The notes under the pieces: generated by a model
Seen by the model: only the letters and a program-made list of their open reading frames with translations
What the model was told of the DNA's origin: nothing
The model's database searches: none
Part shown: one piece after another, positions 1 through 64,000 of the stretch
How the letters are laid out: every line of letters starts with the position of its first letter
How positions within the stretch are numbered: the first letter of the stretch is position 1
Origin: Nemertoderma westbladi
Taxonomy: Eukaryota; Animalia; Xenacoelomorpha
DNA length: 64,000 nucleotides
Assembly: GCA_032718475.1 (NCBI GenBank)
Contig: JAUCBJ010007822.1
Coordinates: 180,382 to 244,381 of the forward strand
Direction of reading: 5' to 3'
Position numbers and translations under genes: made by a program

Positions 1-170
1 TTGCACCGGCGTGAGGCTATTTTATTTACACCATATTCTTTCGTACGTAGCTGGGCAACAATGCAATACCTCTTTAATCACACTATTTACGTAGCTATTC
101 ATACATAAACAAAATGTTCCAGAATATGGTGTTTTTATTTAATAGAATATAATAGCCTCACCCAGGTGCA
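1..170. repeat. Imperfect inverted repeat, MITE-like, within an ISCU intron
   Basis: 1-20 ttgcaccggcgtgaggctat nearly matches the reverse complement of atagcctcacccaggtgcaa (~152-171); acaccatattct pairs with agaatatggtgt. Confidence 0.45.
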
Positions 171-595
171 AAACCATGCAACTTTCTAACACCCGTATCT
201 CAGTTATTTTACGACGAATTTCAGATTGTGTTACATATTTGGAATCCTTGCACGGCCGCTTTCCGTCAATATCAATAAATTACTACAAGGTTGAAGAATA
301 ACTGGAATAACTGCGGTGTAACTGGTACCGGTGGTATCGGTGGAGTGGAGACAACTTTTTCAAAAGCTTGTAGCTAAAGAATGAAAACGAAAATAAATAT
401 TCTGGCTCACCCAGTAAGGAGGAGGGAGGTAAAAGTATCTATCTCTGTTTCAAATTCAATGTAATCTCAATAAGGTTTGTAGAAAAATTGGGGGGGGGGG
501 GGGGGGGGGGGGGCACATAGCCTTGCCGTATATGTATGGTCGGTATGGTGGTAAGAAAAAATAACGGTAGACAGAGAGATGTTAACCAGATTAAC

Positions 596-820
596 CTTCT
601 TTCCTTTGACCCATTCGGTTGCTAGACTGCTGCTAGCTATGGCTGATCCGCACCCGAATGTCTTGAATACCGCCTCAACTATCTTCCCTGCCTCATCCAC
701 TCGGATCTGTAGCTTCATGACGTCGCCACAAGCCGGCGCACCCACCAACCCAGTACCAACCAATGGGTTGCTTTTATCCAATGAACCAACATTTCTTGGA
801 CTCTCGTAGTGGTCCAACAC
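596..820 (-). CDS. ISCU: Iron-sulfur cluster scaffold ISCU, coding exon 2
   Basis: VLDHYESPRNVGSLD...GAPACGDVMKLQI...FKTFGCGSAIASSSLATEWVKGKK. CAG acceptor at 823-821 and GT donor at 595-594; 225 nt, phase 0. Remaining exons were not found in the window. Confidence 0.95.
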
Positions 821-1362
821 CTGCAACAACAAAAATAAACTCCCATTGCTGCCTCGTACAAATAACAGCCAATGGCCAAAGAATAATAATGGTATATATG
901 TCAGTATGTGGTTTTTTATAGACTTTCGGAAAGCATTTGATTCCCTCGTCGACAGAAAGATACCTGGATACTGCTCTACAAACTACCGGTATACTCTCAG
1001 TCTCAACTCAAGTCAGCAAGTAGGAAACAGCTGAACAAAGGAAAGCTACCGGTAGGCCTATTCATTCAATTTAACAAAGGCTCTTCTACAGAATAAAATT
1101 AAAATACTTGATGGTTTAAAACTTTGAACTTTCAAAGGTCCCGAATCTCCGTTGCCTTCTTCAAGATGACCGTTTGCGTAGGCAGTACTGGCAGACTGGG
1201 GGGTTGGGTAGGCCTACGATAAAATATACCGGTAGGCCTAATAGAAATAGATCAACTGCAGAACTGTAACATAATACTGTAATATACTGATATACCAGTA
1301 CCGGTAAAGCAGAAGGCCTATACCAGTATACCTGATCAGCTGATATCGGTAATCCAACCAAC

Positions 1363-1440
1363 CTTTTCATGGTATCCTTGGCGAGGTATTCGGTTTAAGG
1401 AAATCGCCCGCTTCCCGATTAACCTTCTCACAGGGATCAT
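1363..1440 (-). CDS. ISCU: ISCU coding exon 1 (mitochondrial presequence)
   Basis: ATG at 1440 gives MIPVRRLIGKRAISLNRIPRQGYHEK, then a GT donor. Joins in frame to VLDHY (conserved YHxK-VxDHY). Arg-rich, as expected for a targeting peptide. Confidence 0.85.
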
Positions 1441-2171
1441 TGTTACGTCTGTTTTAGAGCTCGTACGGGCAGACAGGTGTTAGCTGTTAGCCCTTTTAGG
1501 GCCTATGTCAGTACCAGAGTACAGTATGTTGTTTAGGCTAATTCCAAAATTCACACTGCGCAGCACAACGGCCAGACGGCAGACTGACGGAGCAGGAATG
1601 GCAGAGTCAATAAAATATTTTAAAATAAACTGACTGGCTGATGACTAAGATCAGAAGATGGAAGACTGTATCTTCTAAGTTCAGAAGTTCCTTTTACCTG
1701 TTTACTACAGTGACTGTGACTCTGGCAGCGCGGTCTGGCGGTAGGCTATTTCTGTATTTCAGTACCGATAGGCGGTATTTCAGTACAGCAGTCCTATCGC
1801 TTGGTTAGTACAATATGGTACTTCACCAGCATACTTTTTTTTACAACATAACTAAAGCAGTATAGTATCAGTTTCTTTTTACTGTTTATTTACTTTATAA
1901 TTTCTGAATTTAGAAATGTCTAATCTTTATCTTTATCCATTACAGTGAAGGCGTACTTGATTACCAATCGTTAATGGCACGATTATTGCACCTGCACAGG
2001 TGCAATAAGCTTCTGCTTCCTCCACCTCAATATTAAACATTAAATATTACAGTACAGCATTATGCAATGTGGGCTGTAACATAGATTTGATATATTGTAG
2101 ATACAGTAACAGATAGGGTAGGCTACAGTTAGATATCATATACAGTATTATATAATTTTGTTATAATATAT

Positions 2172-4428
2172 ACTACTGTACTACTACTACTAGGATCGGC
2201 ATGCTGCATTGCAGCTGCATTTTTAAGAATGCTGTGCTGGCTTATCGACAAAATTGCACCACCACAACTCCCTATCACCCAGACATTTGCTAGATCATCC
2301 GCATCTTCAAGGCCAGTGTCCTTTAAGATGCGTCTCAAGAAAGTCATGGGCTGTCCACCATGCTTATTCACTCCATGAGGCTGCCAAAGTACAAGATTAT
2401 GCACTGGTTGGTCCTCACGGCGAAAGCAATGTCCTGCAAAGCGGAGGCGATTTTGTTCTAGTGTCAAGCTTGGGGGAACCAATGAGACACCTCCAATGTT
2501 ATATAGTGTCTGGTTGGAGATGTGTGCGTTGTACTTGACACAATGAACCCGGCGTAGCATTCTTGTGAATGTGCCATCCAGAGATTTGGTGTCCTCAGAA
2601 GTTAGAGCCCAGCATGGACTCCCATAGAGGAGTACTGGAACTACTGCTGCTCTAAATAATCGGACCTTAAGTTTCCGATTAATTCTCGGTGACTTCCAAA
2701 TCCTGGAAAGCCTATTCAAGGCTGCCCATGCCTTTCCCTTACGTATTCGAAGGTCCTCACCTGACTTCCGGATCCATGATCCCAGGTAACAGAAGTCGTC
2801 CACATGCTCAAGCATACCATCTTTTGAGCTTATGCTCATCCGATCAGAGACTTGCTGAGGACTTTCAAAGTTAACTGTCAAAATTTTGGTCTTTCTGGAG
2901 TTAATAAAAAGACCAACACTAGAAGCAGCATGTTCTAATGAGCTGAGGAGCCGTTGGGCTCCCTCTAGTGATTCTGAGAGTACTGTCCAGTAGGTGGAGT
3001 TATTATCACCCCATAATCATTATGATGATCTAAGGACATGCGTAGAACATAGTCAACCACAATTATGAACAAGAATGGTGCAAATGTGTCTCCCTGGAGG
3101 ACGCCCATGGTTCTGTGTCACCGTCAACAGTAGACACAAATGTTGTCAAACCATCGTATACTGATCTAATTGCTGCAATAATTTCATCAGGAATCTCATA
3201 TAATGAAAGTATGCTGAACATACGTGAGCGAGAGACTGAATCAAAGGCCTGGAAGAAGTCAACAAAGATAACAGCCAGATGCCTGTCTTTCTTTTTTTGA
3301 TAACTCTTCAATTATCCTTCTAAGTGCCAAAATGGGCTCCATGGTCCCACGACCTTTACGGAACCCATTCTGATTTCCACGGAGCAGCCTCTCAATGGGA
3401 TCCCTGATGCGATTTAAAAGAACTCTATTGTATAGCTTTGCAGCAATCGAGATCAATGAGATTCCCCGAAAAGAACCATATAGTGTTAGGTTGCCCTTCT
3501 TGGGAACTGGCACCAACTTATTTGTTTTCATTTCTTGTGGGACTCTTGTTGTACGGTACATGTCTACTATGATGGGATAGATGAGCTTTAAACACTCAGG
3601 TATTTTAAAGACCTCAGGAGGAACACCATCTACTCCACTGGCACGATTGGTCTTAATGCTTTTTGCAGCAGCCTTCACTTCTGCAAAGGAGATATCGCCA
3701 ATGGGAATATCTGGGAGTACAGACTCAGACACTTTTACTTCTATAAAGTTATCAGGCAATACCCTGTCATTATTGAGGAGCTTTTCAAAGTGGGCCTTCC
3801 AACCATTGAGGCGATCGGCTGGTGATGTAGCTTAACCTTGGTGGTTGGTTGGCTTTTCCGACCAGGAAGCAAGTTGATCGATTTCCATGCCTGGGATGAT
3901 TGCCTGCTGTCGTCAGCATCATTGATGGCATCAACCTGTTGGTTTATTAGCTCCTGTAGATTAACAGAGTACTGCCTGTTCAGGGACCTAGATGCAGCCT
4001 TAACTGCATTCTTGGCCGCTGTAGTCTGTTTGATTCGGGACTCTTTCTGCGCCTTATATAGGTCATTTCGGCACTTCTGGATTTTGTTGTCAGTCCAGGG
4101 GGCCCTTTTCCTGTTTCGAGGGTATACAGGAACTGTTTCTGCAGCTGCTAACTTAACTGCTTCTGTGAAGGCAGTATAGCCCTCACAGTGATCTGCCGCC
4201 TCAGAGGCAAGAACCTCATACCTGTTGCTCAGCTGTAGTGTGAAGCTGGATCTCACACTTGGCTGTTGCAACAGAGAGGACCAGTCATGCCGCGGCAAGG
4301 CAGATTTCGTTTTTCTGCTAGCACGCAGACTAAGTCTTACCTTGGCCACAATAAGGCAGTGATCACTGGAGAAGGGTCGAAGTGTAAATGCATTACAGTC
4401 TTGTATAGAGCTCCTGTACTTCCTATAT
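2172..4428 (-). mobile_element. Decayed RTE-like non-LTR retrotransposon (APE C-terminus + RT), frameshifted
   Basis: Fragments: SDHCLIV (APE end), FRGISLISIAAKLYNRVLLNRI, NQNGFRKGR, FVDFFQAFDSV, FCYLGS, RLRFAGHCFR. Short (TAG)n-like tail at ~2172-2192. Confidence 0.85.
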
Positions 4429-4477
4429 GATGTTATAATATATTACATCATTGCTATAATATACCAGTGTTATATAA

Positions 4478-4979
4478 ACCTAACCCAGGAAGAGGAAGCA
4501 CACTTGGTTCAGGTGTAACAAAAGGACCCCTACAGTTGGCAGCAGGGCTGTAGGCCATGGATAGGCGGAAGGTAATCAACCAACGGCTAGACATGCTGAC
4601 AAGGTCGGCGAAAGGTAATCAACCAACGGCGACCTAGCGAAGACGCTTGTAGGAGTTGCGACCACAAGCGGTTTACTCTCGCAACTGAAAGATATGAGTA
4701 TGAGAAACCTCCAGGAGAAATACCGGCTCGGTCGTCGCCCGGGTCAACAAGGACCGCGTCCCTCAGTGGTACACCAGGCTGGGGTCGATAAATTGGCTAC
4801 TGGAACAGAAGACAGAGAAGAAAGAAGAACCAACCTGCTGAAATGTAAAAAGACACTAAAGATTGCTACAATGAACGCACATACCCTGAAAGCACATAAC
4901 AAACAGGGTGACATGGTCGCTCTGGCAATGGAATATAACATCGACATCATCTGCATCCAAGAACATTGGATTTGTCATA
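4478..4979 (+). mobile_element. 5' UTR and APE N-terminus of an RTE-like LINE, inverted relative to the body
   Basis: ORF 4694 has LKIATMNAHTL...DIICIQEH (APE motifs I-II), preceded by a hairpin-rich leader. Confidence 0.75.
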
Positions 4980-5080
4980 ATTGGATAATTGATTGGAAAG
5001 GACGTAATTAATTGGATAATTGATTGCTCTGGAAGCAATTATCCAATTAATTGCGCCCATCGCCCAACCCAATCAATTAT
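4978..5080. repeat. Small palindromic MITE-like element, split by A1 (right end continues at 45983-45995)
   Basis: Left arm ataattggataattgattgg. The right arm ccaatcaattatcctattat is restored by removing A1 and one ATTAT copy. Confidence 0.6.
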
Positions 5081-6308
5081 TGTAAAAGCTTTTGCTGAAT
5101 TGCCCGGTTATTTTTCCTTATTTTTCCCGTAAAATACTCTGTAGTTGGTTTAATAGGCGTAAGAGGCCGTATTATTGCTGTATCGGTGTTTTTAGAGGAT
5201 CTAAGAGCTATTTCTTCCGTATGTGTACTGTGGAAGGCATAGTTGATGATTCTATGGCAATTCCTTGACGCAAAAGGGGCTAGATACTCTTGAACAGTAG
5301 TTACTATGACGACGGTTAACAGCTGATATTCATACGTGTCGATTTTCTTTGTTCTACGGCATCTCTTAGTTCAGTCAACCAATCAGAGCGTTTTTACGGC
5401 TCTTGTGCAGAAATTTCCGAGAAATCACGCAATGCTTTATGGGCAGTGTTATCATTCTGTCCTGAGCCAGGAAGAACGGCTTTGGAATATTTTGTGCTGT
5501 TCTGCTTTTAGCCTAACACTAGTAGGCTTAATTATAAGGACATATATCCGTTATCATAACACACTGTGCAACTCAATACTTACCTACTAACCTAACTCAA
5601 CTGGGCAATGCATATATCTTGTTGTACATACTTTTATATTGTTATACTGCTATTTACTGTCGATTATTCATTATATGGTGATGAAATATTATATTGGAAT
5701 AACGAGAAATAACCCCGAAACCCCAATATTCTTGATATACCGAAGGTAAGAGAGAAAGGTTACATATAACGATTGTGACTTATGTTAAAGTGGTTTGAAG
5801 TGAATCTAATGTTATTTGATAGACCCTACATGAGTCGGTCCGTGTTCCTTTTATATGTGACTAAAATCAGTGAAGATCGGCAGATCAGTGTGCAGTATTG
5901 TGCAGCATTGTGTATGAGTGAGACTGATAACGAAGCATTTCCTAAAGAATGCGCCATATATGTGAATTGTAACTAAGCCATATCGTTGCGTGTAGTTTAA
6001 GTCATAGCTCTGTTTATATAGATAGAGCGCCACGTCCAAAAGGAACTGTTAATATTCCCCGAAGGTGAATAATATTGTCAGAGATTATATAATACTGTCA
6101 GTCGAATAATACATTAGGCTTACATAGCAATACGATTAAGCTGTCGAAATCAATCTCCCGGGTATATCCAACGGGTGAATGATCGCGCACAGATTGGTTT
6201 CAACTAGTGTAGTGAATCAAATACTTGTCAGAGGCTAAAAGCGATTTATTATCTAGAAGACATCCTAATTTGGCGGGTTAAACTGCCAAAGGTCTGAAAG
6301 CGCGAACA
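5081..6308 (+). repeat. A1 5' LTR (1228 bp)
   Basis: tgtaaaagc...gcgcgaaca; near-identical to 15927-16537 plus 45366-45982. Confidence 0.95.
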
Positions 6309-6319
6309 ATAACGGATAT
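6309..6319 (+). promoter_or_regulatory. A1 PBS position (ATAACGGATAT), complementary to LTR 5544-5554
   Basis: Immediately follows the LTR; no TGG; exact 11-nt reverse complement inside the LTR. Confidence 0.75.
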
Positions 6320-6596
6320 TGCTTCTGTATTGCAATAGGCAATAAAGCTGAAGTACCGGCAACCGGTACCCAGTAGGCCTGACTACCTAACCACCCGGAC
6401 CGGTACATACAGCAGTACAGGTACAGCAGTATTATTCGATTTTGATAATTATATACCGGTAGGCCTTAATAATTAATCAGGGACTGCAGCCCTGGTTTTT
6501 TATTGAGATTTTTACTTATTTCTGTCAAGTTTTATTTGTTTGAAGGCCAGTATTGAACAGAAGGCGTGTAAGCCTGATCAGATTGTACAGACAATT

Positions 6597-7150
6597 TGTA
6601 GGCTGAGCTGTTGTCTGATTGCTGTTAAGTCTGAACGGATTGCAGTGTGTGTAGATCACCTGTCCGATAAAGAACGGTTAGGAAGTAGGGGCAGCGAATG
6701 CTGTAAGGTAAACCCCCAATTAAAGAATAAGTCGTACTACTGGGTTAGAACGCATACTACCTAATTATTTCGGAGTCTGCATGTCCTGTAGTTTATTTAG
6801 GCTTGAGAGTAGTCTGCCATCGTTTAGTCTGTACTTTGTTTGTGTAAGTCTGCACGGGTAGCGTATAATTTTATTTAGATAATTTGTAGGCTGGATAGTT
6901 GTCTGGCTGTTGTTGGGTCTGAACGGATTGCAGCGTGTGTAGATCACTTGTCCGATAAAGAACGGTTAGGAAGTAGGGGCAGCGAATGCTGTAAGGTAAA
7001 CCCCCAATTAAAGAATAAGTCGTACTACTGGGCTAGAACGCATACTACCTAATTATTTCGGAGTCTGCATATACCGTAGTTTGTTTAGGCTTGATAGTAG
7101 TCTGTCAGTGTTCGGTCTGCATTTTGTTTGAGTAGTTTGTACGCGTAGCG
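6597..7150 (+). repeat. ~289-bp tandem duplication in the A1 leader (also in A2 at ~39740-40300)
   Basis: gtccgataaagaacggttaggaagtaggggcagcgaatgc... occurs at ~6662 and ~6949. Confidence 0.85.
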
Positions 7151-8472
7151 TAATATTTATTATTCAGAGTTTATGTGATTATTCGCAACATTCATTCCCC
7201 AAGTTTGTTCCTACAGTAATTGTGTTTGTTATACATGCCGTTATAGTTAAACTAACCCCGGTACTACACGGGCTGCTTGGCGTAGGTAAAGACTGGTGAT
7301 TTTGTGCACCGGTCACTCCAGCAGATGCCGTGGTTCTTTTAGCTGTTCAAGTATATTTAACTACTGATTATCTGTTGTACAAGTACTCGTACCTAATTTA
7401 GGGTTTAGTGTACAGTGCTTTCCGAAGGTAATTAGTGTGTAGGCATTATATTTGTGTTGTAAAGTGGTTGATAGGCACGTTCGATTAGCTCTATTAACTT
7501 CTAGGTAGGAACACTCCGTGATACATAACGTAGTACCTATAGTGATACGGCTATAGGTCGTCAGGCGGTGGTATTTTCCTATCTGGACAACGCAGTGTAT
7601 TTACTACTACTTATTATTTTCAAATACCGTAGTACCCTGTCCGTTGTAATAACCAGATTCTAACCCTTTGTCAGGCTGGTTTGTAGACTTCTTGTAAAAT
7701 TACCCTAAAAATTCGTATTTTGTGTTTTTTGTAAATTTTTGTGTTTATTTAGAGATTGTAATCTCAACCCGAATCGTAAGTAATTTGTAGATAAGTAACT
7801 TAGAAAGTAGAATTATTTGTTTTAGTGTCCTATAAGTAGCACTTCACTGAAAGCGCACCACTTTGTGTAGTGATTACTCCCCAGAAATAATAACATTTAT
7901 TTCAAATACTGACAAAACCCATTAAACGGGTATATATATATATTATAAATCAAATCTAACGATTTATAAATAGTAGGCCTGCCATACAACAATTAGGTCT
8001 CAATATCAGTTGGACTACTGCTTCAATAACGGTAAAAAGTAAGTCAAAGTAACCAAGTAACCCTTAAAATTCAGAAATTCAATTATTTAAATAATTGACA
8101 TACTGGTATTTACGATAGGCCTATTATATATATATAAATTTAGGCTGAAATTATACCGGTACTCTGTAATTAATTCTAGTCCAGAATTATACTTATATAT
8201 ACTATAAGTGTAGGCTGTATACCGGTATTCCCGATAGGCCTATTATATATTTCTATATTTGTGCTAAAATTATACCGGTATTCTGTGATAAACCTAGTCT
8301 GTAATAATACTTATATATACTATAAGCATACCGGTATTCTAATATTATATATATATCACGCTACACTGAGTAGCAGTATCGGTAATTAATTACTAGGCTA
8401 GCCGTTAATGCTGAATTACTAGACTTGCTTAGACTGTAATATAGCAGTAGGCATTGAACTGTACAATCAAAC

Positions 8473-11400
8473 ATGTCTGACTCACAACAAACATTGTCAG
8501 ATAGTCTTTTAGAGGGTGTTAGAATGAGTATTAGACTTAGACAGCGTCTTAAAAGGATCTGTGACCAAGATCAAAGTATGGAACATCCCAGACCAAAGTC
8601 TAAGTCCCCTCCTACTGTGCGAAAGATCATCCCTCAAGTAGTAGTATCAGACCCTAGGCTAGTCCAACATCGTAGGTCTATCATAGGCACTCGAGCTCAG
8701 GTCAAGCGGGACCAAGAAGCAGCGGAACCTCAACAACCCGCGAGCCAAGAACTTACTTCTCAACAGCCCGATAGCTCCAGTAGTTCGGATACTGTTGAGC
8801 GGACGCCCGAACGCGGAGCGAAGATGGCGGATAAGGTTTATGATGAGCGGCCAACCTATGAAGAATCAACCGACGCCACTTCTTCCCAAGAAGAAAGCGA
8901 AGTGACAGCAGAGAAACCGCATAAGAGGGATGCTATTGACATCTATCTGTCAGACTATCAACGCTTTGTAGGAGATGAAGAGTTGAGGAGAAGGCTGGAG
9001 GGGCTTAGCCCTAATGGTGAAGGAACCAAGCTTGTGCTGGACGCAATCGATGCGGAACCAAGCTAAATTTGATGAACTCCTCCGCATCACTAAGGTTCAA
9101 GAAGAACAAGTAAAGAAAAAACGTATAGAAGATAGAAAGACAGCAGCAGCGGCAGTGGCAGCGGCAGAAGCGGATAGAAAAGCGGCAGCGGCAGAAGCAA
9201 AAGCGGCAGCTGCAGCAGTAGAAGCAGAAAGAAAAATAGCAGTGGCAGAAGCAGAACGGAGGGCATCTGAAGAGACAACCCAACTTGAGTTGGAAAATCT
9301 TCAAGAGAAGCAAGACAACTTCAGTAAACAGTTAACAGCTAGTAATATGCAGATGATGAATCGATCTACTCCCAAAAGACAAGGTTATACATCATCTGAG
9401 GAAGGCGATACCACCGATACTGAAGGCAAAGGAAATGGATCTCGTCTAAGCAGACGTAGAAGAACATCCCACCGTCAGAAATTGCCTGATTTGCCTCCAG
9501 CTGTTAGAAGGCAACTAAATAACACCAACTTAGGTAGTACAGAACCCACAGACCAAATAATTAAAATAGAAAGACTCCCTACTATAGTAGATGAGCCTGA
9601 AATAATTAGGCCTGTTCTTGAAATCACCCCTTCGGTGATAGACACACCTGTGCTCCCTGAAGCTACCTCTAAATTCCCTCTGCACAGCACTAAGCTACCT
9701 GTGCCCAGCAGAACAGCCCATGAGACAGTTCATGCCCTGGACTCCGAGCGAAATATTCATGATTTATCGCCCGTTGTCCCTCGTCCGCCCGCTACAACGT
9801 TGGCGACTCCCGCTTCGGCGGTCGAATGGGTGGACGAGGGACGGCGGGGGATGGATCTCCTGCTCGGGCAGATGCAGGAGACTGTTCAGCAATTCAAAGG
9901 CACAGTAAGGGAAAGTAGGTTAGAGTTGCAAAAGGTGCAGCAAAGTATCGCGTTAGAACGCGATAAATTAGTGAACACACAAAAGGGTATACCACCACCC
10001 CCTGTAACAATGTGTCAACCCGTTAGGTCTGAAGTATCCCATGCGCAAGGTGTGGAGCCTACACGCATCTATACTGCTAGCGAAGTAGAAACTCCTATAG
10101 TAAACCCTATTAAGGGTAATTATAAACCTGTTGATAATGATATCTCATCTAGACTTGATAATAATCCGAGAAACTTATATACCGATAATTCTCTATTCAA
10201 TAATACAATGGCCCAAGAAAGTTTTACACGTCAAATGGCTAGAACCGAAGCCCGGCAAGCGGTAAAGGTGGGAGAGATCGTCAAGTTTAATGGAGATGAG
10301 ATGAAATGGTTACCTTTTAATGAATATTACAAAGATAACATTCAGAACTCTGTACTATCCAACGGAGAGAAACTTAGATTTCTCATCGAGTGCTTGGAAG
10401 GACCTCCCAAGTCAATGGCGTTAAAATTTATTGGACATCCAGATGGATTAAGACAAGTTTGGGATACACTAAACATCAGGTATGGTAATAGGACTAACAT
10501 AGCTAGGTATTTATATGCGAAATTAATGGCGCCCCGAAAGTTTCTTAGCAGCGGGATTATAGAGTTTTCCGATGAGATTCAGGAGATCTGTAGACAACTA
10601 GATTGGTTAGGTAAGTCTCATGAATACCAGAATTCTATGGTTGTAGGAGCCTTAGCATCTACTTTACCAAAGGGTGGAGTAGGTACACGCTGGGACAAGA
10701 AGGTGTTATATATGATGGAACAGCAACAACGAGACCCTACCATGGCTGATCTCATGTCATTCCTAGATGGAGAAGTGAAATTACAGCTCCTAAAACAGTC
10801 TAGAGAGAAGACACCGGAAAGTAAGGTAAGTGAGAAACCCGTTTCTAGGAGAAGGGTAACACCAGTATGTTATACCGACGACGGTGAAAGCCAAACCTCT
10901 CAAGGAGAGGACAGCGGGAAAGACACTGACAGGTCTTATTATGTCAATAAAATGCCTAAAGATCAGGTAAGTAAATCCAAGTCTCGACCCAATGACAGAA
11001 GGGAACCGGTACAAAAAACCCCTCCTATGTCTCCTAAAAGAATTCAGGTGAGAAAGCCCGAGGAAAGAACAAGTGTGCACCACATAGCACAGGTTAAAGT
11101 AAGTAACATCAAGCCGAAATGTGTGCTGTGCGACGGGCCCCACCGTTTGAATGTGTGTGATGAATTCCTGAGGAAATCACTCGAGGATAGACGTGAAGTC
11201 ATGTGGGATAAGCGGTTGTGTTATAATTGCCTCAGACGAGGACACCAACGGCGAACCTGTTACTCCGACGCAAGGTGTGCAAAGTGCGGCGCAAAACATC
11301 ATATCTTGTTGCACACGGAATTCGAACGAAACAGCCCGAGTCAGGTAAGTGAGTCTGAACTACATGTCCAATTCAGTGATGTGAACGACACTGATCAATC

Positions 11401-12859
11401 TGAGATGGAAGGATTCTATACGGACGAATTCTCCGACCAAAACGAATCCTGTTACCTAATAAACACCACCGCAGTGTATCGAGCACTCGTGCATGAGAAA
11501 GACACAGACAGCGACCTTACCTTAACTACTTCTGATCAACAACCATCTTGGAAAGCGCCAACTTCCAATATAGGAATCCGAGAATTTCCTGTAGTCCAGT
11601 TACGGGTCCACGGACCTCAGAAGAGCTATATAGTGAACGCCCTCCTGGACTCCGGTAGCACAGGAACATTCATCGATAAAGAACTAGCCGAAGTCATCTT
11701 TGCTGGACAACCCAAGTTCCGAACCAAGCTAAACATGTCAGGGATCATGCAGGTTTGGAATTCTACTGTAGCTGCCGACTATTATATAGGTGAGTTGTCC
11801 ACTCCACAGGATAAACTAGGAGAATACAGTATAAGGTCAGTAAAAATGGTGGCAATAAAGAACTTCGCTACCACCCAAGTGGAACCTTATAATTGGGACG
11901 AAGATGATCATGTCCAACAACTTAACATCCCTAGATTCGACACCGATTATCCTGGAGTACAAATATTAATCGGTCAAAACGCGCATGAGGCGCTGGAGAC
12001 ATTAGAGAAACGACCTACTCAACCGCAACCACTTCAGACCTATGCGGTAAGAACTAGAGTAGGTTGGTACCTTACTGGACCTTCCCGAAGAACGCTCAGA
12101 GAAAGACTGCTTCAAGATCGCGTCTGCCAGGTGAGTGAATGGGAAGATGATACTAGTGAGGGAGACGACCCAACTGAGGGAACACCACACTCCTCAGATA
12201 ATGACAATCTTAACTCCAATGTAGATCAATGGAGATATTGCCCCAAGACGATGAATATAGCCGACATCGCTTCCAGAGGAGCAACTCCTCAAGAACTGAC
12301 AGATACTCCAGACCGGCTAGGTGAACCCGACTTCCTGAGTAAGGAGGATGAATGGCCTCCCCATCTTACTCCGACTGAGATTAGACCAGCCAAGGGAGCG
12401 GAGAAAGTCAAACCTAAAACCCGGACGGGTGGATCGGAGTTATTTGAACCCGGGATAGATCTGTCGGTATTACATATTGCCAGGGACGACGCCGTGGATC
12501 TGGACCTCCCCACCGCGAGTGGATCCTTCATGAAGATCAGAGGGAGCGATTGGAGCTCTGGAACATCAGACGTCTCGCAGGGACTCTTACCTCTCCTGCA
12601 GGGAGCGACGGACCACTATAGCTCCTGGAATCGGCTTTGTAACGCCGTCATATACTTTGAGCGATGTTTCTATCGTCACTATTCCAGGACGAAGAGGAAA
12701 CCTGGAATTGTATTCGGGATGCAGCGACTCAATCACCCAGTCGGTCGTTTGTGTTTACCGGAAGGGAATGGAGGACTCTCCGGAAACTGTGGAAGGCAAG
12801 ATTCTCTTCCCACGACCACCTCCCTAATCCTTCAAACATCTAGAGACTCCATAACGTAA
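8473..12859 (+). pseudogene. A1 Gag-protease polyprotein with internally deleted pol; frameshift at ~9056
   Basis: KFNGDEMKW..F (BEL Gag), three Cys/His knuckles (CVLC..H..C, CYNC..GH..C, CAKC..HH..LH), LLDSGS protease, RNase H tail WRYCP..NIADIASRG, integrase tail HPVGRLCL. No RT YxDD. A 14-nt deletion relative to A2 shifts the frame. Confidence 0.88.
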
Positions 12860-14520
12860 CAACATATGGAGTGGGTGTGTGACTCTATTATTTTATATTA
12901 TTTTATTATTTTTATATTTCTGTATGTATTACTATGTAATTTTATTATAATCGTTTTCTTTAATTTTTATTTAAGTAGAATGTTATTTAGCGATTATTTA
13001 GTAGATTAGTGCAATATATTAGTGTTAATTACGTGCGTAATTACTTATAATATATGTAGAGCGACGGCAAGAAATAATTCTTTTTTTTCTTTCCTTACTG
13101 TCCGTATCATATTATAAATACGTGACTACAGTAAGATGAAATGTCCGTACTTATTAAAGTACAATAAAGCCACTACTATATTCAAGTATTATTGGTAGGC
13201 AGAGTATTAGGAATGCAAAGTTCAGATCCTCGTGTCTCGGCTAAACCAAGCTCTGGGTAGACCTTGGAAACGACTTGCCTCTTCACACTGACATTGCTTC
13301 GTGCGATATTGCTCTCATACCGTATATTAAATAATACATATAGTAGCGTGATGTCCCTTTAACAGTAGCGTATAATGCAAAATAAATCTGTTAAACCCTT
13401 TGACCATCTGTAATTCTAGTCGATTAAGATATCGCGGCACCCACCAATATACTTGAAAGACAAATTCTTGAATCAGTGGTTAACGTCCCCAGACAAGTTC
13501 TGGAATAAATCGGTGCCCATCTCAAATATTAATTATTTAATATTTGCAAATCTAATAAATCAAAATCTGTAAAATTCAGATCCTTCAACAATTCTAGTCA
13601 ATTAAGATATCGTAGCATTTACCGATATTCTTAAAAAGACAATTTTCATAGAATTAAGGATCTTGTGTCCCCAGACATGTTCTAGAATCAAAATATGTCA
13701 ATTTAATTATCAAATAATAAAATTTCAGGGAATAAATTTAAATTCATGCCTTTTAATGAATTTAATAAATTGCCATTTTTACGCAATTTATAACATTCCC
13801 AAAATTCCATTAATTAATAGATCAAGGGAGCGGAGATTTATCTTATTATGCGTATGAGTGTGCGCAAGTCTCCCAAACATAGTCAATAGCCGATAAAATT
13901 CATAAAGCCATGTATAAAACAGGACATTGACCATTAAAGAATTACTATTAAATAACATCCCAGATCTGTATGCATTGGAATTACCCTAATTCTACCGCTA
14001 GCTTTACATAATGTCACCATAGCAACAACCACGCTAGAATTAGAATTGAGTTAAAAGAACAATAGAAAGCTTGTCCCATTGAATAGCATAGGGAATAAAT
14101 AGCGCACTGCTAGTATCCAAGGATACATAATAATACAGTGACATTCTGGAAGGCACTGACTAACGGACAAGTGACCCGAGTGTGTGTAATTTGTGACAAG
14201 TTGTGTGTGTGGTATTTGTGAGTTTATAGGCGAATGTTACTACTAAGGTGTGTTTACAGTAGCGAGTCGCAATTGTGAAAGTAACCCTAACTCTCCAGTA
14301 AGAACCTGAGGTGTATCTAAGCCTTTGGGACGGACAGTTGAGTGACTTGTGCCGGTTGTCGTAGTCGTTGTGCGGCTACGTCGTTGGCGAAAGTACGGCG
14401 GCGACGACACATCGGCGCTGAGGATCTCGCACTGTCCGGGGGCTGATTGGGGTAGGCAGCGACGCTCGCTAGCCTAAATATAAACTCATTATAATATTAA
14501 TAAACTCATATATAGCAGAT

Positions 14521-15918
14521 ATGACGGAGTTGATAGAAGATGGTCTTGGTATCAGGGAGCGATATACTCTACTTTCAAGCGTTTGTTGATAGCTTGATAC
14601 GCGGTGATACTAGTCCAACTACTACGAAGGATGATGGTCGTTATATCGAACCTACGATTTCCTGGAAGTAACTTACGCGTGAATTGGACTATGGAAAATT
14701 CACCGCTCGCTACATGCATTGTAATGGCATGTATATGGACTTCTTAACCATTGGCCATTCTATCGATTTACACGATACGGACTATGTCGAACATATCCTA
14801 CCCAGAGGAGTCGAAACGATAAACCAAAATTCTAATGCGAAAATCCTATTCGAAATCGACTCGAAAGAAAAGACATTAAAGAAACAAATAAACGCGGTAA
14901 CTCCAACATATATTTGGAATTCTTGATAGAAGCATTGTAACAACAAATAAATATCATCCGCGTTTCCCCTACCAGACGTGCGTCTTTGGTATTATTACGA
15001 TAAATGCCCTAGACCCAGCCAATAAACGGAAAGACATAAACATCCACGGAAACGTTGTGTTAAACACAGTTGTGCTCGTTATATTTACTGGAGTTTCGAG
15101 CGAAACTTGTTTGACGTATCACCTATGCTCACTCGGCTCGAACGATCCTGGAGTAAACCTACGATCAGAGTCCCGGAATACTCGGTCAAACCTCCTCATT
15201 TCTTAGTTGGACCTCAGACCTGCGATCCTGGTGGTGTCGCGGATCCTCGCGGACTGTATTCACTGTTCAAAGATCTAGTGCTACCCTAACAATTATTCGG
15301 TAACACTCCGACAGTGATTTCTAGCTAGCCGCCCATCTTACCTAGCCGGATTGTGACGCGGACACCTAATATCACTATCCAACCGTATGGTCGTCCCCGT
15401 TTAACGCGATACAACCCTTCATCAAGGTGAAGGAGAGCGTTGTACGAAACGAGTTAAACGCTATTCTATAAAGATCAAAAAAGAAACCTGCGTTTGTTCA
15501 GATAAACGTAAGTTATAACAGTAAGTCCAATCGATAAACGAATTGGCCTTATCTCAGTTCGATTGGGAAATCTCGAAATCTAAGAAGATATCAAGCTTAG
15601 AAAACCCTATTCTCTGCGAGAGTTTTGGACGAACGTATCCCATGACAAGCGGAGGAAAATCAGCTCGAGGAGAAGCATATCGAAATGGACGAGACACCGA
15701 CCGTAAACCCAAACCTTCTAATGCAATTGTATTGCACCCTTTACCCAGGAGTTATAGCCTTTCTAGTAAAGTGGCTCGCCCCAAAGAGAAAAGGACTCTT
15801 GCTGGCCTCGGGAAACTGCGTGAACGCCGTCCGCGCAAGAAAAACTAACTGTTTAGAGTATCTTTATGTTTTAGAAACTGTGACTTTTATATTTTATAGA
15901 CTGAAAATCCCATTTTCT
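14521..15918 (+). pseudogene. A-family 3' accessory ORF of unknown function, disrupted
   Basis: Begins MTELIED; homologous to ORF pieces of A2 (30927-32256) and C (47433-48985). Confidence 0.55.
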
Positions 15919-15926
15919 GGGAGCGG
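15913..15926 (+). promoter_or_regulatory. A1 PPT-like site (ttttctgggagcgg)
   Basis: Directly precedes the 3' LTR; same in A2 and C; B has ttttcatggagcgg. Confidence 0.7.
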
Positions 15927-16537
15927 TGTAAAAGCTTTTGCTGAATTGCCCGGTTATTTTTCCTTATTTTTCCCGTAAAATACTCTGTAGTTGGTTTAAT
16001 AGGCGTAAGAGGCCGTATTATTGCTGTATCGGTGTTTTTAGAGGATCTAAGAGCTATTTCTTCCGTATGTGTACTGTGGAAGGCATAGTTGATGATTCTA
16101 TGGCAATTCCTTGACGCAAAAGGGGCTAGATACTCTTGAACAGTAGTTACTATGACGACGGTTAACAGCTGATATTCATACGTGTCGATTTTCTTTGTTC
16201 TACGGCATCTCTTAGTTCAGTCAACCTATCAGAGCGTTTTTACGGCTCTTGTACAGAAATTTCCGAGAAATCACGCAATGCTTTATGGGCAGTGTTATCA
16301 TTCTGTCCTGAGCCAGGAAGAACGGCTTTGGAATATTTTGTGCTGTTCTGCTTTTAGCCTAACACTAGTAGGCTTAATTATAAGGACATATATCCGTTAT
16401 CATAACACACTGTGCAACTCAATACTTACCTACTAACCTAACTCAACTGGGCAATGCATATATCTTGTTGTACATACTTTTATATTGTTATACTGCTATT
16501 TACTGTCGATTATTCATTATATGGTGATGAAATATTA
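15927..16537 (+). repeat. A1 3' LTR, left part (interrupted by B)
   Basis: Matches 5081-5691. Confidence 0.95.
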
Positions 16538-18439
16538 TATAGAATTATATTCCCTAAATGCCGTGGATTTTCAAAATTTTATTTTTATTCGAATTAACTT
16601 TGCTAAAAGATTACTTTGAGTCCTCATTTGTATTTGTTCTATCATTTGTACGCCTATTGGTTAAGTGGTTCAGTAGCTCAGTCGGTAGAGCGTTGGAAAT
16701 TATATGTGTAGTAGGTATTGAGTTCGAATCCTAGTAAGTGCGAATTATTTTTTGTGCAGAATTTCAACTCATTTAAATTGACCGCTACAAATTAAATTGC
16801 ATTTGTCTGTACCAATGAGACTGTGGTTATTTGATTGTAACCAATGTCGTGCGAGTTATATATTTGCTGGACCAATAACTATCTTTAAAAACCTGTTAGA
16901 ACCTATAGAACAATCGAGAATTTTCTCGATTGATTGCAGCACAAATTTGCTATATAAAGGTGCGATTTGTTCATTAGTTATTCTATCGTATATTCAATTG
17001 CTGATCTATCTTAACTTTCTGTCTTATTTCAGATTACATTGTTTGTTGTATAATAATTATTATTTGATTTTGTAATAAAAGTTAGAAATACTAGTCACAT
17101 CTGCCCTTTTCCTATCTGTTTTACTATGCTTCACCACGGTGAACCCAGCTAAGGGACAGGATGGCCGGCTAGAGATCGGGCCGCAGCAATGAACGGGAAC
17201 ATCAGGGGAATGTAGACAAGAGACAACCCGCAATACCATCTTGAGTTATTCGCCCATCGCCTGAAAGGTTAGACAGCGTTCGACGCCTTGCTACCTAAGC
17301 GTAAGACCAAAGATCAAAAGGTAGAAGTAGTGACACGCTGTAAGCCTAAAATTACATCTTAGGGACTGTACTGTTTTAATTCAGGAAAAAACCGCAGTAG
17401 ACCTTCATATTCCTACGGGGGAGGAGGGAGAGAGCAGGCAGAGATACTAGTACGCAGATAGGACGTGGGCACACCGGTACGAAGCATACACATTGGTAGG
17501 GTGCAGCAAACTGTACGCCTAACTCTTGGTAAGTGCAGGTGCGTTTGCGACTATTTGTAGTACAACGGTGTCCATTGCATCAGAACTTGTAGGCTAGGAG
17601 GGTTGCTGTGTTTCACCTGAATTAGGATTGTACCGTTCAGGCGGTAGGGCAGTTTACGACTAGGCGCAAATAAATTGAGGCTATTAGGGATATACTAACA
17701 TCTACCGTGTCCCCGCCAACGTCCTGATAGGAAGTTACCCAGCCTACCTAGGTGACTAAAATTCTAGATAAGAGCCAGGATAGCTATTAGTAACTGTACG
17801 CCTACAGTAGTAAACTAACACATCTCTTCTTAGTATTAGGGACCTGGTACCTAAAATTGCCGAATTCTGGGTGTAGCATTAACTTTATGCCTGAATTTGA
17901 GTCCTGGAAATACGCAAGAGGGGAAGGAACCTTATTATTCGTGAGTATTGGACCTACAAGTTACAAAATTAGAATATTTGTAAAATGCACACCGTACCCA
18001 GTAATTATATATGTGAAGGAGCAAAACTGCTTTGACCATTCAGAATTAACACACACGCGTTAGAAATTATTTACACCTCAAAATATATAAAATTAACTTT
18101 TGTCCGTACTGTGCTTTTCCCGCTAGTTAGACATCTCTGCCTCTGTACCTAGCTAGCGTCCCTTTCGCCCAACCATATAAATCACACCGCGGTAAAGTAT
18201 ACGAGCCCCTTAGTCCGTCAGTGAGTCAGCCTGATTTTAGGATTCGCTGCGCGGGATTTTGTTTTATCGAAGTTTGTCTGCTCGTAGACTGTTTTCTGCC
18301 TCACCGGTTATAAGAGATCGATACTGCAATATATTCGCTTACTTAGAGTTTACTGTTTTGGTGAGAAGGTCGGATTTATGATTTGATTCACAGACTTTAC
18401 AGTAGGATATTGCAGGTATTGTTACTGTCTCTTCCAATA
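16538..18439 (+). repeat. B 5' LTR (1902 bp, TAT...ATA termini)
   Basis: Direct repeat of 43459-45360; boundaries fixed by the TSD and by divergence into the internal sequence. Confidence 0.93.
16665..16753 (+). ncRNA. tRNA-like Pol III cassette in the B LTR (copy at 43586-43674)
   Basis: A box tagctcagtcggtagagc, B box gagttcgaatcc, T6 run at 16748-16753. The acceptor stem does not pair, so it is not a canonical tRNA. Confidence 0.6.
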
Positions 18440-18450
18440 GTAGGAATATG
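18440..18450 (+). promoter_or_regulatory. B PBS position (GTAGGAATATG), complementary to LTR 17406-17416
   Basis: Immediately follows the LTR; its reverse complement catattcctac is in the LTR. Confidence 0.75.
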
Positions 18451-19030
18451 TTTTACTGAACTACGGTTCGGTAGGACTAAAGTTATTTGAAAATTTTGTA
18501 TTTTGAGGTAAAAGTTTACATTTGATTAGCTAAGTGCTAATATTTTGAAATAAAATTTGATTTAAACCGCGTGTAAAATATTTTGGATTTGAATACCGGT
18601 GTTTAAAAGGGTTTAAATACCATATTGTACCGGTACAAAATTTTCGTAAAAGTAAAACCTAACTCTTTTGTTTTTCAGGATTCAGAACTCATTTCTAGAC
18701 TGTAACGGGAGCAAGACCGTGTTTAGCAAGTTTGGGAGATAGATAACTCAACAACTTTGGTTGGGAAAATCGCGCTTCGTCCGCAACGCTGAAAACGGAA
18801 AGGTTCACGTCCGGTTTGTATCTGGGAATCTGTTTTTCTGGAGAATTATTGGAGTGGGTGAGTTCGAAAAGTTGCATAAATAAGTTAGGCATTACCGTAT
18901 TAGTTAAAATTATTGTGGGTTCCACTGTCTCAAGTATTTATGCATTCCGTATGATTTCTTTGTTCATTGCTGAATTAGTCCGTATTATTGTATTTAATTT
19001 ACCTTTTGATAACGCATATCGTTATCCGAT

Positions 19031-19163
19031 TTATTTGTTATAAAATTGGCCGCTAGGCTAATTTTATTATATACTTATTCCGTGACATTTATTTGCTGTA
19101 AAATTGGCCGTCTAGGCTAATTTTATCCATCTGCTATAAAATCGGCCGGTAGGCTAATTTTAT
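19031..19163 (+). repeat. Three degenerate direct repeats in the B leader
   Basis: taaaat(t/c)ggccg..taggctaattttat x3. Confidence 0.7.
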
Positions 19164-19247
19164 ATGACTGTAATTAGTACCGTTTAGATATAAATACGGT
19201 AAACTCGATACTTTGACACTCACTTTACTTGACTTACAACTACCGAA

Positions 19248-22200
19248 ATGAGTGACAAACAAGACTATACGAAAAATACACCTACCGACTATGACTCGTG
19301 TGACGCGGATAAGTCAGCAGCGGAAGAACAACAGGGGAAGACTCGCGAGCCTACCGAACCTACACCGTGCGCGTCACCAGTACATCCAACGGGAGTACCG
19401 GATGCCGTAGTACGAGGTGACGGCAGGACCGAGGACTTTCTAACTGTTCCGCAACCTAGATACAGGGAAACGGACATGGTAAGTTCAGCAGGAAGCCAGG
19501 AGAGCGTGGTTAGAAGCGTCGGCGGATACATGGCGCATATTACCAGGAGTATTGGAGAAGGCCAATGCATATTAGACGAGTTGACCGCTCCGATGTCTCG
19601 GTTTGAGTTCTACACCCTCCAGGTTAGAGTACAAAGTAGAGTACATAAGTCCGTAGATAACCTTATCAGTCTACAAGATCTAGCTAGACAGAGACAGGAT
19701 ATGGATACTCAACTTAGAATCCTCGAGAAACTAATGATCGCTAGAGAGAAACTGATTCAGTTTAAGTCGACGATTAGGCAGATACAACAGGAACAAGCGG
19801 ACCAGTTGTTAGGTGAGTCAGTTTCGGACGAATTATTGCAACCCGAGGAAGAACAGGAACTGTATAGGCTGGATGGACAATTGAAACACCTGACGGATCA
19901 CTTACGCATGTGCGGCGAGGACGTCGGAGATTGGGAAACCGTGCCGGAGGCTACGAGGGAAACTTCACTCGCACAAATCGAACCGGCACCGGGAACACTA
20001 GATCAATCACTGGTGAGTATTCGCAGCGAAATTGGCGAGGTGAGTATGGCTACGTCAGAAATTGCTCGACAACAGCAGCTCTACAGACAACAACAGGAGA
20101 TGGAGGAACAAACTCAATTGCTAATGGCACAAGCAGCAGCAGAAGAAGAGAAACTACGCGTTGCGAATGTTGCGAGAATCTCTCATCTGCAAGAACAAGC
20201 TGAGTTGGAAGTAGCCGAAATGGAAAGGTTAGAGTTGGACATTGCACAACAAGCGGCAGCGGCCGAGTTAGCGCAACAAACGGCAGCGGCCGAGTTAGAG
20301 CGACAAGCGGCAGCGGCAGCGGCAGCGTCCGAGTTAGAGCGACAAAGGTTAGCTTCAGAAGCGAGAACCGAAATGAAAAAACGGCAAATAAAGGCTCAAT
20401 CAGCTATACGACAAGCGGAGTTCGAGGCGCAACAACAACAAACGGAACAACGCGAGAAAGAAGTTAAACTTCGTTTCGAACTCGAGAAGAAGGCGAGAGA
20501 ATTAGCCAACGCCAAGGAAGACCTGGATCTACAAGCCCGCGATCGATCGATGAGATCTCGAGACGGACATGATTTAGACCAGATGGAGGTAAGGCACCGC
20601 CAAATCCAGGAACGAATGAAGGAAGGTTCGATAGGAGCACCTGGACGGGAACGACAATTAGTTAAAGACTTATGTCAAAGATTCCCTCAAGTAACTCCTA
20701 TGTTTGCACCAGTTACGACTAAGGAACCTGTTTCGATTGCGGGTAGTAGTAACATTTCTCCTATCCGTGGTGCGACGGAACACAGGTTTGTTATTCCGGA
20801 CAAGTTTACACCGCCAAGAGCAACGTCGTCGCCTATTCCGAAAGTCAAGGTAAGTAACCCACCGACTACCGATCGTAGTAGTTTATTGACCGGACCTGCA
20901 CTACTAACGACAAAACAGGTGAGTCCACCTTTGACACCTAAACCGGTTACGCACTACGAATACCCAATGACGTTTCGGCCTACAAGGCCAGTTGATTCAA
21001 AAGCGGTTACTCGACCACCGGTTCAGTTTACATCGCAATCTACGACTTCGAGGAAGACTTGTGAGCCTACCGAACAACGGAGACCAGTGGATACGCGACC
21101 GTTTAACCAGTTTACATCGCAATCTACGACTTCAAGGAAGACTTGTGAGCCTACCGAACAACGGAGATCAGTGGACGATGTTCCGAAACGAAACGTTAGA
21201 ATTCGTACGACGCAACGGACGCGAGCACGTCGACCACCATATCCAGATGATAGTAGTACTTCGAGCGAATCGGATTACCCGAAACGCGAGGTATTTAGAA
21301 CAGGGGCGGCCGATGAATATAAACGCGAGCGTTCAGACAACTCCTTTGTAGACAATCCTCCACAAAATACACCAACACAGAAGGCGTTACAACCAACGGA
21401 CGCAATCAGTACACAACAATTCGCCGACATTGTCAACAAGTTGGCCCGGATTGAGGAACGTCTGGAGGAAGTTCAAACCGATAGTTCGAGGAACACTGAA
21501 TTCGAACACAATAGACACCCGAAGGAACCACAAAGACCGGTACCTTCAAAAAACACATCGTATCAGGGAAAAGTGCCAAGAAGGGACATCAACCAGATTA
21601 CCAACCAAGGACGCGAAACTCTGAACGTTGCCGAGGAAATAGCGAAATTCGCAGCTAGACAAGGACTACCGGTGCAACAACCACCTAAGTTTTCAGGTAG
21701 CTCAAAACACTGGCACACTTTCGTAGACTATATCGAATCTCAGATCGCCGTGTGCGCCTTTACATCACGGGAGAAGTTTAATTACCTGCTTCAAACGTTG
21801 TCAGGAGAACCTACACGTTTGGCAGAGACCTTCGTCGGTGTACCGGACGCCTCTGAACTAGCGTACGATCGTTTGACTTCGATCTACGGAGGTACAGTCA
21901 GTATGGCCAGGTCAGTGATAGAGGAACTCTGTAAGGGAGGGGCTATTACTAAACCCGTCGACTTGTTAAAACTAGCTGACGAATTAAAGAACGCTATTAC
22001 TACTTTGAGATCCATTGGACAACTTGACTACGGGAATACCCCTACAGTCCTATTAAAGATCATAGGACGACTCCACCATCGACTTCGTCGGGAGTGGAGA
22101 AAGATCGAATACCAGCGGGAAGAGCGGGGTGGATTCTTAAAACTGGAAGATGTGTACCTTTTGATATCCAGGGAAGCAGTAGTAGAAACTCGATCCAACT

Positions 22201-25200
22201 ACACTGACCAGCACATCGTAGCAGAAGGGATCACCTTGCCATCCTCCAACCGACAAAAACCCCAGACAACATCCACCAAGACGGCCACTTACGCCACATC
22301 GACGGAAACCCGACAATTCTCGGACGGTAGTAGGGTATCTGCGCCCATTGGGATAAAACAGACTCGACAGCAACTCAGTACAGACTTCAGCGGCTGCCAA
22401 TACTGCGAGCATTTAGGCAAGCGGTATATCGGTCACAAGTTGAGAGGTTGTCGACAGTTTCGCGAGTTAAACTCGGAAGAACGACGGCTGCAGATACGGC
22501 CATTGGACTCTTGTTGGCGGTGTACGCGACACGGACACGTGCGCAAAGATTGCCCAAATACCGACACTTGTCCATCCTGTGGACGCAACCACGACGGTCT
22601 GCTCCACACAGACAGCCACACGCCGACAAAACGCTTCGCCAGGGAACACCCGGAAGCAGCAGCGAAATGTAACACCGCGTACAAAAATCGAGAATCGAAA
22701 ACGACTCCAACCTTCGTGACCCATATTAAGGATTGCTTCTCAGAACAATCCGGATCGTCGGACGAAGAGTCAGAAGACGACGACGTATATTCGGATGGAG
22801 ATGAACAGCCATCGATCGCGCTTCTGACTACTGACCAACTAAAGGGATTCAGTGTAATTCCGATTAAGATTACTGGCACAAAGGGGAGTAAGAGAATCTA
22901 CGCTATTCTAGATTCAGCCTCATCTCACAGCTACGTGGATGAAAAGATAGCTGATGTAGTGACGGATCTCAGACAAGGTAAGCGCGTCAGTTATACCGTA
23001 AGTAGTATGCACGGACAACATGCAATACCAGTGACACGAGTTAAGTTGAACTTAGACACTCTTCTTCCGAAATCGCAACACAGCGAAAAGGAGAGGTCTT
23101 TGTTACCCTTTAAGGATTTGACTTTTGCGGCCACCAAGGACTTTAGTAACCTACTAGGTCCTGTCCCAGAACAATCCTTGGAGGACCGTAAGTATTTCAG
23201 ACACCTTGGTGTACCTGAATGTCCTGTCAATTACAGATCAGTAGCAATGCTGATCGGGACAGACCAATTCAACCTACATCAAGTGTGGGAAACCAGACCA
23301 TCGGCAGTCGTAGCGGGAAACGCATACGCATGTAGAACGCCGATAGGGTGGTATACTCGAGCGCCTGTGCGCACACTAGACATAAGTGACGAGGAAGATG
23401 TACAAAGTACATGTAGTTTATTAACTACAAATTCAATTCATTCCTTTTCACACGACGTGGACCATACTACCTTACATACAAAACATGACAGACGTGTAAC
23501 TAGTATGATAAGTCACAAGGAGCAGCTAATCCACCAGGTGAGTTTAGAACTTGGGGAGAAGACGAGTCAACCAGAGATTCCATCGACGACGGATGATAAC
23601 GCCGGAAGGCTTGCGAGTCTACCTACCCCAATAACCTCAACAATGCCCGTCGATATCGATGACGACGCGTTAAGAAACCATCAAGTGGAACAAGCTGCAC
23701 TGGACAAAGAATTAACGGAGAAGACTATCAGGTGGTTAGAACAAGATACAGCCGAACCTGGTAGCTACGAACCATGTATGTCAGAACAGGAGAAACAATC
23801 TCTGAAGATCATGGAAGATACTATCCGCCAGACGAAAGACGGACATTATGAGGTAGGGATGTTATGGCGTAGCCAAAGTCCTAAACTCATAAATAACTAC
23901 CCGTTAGCGTTAAGACGTCTGCACTCAATACGACAACGTCTATTAAAGGACGAGAAAGCCCATCTGCAGTATAACACTCAGATGGAGACGTATTTGACCA
24001 AGGGATACGCTATCCGAATGACTAACCCAGAGCGAGTGACTGACCAGACGTACTACTTGCCACATCACTTTGTGAGACACCCCGACAAACCAGACAAAGT
24101 ACGTGTAGTCAATGACTGTGCGGCTCTGTTCGAGGGAATGTCCCTCAATAGTGAGTTAATGGATGGACCAAACATGAATAATTATCTTATGGGGGTGATT
24201 ATGCGCTTCCGTCAGCGTCAAGTAGCTTTTACTTGCGACGTTGAAGCGATGTTTCACCAAGTGAGAGCGTTAGAGCGAGACAGAGACAGTTTGCGGTTCC
24301 TCTGGTACCCGGAAGGAGACTTAAGTCTACCACCGGCGACTTACCAAATGCAAGTTCGCGTTTTCGGTGCCAGGGACAGCCCAAACTGTACGATGTACGC
24401 CCTAAAGCAAGCCGCTAGGGATCAGAAACATTTATATGACCCAGAGATAATTAAGATTGTGGAACGTGACTTTTACGTCGACGACGGCTTACAGAGTTGC
24501 GACACAGTAGAACGTGCTACAACAGTAGCACATCAATTACGGGACTGCTTAGCGGGCGGAGGTTTTAACCTCACCAAAATCGCCTCAAACAGTGCCGAAT
24601 TAGTAGACTCATTCGGAACGACTGAGCGTGGAGGTGGTGACATAGACCTAGAGTTCGAACCACTACCGACGACCAAGGTGTTGGGGCTCTTTTGGGACCC
24701 AAACACGGACAACTTTCGAGTGAAAGTGAGACTAGACAGTCAAGAAAACACACTGACAAAGAGATCATGCTTGTCAAAATTGAGCCGATTGTTCGATCCA
24801 TTAGGATTCATCAGTCCAATAATACTGCAAGCCCGCATTTATATGCGCAGTATCTGGAAGGATGGACTGACATGGGACGAGCCGATCTCATCAGACCAAG
24901 TGGACTTATGGAAAACCTGGGAGGCGGAATTATCTTCGCTAGAGGATTATTCCATACCCAGAGTCTACTTTCCATTACAAACAACATTCCCTGACAACTT
25001 GGAATTACATTGTTTTTCCGACGCTAGTGACAACGGCTTTGGTGTGGCAGCGTACTTGCGCAGACAAGTAGACTCAGAAGAATTCGATGTCTCGCTCATT
25101 ACTTCTAAGGCAAAAACAATGCCTACTAAGTACATGACGACACCACGAGCTGAGCTACAAGCCGCAACCCTGTCAACCACAATCGTGAACCTTATACAGA

Positions 25201-27937
25201 CAGAACTACAGTCAAGTTTACAGATATTTTATTGGACTGACGCGACGTTGGTTTTATTTTACATAAACAACGACACACTTGAATTCAAGACATTCGTAGC
25301 TAACCGTCGCGCAGAAATTCTAGACCGTTCAATAAAAGAGGATTGGCGACATTGTCCCGGACCACAAAACCCAGCCGATATTGCGTCGCGAGGAATGATG
25401 CCTGAGGAATTCTGTAAATCGGAAAACAAAGAATTTTGGCAACACGGACCCCAATTCTTGCAGAAATCGACACAAGATTGGCCACCGTTATATGACAACA
25501 AGTCTAACACCATCCCTAAGGACGCCGAAATCAAGAAACCAAAAAAGGGGAAGGCAAAGAAAAGGACGGCGGTCAAACTTAAGAAAAAACCGAAGGCGAA
25601 ATGGAAGGATATAACTTCAAAGGTCAAGAGAGGAAGACTTGCGAGCCTTTCTACACCAGACATATCGCCAGACGGTCAACCAGACGGTCAACCAGACACG
25701 TTACTAAACAGCCAACCAGACATTTTGCCAGACATATCACAAAATGTTTCACCGGACATTAGTAATGTATTGACTAACAGTAAAGCCGCAGTTTCCCTAT
25801 TGGAGCGGCCTTCTATTGACAAACAACCAGATACGTTACCAGACGTATCACCAGACACGTTACTAGACGGTCAACCAGACGTTTTGCCAGACACGTCACT
25901 AAATATTTCGCCGGATGTTCCGCGAAACATTTTTCCAGACATGTCACAAAATGTTCTACCAGACACTAGTAACATATTGACAAACAGTAAAGCCGCAGTT
26001 TCCCTATTGGAGCGGCCTTGTATTGACAAACTACCAATTTTGACACACTTGAGCAACCATAAGCACGGTGAAATCTCATGTATTACAGATGTGGGTAGTA
26101 CCTACGTAAATGTAAATACAGGTGTTACTTTGCGCTCAAGAGACATACCAAACTTGCAACCTATGGTGAGACCTGGGATTAATATCGGCAGAAAAATAAG
26201 TTTACCGAAACCCACTGACCCCATAGAGTTCAAACCACCATTAACGATCGACTTACAAAGTACTGACAATCAAGGTAAGAAGACGAAGAAGGACAAATTA
26301 CTTGTAGACCCGGACGGATCAACAGTCAACAAGGGAATACTTACCGGCGGACCCGTGGGCCCTTCTAGTAAATCAAAACCTTCCAAGTTCTCCATTGACT
26401 TACCTGATGACGTCACAAATACTCACGTCGACCGTATTGTAAACTTAACATATTCTTGGACAAACGCGTGCCGAAAATTAGCGTGGATTGTACGTTTTGT
26501 ACAATACGTTAAAGGCAAACGCGACTTTACGCGTCGACTTACATTGACTGAGATTGACAGAGGTGTGAGATTAAATTAATTCGCCATTACCAACTGCGAT
26601 ATTTCGCACGCGAATTCACATCTATAAGTCAAGGTCAACCAATCAAGTCGTCACCAATACTGAGTTGGAGTCCGATTATTTATAATGGCTTAATTTGTCA
26701 TAAATCTCGGCTTCAAAACATTGACTTTAACACAAACTTTAGGTACCCAATAATAATACCGCAACACCACGAACTACAACGTGCAATGATACTGGACGCA
26801 CATTTACATCTGAAACACGCTGGAAGACACCACTGTCTTTCCTACTTACGTACAAGATTTGTATTAATTAGACCCAGTAAAGCATTAAGTTCAGTGACAC
26901 GTACGTGTATTATTTGTAAAAAGGTACATTCTAGAATAGGTACCCAAGAAATGAGTGAACTTCTACAAGCACGACTTCAAGCATTCAGACCACCTTTTAC
27001 AGAGACTGGAATTGATTGCTTTGGTCCCATACATACGAAACGTGGACGTATACTAGTAAAACGCTGGGGACTGATTTTCACATGTATGTCCAGTAGGGCA
27101 GTTCATATCGAACGTGTGATGGATCTTTCCACCAACGCGTTTATACTAGCATTGCGGCGATTTATCGCTAGACGCGGACTAGTGAAATGCTTGTACTCAG
27201 ACCAAGGGACAAACTTTGTTGGTGCTCGAAATAAGATTGCTAGAGCCTTTAAGAAATTAGATCATGATCAAATCTCGAACGAACTACAACCTCACAAGAT
27301 TGTTTGGAAGTTTAATCCTCCAGATAGTCCATGGAGAGGCGGAGTCTGGGAGAGATTGATTAGATCTATAAAGACAGCCATGGCAAAGGTCATTCCAGTA
27401 AACCACATATTGACAGACGACCAACTGACTACATTGTTTGTTGAAATCGAGGCAATACTAAATACTAGACCAATAGTATTAGTACCCGATGACAAACAAT
27501 CCCAGTTTGCTTTAACACCGGCACACCTGCTTATGCAGGCACCGACCACATTAATGCCTATTTCAATTCCAACAGAAAGCGACAGCTACGGTAGAAAAGC
27601 GTGGAAAATCACGCAACTACTAGCTAACAAATTCTGGGAAATATGGCAAAACCATTATTTGCCCTCTATTTCTGCCAGAACAACTTGGTACAATAACACC
27701 CGCGCATTAAAGCCGGGAGATCACGTGCTGTTAGCAGAGGTGAATCTAAAAAGACGCTTCTGGATAACAGGTGTAATTTTAGCCACACATCCATCTATGG
27801 ATGGAGTGACAAGAACTGTGACGGTACGGACAATTGACGGTCGTACAGTAGACAGACCGACTCAACGTCTCGTACTTCTTGAAGAGACTCGTAACGAGTC
27901 TGGAGACTACAAATCTCCAACAAATGTTAGTAAATAA
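19248..27937 (+). CDS. B Gag-Pol polyprotein (Gag, aspartic protease, RT, RNase H, integrase); one frameshift near 26575
   Basis: PPKFSGSSKHW, CCHC knuckles, ILDSAS, YYLPHH..KVRVVND, FYVDD, LHCFSDAS, PRAELQAA, NPADIASRG. Integrase HHCC, GIDCFGP, SDQGTNF and GGVWERLIRS are in ORF 26786-27937. Confidence 0.93.
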
Positions 27938-28602
27938 TTAGGAGTTTACAAATAGATTTCCACGTACCTGTACACCGTAGTAAGGACAGCGGTAGATTTC
28001 CATTGTCTTTATATGTGAACATTGAGGGTAGTACCCTTATGTATCACATAGGAGCGGGATTTGTAGGTATAAGAAATGGAATTCTACTTGGAACTCACAA
28101 TATTGAGACATTTTCGAAATTTTAGACAATCCATTTGGATTTGAAAAAATTTTTAAAATTTTCTCCAGTGAATAGATTCCAGGGTACAGTCGGGTGGAAC
28201 TTAAAATTAGAGAAACAAGAGAGGAAGACTTGCGAGCCTTTCTTAAAATTTTAATTAAATTTTACACGGTCTTGTTTCAATAAGTTACATCAAATAAATA
28301 GACTCCCCTATATTTATTACTAATTCTTGACTGCTTATTTTCTGATAATAGTTTGGGATCAAAAGGTGAGTATTTTAGACTCACAGCCAGTTTAGCCCAA
28401 ATTCGTTTTTTATTTCGGCAAAAAATTTTAGATAAGAAGCAGCGTGTCATTAAAGAAACCTTAGATCTTAGGCTATGGGTAGGAGGTTAGAGCGTTGTCG
28501 AGCCAAAAGGGCAGACGAAAACTCTCACGTCTCCTCACAACTAACCACAAACTCTGTTGTATTCCCTCTAGTAGTAATGATTATGTAACTACACCTCTAA
28601 TT

Positions 28603-29591
28603 ATGGAGAAAGGGATACAAGGAGAGCCGAGATGGGGATATGATATCCAAGAGGAAGCGGCAGCTTCATTCGAACGATTTGGAGCAAAAGACTACACTAT
28701 ATTTGGTATAAAGGAATTATCAGAAAGTACAGCGAAGCTCGCAAAGACAGCAATGCCTTTACTCGAGCAGGATTTAGCATATTTCGAGACGTGTATCTTC
28801 GCTGTGCGGGATCTCTTATTGAAAGACCATCTATGTTTACATTGTTACCCTATGAAGGAGAACGTATCGTGGAGATTATGGATGAATCACGGCAGACGCG
28901 CGCGCCTATCGGTCACCTTGGTGATGATTTCGAAGTAACTACTACGATCACTGACGATCCTTTAGAGGAACTTCTTGAGATAGAAAGGAACCTCCCGAAG
29001 AAATCTCAGACGGAGATTCGACAACTTGAAGCAACAGATGCTATAGTTTGCATACAACCTTCAGAAACCTACCAACCCATAGACCCAGATGATTACGATT
29101 ATAGTGTGGGAGGAAGCGCTCGACCGATTGGAGATCTTATATACGAACGAGTGTGGTACCCTGCCAACACGATGTGTGGTAAATGTGGCGTCGCTGGACA
29201 TCATATGACAAAGTGCAGTGGAAAGCACATTACTACGACTCAGCTAATCTGTAGATGGTGTGGGGATCAAGGGTCTCATACCTTTTATACTTGCTGGAGA
29301 TTTATGGCTCAATGTACTTATTGCAATATAAAAGGGCATCGAGCATCTGAATGCCAACTAAGAGACATACCTTATGAACACGAATCTGTAAAACTCGTGA
29401 GAAAATTATTCGATGAGTGGGAAGATTTAGCCGACGAACATGTATCGGCACAAAGAAGACGATTTCCGATGAGGGCGCATCTTGGATTTTGGGCGGTAAA
29501 TCCCCAAACGATGATGTCGGAAGGATACATCTCCGCTATGCCCCAATTTGACAAACTTATTGAGGTAGTCGATATTTTGCCCCACGACAGT
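28603..29591 (+). pseudogene. B extra 3' ORF, N-part with three zinc knuckles (interrupted by A2; frameshift near 28800-28830)
   Basis: CGKCGVAGHHMTKC, CRWCGDQGSHTFYTC, CTYCNIKGHRASEC; rejoins 41976-42689 in frame. Confidence 0.75.
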
Positions 29592-30849
29592 TGTTCGCGC
29601 TTTCAGACCTTTGGCAGTTTAACCCGCCAAATTAGGATGTCTTCTAGATAATAAATCGCTTTAGCCTCTAACAAGTATTTGATTCACTACACTAGTTGAA
29701 ACCAATCTGTGCGCGATCATTCACCCGTTGGATATACCCGGGAGATTGACTTCGACGGCTTAATCGTATTGCTATGTAAGCCTAATGTATTATTCGACTG
29801 ACAGTATTATATAATCTCTGACAATATTATTCACCTTCGAGGAATATTAACAGTTCCTTTAGGACGTGGCGCTCTATCTATATAAACAGAGTTATGACTT
29901 AAACTACTCACAACGATATGGCTTAGTTACAATTCACATATATGGCGCATTCTTTAGGAAATGCTTCGTTATCAGTCTCACTCATACACAATGCTGCACA
30001 ATACTGCACACTGATCTGCCGATCTTCACTGATTTTAGTCACATATAAAAGGAACACAGACCGAATCATGTAGGGTCTATCAAATAACATTAGATTCACT
30101 TCAAACCACTTTAACATAAGTCACAATCGTTATATGTAACCTCTCTCTCTTACCTTCGGTATATCAAGAATATTGGGTTTTCGGGGTTATTTCTTGTTAT
30201 TCCAAATATAATAATTCATCAACCATATTATGAAGAACCGACAGTAAATAGCAGTATAACAATATAAAAGTATGCACAGGTTGTTTGATTAGGTATGGTG
30301 TGTTATGTTATGGTATGCAGGATTGAATTGATAACGGATATATGTCCTTATAATTAAGCCTACTAGTGTAAGGCTAAAGCAGAAAAGCACAAAAATACTC
30401 CAAAGCCGTTCTTCCTGGCTTAGAATAACCAACACTGAACACTGATAAGAATAACTATAAGAATACCAGCTACCCTTATTCTACAAAGATCTCACCCACC
30501 ACAGAGAATGAGCATACAGATAGGAAATTCAGTTCAGTAGATCTGTGATAGGTCAAAATCAAAACCAACTCAAATCCTATTGGCAGATACAGAAAGCAGG
30601 GCTATGGGGCAACGTGGCAATATCAGCCGTTAGCCGTCGTCATGGTAGCGACACTGTTTTCAAGAGTATCGAGCTTTTTACGTCACGAAATTGCAGATTA
30701 TGTCCTCTAAAGTACAAATACAGAAGAAATGGCTTTTATGTCCTCCAAAACACCAGTACAGCAAGGACACGGCCTTTTTATGCCTGGTAAACCAACCACA
30801 GAGTACTTTACGGGGATAATAACCGGCTAATTACGCAAAAGCTTTTACA
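29592..30849 (-). repeat. A2 3' LTR
   Basis: Near-identical to 40713-41970; preceded on the minus strand by tgggagcgg. Confidence 0.95.
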
Positions 30850-30926
30850 CCGCTCCCAGAAAATGGGATTTAAGTCTATAAAATATAACAAATCACAGTT
30901 TCTAAAATATAAAGATACTCTAAACA

Positions 30927-32256
30927 GTTAGTCTTTCTTACGCAGACGGCGTTTACGCAGTTTTTTGAGGCTAGCAAGAGTCCTTTTCTCTTTGGGGCGA
31001 GCCACTTTACTAGGAGGGCTATAAATCATGGGTGAAGGGTGCAATATGATTGCATCAGAAGGTGTAGGATTATGGTCGGGGTATCCGCCGTTTCTATATG
31101 CTTCTCCTCGAGCTGATTTTCCTTCGCTCGTAGCTGGATACGTTCATCCAAAACTCTCGCAGAGAATAGGGTTTTCTAAGCTTGATATCTTCTTAGAGAT
31201 TCGAGATTTCCCAATCGAACTGAGATAAGGCCAATTCGCTTATCGATTGGACTTACTGTTATAACTTACGTTTATCTGAACAAACGCAGGTTTCTTTTTT
31301 GATCTTTATAGAATAGCGTTTAACTCGTTTCGTACAACGCTCTCCTTCACCTTGATGAAGGGTTGTATCGCGTTAAACGGGAACGACCATACGGTTGGAT
31401 AGTGATATTAGGTGTCCGCGTCACAATCCGGCTAGGTAAGATGGGCGACTAGCTAGAAATCACTGTCGGAGTGTTACCGATTAATTGTTAGGGTAGCACT
31501 AGATCTTTGAACAGTGAATACAGTCCGCGAGGATCCGAGACACCACCAGGATCGCAGGTCTGAGGTCCAACTAAGGAATGAGGAGGTTTGACCGAGTATT
31601 CCGGGACTCTGATCGTAGGTTTACTCCAGGATCGTTCGAGCCGAGTGAGCATAGGTGGTACGTCAAACAAATTTCGCTCGAAACTCCAGTAAATATAACG
31701 AGCACAACTGTGTTTAACACAACGTTTCCGTGGATGTTTATGTCTTTCCGTTTATTAGCTGGGTCTAGGGCATTTATCGTAATAATACCAAAGACGCACG
31801 TCTTGTAGGGGAAACGCGGATGATATTTATTTGTTGTTACAATGCTTCTATCAAGAATTCCAAATATATGTTGGAGTTACCGCGTTTATTTGTTTCTTTA
31901 ATGTCTTTTCTTTCGAGTCGATTTCGAATAGGATTTTCGCATTAGAATTTTGGTTTATCGTTTCGACTCCTCTGGGTAGGATATGTTCGACATAGTCCGT
32001 ATCGTGTAAATCGATAGAATGGCCAATGGTTAAGAAGTCCATATACATACCATTACAATGCGTGTAGTGAGCGGTGAATTTTCCATAGTCCAATTCACGC
32101 GTAAGTTACTTCCAGGAAATCGTAGGTTCGATATAACGACCATCATCCTTCGTAGTAGTTGGACTAGTATCACCGCGTATCAAGTTATCAACAAACGCTT
32201 GAAAGTAGAATATATCGCTCCCTGATACCAAGACCATCTTCTATCAACTCCGTCAT
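30927..32256 (-). pseudogene. A2 3' accessory ORF, disrupted
   Basis: Homologous to 14521-15918. Confidence 0.5.
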
Positions 32257-34090
32257 ATCTGCTATATATGAGTTTATTAATATTATAATGAGTTTATATT
32301 TAGGCTAGCGAGCGTCGCTGCCTACCCCAATCAGCCCCCGGACAGTGCAAGATCCTCAGCACCGATGTGTCGTCGCCGTTGTACTTTCGCCAACGACGTA
32401 GCCACACAACGACAACGACAACCGGCACAAGTCACTCGACTGTCCGTCCCAAAGGCTTAGATACACCTCAGGTTCTTACTGGAGAGTTAGGGTTACTTTC
32501 ACAATTGCGACTCGCTACTGTAAACACACCTTAGTAGTAACATTCACCTATAAACTCACGAATACCACACAACTTGTCACAACTACACACATTCGGGTCA
32601 TTTGTCTGTTAGTCAATGCCTTCCAGAATGTCACTGTATTATTATGTATCCTTGGATACTAGCAGTGCGCTATTTATTCCCTATGCTATTCAATGGGACA
32701 AGCTTTCTATTGTTCTTTTAACTCAATTCTAATTCTAGCGTGGTTGTTGCTATGGTGACATTATGCAAAGCTAGCGGTAGAATTAGGGTAATTCCAATGC
32801 ATACAGATCTGGGATGTTATTTAATAGTAATTCTTTAATGGTCAATGTCCTGTTTTATACATGACTTTATGAATTTTATCGGCTATTGACTATGTTTGGA
32901 AGACTTTCGCACACTCATACACATAATAAGATAAATCTCCGCTCCCTTGATCTAATAATTAATGGAATTTTGGGAATGTTATAAATTGCGTAAAAATGGC
33001 AATTTATTAAATTCATTAAAAGGCATGAATTTAAATTTATTCCCTGAAATTTTATTATTTGATAATTAAATTGACATATTTTGATTCTAGAATATGTCTG
33101 GGGACACAAGATCCTTAATTCTATGACAATTGTCTTTTTAAGAATATCGGTAAATGCTACGATATCTTAATTGACTAGAATTGTTGAAGGATCTGAATTT
33201 TACAGATTTTGATTTATTAGATTTGCAAATATTAAATAATTAATATTTGAGATGGGCACCAATTTATTCCAGAACTTGTCTGGGGACGTTAACCACTGAT
33301 TCTAAAATTTGTCTTTCAAGTATATCGGTGGGTGCCGCGATATCTTAATCGACTAGAATTACAGATGGTCAAAAGGTTTAACAGATTTATTTTGCGTTAT
33401 ACGCTACTGTTAAAGGGACATCACGCTACTATATGTATTATTTAATATACGGTATGAGAGCAATATCGCACGAAGCAATGTCAGTGTGAAGAGGCAAGTC
33501 GTTTCCAAGGTCTACCCAGAGCTTGGTTTAGCCGAGACACGAGGATCTGAACTTTGCATTCCTAATACTCTGCCTACCAATAATACTTGAATATAGTAGT
33601 GGCTTTATTGTACTTTAATAAGTACGGACATTTCATCTTACTGTAGTTACGTATTTGTAATGTAATACGGACAGTAAGGAAGAAGGAAAAGAATTATTTC
33701 TTGCCGTCGCACTAAATATAATATATACGTAATTACGTACGCAATAAACACGAATATATTGCACTATTCTACTAAATAATCGCTAAATAAGATTCTACTA
33801 AATTAAATAAAACGATTATAATAAAATTACGTAGTAATACATACATAAATATAAAAATAATAAAATAATATAAAATAATAGAGTCACACACCCACTCCAT
33901 ATGTTGTTACGTTATGGAGTCCCTAGATGCTTGAAGGATTAGGGAGGTGGTCGTGGGAAGAGAATCTTGCCTTCCACAGTTTCCGGAGAGTCCTCCATTC
34001 CCTTCCGGTAAACACAAACGACCGACTGGGTGATTGAGTCGCTGCATCCCGAATACAATTCCAGGTTTCCTCTTCGTCCTGGAATAGTGA

Positions 34091-37000
34091 CTAAGTACGC
34101 TCTAAGTACACGACGGCCTTACAAAGCCGATTCCAGGAGCTATAGTGGTCCGTCGCTCCCTGCAGGAGAGGTGAGAGTCCCTGCGAAACGTCTGATGTTC
34201 CAGAGCTCCAATCGCTCTCTCTGATCTTCATGAAGGATCCACTCGCGGTGGGGAGGTCCAGATCCACGGCGTCGTCCCTGGCAATATGTAATACCGACAG
34301 ATCTATCCTGGGTTCAAATAACTCCGATCCACCCGTCCGGGTTTTAGGTTTGACTTTCTCCGCTCCCTTGGCTGGTCTAATCTCAGTCAGAGTAAGATGG
34401 GGAGGCCATTCATCCTCCTTACTCAGGAAGTCGGGTTCACCTAACCGGTCTGTAGTATCTGTCAGTTCTTGAGGAGTTGCTCCTCCGGAAGCGATGTCAG
34501 TTGGATTAAACTTCTTGGGGCAATATCTCCATTGATCTACATTGGAGCTAAGATTGTCATTATCTGAGGAGTGTGGTGTTCCCTCAGTTGGGTCGTCTCC
34601 CTCACTAGTATCATCTTCCCCTTCACTCACCTGGCGGACGCGATCTTGAAGCAGTCTTTCTCTGAGCGTTCTTCGGGAAGGTCCAGTAAGGTACCAACCT
34701 ACTCTAGTTCTTACCGCATAGGTCTGGAGTGGTTGCGGTTGAGTAGGTCGTTTCTCTAATGTCTCCAGCGCCTCATGCGCGTTTTGACCGATTAATATTT
34801 GTACTCCAGGATAATCGGTGTCGAATCTAGGAATGTTAAGTTGTTGGGCATGATCATCTTCGTCCCAATTATAAGGTTCCACTTGGGTGGTAGCGAAGTT
34901 CTTTATTGCCACCATTTTGACTGACCTTATACTGTATTCTCCTAGTTTATCCTGTGGAGTGGACAACTCACCTATATAATAGTCGGCAGCTACAGTAGAA
35001 TTCCAAACCTGCATGATCCCTGACATGTTTAGCTTGGTTCGGAACTTGGGTTGTCCAGCAAAGATGGCTTCGGCTAGTTCTTTATCGATGAATGTTCCTG
35101 TGCTACCGGAGTCCAGGAGGGCGTTCACTATATAGCTCTTCTGAGGTCCGTGGACCCGTAACTGGACTACAGGAAATTCTCGGATTCCTATATTGGAAGT
35201 TGGCGCTTTCCAAGATGGTTGTTGATCAGAAGTAGTTAAGGTAAGGTCGCTGTCTGTGTCTTTCTCATGCATGAGTGCTCGATACACTGCGGTGGTGTTT
35301 ATTAGGTAACAGGATTCGTTTTGGTCGGAGAACTCGTCCGTATAGAATCCTTCCATCTCAGATTGATCAGTGTCGTTCACATCACTGAATTGGACATGTA
35401 GTTCGGACTCACTTACCTGACTCGGGCTGTTTCGTTCGAATTCCGTGTGCAACAAGATATGATGTTTTGCGCCGCACTTTGCACACCTTGCGTCGGAGTA
35501 ACAGGTTCGCCGTTGGTGTCCTCGTCTGAGGCAATTATAACACAACCGCTTATCCCACATGACTTCACGTCTATCCTCGAGTGATTTTCTCAGGAATTCA
35601 TCACACACATTCAAACGGTGGGGCCCGTCGCACAGCACACATTTCGGCTTGATGTTACTTACCTTAACCTGTGCTATGTGGTGCACACTTGTTCTTTCCT
35701 CGGGCTTTCTCACCTGAATTCTTTTAGGAGACGTAGGAGGGTTTTTTTGTACCGGTTCCCTTCTGTCATTGGGTCGAGACTTGGATTTACTTACCTGATC
35801 TTTAGGCATTTTATTGACATAATAAGACCTGTCAGTGTCTTTCCCGCTGTCCTCTCCTTGAGAGGTTTGGCTTTCACCGTCGTCGGTATAACATACTGGT
35901 GTTACCCTTCTCCTAGAAACGGGTTTCTCACTTACCTTACTTTCCGCTGTCTTCTCTCTGGACTGCTTTATGAGCTGTAATTTCACCTCGCTATCCAAGA
36001 ATGACATGAGATCAGCCATGGTAGGGTCTCGTTATTGTTGTTCCATCATATATAACACTTTCTTGTCCCAGCGTGTACCTACTCCACCCTTCGGTAAAGT
36101 AGAAGCCACTGCTCTAATAACCATAGCACTCTGATACTCATGAGACTTACCTAGCCAATCTAATTGTCTGCAGATCTCCTGAATTTCATCGGAAAACTCT
36201 ATAATCCCGCTGCTAATAAACTTTCGGGGTGCTACCAACTTTGCATACAAATACCCAGCTATGTTATTCCTATTACCATACCTGATGTTTAGTGTATCCC
36301 AAACTTGTCTTAATCCGTCTGGATGTCCAATAAACTTTAACGCCATTAGCTTGGGAGATCCTTCTAAGCACTCGATGAGGAATCTAAGTTTCTCTCCATT
36401 AGACAGTACAGAGTTCTGTATGTTATCTTTGTAATATTCATTAAAAGGTAACCATTTCATCTCATCTCCATTGAACTTGACGATCTCTCCCACCTTTACC
36501 GCTTGCCGGGCTTCGGTTCTAGCCATTTGACGCGTAAAACTTTCTTGGGCCATCGTGTTATTTAATATCGAGTTATCGGTATATAAATTTCTCGGATTAT
36601 GATCAGCTATATAGGGAATGTCATTATCAACAGGTCTATAATTACCCTTAATAGGGTTCACTATAGGAGTTTCGACTTCGCTAGCAGTGTATATGCGTGT
36701 AGGCTCCACACCTTGCGCATGAGATACTTCAGACCTAACAGGTTGACACATTGTTACAGGGGGTGGTGGTATACTCTTTTGTGTGTTCACTAATTTATCG
36801 CGCTCTAGCGCGATACTTTGCTGCACTTCTTGCAACTCTAGTCTACTTTCCCTTACTGTGCCCTTGAATTGCTGAACAGTCTCCTGCATCTGCCCGAGCA
36901 GGAGATCCATCCCCCGCCCTCTCTCGTCCACCCATTCGACCGCCGAAGCGGGAGTCGCCAACGTTGTAGCGGGCGGACGAGGGACAACGGGCGACAAATC

Positions 37001-38410
37001 ATGGATATTTCGCTCGGAGTCCAGGGCATGAACTGTCTCACGGACTGTTCTGCTGGGCACAGGTAGCTTAGTGCTGTGCAAAGGGAATTGAGAGGTAGGT
37101 TCAGGGAGTACAGGTGTCTCTACGACCGAAAGGGTGGCTTCGGGAACAGACCTAACTATTTCGGGCTCATCTACTATAGTAGGGAGTCTCTCTATTGTAA
37201 TTATTTGGTCTGTGGGTTCTGTACTACCTAAGTTGGTGTTATTTAGTTGCCTTCTAACAGCTGGAGGCAAATCAGGCAATTTTTGACGGTGGGATGTTCT
37301 TTTGCGTCTGCTTAGGCGAGATCGATTTCCTTTGCCTTCAGTATCGGTGGTATCGCCTTCCTCAGATGATGTATAACCCTGTCTTTTGGGAGTAGATCGA
37401 TTCATCATCTGCATATTACTAGCTGTTAACTGTTTACTGAAGTCGTCTTGCTTCTCTTGAAGATTTTCCAACTCCAGTTGGGCGATCTCTTCAGCCGCTC
37501 TCCGTTCTGCTTCCGCCACCGCTGCCGCTTTTGCCTCTGCCGCTGCCGCTTTTGCCTCTGCCGCTGCCGCTTTTGCCTCTGCCGCTGCTTCTGCTGCTGC
37601 CACTTTTGCCTTTGCCTCTGCTTCTGCTGCTGCCGCTTTTCTTTCTGCCTCTGCTTCTGCTGCTGCCGCTTTTGCCTTTGCCTCTGCTTCTGCTGCTGCC
37701 GCTTTTCTTTCTGCCTCTGCCACTGCTGCTATCTTTCTGTCTTCTATAAGTTTTTTCCTTACTTGTTCTTCTTGGTCTCTAGCGATGCGGAGTTGTTCAT
37801 CGAATTTAGCCTGGTTCGCCGCTAACATTTCCGCATCGATTGCGTCCAGCACAAGCTTGGTTCCTTCACTATTAGGGCTAAGTCCATCTAACCTTCTCCT
37901 CAACTCGTCATCACCTAAAAAACGTTGATAGTCTGACAGATAGATGTCAATGGCATCTCTCTTTTGCGGCCCCTCCGCTGTCCCTTCGCTTTCTTCTTGA
38001 GAAGAAGTGGCGTCGGTTGATTCTTCATAGGTTGGCCGCTCATCATAAACCTTATCCACCATCTTCGCTCCGCGTTCGGGCGTCCGCTCATCAGTATCCG
38101 AACTACTGGAGCTATCGGGCCGCTGAAAACTAGGTTCTTGGCTAGGATGTTGCTGCTGTTTGACAGCTGCTTCTTGATCCCGCTTGACTTGGGCCCGAGT
38201 GCCGATGATAGACCTACGATGTTGGACTAGCCTAGGGTCTGAGATTACTACAGTAGGGATGGCCTTTCTTACAGCAGGAGGTGACTTCGACTTGGATCTA
38301 GGATGTTCTATACTTGGATCTGGGTCACTGATCTTTTTAAGACACTGTCTAACAGTCATTCTAACACTATCTAGGAGACTATCCGACAGTGATTGGGTTG
38401 TGTCAGACAT
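34091..38410 (-). pseudogene. A2 Gag-protease polyprotein with one premature stop (36032-36034)
   Basis: ORFs 36032-38410 and 34091-36019 are in frame and collinear with the A1 protein; CAA>TAA in the QQQ run. Confidence 0.88.
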
Positions 38411-40480
38411 GTTTGTTTACAGTTGAATGCCTACGGCTATAAATACAGCTAAAGCAAGTCTAGTAATTCAGTATCACTGTTAGCCTAATAATTAATTACC
38501 GATACTGCTACTCAGTGTAGCGTGGTATATATATATATATAATATATTAGAATACCGGTATGCTTATAGTATATATAAGTATTATTACAGACTGGGTTTA
38601 TCACAGAATACCGGTATAATTTTAGCACAAATATATAAATATATAATAGGCCTATCGGGAATACCGGTATACAGCTTACAGTTTGTAGTATATATAATTC
38701 TGGAATAGAATTAATTACAAGTACCGGTATAATTTCAGCCTAGATTTATAGAAATAAAGATAATAGGCCTATCGTAAATACCGGTATATCAATTATTTTA
38801 AATAATTGAATTTCTGAATTTTAGGGTTACTTGGTTACTTTACTTACTTTATTACCGTTATTTGAGCAGTAGTCCAACTGATATTGAGACCTAATTGTTG
38901 TATGGTAGGCCTACTATTTATAAATCGTTAGATTTGATTTATAATATATATATATACCCATTTAATGGGTTTTGTCAATATTTGAAATAAATGTTATTAT
39001 TTCTGGGGAGTAATCACTACACAAAGCGGTGCGCTTTCAGTGAAGTGTTACTTATAGGACACTAAAACAAATAATGCTAATTTACCTAAGTTACTTAATA
39101 CTACAAATTACGTACGATTCGGGTTGAGATTACAATCTCTAAATAAACACAAAAATTTACAAAAAACACAAATACGAATTTTTAGGGTAATTTTACAAGA
39201 AGTCTACAAACCAGCCTAACAAAGGGTTAGAAATCTGGTTATTACAACGGACAGGGTACTACGGTATTTGAAAATAATAAGTAGTAGTGAATACACTGCG
39301 TTGTCCAGATAGGAAAATACCACCACCTGACGACCTATAGCCGTATCGCTATAGGTTCTACGTTATGTATCACGGAGTGTTCCTACCTAGAAGTTAATAG
39401 AGCTAATCGAACGTGCCTATCAACCACTTTACAACACAAATATAATGCCTACACTAATTACTTTCGGAAAGCACTGTACACTAAACCCTAAATTAGGTAC
39501 GAGTACTTGTACAACAGATAATCAGTAGTTAAATATACTTGAACAGCTAAAAGAACCACGGCATCTGCTGGAGTGACCGGTGCACAAAATCACCAGTCTT
39601 TACCTACGCCAAGCAGCCCGTGTAGTACCGGGGTTAGTTTAACTATAGCGGTATGTACAACAAACACAATTACTGTAGGAAAAAACTTTGGGGGATGAAT
39701 GTTGCGAATAATCGCATAAACTCTGAATAATAAATATTACGCTACGCGTACAAACTACTCAAACAAAATGCAGACCAAATACCGACAGACTACTATCAAG
39801 CCTAAACAAACTACGGTATATGCAGACTCCGAAATGATTAGGTAGTATGCGTTCTAACTCAGTAGTACGACTTATTCTTTAGATGGGGGTTTACCTTACA
39901 GCATTGGCTGCCCCTACTTCCTAACCGTTCTTTATCGGACAGGGGCTCTACACACACTACAATCCGTTCAGACCTAATAACAGCCAGACAACTATCCAGC
40001 CTACAAATTATCCAAATAAATATTATACGCTACCTGTACACTGTACAGACTACACAAACAAAGTACAGACTAAACGATGGCAGACTACTCTCAAGCCCAA
40101 ATAAACTACAGGACATGCAGACTCCGAAATGATTAGGTAGTATGCGTTCTAACCCAGTAGTACGACTTATTCTTTAATTGGGGGTTTACCTTACAGTTAT
40201 GGCTGCCCCTACTTCCTAACCGTTCTTTATCGGACATACACTCTACACACACTACAGTCCTTCAGACTTAACAACAGTCAGACAACAGCTCAGCCTACAA
40301 ATTGTCTGTACAATCTGATCAGGCTTATACGCCTTCTGCTCAATATTGGCCTACAAACAAATAAAACCGACAGAAACAAGTAAAATCTCAATAAAAACCA
40401 GGGCGGCCGTTCCCTGATTGAGTACTAAGACCTACCAGTATATAACTATCAAATCGAATAATACTAATGTACTTATACTG

Positions 40481-40640
40481 GAAGTACCGGTTAGGACAGT
40501 TGGGCCTACTGACCTACAGAAGTACCGGTTCTGGCAGTTGGGCCTACTGACCTACAGAAGTACCGGTTCTGGCAGTTGGGCCTACTAACCTACAGAAGTA
40601 CCGGTTCTGGCAGTTGGGCCTACTGACCTACAGAAGTACC
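40481..40640. repeat. 38-bp tandem repeat, ~4 copies, in the A2 leader
   Basis: gaagtaccggttctggcagttgggcctactgacctaca repeated head to tail; not expanded in A1. Confidence 0.9.
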
Positions 40641-40700
40641 AGTTCAGGTTTACCGGTCAACCGGTACTTTCAACTTTATTGCTTACTGCAATAAAGAAGC

Positions 40701-40712
40701 TATATCCGTTAT
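40701..40712 (-). promoter_or_regulatory. A2 PBS position (ATAACGGATATA), complementary to the LTR segment at 41452-41463
   Basis: 12-nt exact self-complementarity. Confidence 0.75.
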
Positions 40713-41970
40713 TGTTCGCGCTTTCAGACCTTTGGCAGTTTAACCCGCCAAATTAGGATGTCTTCTAGATAATAAATCGCTTTAGCCTCTAACAAGTATT
40801 TGATTCACTACACTAGTTGAAACCAATCTGTGCGCGATCATTCACCCGTTGGATATACCCGGGAGATTGACTTCGACGGCTTAATCGTATTGCTATGTAA
40901 GCCTAATGTATTATTCGACTGACAGTATTATATAATCTCTGACAATATTATTCACCTTCGGGGAATATTAACAGTTCCTTTAGGACGTGGCGCTCTATCT
41001 ATATAAACAGAGTTATGACTTAAACTACTCACAACGATATGGCTTAGTTACAATTCACATATATGGCGCATTCTTTAGGAAATGCTTCGTTATCAGTCTC
41101 ACTCATACACAATGCTGCACAATACTGCACACTGATCTGCCGATCTTCACTGATTTTAGTCACATATAAAAGGAACACAGACCGAATCATGTAGGGTCTA
41201 TCAAATAACATTAGATTTACTTCAAACCACTTTAACATAAGTCACAATCGTTATATGTAACCTCTCTCTCTTACCTTCGGTATATCAAGAATATTGGGTT
41301 TTCGGGGTTATTTCTTGTTATTCCAAATATAATAATTCATCAACCATATTATGAAGAACCGACAGTAAATAGCAGTATAACAATATAAAAGTATGCACAG
41401 GTTGTTTGATTAGGTATGGTGTGTTATGTTATGGTATGCAGGATTGAATTGATAACGGATATATGTCCTTATAATTAAGCCTACTAGTGTAAGGCTAAAG
41501 CAGAAAAGCACAAAAATACTCCAAAGCCGTTCTTCCTGGCTTAGAATAACCAACACTGAACACTGATAAGAATAACTATAAGAATACCAGCTACCCTTAT
41601 TCTACAAAGATCTCACCCACCACAGAGAATGAGCATACAGATAGGAAATTCAGTTCAGTAGATCTGTGATAGGTCAAAATCAAAACCAACTCAAATCCTA
41701 TTGGCAGATACAGAAAGCAGGGCTATGGGGCAACGTGGCAATATCAGCCGTTAGCCGTCGTCATGGTAGCGACACTGTTTTCAAGAGTATCGAGCTTTTT
41801 ACGTCACGAAATTGCAGATTATGTCCTCTAAAGTACAAATACAGAAGAAATGGCTTTTATGTCCTCCAAAACACCAGTACAGCAAGGACACGGCCTTTTT
41901 ATGCCTGGTAAACCAACCACAGAGTACTTTACGGGGATAATAACCGGCTAATTACGCAAAAGCTTTTACA
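40713..41970 (-). repeat. A2 5' LTR
   Basis: Direct repeat of 29592-30849. Confidence 0.95.
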
Positions 41971-41975
41971 ACAGT

Positions 41976-42689
41976 GGATTCCGAGTAGTGCGCGAGTATC
42001 TATTGCAAATTCACCCGGATAACAAAAACACGTGGAATTTTCAGAAAGTCGTTAATCGCATTACGTATGGTGAATTCGATCGTTTCCGAACTGAAAAGCG
42101 GAATAAAGGAGCTTGGTTAACCGTCGCATGGGCGTACCGAGCCGCGTTTTACCACAAACGTATACGAGCGAGCGTATTCGAGGAAGAGGAGGTCCTAGAG
42201 GCGACAAATATACCAGCCACTCCGGTTGCGCCGTCTGCACGTCACCCTCGGGAGGACGGACAGGGTAGGATCATACGGGTCCAGAAAGTGGGCCAACAAT
42301 TAAAGAAGTCTATTAATATAGAAGAACGCAAGGGAGCTGAGCCGACTATTCGAATTACTCGGGATACGATATCGCTTCCTAGAGAACTAACAGGAGGATC
42401 GGGACACACACCAGCTAATCAAAAGGGGGCGCAAGCTACTCTTGGGTCTGCGTCGTCCGCTTCCCGCGCGTTCCCAGACGTTCTACCAACTGTAGTGACA
42501 ACTGATCGGTCACGAGGAATCGGTCGAGGTTTTGGGATGCCAAATAGACGAATTTGCGAGGAAATAGTCGCACCGTCTCTCAACGTCCAAGCGAAACCAG
42601 TGACTCGCCCCACGAGTCCTATATCGCGAGCAAAGTCACCTGTGCGCAGTTTTCGAGGACGCGGCAGGGCTCGATCAACTAAGCGATAA
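41976..42689 (+). pseudogene. B extra 3' ORF, C-part (basic, low-complexity tail)
   Basis: PHDS|GFRVVREYLL reads through once A2 and one TSD copy are removed; ends RSFRGRGRARSTKR. Confidence 0.75.
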
Positions 42690-43458
42690 AAGGGAGGGCA
42701 AGGGTAGACGGAAGACTCGTGAGCCTTTCTTGTGAATTTGTGATTTATTTGAATTATATGTTTTATATTTAGTAAGTTTTGTATTCTGGAAAACTCATAT
42801 TTAGTAAGAATTATATTTAGTAAGAATTATATTTTGTATTTGTAATTATTCCGAACTTATGCAATTTATATTGTTCCGAATACTATGCAATTTATATCTT
42901 ATAAGCAGTATTTGTATTTACAGTGAAATAGAAAGTAAGAGTAGATGGAAGACTCGTGGGCCTTTCTTATAGTTTCATTTGTAAAGCGTTATATTTTGTA
43001 TTTAGAAAGTTTTATAGTTAGAAAGTTTTGTGCTTAAAAAGACTCATTTTGTAATTATTCCGAACTTATGCAATCTACATTTAGGCACGAAAGTATTTGT
43101 AATTATTTGAATTTATGCAATATTTGAGATGCAATAGTAGATGGAAGACTCGCGAGCCTTTCTTATGATTTTCATTTATTTGTATTTGTAATTGTTTGAA
43201 TTTATGCAATATTGAGATGCAATAGATTTATATTGGTGAATTTAATTTAGATTTATATTGTACTTACTTAGTAAAGCCTTAAATATGTAAAGTTTGAATT
43301 TGTAATTATTTTGTATCGAATCATTATGTAGAAAGGAAGTATTGTGTGAAATTTAATTTGTAAATATGTAAGTACGCCCTAAGTATTCTATAGTTTGATT
43401 GATTATTGGTGAAAACCGTATATTTTATGCACGATAATATCCTGTTTTCATGGAGCGG

Positions 43459-45360
43459 TATAGAATTATATTCCCTAAATGCCGTGGATTTTCAAAATTT
43501 TATTTTTATTCGAATTAACTTTGCTAAAAGATTACTTTGAGTCCTCATTTGTATTTGTTCTATCATTTGTACGCCTATTGGTTAAGTGGTTCAGTAGCTC
43601 AGTCGGTAGAGCGTTGGAAATTATATGTGTAGTAGGTATTGAGTTCGAATCCTAGTAAGTGCGAATTATTTTTTGTGCAGAATTTCAACTCATTTAAATT
43701 GACCGCTACAAATTAAATTGCATTTGTCTGTACCAATGAGACTGTGGTTATTTGATTGTAACCAATGTCGTGCGAGTTATATATTTGCTGGACCAATAAC
43801 TATCTTTAAAAACCTGTTAGAACCTATAGAACAATCGAGAATTTTCTCGATTGATTGCAGCACAAATTTGCTATATAAAGGTGCGATTTGTTCATTAGTT
43901 ATTCTATCGTATATTCAATTGCTGATCTATCTTAACTTTCTGTCTTATTTCAGATTACATTGTTTGTTGTATAATAATTATTATTTGATTTTGTAATAAA
44001 AGTTAGAAATACTAGTCACATCTGCCCTTTTCCTATCTGTTTTACTATGCTTCACCACGGTGAACCCAGCTAAGGGACAGGATGGCCGGCTAGAGATCGG
44101 GCCGCAGCAATGAACGGGAACATCAGGGGAATGTAGACAAGAGACAACCCGCAATACCATCTTGAGTTATTCGCCCATCGCCTGAAAGGTTAGACAGCGT
44201 TCGACGCCTTGCTACCTAAGCGTAAGACCAAAGATCAAAAGGTAGAAGTAGTGACACGCTGTAAGCCTAAAATTACATCTTAGGGACTATACTGTTTTAA
44301 TTCAGGAAAAAACCGCAGTAGACCTTCATATTCCTACGGGGGAGGAGGGAGAGAGCAGGCAGAGATACTAGTACGCAGATAGGACGTGGGCACACCGGTA
44401 CGAAGCATACACATTGGTAGGGTGCAGCAAACTGTACGCCTAACTCTTGCTTAGTGCAGGTGCGTTTGCGACTATTTGTAGTACAACGGTGTCCATTGCA
44501 TCAGAACTTGTAGGCTAGGAGGGTTGCTGTGTTTCACCTGAATTAGGATTGTACCGTTCAGGCGGTAGGGCAGTTTACGACTAGGCGCAAATAAATTGAG
44601 GCTATTAGGGATATACTAACATCTACCGTGTCCCCGCCAACGTCCTGATAGGAAGTTACCCAGCCTACCTAGGTGACTAAAATTCTAGATAAGAGCCAGG
44701 ATAGCTATTAGTAACTGTACGCCTACAGTAGTAAACTAACACATCTCTTCTTAGTATTAGGGACCTGGTACCTAAAATTGCCGAATTCTGGGCGTAGCAT
44801 TAACTTTATGCCTGAATTTGAGTCCTGGAAATACGCAAGAGGGGAAGGAACCTTATTATTCGTGAGTATTGGACCTACAAGTTACAAAATTAGAATATTT
44901 GTAAAATGCACACCGTACCCAGTAATTATATATGTGAAGGAGCAAAACTGCTTTGACCGTTCAGAATTAACACACGCGCGTTAGAAATTATTTACACCTC
45001 AAAATATATAAAATTAACTTTTGTCCGTACTGTGCTTTGCCCGCTAGTTAGACATCTCTGCCTCTGTACCTAGCTAGCGTCCCTTTCGCCCAACCATATA
45101 AATCACACCGCGGTAAAGTATACGAGCCCCTTAGTCCGTCAGTGAGTCAGCCTGATTTTAGGATTTGCTGCGCGGGATTTTGTTTTATCGAAGTTTGTCT
45201 GCTCGTAGACTGTTTTCTGCCTCACCGGTTATAAGAGATCGATACTGCAATATATTCGCTTACTTAGAGTTTACTGTTTTGGTGAGAAGGTCGGATTTAT
45301 GATTTGATTCACAAACTTTACAGTAGGATATTGCAGGTATTGTTACTGTCTCTTCCAATA
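43459..45360 (+). repeat. B 3' LTR
   Basis: Direct repeat of 16538-18439, preceded by tggagcgg. Confidence 0.93.
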
Positions 45361-45365
45361 TATTA

Positions 45366-45982
45366 TATTGGAATAACGAGAAATAACCCCGAAACCCCAA
45401 TATTCTTGATATACCGAAGGTAAGAGAGAAAGGTTACATATAACGATTGTGACTTATGTTAAAGTGGTTTGAAGTGAATCTAATGTTATTTGATAGACCC
45501 TACATGAGTCGGTCCGTGTTCCTTTTATATGTGACTAAAATCAGTGAAGATCGGCAGATCAGTGTGCAGTATTGTGCAGCATTGTGTATGAGTGAGACTG
45601 ATAACGAAGCATTTCCTAAAGAATGCGCCATATATGTGAATTGTAACTAAGCCATATCGTTGCGTGTAGTTTAAGTCATAGCTCTGTTTATATAGATAGA
45701 GCGCCACGTCCAAAAGGAACTGTTAATATTCCCCGAAGGTGAATAATATTGTCAGAGATTATATAATACTGTCAGTCGAATAATACATTAGGCTTACATA
45801 GCAATACGATTAAGCTGTCGAAATCAATCTCCCGGGTATATCCAACGGGTGAATGATCGCGCACAGATTGGTTTCAACTAGTGTAGTGAATCAAATACTT
45901 GTCAGAGGCTAAAAGCGATTTAGTATCTAGAAGACATCCTAATTTGGCGGGTTAAACTGCCAAAGGTCTGAAAGCGCGAACA
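45366..45982 (+). repeat. A1 3' LTR, right part
   Basis: Matches 5692-6308; ends gcgcgaaca followed by TSD ATTAT. Confidence 0.95.
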
Positions 45983-46162
45983 ATTATCCTATTATTATCT
46001 ATCAATTCTACAGTAGAAAGTTAGTCAGCGCCCAGCCTTGCAGCATCAGTAATATTTACGGTTTTAATGTAGGCTATATAGCAGTATAGAGGGCCTCTAA
46101 ATCAGCTTGTATTATCTTATATGGGAGGTAACATAAGGTATATATTATTACAACAAACAAAT

Positions 46163-47354
46163 TGTTCGCGCTTTTAGACCTTTAGCAGTTTAACCTGCCA
46201 ATTTTAATTGTCTTTTTGTATATCAATTATTTAATGTACTGAATTTACATCAGCCGAAGCCAGCCTGTGCGCGACCATTCACCCACAGTTAAGGGAGACT
46301 GGATTCGGATGCTTTGATAGTGATTGCGGTGTAGACCTACTGTATTATTCGATTGATCGTTAATATATAATCTCTGACAATATATTTACTTTCGGGGAAA
46401 TATTAACAGTTCCTTTAGGATGTGGCGCTTTAAGTATAAAACAGAGTTATGACTTATACTAATCACAACTGGATGGCTACTGAGTTTCGTAAAAAGCGCA
46501 TTCTTTAGGAGGTGCTTTATTAACCTTCACACTACTTCACACGACTTCACACTACTTCACACTACTTCGCACTGATCTGCCGACCGTCACTGAATTTGAT
46601 CATATATAAGGAGGATCGCAACTGACACATGTAGGGATTATGAAATAGCATTTGATTCACACAAAAACCACTATAATGTAAGTCACAGTTGCTACCGGTA
46701 AACCTGTTCCTCTAACCTTCAGTAATCAAGAAGATTGGGGTTTTATGATTATTCATCGGTATTCTCCAAATATATCAGCAATATACACCAACATAACAAT
46801 TAATAACAGAAGTAAATAATGCAGTGAACAGTCAGTATGTGTTACTGATGCAGTGTTCCATGTGCAGCCAAGTTGACTTGCGGTGTGATGCGGTGTGTTG
46901 CGTAGTTGAATTGCGTTGCGTTAATAGTTTTACGTTCTTGTAATCAAAGCCATCTGATGTTTCTGATGTTTAGGTCAAAGTCTGAAACTTCTACAGAAGT
47001 ACAGAAGAATTTCTAAGCCGATGTTCCGAGGCTCAGAAAAGGTAAACAAAAACCGTAATGCATTGCGCGGTTTTCCGTAGGCCTCTGTACAAGATAAAAT
47101 GAAAATCGCTCTGATTGGCTGAGCGAGCTGAACAAAGAGATGTTCCTCGTTTACAGTAAATCAGCTGACAGATTTCGTCATCTGAGTTCCAGTCTTTTAG
47201 AGTATTAAGCGCATTGCGGCAGAAAATGGCTTGTTATGTCCGCTAAAACACCCACACGGTACATTGCGGAGAAAATGGCTTGTTATGTCCGCTAAAACAC
47301 CTACACGGTATATTGCGGAGAAAATGACTGGTTATATCCGCAAAAGCTTTTACA
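46163..47354 (-). repeat. C 3' LTR (1192 bp)
   Basis: tgtaaaagctttt...gcgcgaaca termini; diverged interior. Confidence 0.85.
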
Positions 47355-47432
47355 CCGCTCCCAGAAAATGGGATTTAATTCTATAAAATATAAAAAATCA
47401 CAGTTTCTAAAATATAAAAATATTCTAAACAA

Positions 47433-48985
47433 TTAGTCCTTCTTACGCGAACGGCGTTTACGCAGTTTTTTGAGGCTAGCAAGAGTCCTTTTCTCTTTGG
47501 GGCGAGCCACTTTACTAGGAGGGCTGTAACTCCTGGGTGAAGGGTGCAATACAATTGCATCGGAAGGTTTAGGGTTACGGTCGGTGTATCCGCCGGTCGA
47601 GGTACCCGGTTGATCAGTATCAACCTCAGTGGAATGAGGTCGAACAACCTTGAGAGCGCGTTTTAAGACAGGAGCTCTTACTGGTCCCTGATGGGTCGTT
47701 TGCACGAGAGCGGTAGGTGGACCGTGTGTAGTGAGAAATTTCCTCGGTTTGATGGTTCTTTCCAATTCGCGTTCTCGGGCTCTATCGGAATCGATATGCT
47801 TCTCCTCGAGCTGATTTTCCTCCGCTTATCGTTGGAAGCATTCGTCCAAAACTCTTGCAAAGAGTAGGGTCGTCCAAGTTCGATATCTTCTTAGAGATTC
47901 TGGATTTCCCGATCGAACTGGGGTAAGGCCAATTCCTTTACCGCTTGGACTTGCTGCTGCAATTTACGTTTCTCTAAACAATTGTAGGTTCCTTTTCCGA
48001 TCTTTTGTCGAATAGTGTCTAACGCGTTTTGTTCAACTCTCTCCTCCACCTCGGTGACAGGTTGTATCGGGGTTAGATCGGGACGATTATACGGGTTGAA
48101 CGGCGATATTAGGTGTCCGCGTCCCAATCCGGCTATGTAAGATGGCGAATATCTAGGGAGCCCACAACTGGAGTGCCACCGACTAATTGTTCGGGTAACA
48201 CTAGATCTTTGAACAGTGAGTACAGTTCGGGAGGATCCATGATACTATTAGGATCAAGAGTCTGAGGTCTCACTAGGGAGTGAGGAGGCCTGACCGAGTA
48301 TTCCGGAACTCTGATCATAGGTTTATTTAAGGATCGTTTGAGTCGAGCGAGCGTAGGTGATACGTCGAACAAGTTTCGCTCGAAACTCCCGTAAATATAG
48401 CGAGTAAAACTGTGTTTAGCGCAACGTCTCCGCGGATGTTTATGTCTTTCCGTGTGTTGGTTGGGTATAGGGCATTCATTGTAATAATACCAAAGACGCA
48501 CGTCTTGTAGGGGAAACGCGGGTGATCTTTCTCCAGTTTTACAATGTCTCTCTCAAGAATTCCAAATATACGTTGAAGTCACTGTGTTTATCCGGTTCTT
48601 TAACGTTTTCTCTTTCGAGTTGGTTTCGAATAGAATTTTCGTGTTCGATTCTCAGTTTGTCATTCCGACTCCGCTGGGTATGATATTTAAATAGGATCAT
48701 TTCCCTTTCGGTGTCTACATTGTCCATATCGTGTAAATCGATAGGATGGCCAGTAGTTAAGAAGTCTATATACGTACCATTACGATGCGTATAGCGAGCG
48801 GTGAATTTTCTATAGTCCAATTCACGCGTGAGCTGTTCCTTTGATATTGGCGGTTCAATATAACGGCCATCGTCCTCCGTAGTGGGTGGACTAGCATCGC
48901 CGTGTATTAAACTATCAACAAACGCTTGCAATGGTAGGGTATATCGCTCCCTGATACCAAGATCATCTTCTATCAACTCAGTCAT
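47433..48985 (-). pseudogene. C 3' accessory ORF, least degraded copy
   Basis: Consecutive ORF pieces 48985-48539, 48501-48133, 48127-47891, 47860-47678 and 47765-47433. Confidence 0.55.
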
Positions 48986-50721
48986 AGCTGCTATATGAGT
49001 TTATCGATATTATAATTACTTATAATTTAGGCTAGCGGTCGTTGCTGCCTCCCCCTCAATGCCCCCGGACAGCGCAAGCTCCTCAGCGCTAATGTACTGT
49101 CGCCGCTGTGTCTTTCGCCAACATAGTAGCTACACAACGACAACAACAACCAGCGCGAGTCACTCCACTGTCCGTCCCAAGGGCTTAGAATTACTTCAGG
49201 TTCTTGCTACAGAGGCAGGGTAACTTTCACAACTGCGACTCGCTACTGTAAACACACTTTAGTAGTAACATTCACCTATAAATACACAAATTCCACGCAC
49301 TTGTCACAAATTGTACACATTCGGGCCATTTGTCCGTTAGTCAAGTGCCTTCCAGAATGCCATGTTATTATTATGTATCCCTGGATACTAGCAGGGTGCT
49401 ATTTATTCCGTATGCTATTCAATGGGGCAAGCTTTCTATTGTTCTTTAACTCGCTTCTAATTCTAGCGTGGTTGTTGCTATGGTGACATTATGGAAAGCT
49501 AGCAGTAGAATTAGGGTAATTCGCATGCATACAGATCTGGGATGCTATTTAATAGTAATTCTTTAATTGTCAATATTCCCCTTTATACATGATTTTATGA
49601 ATTTTATCGGCTATTGACTATATCTTGGAGATTCTCTCACACTAATATACTTAATAGGGTGAATCTCCGCTCCCACGATCTATTAATTAATGGAATTTTG
49701 GGAATGTTATAAATTGTATAAAATGACAATTTATCAGATTCATGAGAGGATGTAAATTTAAAATTTATTCCCGTGAATTTTATTATTTAATATTAAAATA
49801 GACACAATTTTATTCCAGAACATGTCTGGGGACTAGGATCCTTAATTCTAGGAAATTTGTCCTTTTAAGAGTATCGGTAAGTGCTACGATATCTTAATCG
49901 ACTAAAATTTTTAAAGGATCGGAATTTTAACAGATTTTGGATTTCTAGATTTTCTTGGTTTACAAACTCCTTAGAGTTTATTTGTATGTATTTACTCTAT
50001 TATAACATTTGTTTTAATAGATTTTTATAAATATTAAATAATTAATATTTAAGATGGGCACCGATTTATTCCAGAACTTGTCTGGGGACGTTAACCATAA
50101 CCACTGATTCTAGAATTTTGTCTTTCAAGTATATCGGTGGGTGCCGCGATATCTTAATCGACTAGAATTACAGATGGTCAAAGGGTTTAACAGATTTATT
50201 TTGCGTTTCACGGTACTGTTAAAGGGACATCACACTACTATATGTATTATTTAATATATGGTATGAGAGCAATATTGCAAGAAGCAATGTCAGTGAGAAG
50301 AGGCAAGTCGTTTCCAAGGTCTACCCAGAGCTTGGTTTAGCCGAGACACGAGGATCTGAACTTTGCATTCCTAATACTCTACTTAGCAATAATACTTGAG
50401 TATAGTAGGAGCTTTATTGTACTTTAATAAGTACGGACATTTCATCTTACTGTAGTCACGTATTTATAATATGATACGGACAGTAAGGAAAGAGAAAAAA
50501 GAATTATTTCTCGCCATTGCACTAAATATATAATATTAAGTAATTAAGTAATAAACACGAATATATTTTGCACTAATCTACTAAATAATCACTAAAATAA
50601 CATTCTACTAAATAAAATTAAAGAAACGATTATAATAAAATTACATAATAATACATACATAAATATAAAATAATAAAAGCAAATATAAAATAATATAGTC
50701 ACACACCCACTCCAGACGCTG

Positions 50722-53700
50722 TTACGTTGGGGAGTCCCTAGATGTTTGTTGGATTAGGGAGGTGGTCGTGGGAAGAGTATCTTGCCTTCCATAGTTTCCG
50801 GATAGTTCTCGGTCTCTTTCCAGTAAACATAAACGACCAACTGGGCGGCGATTGAGTTGTTGTGTTTCGAATACAATCCCAGGTTTCTTCTTTGTCCTGG
50901 AATAGTGACGATGGAAACACCAAGTTTGGTTATCGGTGAGGAGATCAGTTGTATTTTCCTCATCATATTGGTTAATATCGTCATTATCTGAGGAGTATGG
51001 TGTTCCCTCAGTTGTGGTCTCTCCCTCACTGATTTCTTCTTCCCATTCACTCACTTGATGTACTTGGTTGTTAGGTAATCTTTCCATGAGTGTTCTACAG
51101 GAAGGTCCAGTGAAGTACCAACCTACTCTCGTTCTTCCCGCATATGTTTGTAATGGTTGCGGTCGAGCAGGCCGTTTTTCCAATGTCTCTAGCGCCTCAT
51201 GCGCATTTTGGCCGATCAATATCTGTACACCTGGGTAGTCGGTGTTGAATCTAGGGATATCATGCTGCTGGGTAAAATCGTCTTCATCCCAGTTGTAAGG
51301 TTCCACTTGGCTGGTAGCAAAGTTCTTTATCGCCACCATTTTTACTGACCTTATGCTATGTTCTCCTAGTTCGTCCTGGGGAGTGGACAACGCGCCTACA
51401 TAGTAGTCTGTAGCTACTGTGGATTTCCAAACCTGCATAATTCCTGAAAGGTTCAACTTAGTTCGGAACTTGGGTTGTCCAGCAAAGGATTCCAACGTTG
51501 GAAGTTGGCGCTTTCCAAGATGGTTGTCGGTCCGGAATAGTCGGTTGCACTTCGTTATCGGTTTCAGTCTCATACGTAAGCGCTCGATACACCGCGGTGT
51601 TTATCATATAACAGGATTCGTTTTCGTCGGAGAATTCGTCCGTGTAGAATCCTTCCATCTCAGAGCTGTGGTCAGTGTCATTCACATCACTGAATTGGAC
51701 ATGTAGTTCGGGCTCACTTACCTGACTCATGCGGGTTCTTTCAAATTCTGTGTGCAGCAAGATATGATGTTTCGCGCCGCACTTAGCACACCTAGCATCT
51801 GAGTAACAGGTCCGCCGTTGGTGTCCTCGTCTGAGGCAATTATAACACAACCGCTTATCCCACATGACATCACGTCTATCTTTAAGGGATTTCTTTAAGA
51901 ATTCATCACAACCACTCAAGCGATGGGGCCCGTCGCACAATACACATTTGGGCTTGATGTTACTTACTTTAACCTGTGCTGTGTGGTGCACACTTGTTCT
52001 TTCCTCAGGCTTTCTTCCATGAATTCTCTTAGGAGACGTGGGAGGAGATGTTGTTACCTGTTCTCTCCTGTCACTGGTTCGAGACTTAGATTTACTTACG
52101 TCTTTCTGTGTTTTGTTGACATAGTAAGATCTTTCGGTGTCTTTCCCGCTGTTCTCCTCGTGGGAGGTTTGGCTTTCGCCGTCGTCTGTATAACACACTG
52201 GTGTTACCTTTCTCCTAGAAACGGGTTTTTCACTTACCTCACTTTCAGGAGTCTTCTCTCTAGACTGTTTTAGGAGTTGTAATCTTACCTCTCGGTTTAA
52301 GAATGACAGAAGGTCCGTCATGGTTGGATCTCTATGTTGTTGGTCCATCAAATAGAGAACCTTTTTGTCCCAGCGAGTACCTACTCCACCCTTTGGCAAA
52401 GCTGATGCTAGGGCTCCTACAACCATAGAATTCTGGTATTCATGAGACTTACCCAACCAGTCTAACTGTCTACAGATCTCCTGAATCTCGTCGGAAAACT
52501 CTATAATCCCGCTGCAAAGAAACTTTCGGGGCGCCATTAATTTCGCATACAAATACCTAGCTATGTTAGTCCTATTACCATACCTGATGTTTAGTGTATC
52601 CCAAACTTGTCTTAATCCATCTTGATGTCCAATAAACTTTAACGCCATTAACTTGGGAGGTCCTTCCAAGCACTCGATGAGGAATCTAAGTTTCTCTCCG
52701 TTAGATAGTTCAGAGTTCTGTATGTTATCTTTATAATATTCATTAAAAGGTAACCATTTCATCTCATCTCCATTGAACTTGACTATCTCTCCCACCTTTA
52801 CCGCTTGACGGGCTTCGGTTCTAGCCATTTGACGCGTAAAACTTTCTTGGGCCATCGTATTATTTAATATCGAGTTATCGGTATATAAATTTCTCGGATT
52901 ATGATCAGGTCTATATGGAATATCATTATCAACAGGTTTATAATCACCCTTAATAGGGTTCACTATAGGAGTTTCTACTTCACTAGCAGTATAGATGCGT
53001 GTAGGCTCCACACCTTGCGCATGAAATACTTCAGACCTAACAGGTTGACACATTGTTACAGGGGGTGGTGGTATACCCAATTGTATATTTACTAATTTGT
53101 CGCGTTCTAACGCGATACTCTGCTGCACTTCTTGCAACTCTAACCTACCCTCTCTTACTGTTCCCTTTAACTGCTGAACAGTCCCTTCCAACTCCCGGGC
53201 CTGCTGGGAGGAACATATCCGATGTTCGTTCAGCTGCCCGAGCAGGAGACCCATCTCCCACCGTCGCTCATCCACCCACTCTACCGCCGAAGCGGGAGCC
53301 GCCAACATAGTGGCGGGTAGACGAGGGACGACGGGTGATAAATCGTTAATGTCTCGCTCGGCATCCAGGACCGGAATTGACTCAGGAACTGTCCTACTGG
53401 GCACAGGTAGTTTAGTACTGTGCAAAGGGAATTTAGAGTTAGGTTCTGGAAGTACAGGGGTCTCTATCACAGAGGGGGTGGCTTCGAGAACACGCCTAAT
53501 TATTTCAGGCTCATCTACTATAGTAGGGAGTCTTTCTTCCCTAATAATTTGGTCTGTAGGCGCAGGATTACTCAAATCTACACTAGCTAGTTGCCTTCTC
53601 ACGGCTGGAGGCAAATCAGGCAATTTCTGCCGGTGCAGCGCCCTTCTACGTCCGCTGGAACAAGATTTATTTCCTCTACCTTCAGGATCTGTTGTATCGC

Positions 53701-54646
53701 CTTCATCAGAGGATGTAAATCCCTGTCTCTTGGGAGTAGATCGACTTAACAGCTGCATCTGAGTAGCTGTTCTCTGTTTATTTAAGTAGTCTTGCTTCAC
53801 TTGAAGATGTTCCAACTCTAGTTGGGCTGTCTCTTCAGATGCCCTCCGTTCTGCTGCTGCCACTGCCTCTGCCGCCTTTCTTTCAACTTCTGCAGCTGCC
53901 GCTGTCGCTTTTCTTTCCGCTTCTGCAGCTGCCGCTGTCGCTTTTCTTTCCGCTTCTGCCGCTTTTCTTTCCGCTTCTGCCGCCTTTCTTTCTACTTCTG
54001 CAGCTGCCGCTGTCGCCTTTCTTTCCGCTTCTGCCGCTGCCGCTGCCGCTGCCGCTGCCGCTGCCTTTCTGTCTTCTATATGTTTTTTCTTTAGCTGTTC
54101 TTCCTGTTCCATAAGGATGAGGATGCGTTCATCAAATTTAGCCTGCTCAGCAGCCAACATTTCCGCATCTAACGAGTCCAACACCAATTTGGCTCCCTCA
54201 CTATTGGGGCGAAGTCCAGCTAGCTGTCTCCTTAACTCTTTGTCACCTATAAATCGTTGATAGTCCGACAGATAGATGTCAATAGCATCTTTCTTCTGAG
54301 GTTTCTCTGATGTAACTTCGCTTTCCACTTGAGAAAAGGTAGCGTCTGTTGATTCTCCGTGGGTTGCGCGATCAGTTAGCTGAATTTTCCATTGTGTCGT
54401 TCCTTGGACTTTAAGACTCACCTGTTGGAACCAAGTCTTTACGGCAACTTGCAACGACGTGTCTTGGCTTCTCTTCGAGGCTTCCTCAAAGGCGGAAAGG
54501 ATTAGTCTGATCCGTAAGATTCGTTCTCGAACTTGATAAAGCAGCTCTCCCTGCTCTTGAGGTCCTTGTCTTTGTTGGAATAGGTGTTCTTCTAGTCGCT
54601 TCAAAGAACTGAAGAATCCCTGGACATGTGATATAGGATGGGACAT
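50722..54646 (-). pseudogene. C Gag and partial protease; deletion plus frameshift at ~51490 removes LLDSGS
   Basis: 1062-aa Gag ORF, then a shifted frame FAGQPKF... The catalytic segment present in A1/A2 is missing. Confidence 0.85.
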
Positions 54647-54896
54647 GTAAAATTAACTATCAGTATCTGTCTTATATACAGCATTAGGCCTACCTACTGA
54701 CTGCATACCACAGCATCAGTCTTTCATTTTAGTTATCTTGTTAACGGTACAGGTACTGTGGTAGTACTAGCGAGATACTTGACAGAATGAAGCTACAGTA
54801 GGTAGTAACTACCGGTAGTTAGTAATTTCTTGAGGTCAGTGTATTGATTGTTCAGTATGGCTATGGGCTATCAATAGGATACCAATAGAATATCGA

Positions 54897-55995
54897 GTGC
54901 AACAAAATCTGGTAAGTCTTATGTACAAGACCCAGCACGGAACCTCACCGAGTTACATCCAAGATATGGTTAACTTCAATAAAAACACGCGATCAACACG
55001 AACCCCGAGAACAAAAGCATCGATCCCCCATAAGAATACTAAATTCGCACAGAACTCATTTGACTATCGAGGCCCAGCGTTCTGGAACGCCCTACCGAAC
55101 TGTGTAACCGAGGCAATGACACTAGAGTCTTTTAAACCCCAAGTAAAACGCCATTACTTAAATACTCTAACCGACGCATGAATCACAATTACTTGCACAC
55201 TATTAACCCACTTAATTCATAAACATGCATCGCAGTTATTTTACTAAGTTTGTTTTTCTACCTTTATTTATCTAAATACTTGACAGAATTTTTGACAGTA
55301 AATTGACAGAAAAATTCTAAGTAACAAATTTTAAATTATCCCATCTATAACCATTTTTAGATTAAATCACTGACTATTTCATTTGTGTATTTCTATTCGT
55401 AGTCCTGAATTTAATTTAATTTTATTGCTTCCCCAACAATTATACAATCTTATTACAGTAGTAGTCCACAAACAATGCATCGCAGTTCCTTTACTAAGTT
55501 TGTTTTTTTATATTTATTTTATCTAAATATTTGACAATTTTAAGTAAAAAATTTCAAATTATCCCATCCATAACCATTTTTAGATTAAAGCACTGACAAT
55601 TTTATTTGTGTATTTTTATTTGTAGTCTTGAATTTAATTTTTATTGCTTCCCCAACAATTATACAATCTCATTAGTAGTTCATGTGTATTCTAATCTGTA
55701 GTCCTAAATTTAATTTTATTACTTCCCCGACTATTTTACCTAAAACATTATTACACAGCGGGGACCCACATGGAAACGAGGTCCGCCTCATGTGGCTATC
55801 CCATTAAGTGACAATTTTATCGATATATCTCGCGCAAGATGTATACTGTTCATATATTTTTCATACCATACTGATTTAAATTCATAACAAAATATCTCGT
55901 ACTGTATCTATAACAATTGTATGGTTGCTAACGGTCTATACCAACTTAAATATTATCTATTATGTGTCCCGTCACTAATAAATCAATATCAATAT
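54897..55995 (+). mobile_element. 3' fragment of a CR1/L2-group LINE with 3' UTR
   Basis: LMYK..PSYI..RSTR..NSFDYRGPAFWNALP..SFK..K C-terminal motif; ~250-bp UTR duplication; stem-loop at 55758-55802; aataaa followed by (tcaata)n. Confidence 0.7.
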
Positions 55996-56081
55996 CTATA
56001 TAAACCAATGATATATTATTGATATTGAATAGTCAGTCATAATAAGAAATTATGTAAATATTATATCTTCAACTTTATTAA

Positions 56082-56262
56082 GGTAATTGGCAATTAATTG
56101 CAATTAATTGAATAATTGATTTTGTAAATTCGCAATTACAATTAATTGATTGGTTCAAGACTTTAATTCAATTACAAATTAATTGATTGATATAATTTCC
56201 AATTGCAATTAATTGATTGATGATAGCATGCAATTAAATTGCAATCAATTTTTGATAACCCT
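56082..56262. repeat. caattaattg-rich MITE-like remnant
   Basis: Many aattaattg/aattgattg units, similar to 4978-5080. Confidence 0.4.
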
Positions 56263-56633
56263 CGGTTGCCGGGAATAAAACCGTTCGTATCTCAGTACAG
56301 CAGTAACTCACTCAGCTTACTCTGCTGCTGCTCTGATACTACTGTACTACCGGTACTGCTGTATACTGGTATAGGTCGTTCCAGCGTTCGGGACGTACAT
56401 TCTATAAAAATTAATGTCAGAAACAGATTCTAGTTCTAGCTGAGTGAAAGAATAGCCATTTATCAGTAATCTTTATTCTGTTACCGGTACTGCGGTACAC
56501 ATGTACACTGTGTTACTGTGTAGCAGTGTGCAGTGGCACTGTTTAAAAAGGTCGGCCCATAAGTTTTAGGGCCGCTGCACGGCCTGTCTTTTTAGTAGGC
56601 CTTGCTCAGCACGTGACTCTTCAATCAGTCAAT

Positions 56634-57335
56634 ATGTTTTTGAGTCGAGTATTACGCGGCTTTGCCAACGTACCCGAGTGGTTGCACCGGACACCGCGCG
56701 AGAAGGGCTACGTCTGGAGCGAACAGAAACCCGGGAGCGACGCTGACCGACACAGAAACCGAATCGATTTAACCAAGAAGAGGAACGCAAAACTCATGTT
56801 CGTAAAAGAACCACGTATTGACTTCGCTAAGGAATGGATGATTTATCCCGGCGATATTGTGAAAGTAGTCCGGGGGAGGGATGCCGGCAAGACCGGAGAA
56901 GTCCTTCAAATTGTCCCCGAAAAGAAATGGGTTTTCGTTTCAAATCTGAACACCGAACTTAGGACGACTGAGATCTCGGAAGGTAGAGTTATAGTTTTTC
57001 CTAAAGAACTTCCTATATTTTACGATTTCGTTTCGCTTATAGACCCTGCCGACGGGTTGGAAACTGAGGCCGAATACCGGCACAAGGCCGACGGTGAGCG
57101 CGTGAGGGTGGCCTCACGGACCGGGCGGATTCTCCCCCTTAGTACCGAGGCCCTCGCAATCCTTAAAGGCTTCCCGATCCCCGAGGGATGGAAGGCCGCC
57201 GATAAAGATACTCCCATCGACTCGGTTTTAGCTAAAACTTACGTACCGACTCTGAAATCTTTCGAGGAGAATATCTTTGAGAGTTTAGATATTTATGAGC
57301 CCAGGAATTACCCCGGGAAAATATATTGGTATTGA
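56634..57335 (+). CDS. MRPL24: Mitochondrial ribosomal protein uL24m, intronless
   Basis: W.I.PGD.V.V..G.DAGKTG.V (KOW motif), VSLIDP.D, GERVRVASRTGRILP, KDT, C-terminal YWY. First ATG at 56634. Confidence 0.93.
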   Translation: MFLSRVLRGFANVPEWLHRTPREKGYVWSEQKPGSDADRHRNRIDLTKKRNAKLMFVKEPRIDFAKEWMIYPGDIVKVVRGRDAGKTGEVLQIVPEKKWVFVSNLNTELRTTEISEGRVIVFPKELPIFYDFVSLIDPADGLETEAEYRHKADGERVRVASRTGRILPLSTEALAILKGFPIPEGWKAADKDTPIDSVLAKTYVPTLKSFEENIFESLDIYEPRNYPGKIYWY

Positions 57336-58842
57336 ATTGGCACGTTCATTATTTTATATTCTTAGTCATATAATAATAACTATAATAATTAATTTGTAAA
57401 TAATATATTAAATTCATTCGTAATGACTGTTTAACTGTTTATTGATTTAAGTGTGGGGGGGGGGGTGTTTGGCGGCACATTTTTTTAAATATTTTTTCTA
57501 ATATTAGTCAGTGATTAGGCTTTATTTACCGCGCCCTTCTTTTATTTACCTGGCGCCGTTAGGTCTACACCGTAATTGATGCCTTAGAGTGCCCCATCTC
57601 AAGTTTATTCATATTCATGGCTCCTAGTACTGCAGCTGTTGCTGAATACAAAAATAGTAAACAATTGATCCACGTGGTGGGTTGCGAAGAGTTTAACGTC
57701 AGGAAGTTAACGGACTTATACTTTATTTATTGTATATACATTATACACATACACTATTGAATATACAGAATTCAAAACTTTATCTGGAAACTTATTTTGT
57801 GTAAAACTAATTAATTAAGAAATAAAGGCAATTAAAAATTAATAAAAAATAACTATATTAATTATTGAGATACGTGGATATGTATTAGTTTGTTGACATT
57901 ATCGTGTTGATCAATTAATTTACATTGGGCTTGCAGAAAGAAACTTGGGATTTCTAACGTACAGTATTACGGTAATCCATGTCACAAACTATTCAGAAGT
58001 GTCGTTTTGCATTGAGTACAAAAATGGCACCATAATATATTGGAATTTCCAGCTGTTCTTCAGTAAATTATTCACGGTATGCTGAAGTCAACGGGAATAT
58101 TATAAAAATAAATAAAATAAAAAAATTATCAAAATATTGATAAGTGTGACATATTAGTGATGTTATGCGTTACTTAGCAACACCGGAAATTTCGAATGTC
58201 ATTAACAGACGTGGTGGATCGCAACTAAAACTTACAGGATGACTATAAAGTTATTGAAATATATGGGTAACAACTGAACCAGAATGTCTTTATGTGTGAT
58301 TGAAAAAAAACAATCTATAACACAAAATAAATGATAAGTCGTCTTATTAATTGTAGTTGGTGTTGTTGATGACAAACAACACCATATTACATTGCCAATC
58401 TTTATATTATAGATAATGAAATATAGTAGAGCCTACTTAACACCGTGATACCTGGCAGGCACTCTGTAAACTACTTAGGCCCTATTCTACGGAGCCCTAG
58501 AGGAATATTTGTGAAGATATATATTTTATTATATTATTATTATTATATTATATTTTATTATTATATTTCATTTAATCACACATGTATTCATTCATTCACG
58601 ACTAATATATTTAATGCACAATGGATTAACTTTTTTAGGCCAAATAATATAATACACCATTGTGATACCAATTCATATTCATAACCTGAACAGTTCGAAA
58701 TTATTGCGAAGTAACAATTTAGTAAATATATAGTCTGGGTTGAAAGAAATTATGCTGAGAAAGCTGAGAAACATAGGCCTACTGAGATACTGTTTATGAT
58801 TATACCGCGACCGTGATCTACATACCTACCAGGTTTACCTAC

Positions 58843-59165
58843 TAGCTGCGACTTCCTCTCGGGTTTAGCTGCAACTTCCTCTCGGGTTTAGCTGCGATTT
58901 CCTCTCGGGTTTAGCTGCGACAACCTCTAGGTTTTTGTTGCGAATTGCGACTACCTACGGGTCCAGTTTACCTAGGATAGTTTATGACCATCTACTACTG
59001 GGTTTAATCGCGACTAACTTCCGGGTGGACATGTGACTTCCTCGCGCGTTTAGCTGCGACAACATCTAGGGTTTAGTTGCGAATTGCGGATACGTACCGG
59101 GTTCAGTTTAGACTATCTACAGGGTTTAGTTGCAACTAACTTCAGGGTTAACTTCAGCTGCGACA
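58843..59165. repeat. 23-bp degenerate tandem repeat upstream of the CRE-like ORF
   Basis: tagctgcgacttcctctcgggtt at 58843, 58866, 58889, then decaying copies. Confidence 0.8.
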
Positions 59166-59832
59166 ACAGATACTGGAATTTGTTATACAGAATCAAGGTT
59201 TGTGGCTGCTTATCTGCATCTCTTGCTTGTCTTCTTTACCATCTTTTAGCTTATTTGTGGTCCGTTTTTCCAATCAATCAAATATCCTGTTACTTATGTA
59301 TTGGCTTAATCTCAACTTTATTCATTAACTATAGGGCCATACCGCTTGTAATATTTATTAATCATTTTATTGCTTGTTGTTTGTTTGTTTATATAATTGT
59401 AGCATACAAACATTAGGGGCCGTCCAACCCCTTATAATCAAATCATATTCATTTCCCCATATCCATCTGCTGCTTTTTGTTTGTTTTAACATATATACAC
59501 CTTACAGTCAAATCATATTAATTCCTGCTGCTTGTTTGTTGTTTGTTTGTTGTATAATATAATATTTGTTTGCTGTATATATATTTTGTATATAATTGTA
59601 ACATATATATTTTTCATCAAATCATGTTAATTTTTCCATACCCGTCTGTTGCTTGTTTATTGATTTTTGTTTGTTTTCATTGTATATAATTGTAGCAAAT
59701 GTATATAATTGACAATCGTAAACTAAAAAATATTTTCCCTGACATTTTGAAATTATTAGTTTAATTGCAAACATTAAATTGCAAATACTTTTTAGTCCAT
59801 AACGCAATCATTTCCAACAAACATACATTGCA

Positions 59833-62800
59833 ATGGACCTGAGCTGCATCGACCTGACTGAAAGTATCCTTTTGAATGATTTTCCTCCCAAATCACTAGA
59901 TACCATCTCCGAATCAGACATTTACAGTCTTCCCAATGGAAATTGGTTGACTGGCAATATAATTGAAGCGATAGCGTAGTTCCTCTGTGACAAACAAACC
60001 CTCACCACTCGTGTCTTCAGCACCCATTTCCTTGAAGTATACAGGAGTAAGGGCTACTCTGTAGTGAAAAGATGGACTAGCAGCGAAACTTATTCTCTTG
60101 ATCTGCTTTTCTTCCCTCTCCATGTTAATTCCAACCACTGGACACTAGCTACTTTCTCACCCAAAGATACCACATTGAGATATTTTGACTCCTTAGGAGG
60201 AACAGACATTGGTATTATTTCAGACCTGAAACACTGGTTGTCCTTGGAAGCAGCCAGGCTGAAATTCCCACTGGATGATATAAAAGTGTCACCACCAATC
60301 CCTAGGCTACAACATAATTCCACTGATTGTGGCATATATGTCATCAAGTTTATTGATTTGATGCTGAAGGGCGAGGACCTCACTGGGGTCAATGGTTCTT
60401 CCATTAGCTCTTACCGTAAATATCTCCAATCCCTAGTGAAGTCGAACAGTGTCCTTATTAACCAATACCCCACTCAAGAACCCAATCTTCCTGCTTCCGC
60501 GAAACAAGCATCTATGCCCAATAAACCATCACCCACTCCCACTATTGCTTCACTCTCTGAACCATCTCCTAAAATCTGCTCTCCCATACCAACCCATCCA
60601 CCCATACCTCTGTCATCCAATACATCTGCCACTAAAGGCAACCAAACCACTATCTCTCCAACTCTTTTACCCAATGCACCAGCAACTGACCGCAACCCAA
60701 CCATTCCTGCTCCACCAGTCCGCATCCCTCAAACACTCCTGCATTCATCAATCCCCCCGCCTATACATGCCCTTCACAGCCAACAAGACACCCATTCCCA
60801 GAGTGATCCAGCAAATATTAACTTAAAGCGCACTTGCCACTCCTGCAAAAAACCTTTCTCTACTAACCATGATGGTAAACTCCGTAGGCATAAAGTATCC
60901 TCTGGCACCTACTGTCCTGGATCCGGTTCTTTGATTGCACAAACCAGTAAACATATCATTGATGCCAATCTAAATCAGATATCCCACACACTTACAAGAA
61001 CCTCATCTTCAGAAGTTCCAAATAACCTGGGAACTGGGACACCTACAAGTAGGCCTTCTGACCAGTCTCTCCAAGAAGCATTGGCTCTACTCAATGTTGT
61101 TAAGAACAGCAAGACAAGAATCCTGAAGTTTGTCCCCCGTGGGGCAAGAGTGCAGGTAGCTAAGACACTTGACGCTTGTGTCCAGGCTGTCTTATTGTCC
61201 AATGATTACCAGTCTTGGTCCAAGCTCCTTCTTATGCCTCACCTTTGCTTGATGAGACCAGAAAGAGGTGGCCGTAAGCAAAGAGTATCTTTGGCTTCCC
61301 TGGTCAATCGACAATGTGCCGCATTTAACTCTACACTGAATGTAGCTGAGTTTGCTGCTAGCTTCCCAAAACATAACACCTCCAAGCGACAAAAGCCACC
61401 ACCAGGTGACCCTGACAATCAAGCTCAAGCACATCTAGCATCAGCAATCTCTCAGAAACTGGATGAAGGGGACATCCGGGGAGCAGTTCGTATTGCTACA
61501 TGTGAGGACACTATAGCTGCTGTTGACCAACAGACTTTCAATGAGCTGCAGGCAAAGCATCCACCATGTCCTACCGACAGACGCCCTTTCCCTGAACAAT
61601 TGGACCCAGAGCCTATCTTTGTCAGTACCAAGGCAGTAAAGTCAGCTATTGAAAGCTTCAACCCAGGGTCTGCTGCAGGCCTGTCTGGTTTGCGCCCTCA
61701 ACATCTCAAGGATTTGATCTCAAAACGCTCTGGTGATTCTGGATTAACACTACTGTCTTCCACAACAGCTCTCATTAATGTTTGCCTAGCTGGAAATGTC
61801 CCCTTATCTATAAGTCCTGTCCTGGTGGGGGCTTCCCTGACAGCTTTTAACAAGACAGATGGTGGCATCCGTCCGATAGCCATTGGTGAAACACTACGGC
61901 GTTTAGCAGCAAAATGCGCTTCCCATAAGTTAGCTGAAAAGTTTTCAGATAAATTTGTACCTCTCCAACTTGGTTTCGGGATCTCTGGTGGTGCAGAAGC
62001 TGCTATCCATGCTCTATCAGATTTCATTTCAGTAGCCTCTGAAGAAGATGTTGTTGTTAAGCTTGATTTCTCAAATGCTTTCAATACCATCCGTAGGGAT
62101 CATGTAGCCGAACGCATTGCCATTGAAGCACCAGAGCTACTCCCATTCTTCCGCCTTTGCTACGAAAACTCTTCATTCCTCCCATTCGGGGATTTCCTTC
62201 TGTTCTCAGAGGAAGGATTCCAACAAGGCGACCCTGTTGCTGTTTTTGGGTTCTGCCTGGGCCTTCACCAGCAACTTGAAGATCTGCAGGCCTCACTCAA
62301 AGCAGGATACATTGATGACGTATCAGCTGGTGGAAAGTGGGACCACATCCTTGCAGAACTTATCAAGTTCAGGTCTGCTTGTGAGCAAATAGGCCTTTGT
62401 CTTAATGTTAAGAAATGTGAGGTAACCATCTTCCATAATGATAAGGCTAGGCATGACCAGATACTGGAAGCCTTCCAGACTGACTTCCCCAACATTAGGG
62501 AAACTTTGCCCAGAGACATCCTCCTCCTTGGAGCCCCAATAGGCAAGGCAGCTATCGAATCTTCATTGAACGATAAGCTTGCAAACCTCACTCTGTTCCA
62601 GTCCAGACTTAAGCTCCTTTGCAACCATGATGCGTTCTTCTTGCTAAAGAACTGTTTGGCAGTCCCTAAGCTGGTCTACTTGCTCCGCACAACACCAACT
62701 TTTGCATTCCCTGATGTTCTACGCCGTATTGACAACTGCATTAAAGACACCTTAATAGATGTTACCAATTCGGAGCTTACCCCGTCTATATTCAAGCAGG

Positions 62801-63822
62801 CTTGCCTACCAGCTCGATATGGAGGACTTGGGATACCACCAATCTCAGTCATTGCTCCATGTGCATTCCTGTCTTCCACATTAAAGAACTGCACACTACG
62901 CACAGCTATCTTTGACATCGGCGATGCTCCTCCACTCCCAGAGCGAGCACAGGCATTAAAACTCTGGCGCGATTATTCATTGACAAATGAAATTCCCACA
63001 AACCCCTCAAGACAACGTAACTGGCTAGAGCCTATTTACCAAACCCAATTTGAGGAGCTCATTCACAGTTCTGATAATTTAGCTGTTGCCCGTCTGAAAG
63101 GCTGCCGAGCACCAGGATCAGGGGACTGGCTTAATGCTCTGCCGTCATCAACTCTTGGGCTTCGTCTCTCAGACAAGCAGTTTGGAATTGCAGTTTCTCT
63201 CCGTCTAGGTGCACCTGTATGCTCCCAGCACATATGCGTGTGCGGCACCTTAGTTGATGAGACTGCAAACCATGCTCTTGTCTGCAAACACACCAAGAGC
63301 CGAAATGGTCGCCACCGCCTTTGCAACAACGCAATCTACCATGGGCTAATCGCTGCAGAGATGCCTTCAACCCTGGAGCCAATAGGATTATGTAGCTCAT
63401 CCTGCAAACGCCCAGATGGTTCTACATTGCTGCCTTGGAATAGAGGGAAGCCGCTAGTGTGGGACTTCACATGTACACACAGATTGGCTGCCTCTTATTC
63501 ATCTTCTGCTGGACTAGATGGAGCTTCAGTTGCAGACCTGGCAGAGGCTAGAAAGCTCGATAAGTACAAGGAGCTATCTAATAGTTATATTGTGCAACCA
63601 GTTGCATTTGAAACCCTGGGTGGTATTGGCCCATGCTCCTTGGCATTTCTCCGAGAGGTTGGTAGACGCATTGAGAGTAGCACAGGAAACAAACGTGCCA
63701 CTGAATTTCTCCGTCAACGAATTGGGATCTGTGTTCAGATCGGCAATGCCTCCTGCGTGACAGAATCTTTCGGTTTGGGTGAAATGGAGGGGTACAGGGA
63801 GAGACAGGGGAGACACCTCTAG
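59833..63822 (+). mobile_element. CRE-like non-LTR retrotransposon ORF: Ulp1/C48 protease, zinc finger, RT, restriction-like endonuclease; in-frame TAG at 59977
   Basis: NWLTGNII, KRWT, HW, YFDSLG, QHNSTDCG (His-Asp-Cys triad); GGIRPIAIGETLRRL, KLDFSNAFN, GFQQGDP, YIDD; CxC..H..C, RH, RPDG, WDFT, KLDKY, ETLGG. Confidence 0.88.
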
Positions 63823-64000
63823 ACCAGACTGCTGATTTACCCTAAACGCCGTTGCTCTACTTGTTTTTCTTCAGTTTCTCCTAAATTGTAGTAGTCCTAT
63901 TCTGTTGTTGTTTTCTTTTTAATGATATGATAGTGAACATACTGTATGCTTAGTCTGTCAAAATATGTTGTTTTATCAGTTTTTCAGTTCTATAGTTTGT

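Follow-up and report, generated by a model that had tools for sequence, protein, structure and literature searches.

How do LTR retrotransposons of the BEL/Pao superfamily begin reverse transcription when their primer-binding sites (PBSs) do not resemble tRNA complements? The question is raised by the window analysed here, a 64,000-nucleotide stretch of Nemertoderma westbladi DNA in which three elements, A1, A2 and B, lie nested in one another; A1 and A2 belong to one family, so that two families are present in all. The ICTV profile of the Belpaoviridae describes an 18-nt PBS for tRNA-Arg or tRNA-Gly and LTRs of 0.2-1.2 kb, and it calls BEL/Pao replication poorly understood, with tRNA priming assumed (PMC8742986). 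We lean, at somewhat better than even confidence, toward the reading that A and B are BEL/Pao retrotransposons likely primed by their own RNA, probably after a cut by the element's own RNase H just behind an LTR 11-mer as in the yeast element Tf1, and that in most relatives this primer would be spliced together.

Primer-binding sites and LTRs of families A and B

The LTR ends were set independently via target-site duplications (TSDs), at 5081-6308 for A1, 41970-40713 (reverse strand) for A2 and 16538-18439 for B. The window contains the following features.

5081..6308, forward: A1 5' LTR, 1,228 bp, TGT..ACA ends; TSD ATTAT at 5076-5080 and 45983-45987
5504..5523, forward: upstream arm of a second long-range LTR helix in A1; pairs with 6203-6210 and 6232-6242
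5544..5554, forward: A1 predicted self-primer 11-mer, LTR position 464-474; second copy at 16390-16400 in the 3' LTR
6203..6242, forward: downstream arm of the second A1 helix
6309..6319, forward: A1 PBS
8987..12859, forward: A1 gag-protease ORF, with DUF1759, ending in an RNase H C-terminal fragment
15919..16537, forward: A1 polypurine tract (15919-15926) and first part of the 3' LTR; LTR remainder at 45361-45982
16538..18439, forward: B 5' LTR, 1,902 bp, TAT..ATA ends, TSD TATTA; 99.5% identical to the 3' LTR
16812..16958, forward: B predicted promoter, motif-based only, with three CCAAT boxes and a TATA box at 16951
17268..18678, forward: B predicted GT..AG intron, 1,411 nt, with an acceptor motif; joint in one contig of run X4, with 23 letters on its short side
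17406..17416, forward: B predicted self-primer 11-mer, LTR position 869-879; further predicted pairing from about 17390-17399
18440..18450, forward: B PBS
19233..26579, forward: B gag-protease-RT-RNase H ORF, with DUF1759 and Peptidase_A17
26558..27937, forward: B integrase ORF, with H2C2 and DUF5641, in another frame and overlapping the end of the pol ORF
43452..45360, forward: B polypurine tract (43452-43458) and 3' LTR
29592..41970, reverse: element A2, inserted in B; LTRs 41970-40713 and 30849-29592, TSD ACTGT
41452..41463, reverse: A2 predicted self-primer, 12 nt
40701..40712, reverse: A2 PBS, 12 nt

The assignment of B to the BEL/Pao (Belpaoviridae) protein family holds: Pao-type gag and pol domains occur in the order PR-RT-RH-IN, the domain matches are DUF1759, Peptidase_A17 (E 2e-42), Integrase_H2C2 and DUF5641, and the best protein matches are Pao-type polyproteins at 37-44%. 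The ORF at 19233-26579 carries YVDD and four RNase H acidic motifs, which we take to have their established roles. LTRs, a polypurine tract and a TSD, the structural traits of BEL/Pao, are also present, the B termini being TAT..ATA and not TG..CA. The A copies contain DUF1759 and the protease region only; an RT core and integrase were looked for in A1 and in A2 and were found in neither, so A1, as read from its sequence, is non-autonomous. Its 3' LTR is interrupted by B. A host L24-like ORF was also noted, and a homolog search with it returned no match at E 1e-20. An Rfam search of the window returned one weak match only (RT-19, E 0.18) and no ribozyme or tRNA, and ARAGORN found no tRNA genes there; on these results we set aside the idea of a self-cleaving ribozyme from a known family.

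In each of the three elements the PBS abuts the 5' LTR at offset 0, with no spacer, and is the exact reverse complement of a segment of that LTR: 6309-6319 of 5544-5554 in A1 (11 nt), 40701-40712 of 41452-41463 in A2 (12 nt) and 18440-18450 of 17406-17416 in B (11 nt), where 17395-17399 (cagta) is in addition the reverse complement of 18454-18458 (tactg). The register is that of a primer, with the 3' base of the 11-mer opposite the first PBS base in A and B. None of the three PBSs in the window starts with TGG, and no alignment was found between the LTRs of A and B. These coordinates and absences coincide with those of the initial annotation, whose chance estimate of about 1e-3 per family also agrees with our shuffles: dinucleotide-shuffled LTRs contained the 11-mer in 13 of 20,000 cases for A and 11 of 20,000 for B, or about 6e-4 each. 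For comparison, 2 of 9,587 internal 11-mers in A and 8 of 11,121 in B have a complement in their own LTR. The annotation had further read the A and B matches as co-variation of PBS and LTR 11-mer between families; because the LTRs cannot be aligned, they stand as two independent matches and not as co-variation at homologous sites.

A diverged copy, A3, was the subject of a primer-site prediction fixed beforehand.

46163..47354, reverse: 3' LTR of A3, about 72% identical to A1, with a differing 11-mer at 46931-46921

The prediction was borne out only in part, with two of the five expected PBS changes present (6314 G>A and 6316 A>T); the 5' LTR and PBS of A3 were searched for in the window and not found. 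Inside the 11-nt PBS no other variants are listed; the listing ties neither change to an LTR 11-mer, and position 6314 falls in a CpG.

Split primer sequences in related elements

The survey of related elements covered 91 loci, of which only the 21 with an LTR end fixed by a direct repeat form the main set; L011, L013 and L037 were tried first and then moved to a blind set, L083 was added later, and in L046 the repeat stops at the contig end. A self-match of 10-15 nt occurs in 16 of the 21 with strict GTRAG donors and in 18 with relaxed donors (15 spliced, 3 contiguous), compared with 6 (strict) and 7 (relaxed) of 1,197 downstream control windows and none of 21 reversed PBSs. The three relatives without a match reach 9, 10 and 10 nt with one mismatch at a junction, and swapped PBS/LTR pairs reach 13-14 nt in a few cases when any GT-AG pair is allowed. 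The form that predominates was missed in the initial annotation: in 15 of 21 relatives the PBS complement lies across a GT-AG junction within the LTR, whereas in A and B it is contiguous. A splice-junction primer was also sought in A and B with any GT-AG pair, and none was better than the contiguous match. No matching element has its duplex begin more than 5 nt from the LTR end (range 0-5 nt), and the polarity is in each case the one that a primer requires. An RT alignment that took in 18 of the 21 relatives resolves 14 clusters with 42-76% identity between them. Position, register and the many differing PBSs that each match their own LTR thus strongly support, at the level of sequence, the earlier proposal that these elements supply their own primer.

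A blind search of further loci recovered a self-match in 21 of 45, and in 0 of 45 for each of two controls, under limits (offset to 5, intron to 1,200) that, like the relaxed donors, were chosen after data were seen; a first version had given 18 of 46, with 3 and 4 control matches. Many of the blind matches come from the same families as the 21, and many of the misses probably have no 5' LTR. Among viral contigs, 37 pattern matches were obtained, none of them a relative.

Two loci with RTs 99% identical indicate how the split and contiguous forms are connected. In L080 a 536-nt intron splits the 11-mer, and the 3' LTR of L078 has the exact joined form, so that, judging from these sequences, one family contains both the intron-bearing and the exactly joined primer. 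In L083 both LTRs are identical and hold the primer uninterrupted, and the intron-less form has therefore been copied. The last two bases of the primer are AC in B and in 12 of 13 spliced models, and AT in A. A poly(A) signal lies 20-104 nt 3' of the acceptor in 10 of 13 spliced relatives. Folding of the spliced models gave values below 0.35 in 4 of 13, and the enclosed loops measure about 100-220 nt in the relatives versus 740-1,020 nt in A and B.

A proposed priming route and its alternatives

We propose that transcription begins upstream of the 11-mer, which would then fold onto the PBS; a cut behind the 11-mer (predicted at 5554|5555 in A1 and 17416|17417 in B) would release a 3'-OH, from which minus-strand DNA would copy U5 back to the cut and then transfer to the 3' LTR copy. 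This transfer would require a poly(A) site downstream of the cut; in B that would have to be the AATAAA at 17669 rather than that at 17074. The primer of most relatives would be assembled by splicing from the end of exon 1 and 3-9 nt of exon 2; the LTR intron would survive by being recopied from an unspliced 3' LTR copy, and where that copy is also spliced a contiguous primer would result. Family A, with no RT or integrase found here, would be copied in trans.

The 11-mer is probably located inside the RNA and not at its 5' end. Transcription of B probably starts upstream of it, as suggested by the TATA box at 16951, the three CCAAT boxes and, as weak evidence, the contig joint 17267-18679. 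For family A the indications diverge: in folding, the A1 primer/PBS helix scores 0.95 for an RNA that begins with the 11-mer and 0.00 for RNAs extended by 40 or 100 nt at the 5' end, which favors the 11-mer as the start, and extra upstream pairing favors an earlier start. The B PBS is predicted to form, alternatively, a local hairpin with U5. If used, the predicted B intron would take the self-primer, the LTR end and the PBS out of the gag-pol mRNA; a second B intron starting at 17529 was rejected, its donor being present only in the 5' LTR copy, where the sequencing runs, all of them contigs, read C. The cover of run X4 has a gap over the A PBS, to which we attach no weight.

A and B are probably intron-less descendants of split-primer elements, as their sequences suggest. 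The case for intron loss is made less secure by the position of B, which shares only 38-42% identity with the relatives and whose branch in the tree is long and weakly placed. We give about even chances to the broader proposition that a large BEL/Pao lineage builds its RT primer via the host spliceosome, an LTR intron splitting the primer so that only the spliced, cap-proximal copy primes, and that A and B have lost this intron, with B inverting the arrangement: one splice would remove primer, U5 and PBS, parting the mRNA from the replicating genome.

The strongest competitor, which we nonetheless regard as unlikely, is self-priming in trans, in which a separate small LTR transcript (from a solo LTR, a 3' LTR or a 5' LTR whose transcript ends early, and spliced in the relatives) would be co-packaged, trimmed and used to prime genomic RNA that is neither cut nor spliced, much as if the element encoded its own replacement for a tRNA. 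Such a route accounts for introns kept in both LTRs with no need for splicing to depend on position, bypasses the long loops and the weak folding of A1 in cis, and fits the B AATAAA at 17074, upstream of the 11-mer, whose use would break strand transfer in cis. However, its primer would still have to end exactly 3-9 nt inside exon 2, when the poly(A) signals of 10 of 13 relatives come 20-104 nt later; spliced LTR RNA does itself get copied into DNA, as the joined LTR of L078 demonstrates; and the known precedent acts in cis (PMC7175516, available in part).

Of the three primer sources named in the initial annotation (the RNA 5' end, the RNA 3' end or a processed LTR fragment), a processed internal piece fits best. 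Priming from the RNA 3' end, with a transcript that ends at the 3' LTR 11-mer, pairs with the PBS and closes a circle, appears improbable. The 11-mer does occur in both LTRs, and the family A LTR contains neither AATAAA nor ATTAAA. Against this, the 10 relatives mentioned have their poly(A) signals 3' of the primer, the AATAAA motifs of B fall about 340 nt upstream and 250 nt downstream of the 11-mer end, and a poly(A) tail would block extension from an RNA 3' end unless it is removed.

We attach similarly little probability to the possibility that the PBS/LTR helix is a structural or regulatory element (in packaging, export or a translation switch), with priming by something else. Long-range pairing unrelated to a primer does exist, since the second LTR helix of family A has a compensating loss in A2, where one base is missing from both arms, and PBS variants occur without an identified partner; but the position of the duplex near the LTR end and its polarity are those of a primer, and no other primer site was found. 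Least probable of all is a primer taken from the host, a tRNA fragment or another small RNA, the LTR match being secondary: the ICTV description of tRNA-Arg/Gly priming (PMC8742986), half-tRNA priming in copia (PMC6317226, available in part) and a TGG at the second base of the L079 PBS speak for it, but TGG occurs in none of the three window PBSs and in one of 21 relatives, and no fixed set of host RNAs explains many differing PBSs that each match their own splice junction.

Relation to known self-priming elements

The closest mechanistic parallel is Tf1, which primes itself without tRNA after an RNase H cut between bases 11 and 12 (PMC7175516, PMC4600332 and PMC6317226, in the portions available). 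Like Tf1, Tf2, Tj1 and the Tf1/sushi group of Ty3/gypsy (Metaviridae), including plant and fungal Tcn1, as far as the available text describes them, A and B have, at the edge of the LTR, a PBS of about 11 nt that can pair with their own LTR RNA in priming polarity. They differ in superfamily, with Peptidase_A17, DUF1759 and DUF5641 in place of Ty3/gypsy chromovirus proteins; in a primer that is probably internal and not, as in the accessible accounts of Tf1, the first 11 nt of the transcript; in the splice junction spanned by the primer of the relatives; and in the 740-1,020-nt loops of A and B. Thus, from sequence and analogy, A and B likely work like Tf1 without being members of its group. 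The initial annotation pointed to Tf1 as precedent, but self-priming is not confined to Tf1/sushi: the part of PMC6317226 available also predicts it in the TAR lineage of Ty1/copia (TAR, Houba, Osr-1), by the same sequence test (at least 10 bp, starting 0-5 bp after the LTR). Those are plant copia elements, for which that portion describes no splice dependence.

Compared with canonical Belpaoviridae (BEL, Pao, Tas), A and B are alike in domain content and order, LTRs, polypurine tract and 5-bp TSD, and differ in having no tRNA-type PBS and, for B, in a 1.9-kb LTR with TAT..ATA ends. Self-priming in BEL/Pao was not found in our literature search; if true, it would place tRNA-independent priming in a third LTR superfamily, and so in all three. 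It would also be relevant to the suggestion that self-priming is older than tRNA priming (PMC3601003, seen in excerpt). A primer that exists only after splicing would tie reverse transcription to host RNA processing, making splicing a licensing step for retrotransposition, and might evade control by tRNA fragments. Such a primer would also explain why PBS finders fail on these elements.

For the Sinbad, Suzu and Sailor lineages of BEL/Pao, of which our tree contains no reference element, a term search of the available portions of PMC554778, PMC3118150, PMC6238403 and PMC8556966 found no PBS or tRNA statement. Mussel, clam, echinoderms, sea anemone, acorn worm and fish are the hosts of the named relatives, a range that resembles the one described for these lineages (PMC8220671, PMC6238403, both available in part).

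BEL/Pao insertions in the window and their PBS–LTR pairings

The window consists of nested LTR elements, including two copies of the BEL/Pao family A (A1 and A2), a separate BEL/Pao element (B), and a diverged family A copy without a 5' LTR (A3). Each of A1, A2, and B is flanked by a 5-bp target-site duplication (TSD), and because of these duplications the LTR ends were set independently of the primer question.

5081-45982, + strand: A1, with LTR ends and TSD; 3' LTR split by B
16538-45360, + strand: B, with LTR ends and TSD; inside the A1 3' LTR and itself interrupted by A2
41970-29592, - strand: A2, with LTR ends and TSD; inserted in B

The LTR pairs of all three are 99.5-99.8% identical, indicating young insertions. 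B codes for gag, protease, RT, and RNase H of Pao type, and its integrase lies in a separate frame. A1, A2, and A3 resemble B only in gag, in protease, and in a fragment of RNase H, and the family A copies are non-autonomous. Family A LTRs end in TGT..ACA, whereas those of B end in TAT..ATA rather than TG..CA (16538-16540 and 18437-18439; 43459 and 45360), with a clean 5-bp TSD; this difference in termini suggests that the autonomous partner on which A relies is probably some element other than B.

The pairings between PBS and LTR described in the initial annotation for A1 (6309-6319 with 5544-5554), A2 (40701-40712 with 41452-41463, 12 nt), and B (18440-18450 with 17406-17416, plus the additional pairing of 17395-17399 with 18454-18458) are all present in the sequence. 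The PBS starts at offset 0 from the LTR and its first base pairs with the 3' base of the 11-mer, which is the arrangement required of a primer. For A and B, the 11-mer occurs in 13/20000 and 11/20000 shuffled LTRs, and of the internal 11-mers, 2/9587 and 8/11121 are complementary to a site in the LTR of the same element. Since the LTRs of A cannot be aligned with those of B, these are two independent matches; the pairing is real and far beyond chance. Both matches are contiguous, and a search for GT-AG junction matches in A and B gave none better.

The PBS of A3-type copies was predicted from the A3 LTR, as five changes, before the contigs of the sequencing runs were inspected. Two variants were found there within the 11-nt A PBS, 6314 G>A (47, 23, and 35 contigs in X1, X2, and X3) and 6316 A>T (27, 14, and 22), and both belong to the five (~2% by chance, by hand calculation); the remaining three were not seen in contigs. 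The prediction was thus borne out only in part, and the two variants are candidates for changes that accompany the A3 form of the 11-mer.

LTR complements and introns in related elements

Relatives were found with an alignment of the B RT-RNase H and 20 homologs; the best 80 of the 536 metagenome loci listed and 11 loci from MAG contigs gave 91, and in 21 of these, the main set, the LTR end was set by a direct repeat. TGG lies near the LTR end in 1/21. A contiguous self-match search gave few matches; GT-AG introns lie in the LTRs of the relatives, and it is across the exon junction that the PBS finds its complement. With strict donors (GTRAG, with pyrimidine-rich acceptors), 16/21 show a 10-15 nt match (13 spliced, 3 contiguous), and with two further donor types, chosen from the data, 18/21 match over 10 or more. 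Most of these matches lie across a predicted splice junction. Controls scored 10 or more in 6/1197 (strict) and 7/1197 (relaxed) downstream windows and in 0/21 reversed PBSs. The three non-matching relatives score 9, 10, and 10 when one mismatch is allowed (null 12/1197); unrestricted GT-AG pairs give a looser null (55/1564), and some swapped pairs score 13-14 nt. Eighteen relatives with aligned RT fall into 14 clusters with between-cluster identity of 42-76%. A blind search of further loci, its limits tuned after a first version (18/46 loci; controls 3 and 4), matched 21/45, many from the same families as the main relatives, with two controls at 0/45 and 0/45.

In L080, a 536-nt intron divides the 11-mer. 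L078, an element with 99% RT identity to L080, holds the exact joined form in its 3' LTR; in the L078 5' LTR the acceptor is still visible. Such exact loss would be expected of a DNA copy of spliced RNA. Likewise, the two LTRs of L083 (320 bp each) are identical and hold the primer in contiguous form, and the intron is present in its relative L020. These two pairs show that LTRs without the intron arise from LTRs that have it and that they are still copied, and on such sequence comparisons we regard the LTR introns as real. DNA-level inversion as the origin of the relatives' PBSs is excluded, since the complementary junction occurs in RNA only. A and B may likewise descend from intron-bearing elements by intron loss, a step that is inferred rather than demonstrated, given that B is 38-42% identical to the relatives and sits on a long, weakly supported branch. 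The A/B element is part of a wider BEL/Pao lineage in which splicing appears to build the primer.

Further features were seen among these loci. The LTR of L084 (1561-3204; 1.6 kb) is predicted to contain an intron of 1021 nt, the junction of which is complementary to the PBS over 11 nt. In L036, L060, and L080, the same five letters follow each of two alternative acceptors in one LTR intron, so either acceptor would yield the same primer. The BEL/Pao elements L081-L091 lie within 11 bacterial-MAG contigs, likely through eukaryotic contamination.

Models of priming

Self-priming in some form is very likely, and we favor, as the probable mode, priming in cis as in Tf1 but with an internal primer. 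The primer would sit inside the RNA, RNase H would cut the duplex behind it in Tf1 fashion, and a poly(A) signal past the acceptor would leave a repeat behind the cut for strand transfer. Among the 13 spliced relatives, this signal lies 20-104 nt downstream of the acceptor in 10, nine models give the primer helix a predicted value of at least 0.59, and the primer 3' end is AC in 12. With RNA starts placed 11, 40, or 100 nt ahead of the primer end, the predicted folding of the primer helix gave 0.92, 0.93, and 0.59 for B, 0.95, 0.00, and 0.00 for A1, and 0.89, 0.67, and 0.00 for A2. A separate LTR-derived RNA acting as the primer is an unlikely alternative to this cis mode; priming by the RNA 3' end is improbable, as is a purely structural pairing with no priming role. 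A host RNA as primer is more doubtful still, and a fixed host RNA as the source of the relatives' PBSs is excluded by the many different junction-matching PBSs.

The favored cis mode would work like Tf1, yet in a BEL/Pao element outside the Tf1 group. In Tf1, RNase H cleaves the duplex behind base 11 (PMC7175516). Tf2, Tj1, and Tcn1 are, like Tf1, described as self-priming, and the copia TAR lineage is predicted to be so (PMC7175516, PMC4600332, PMC6317226). The ICTV gives tRNA priming for Belpaoviridae (PMC8742986). Searches by term in four BEL/Pao surveys returned no PBS/tRNA passages (PMC554778, PMC3118150, PMC6238403, PMC8556966), and searches of the open literature turned up no account of self-priming in BEL/Pao elements or of a primer that spans a splice junction; earlier mentions may exist in subscription journals, supplements, Repbase, or GyDB.

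Predicted promoter, candidate splice, and other features

B has a TATA box and three CCAAT boxes ~450 nt upstream of its 11-mer. One contig of run X4, whose DNA label was guessed, runs from 17267 straight into 18679, the borders being GT..AG and the acceptor textbook-like, with 23 letters on its shorter side; joints of this kind call for caution, and we take it as a weak hint of a B splice. If real, this splice would leave a gag-pol mRNA that lacks primer, U5, and PBS. In the B U3, 16669-16745 shows tRNA-like A-box and B-box motifs by eye, then a T run, with no call by ARAGORN or Rfam and a folding z of -0.7. At 18448, a variant in X1 and X2 (four contigs each) has nine PBS letters, six others, and then the LTR's last 12 letters again, possibly an aberrant reverse-transcription product recording the primer.

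The A LTR has another long-range helix (5504-5523 with 6203-6242), which crosses the primer helix in a pseudoknot-like manner; in A2 each arm is one base short, and A3 has a changed, weaker version. Between integrase and 3' LTR, B has extra ORFs flanking the A2 insertion: 28644-29591, in which three CCHC-like knuckles can be made out by eye (the Pfam zf-CCHC match, at E 0.017, falls below the cut-off), and 41952-42689, with no match in a Pfam search. A non-LTR retroelement ORF at 59980-63822 (1279 aa, Ulp1 protease and RT domains) is presumably NeSL/CRE-like. Amid the repeats lie a host-type ORF at 56547-57335 (+), mitochondrial L24-like (KOW, ribosomal_L24), and a host-type NifU_N exon at 467-982 (-).
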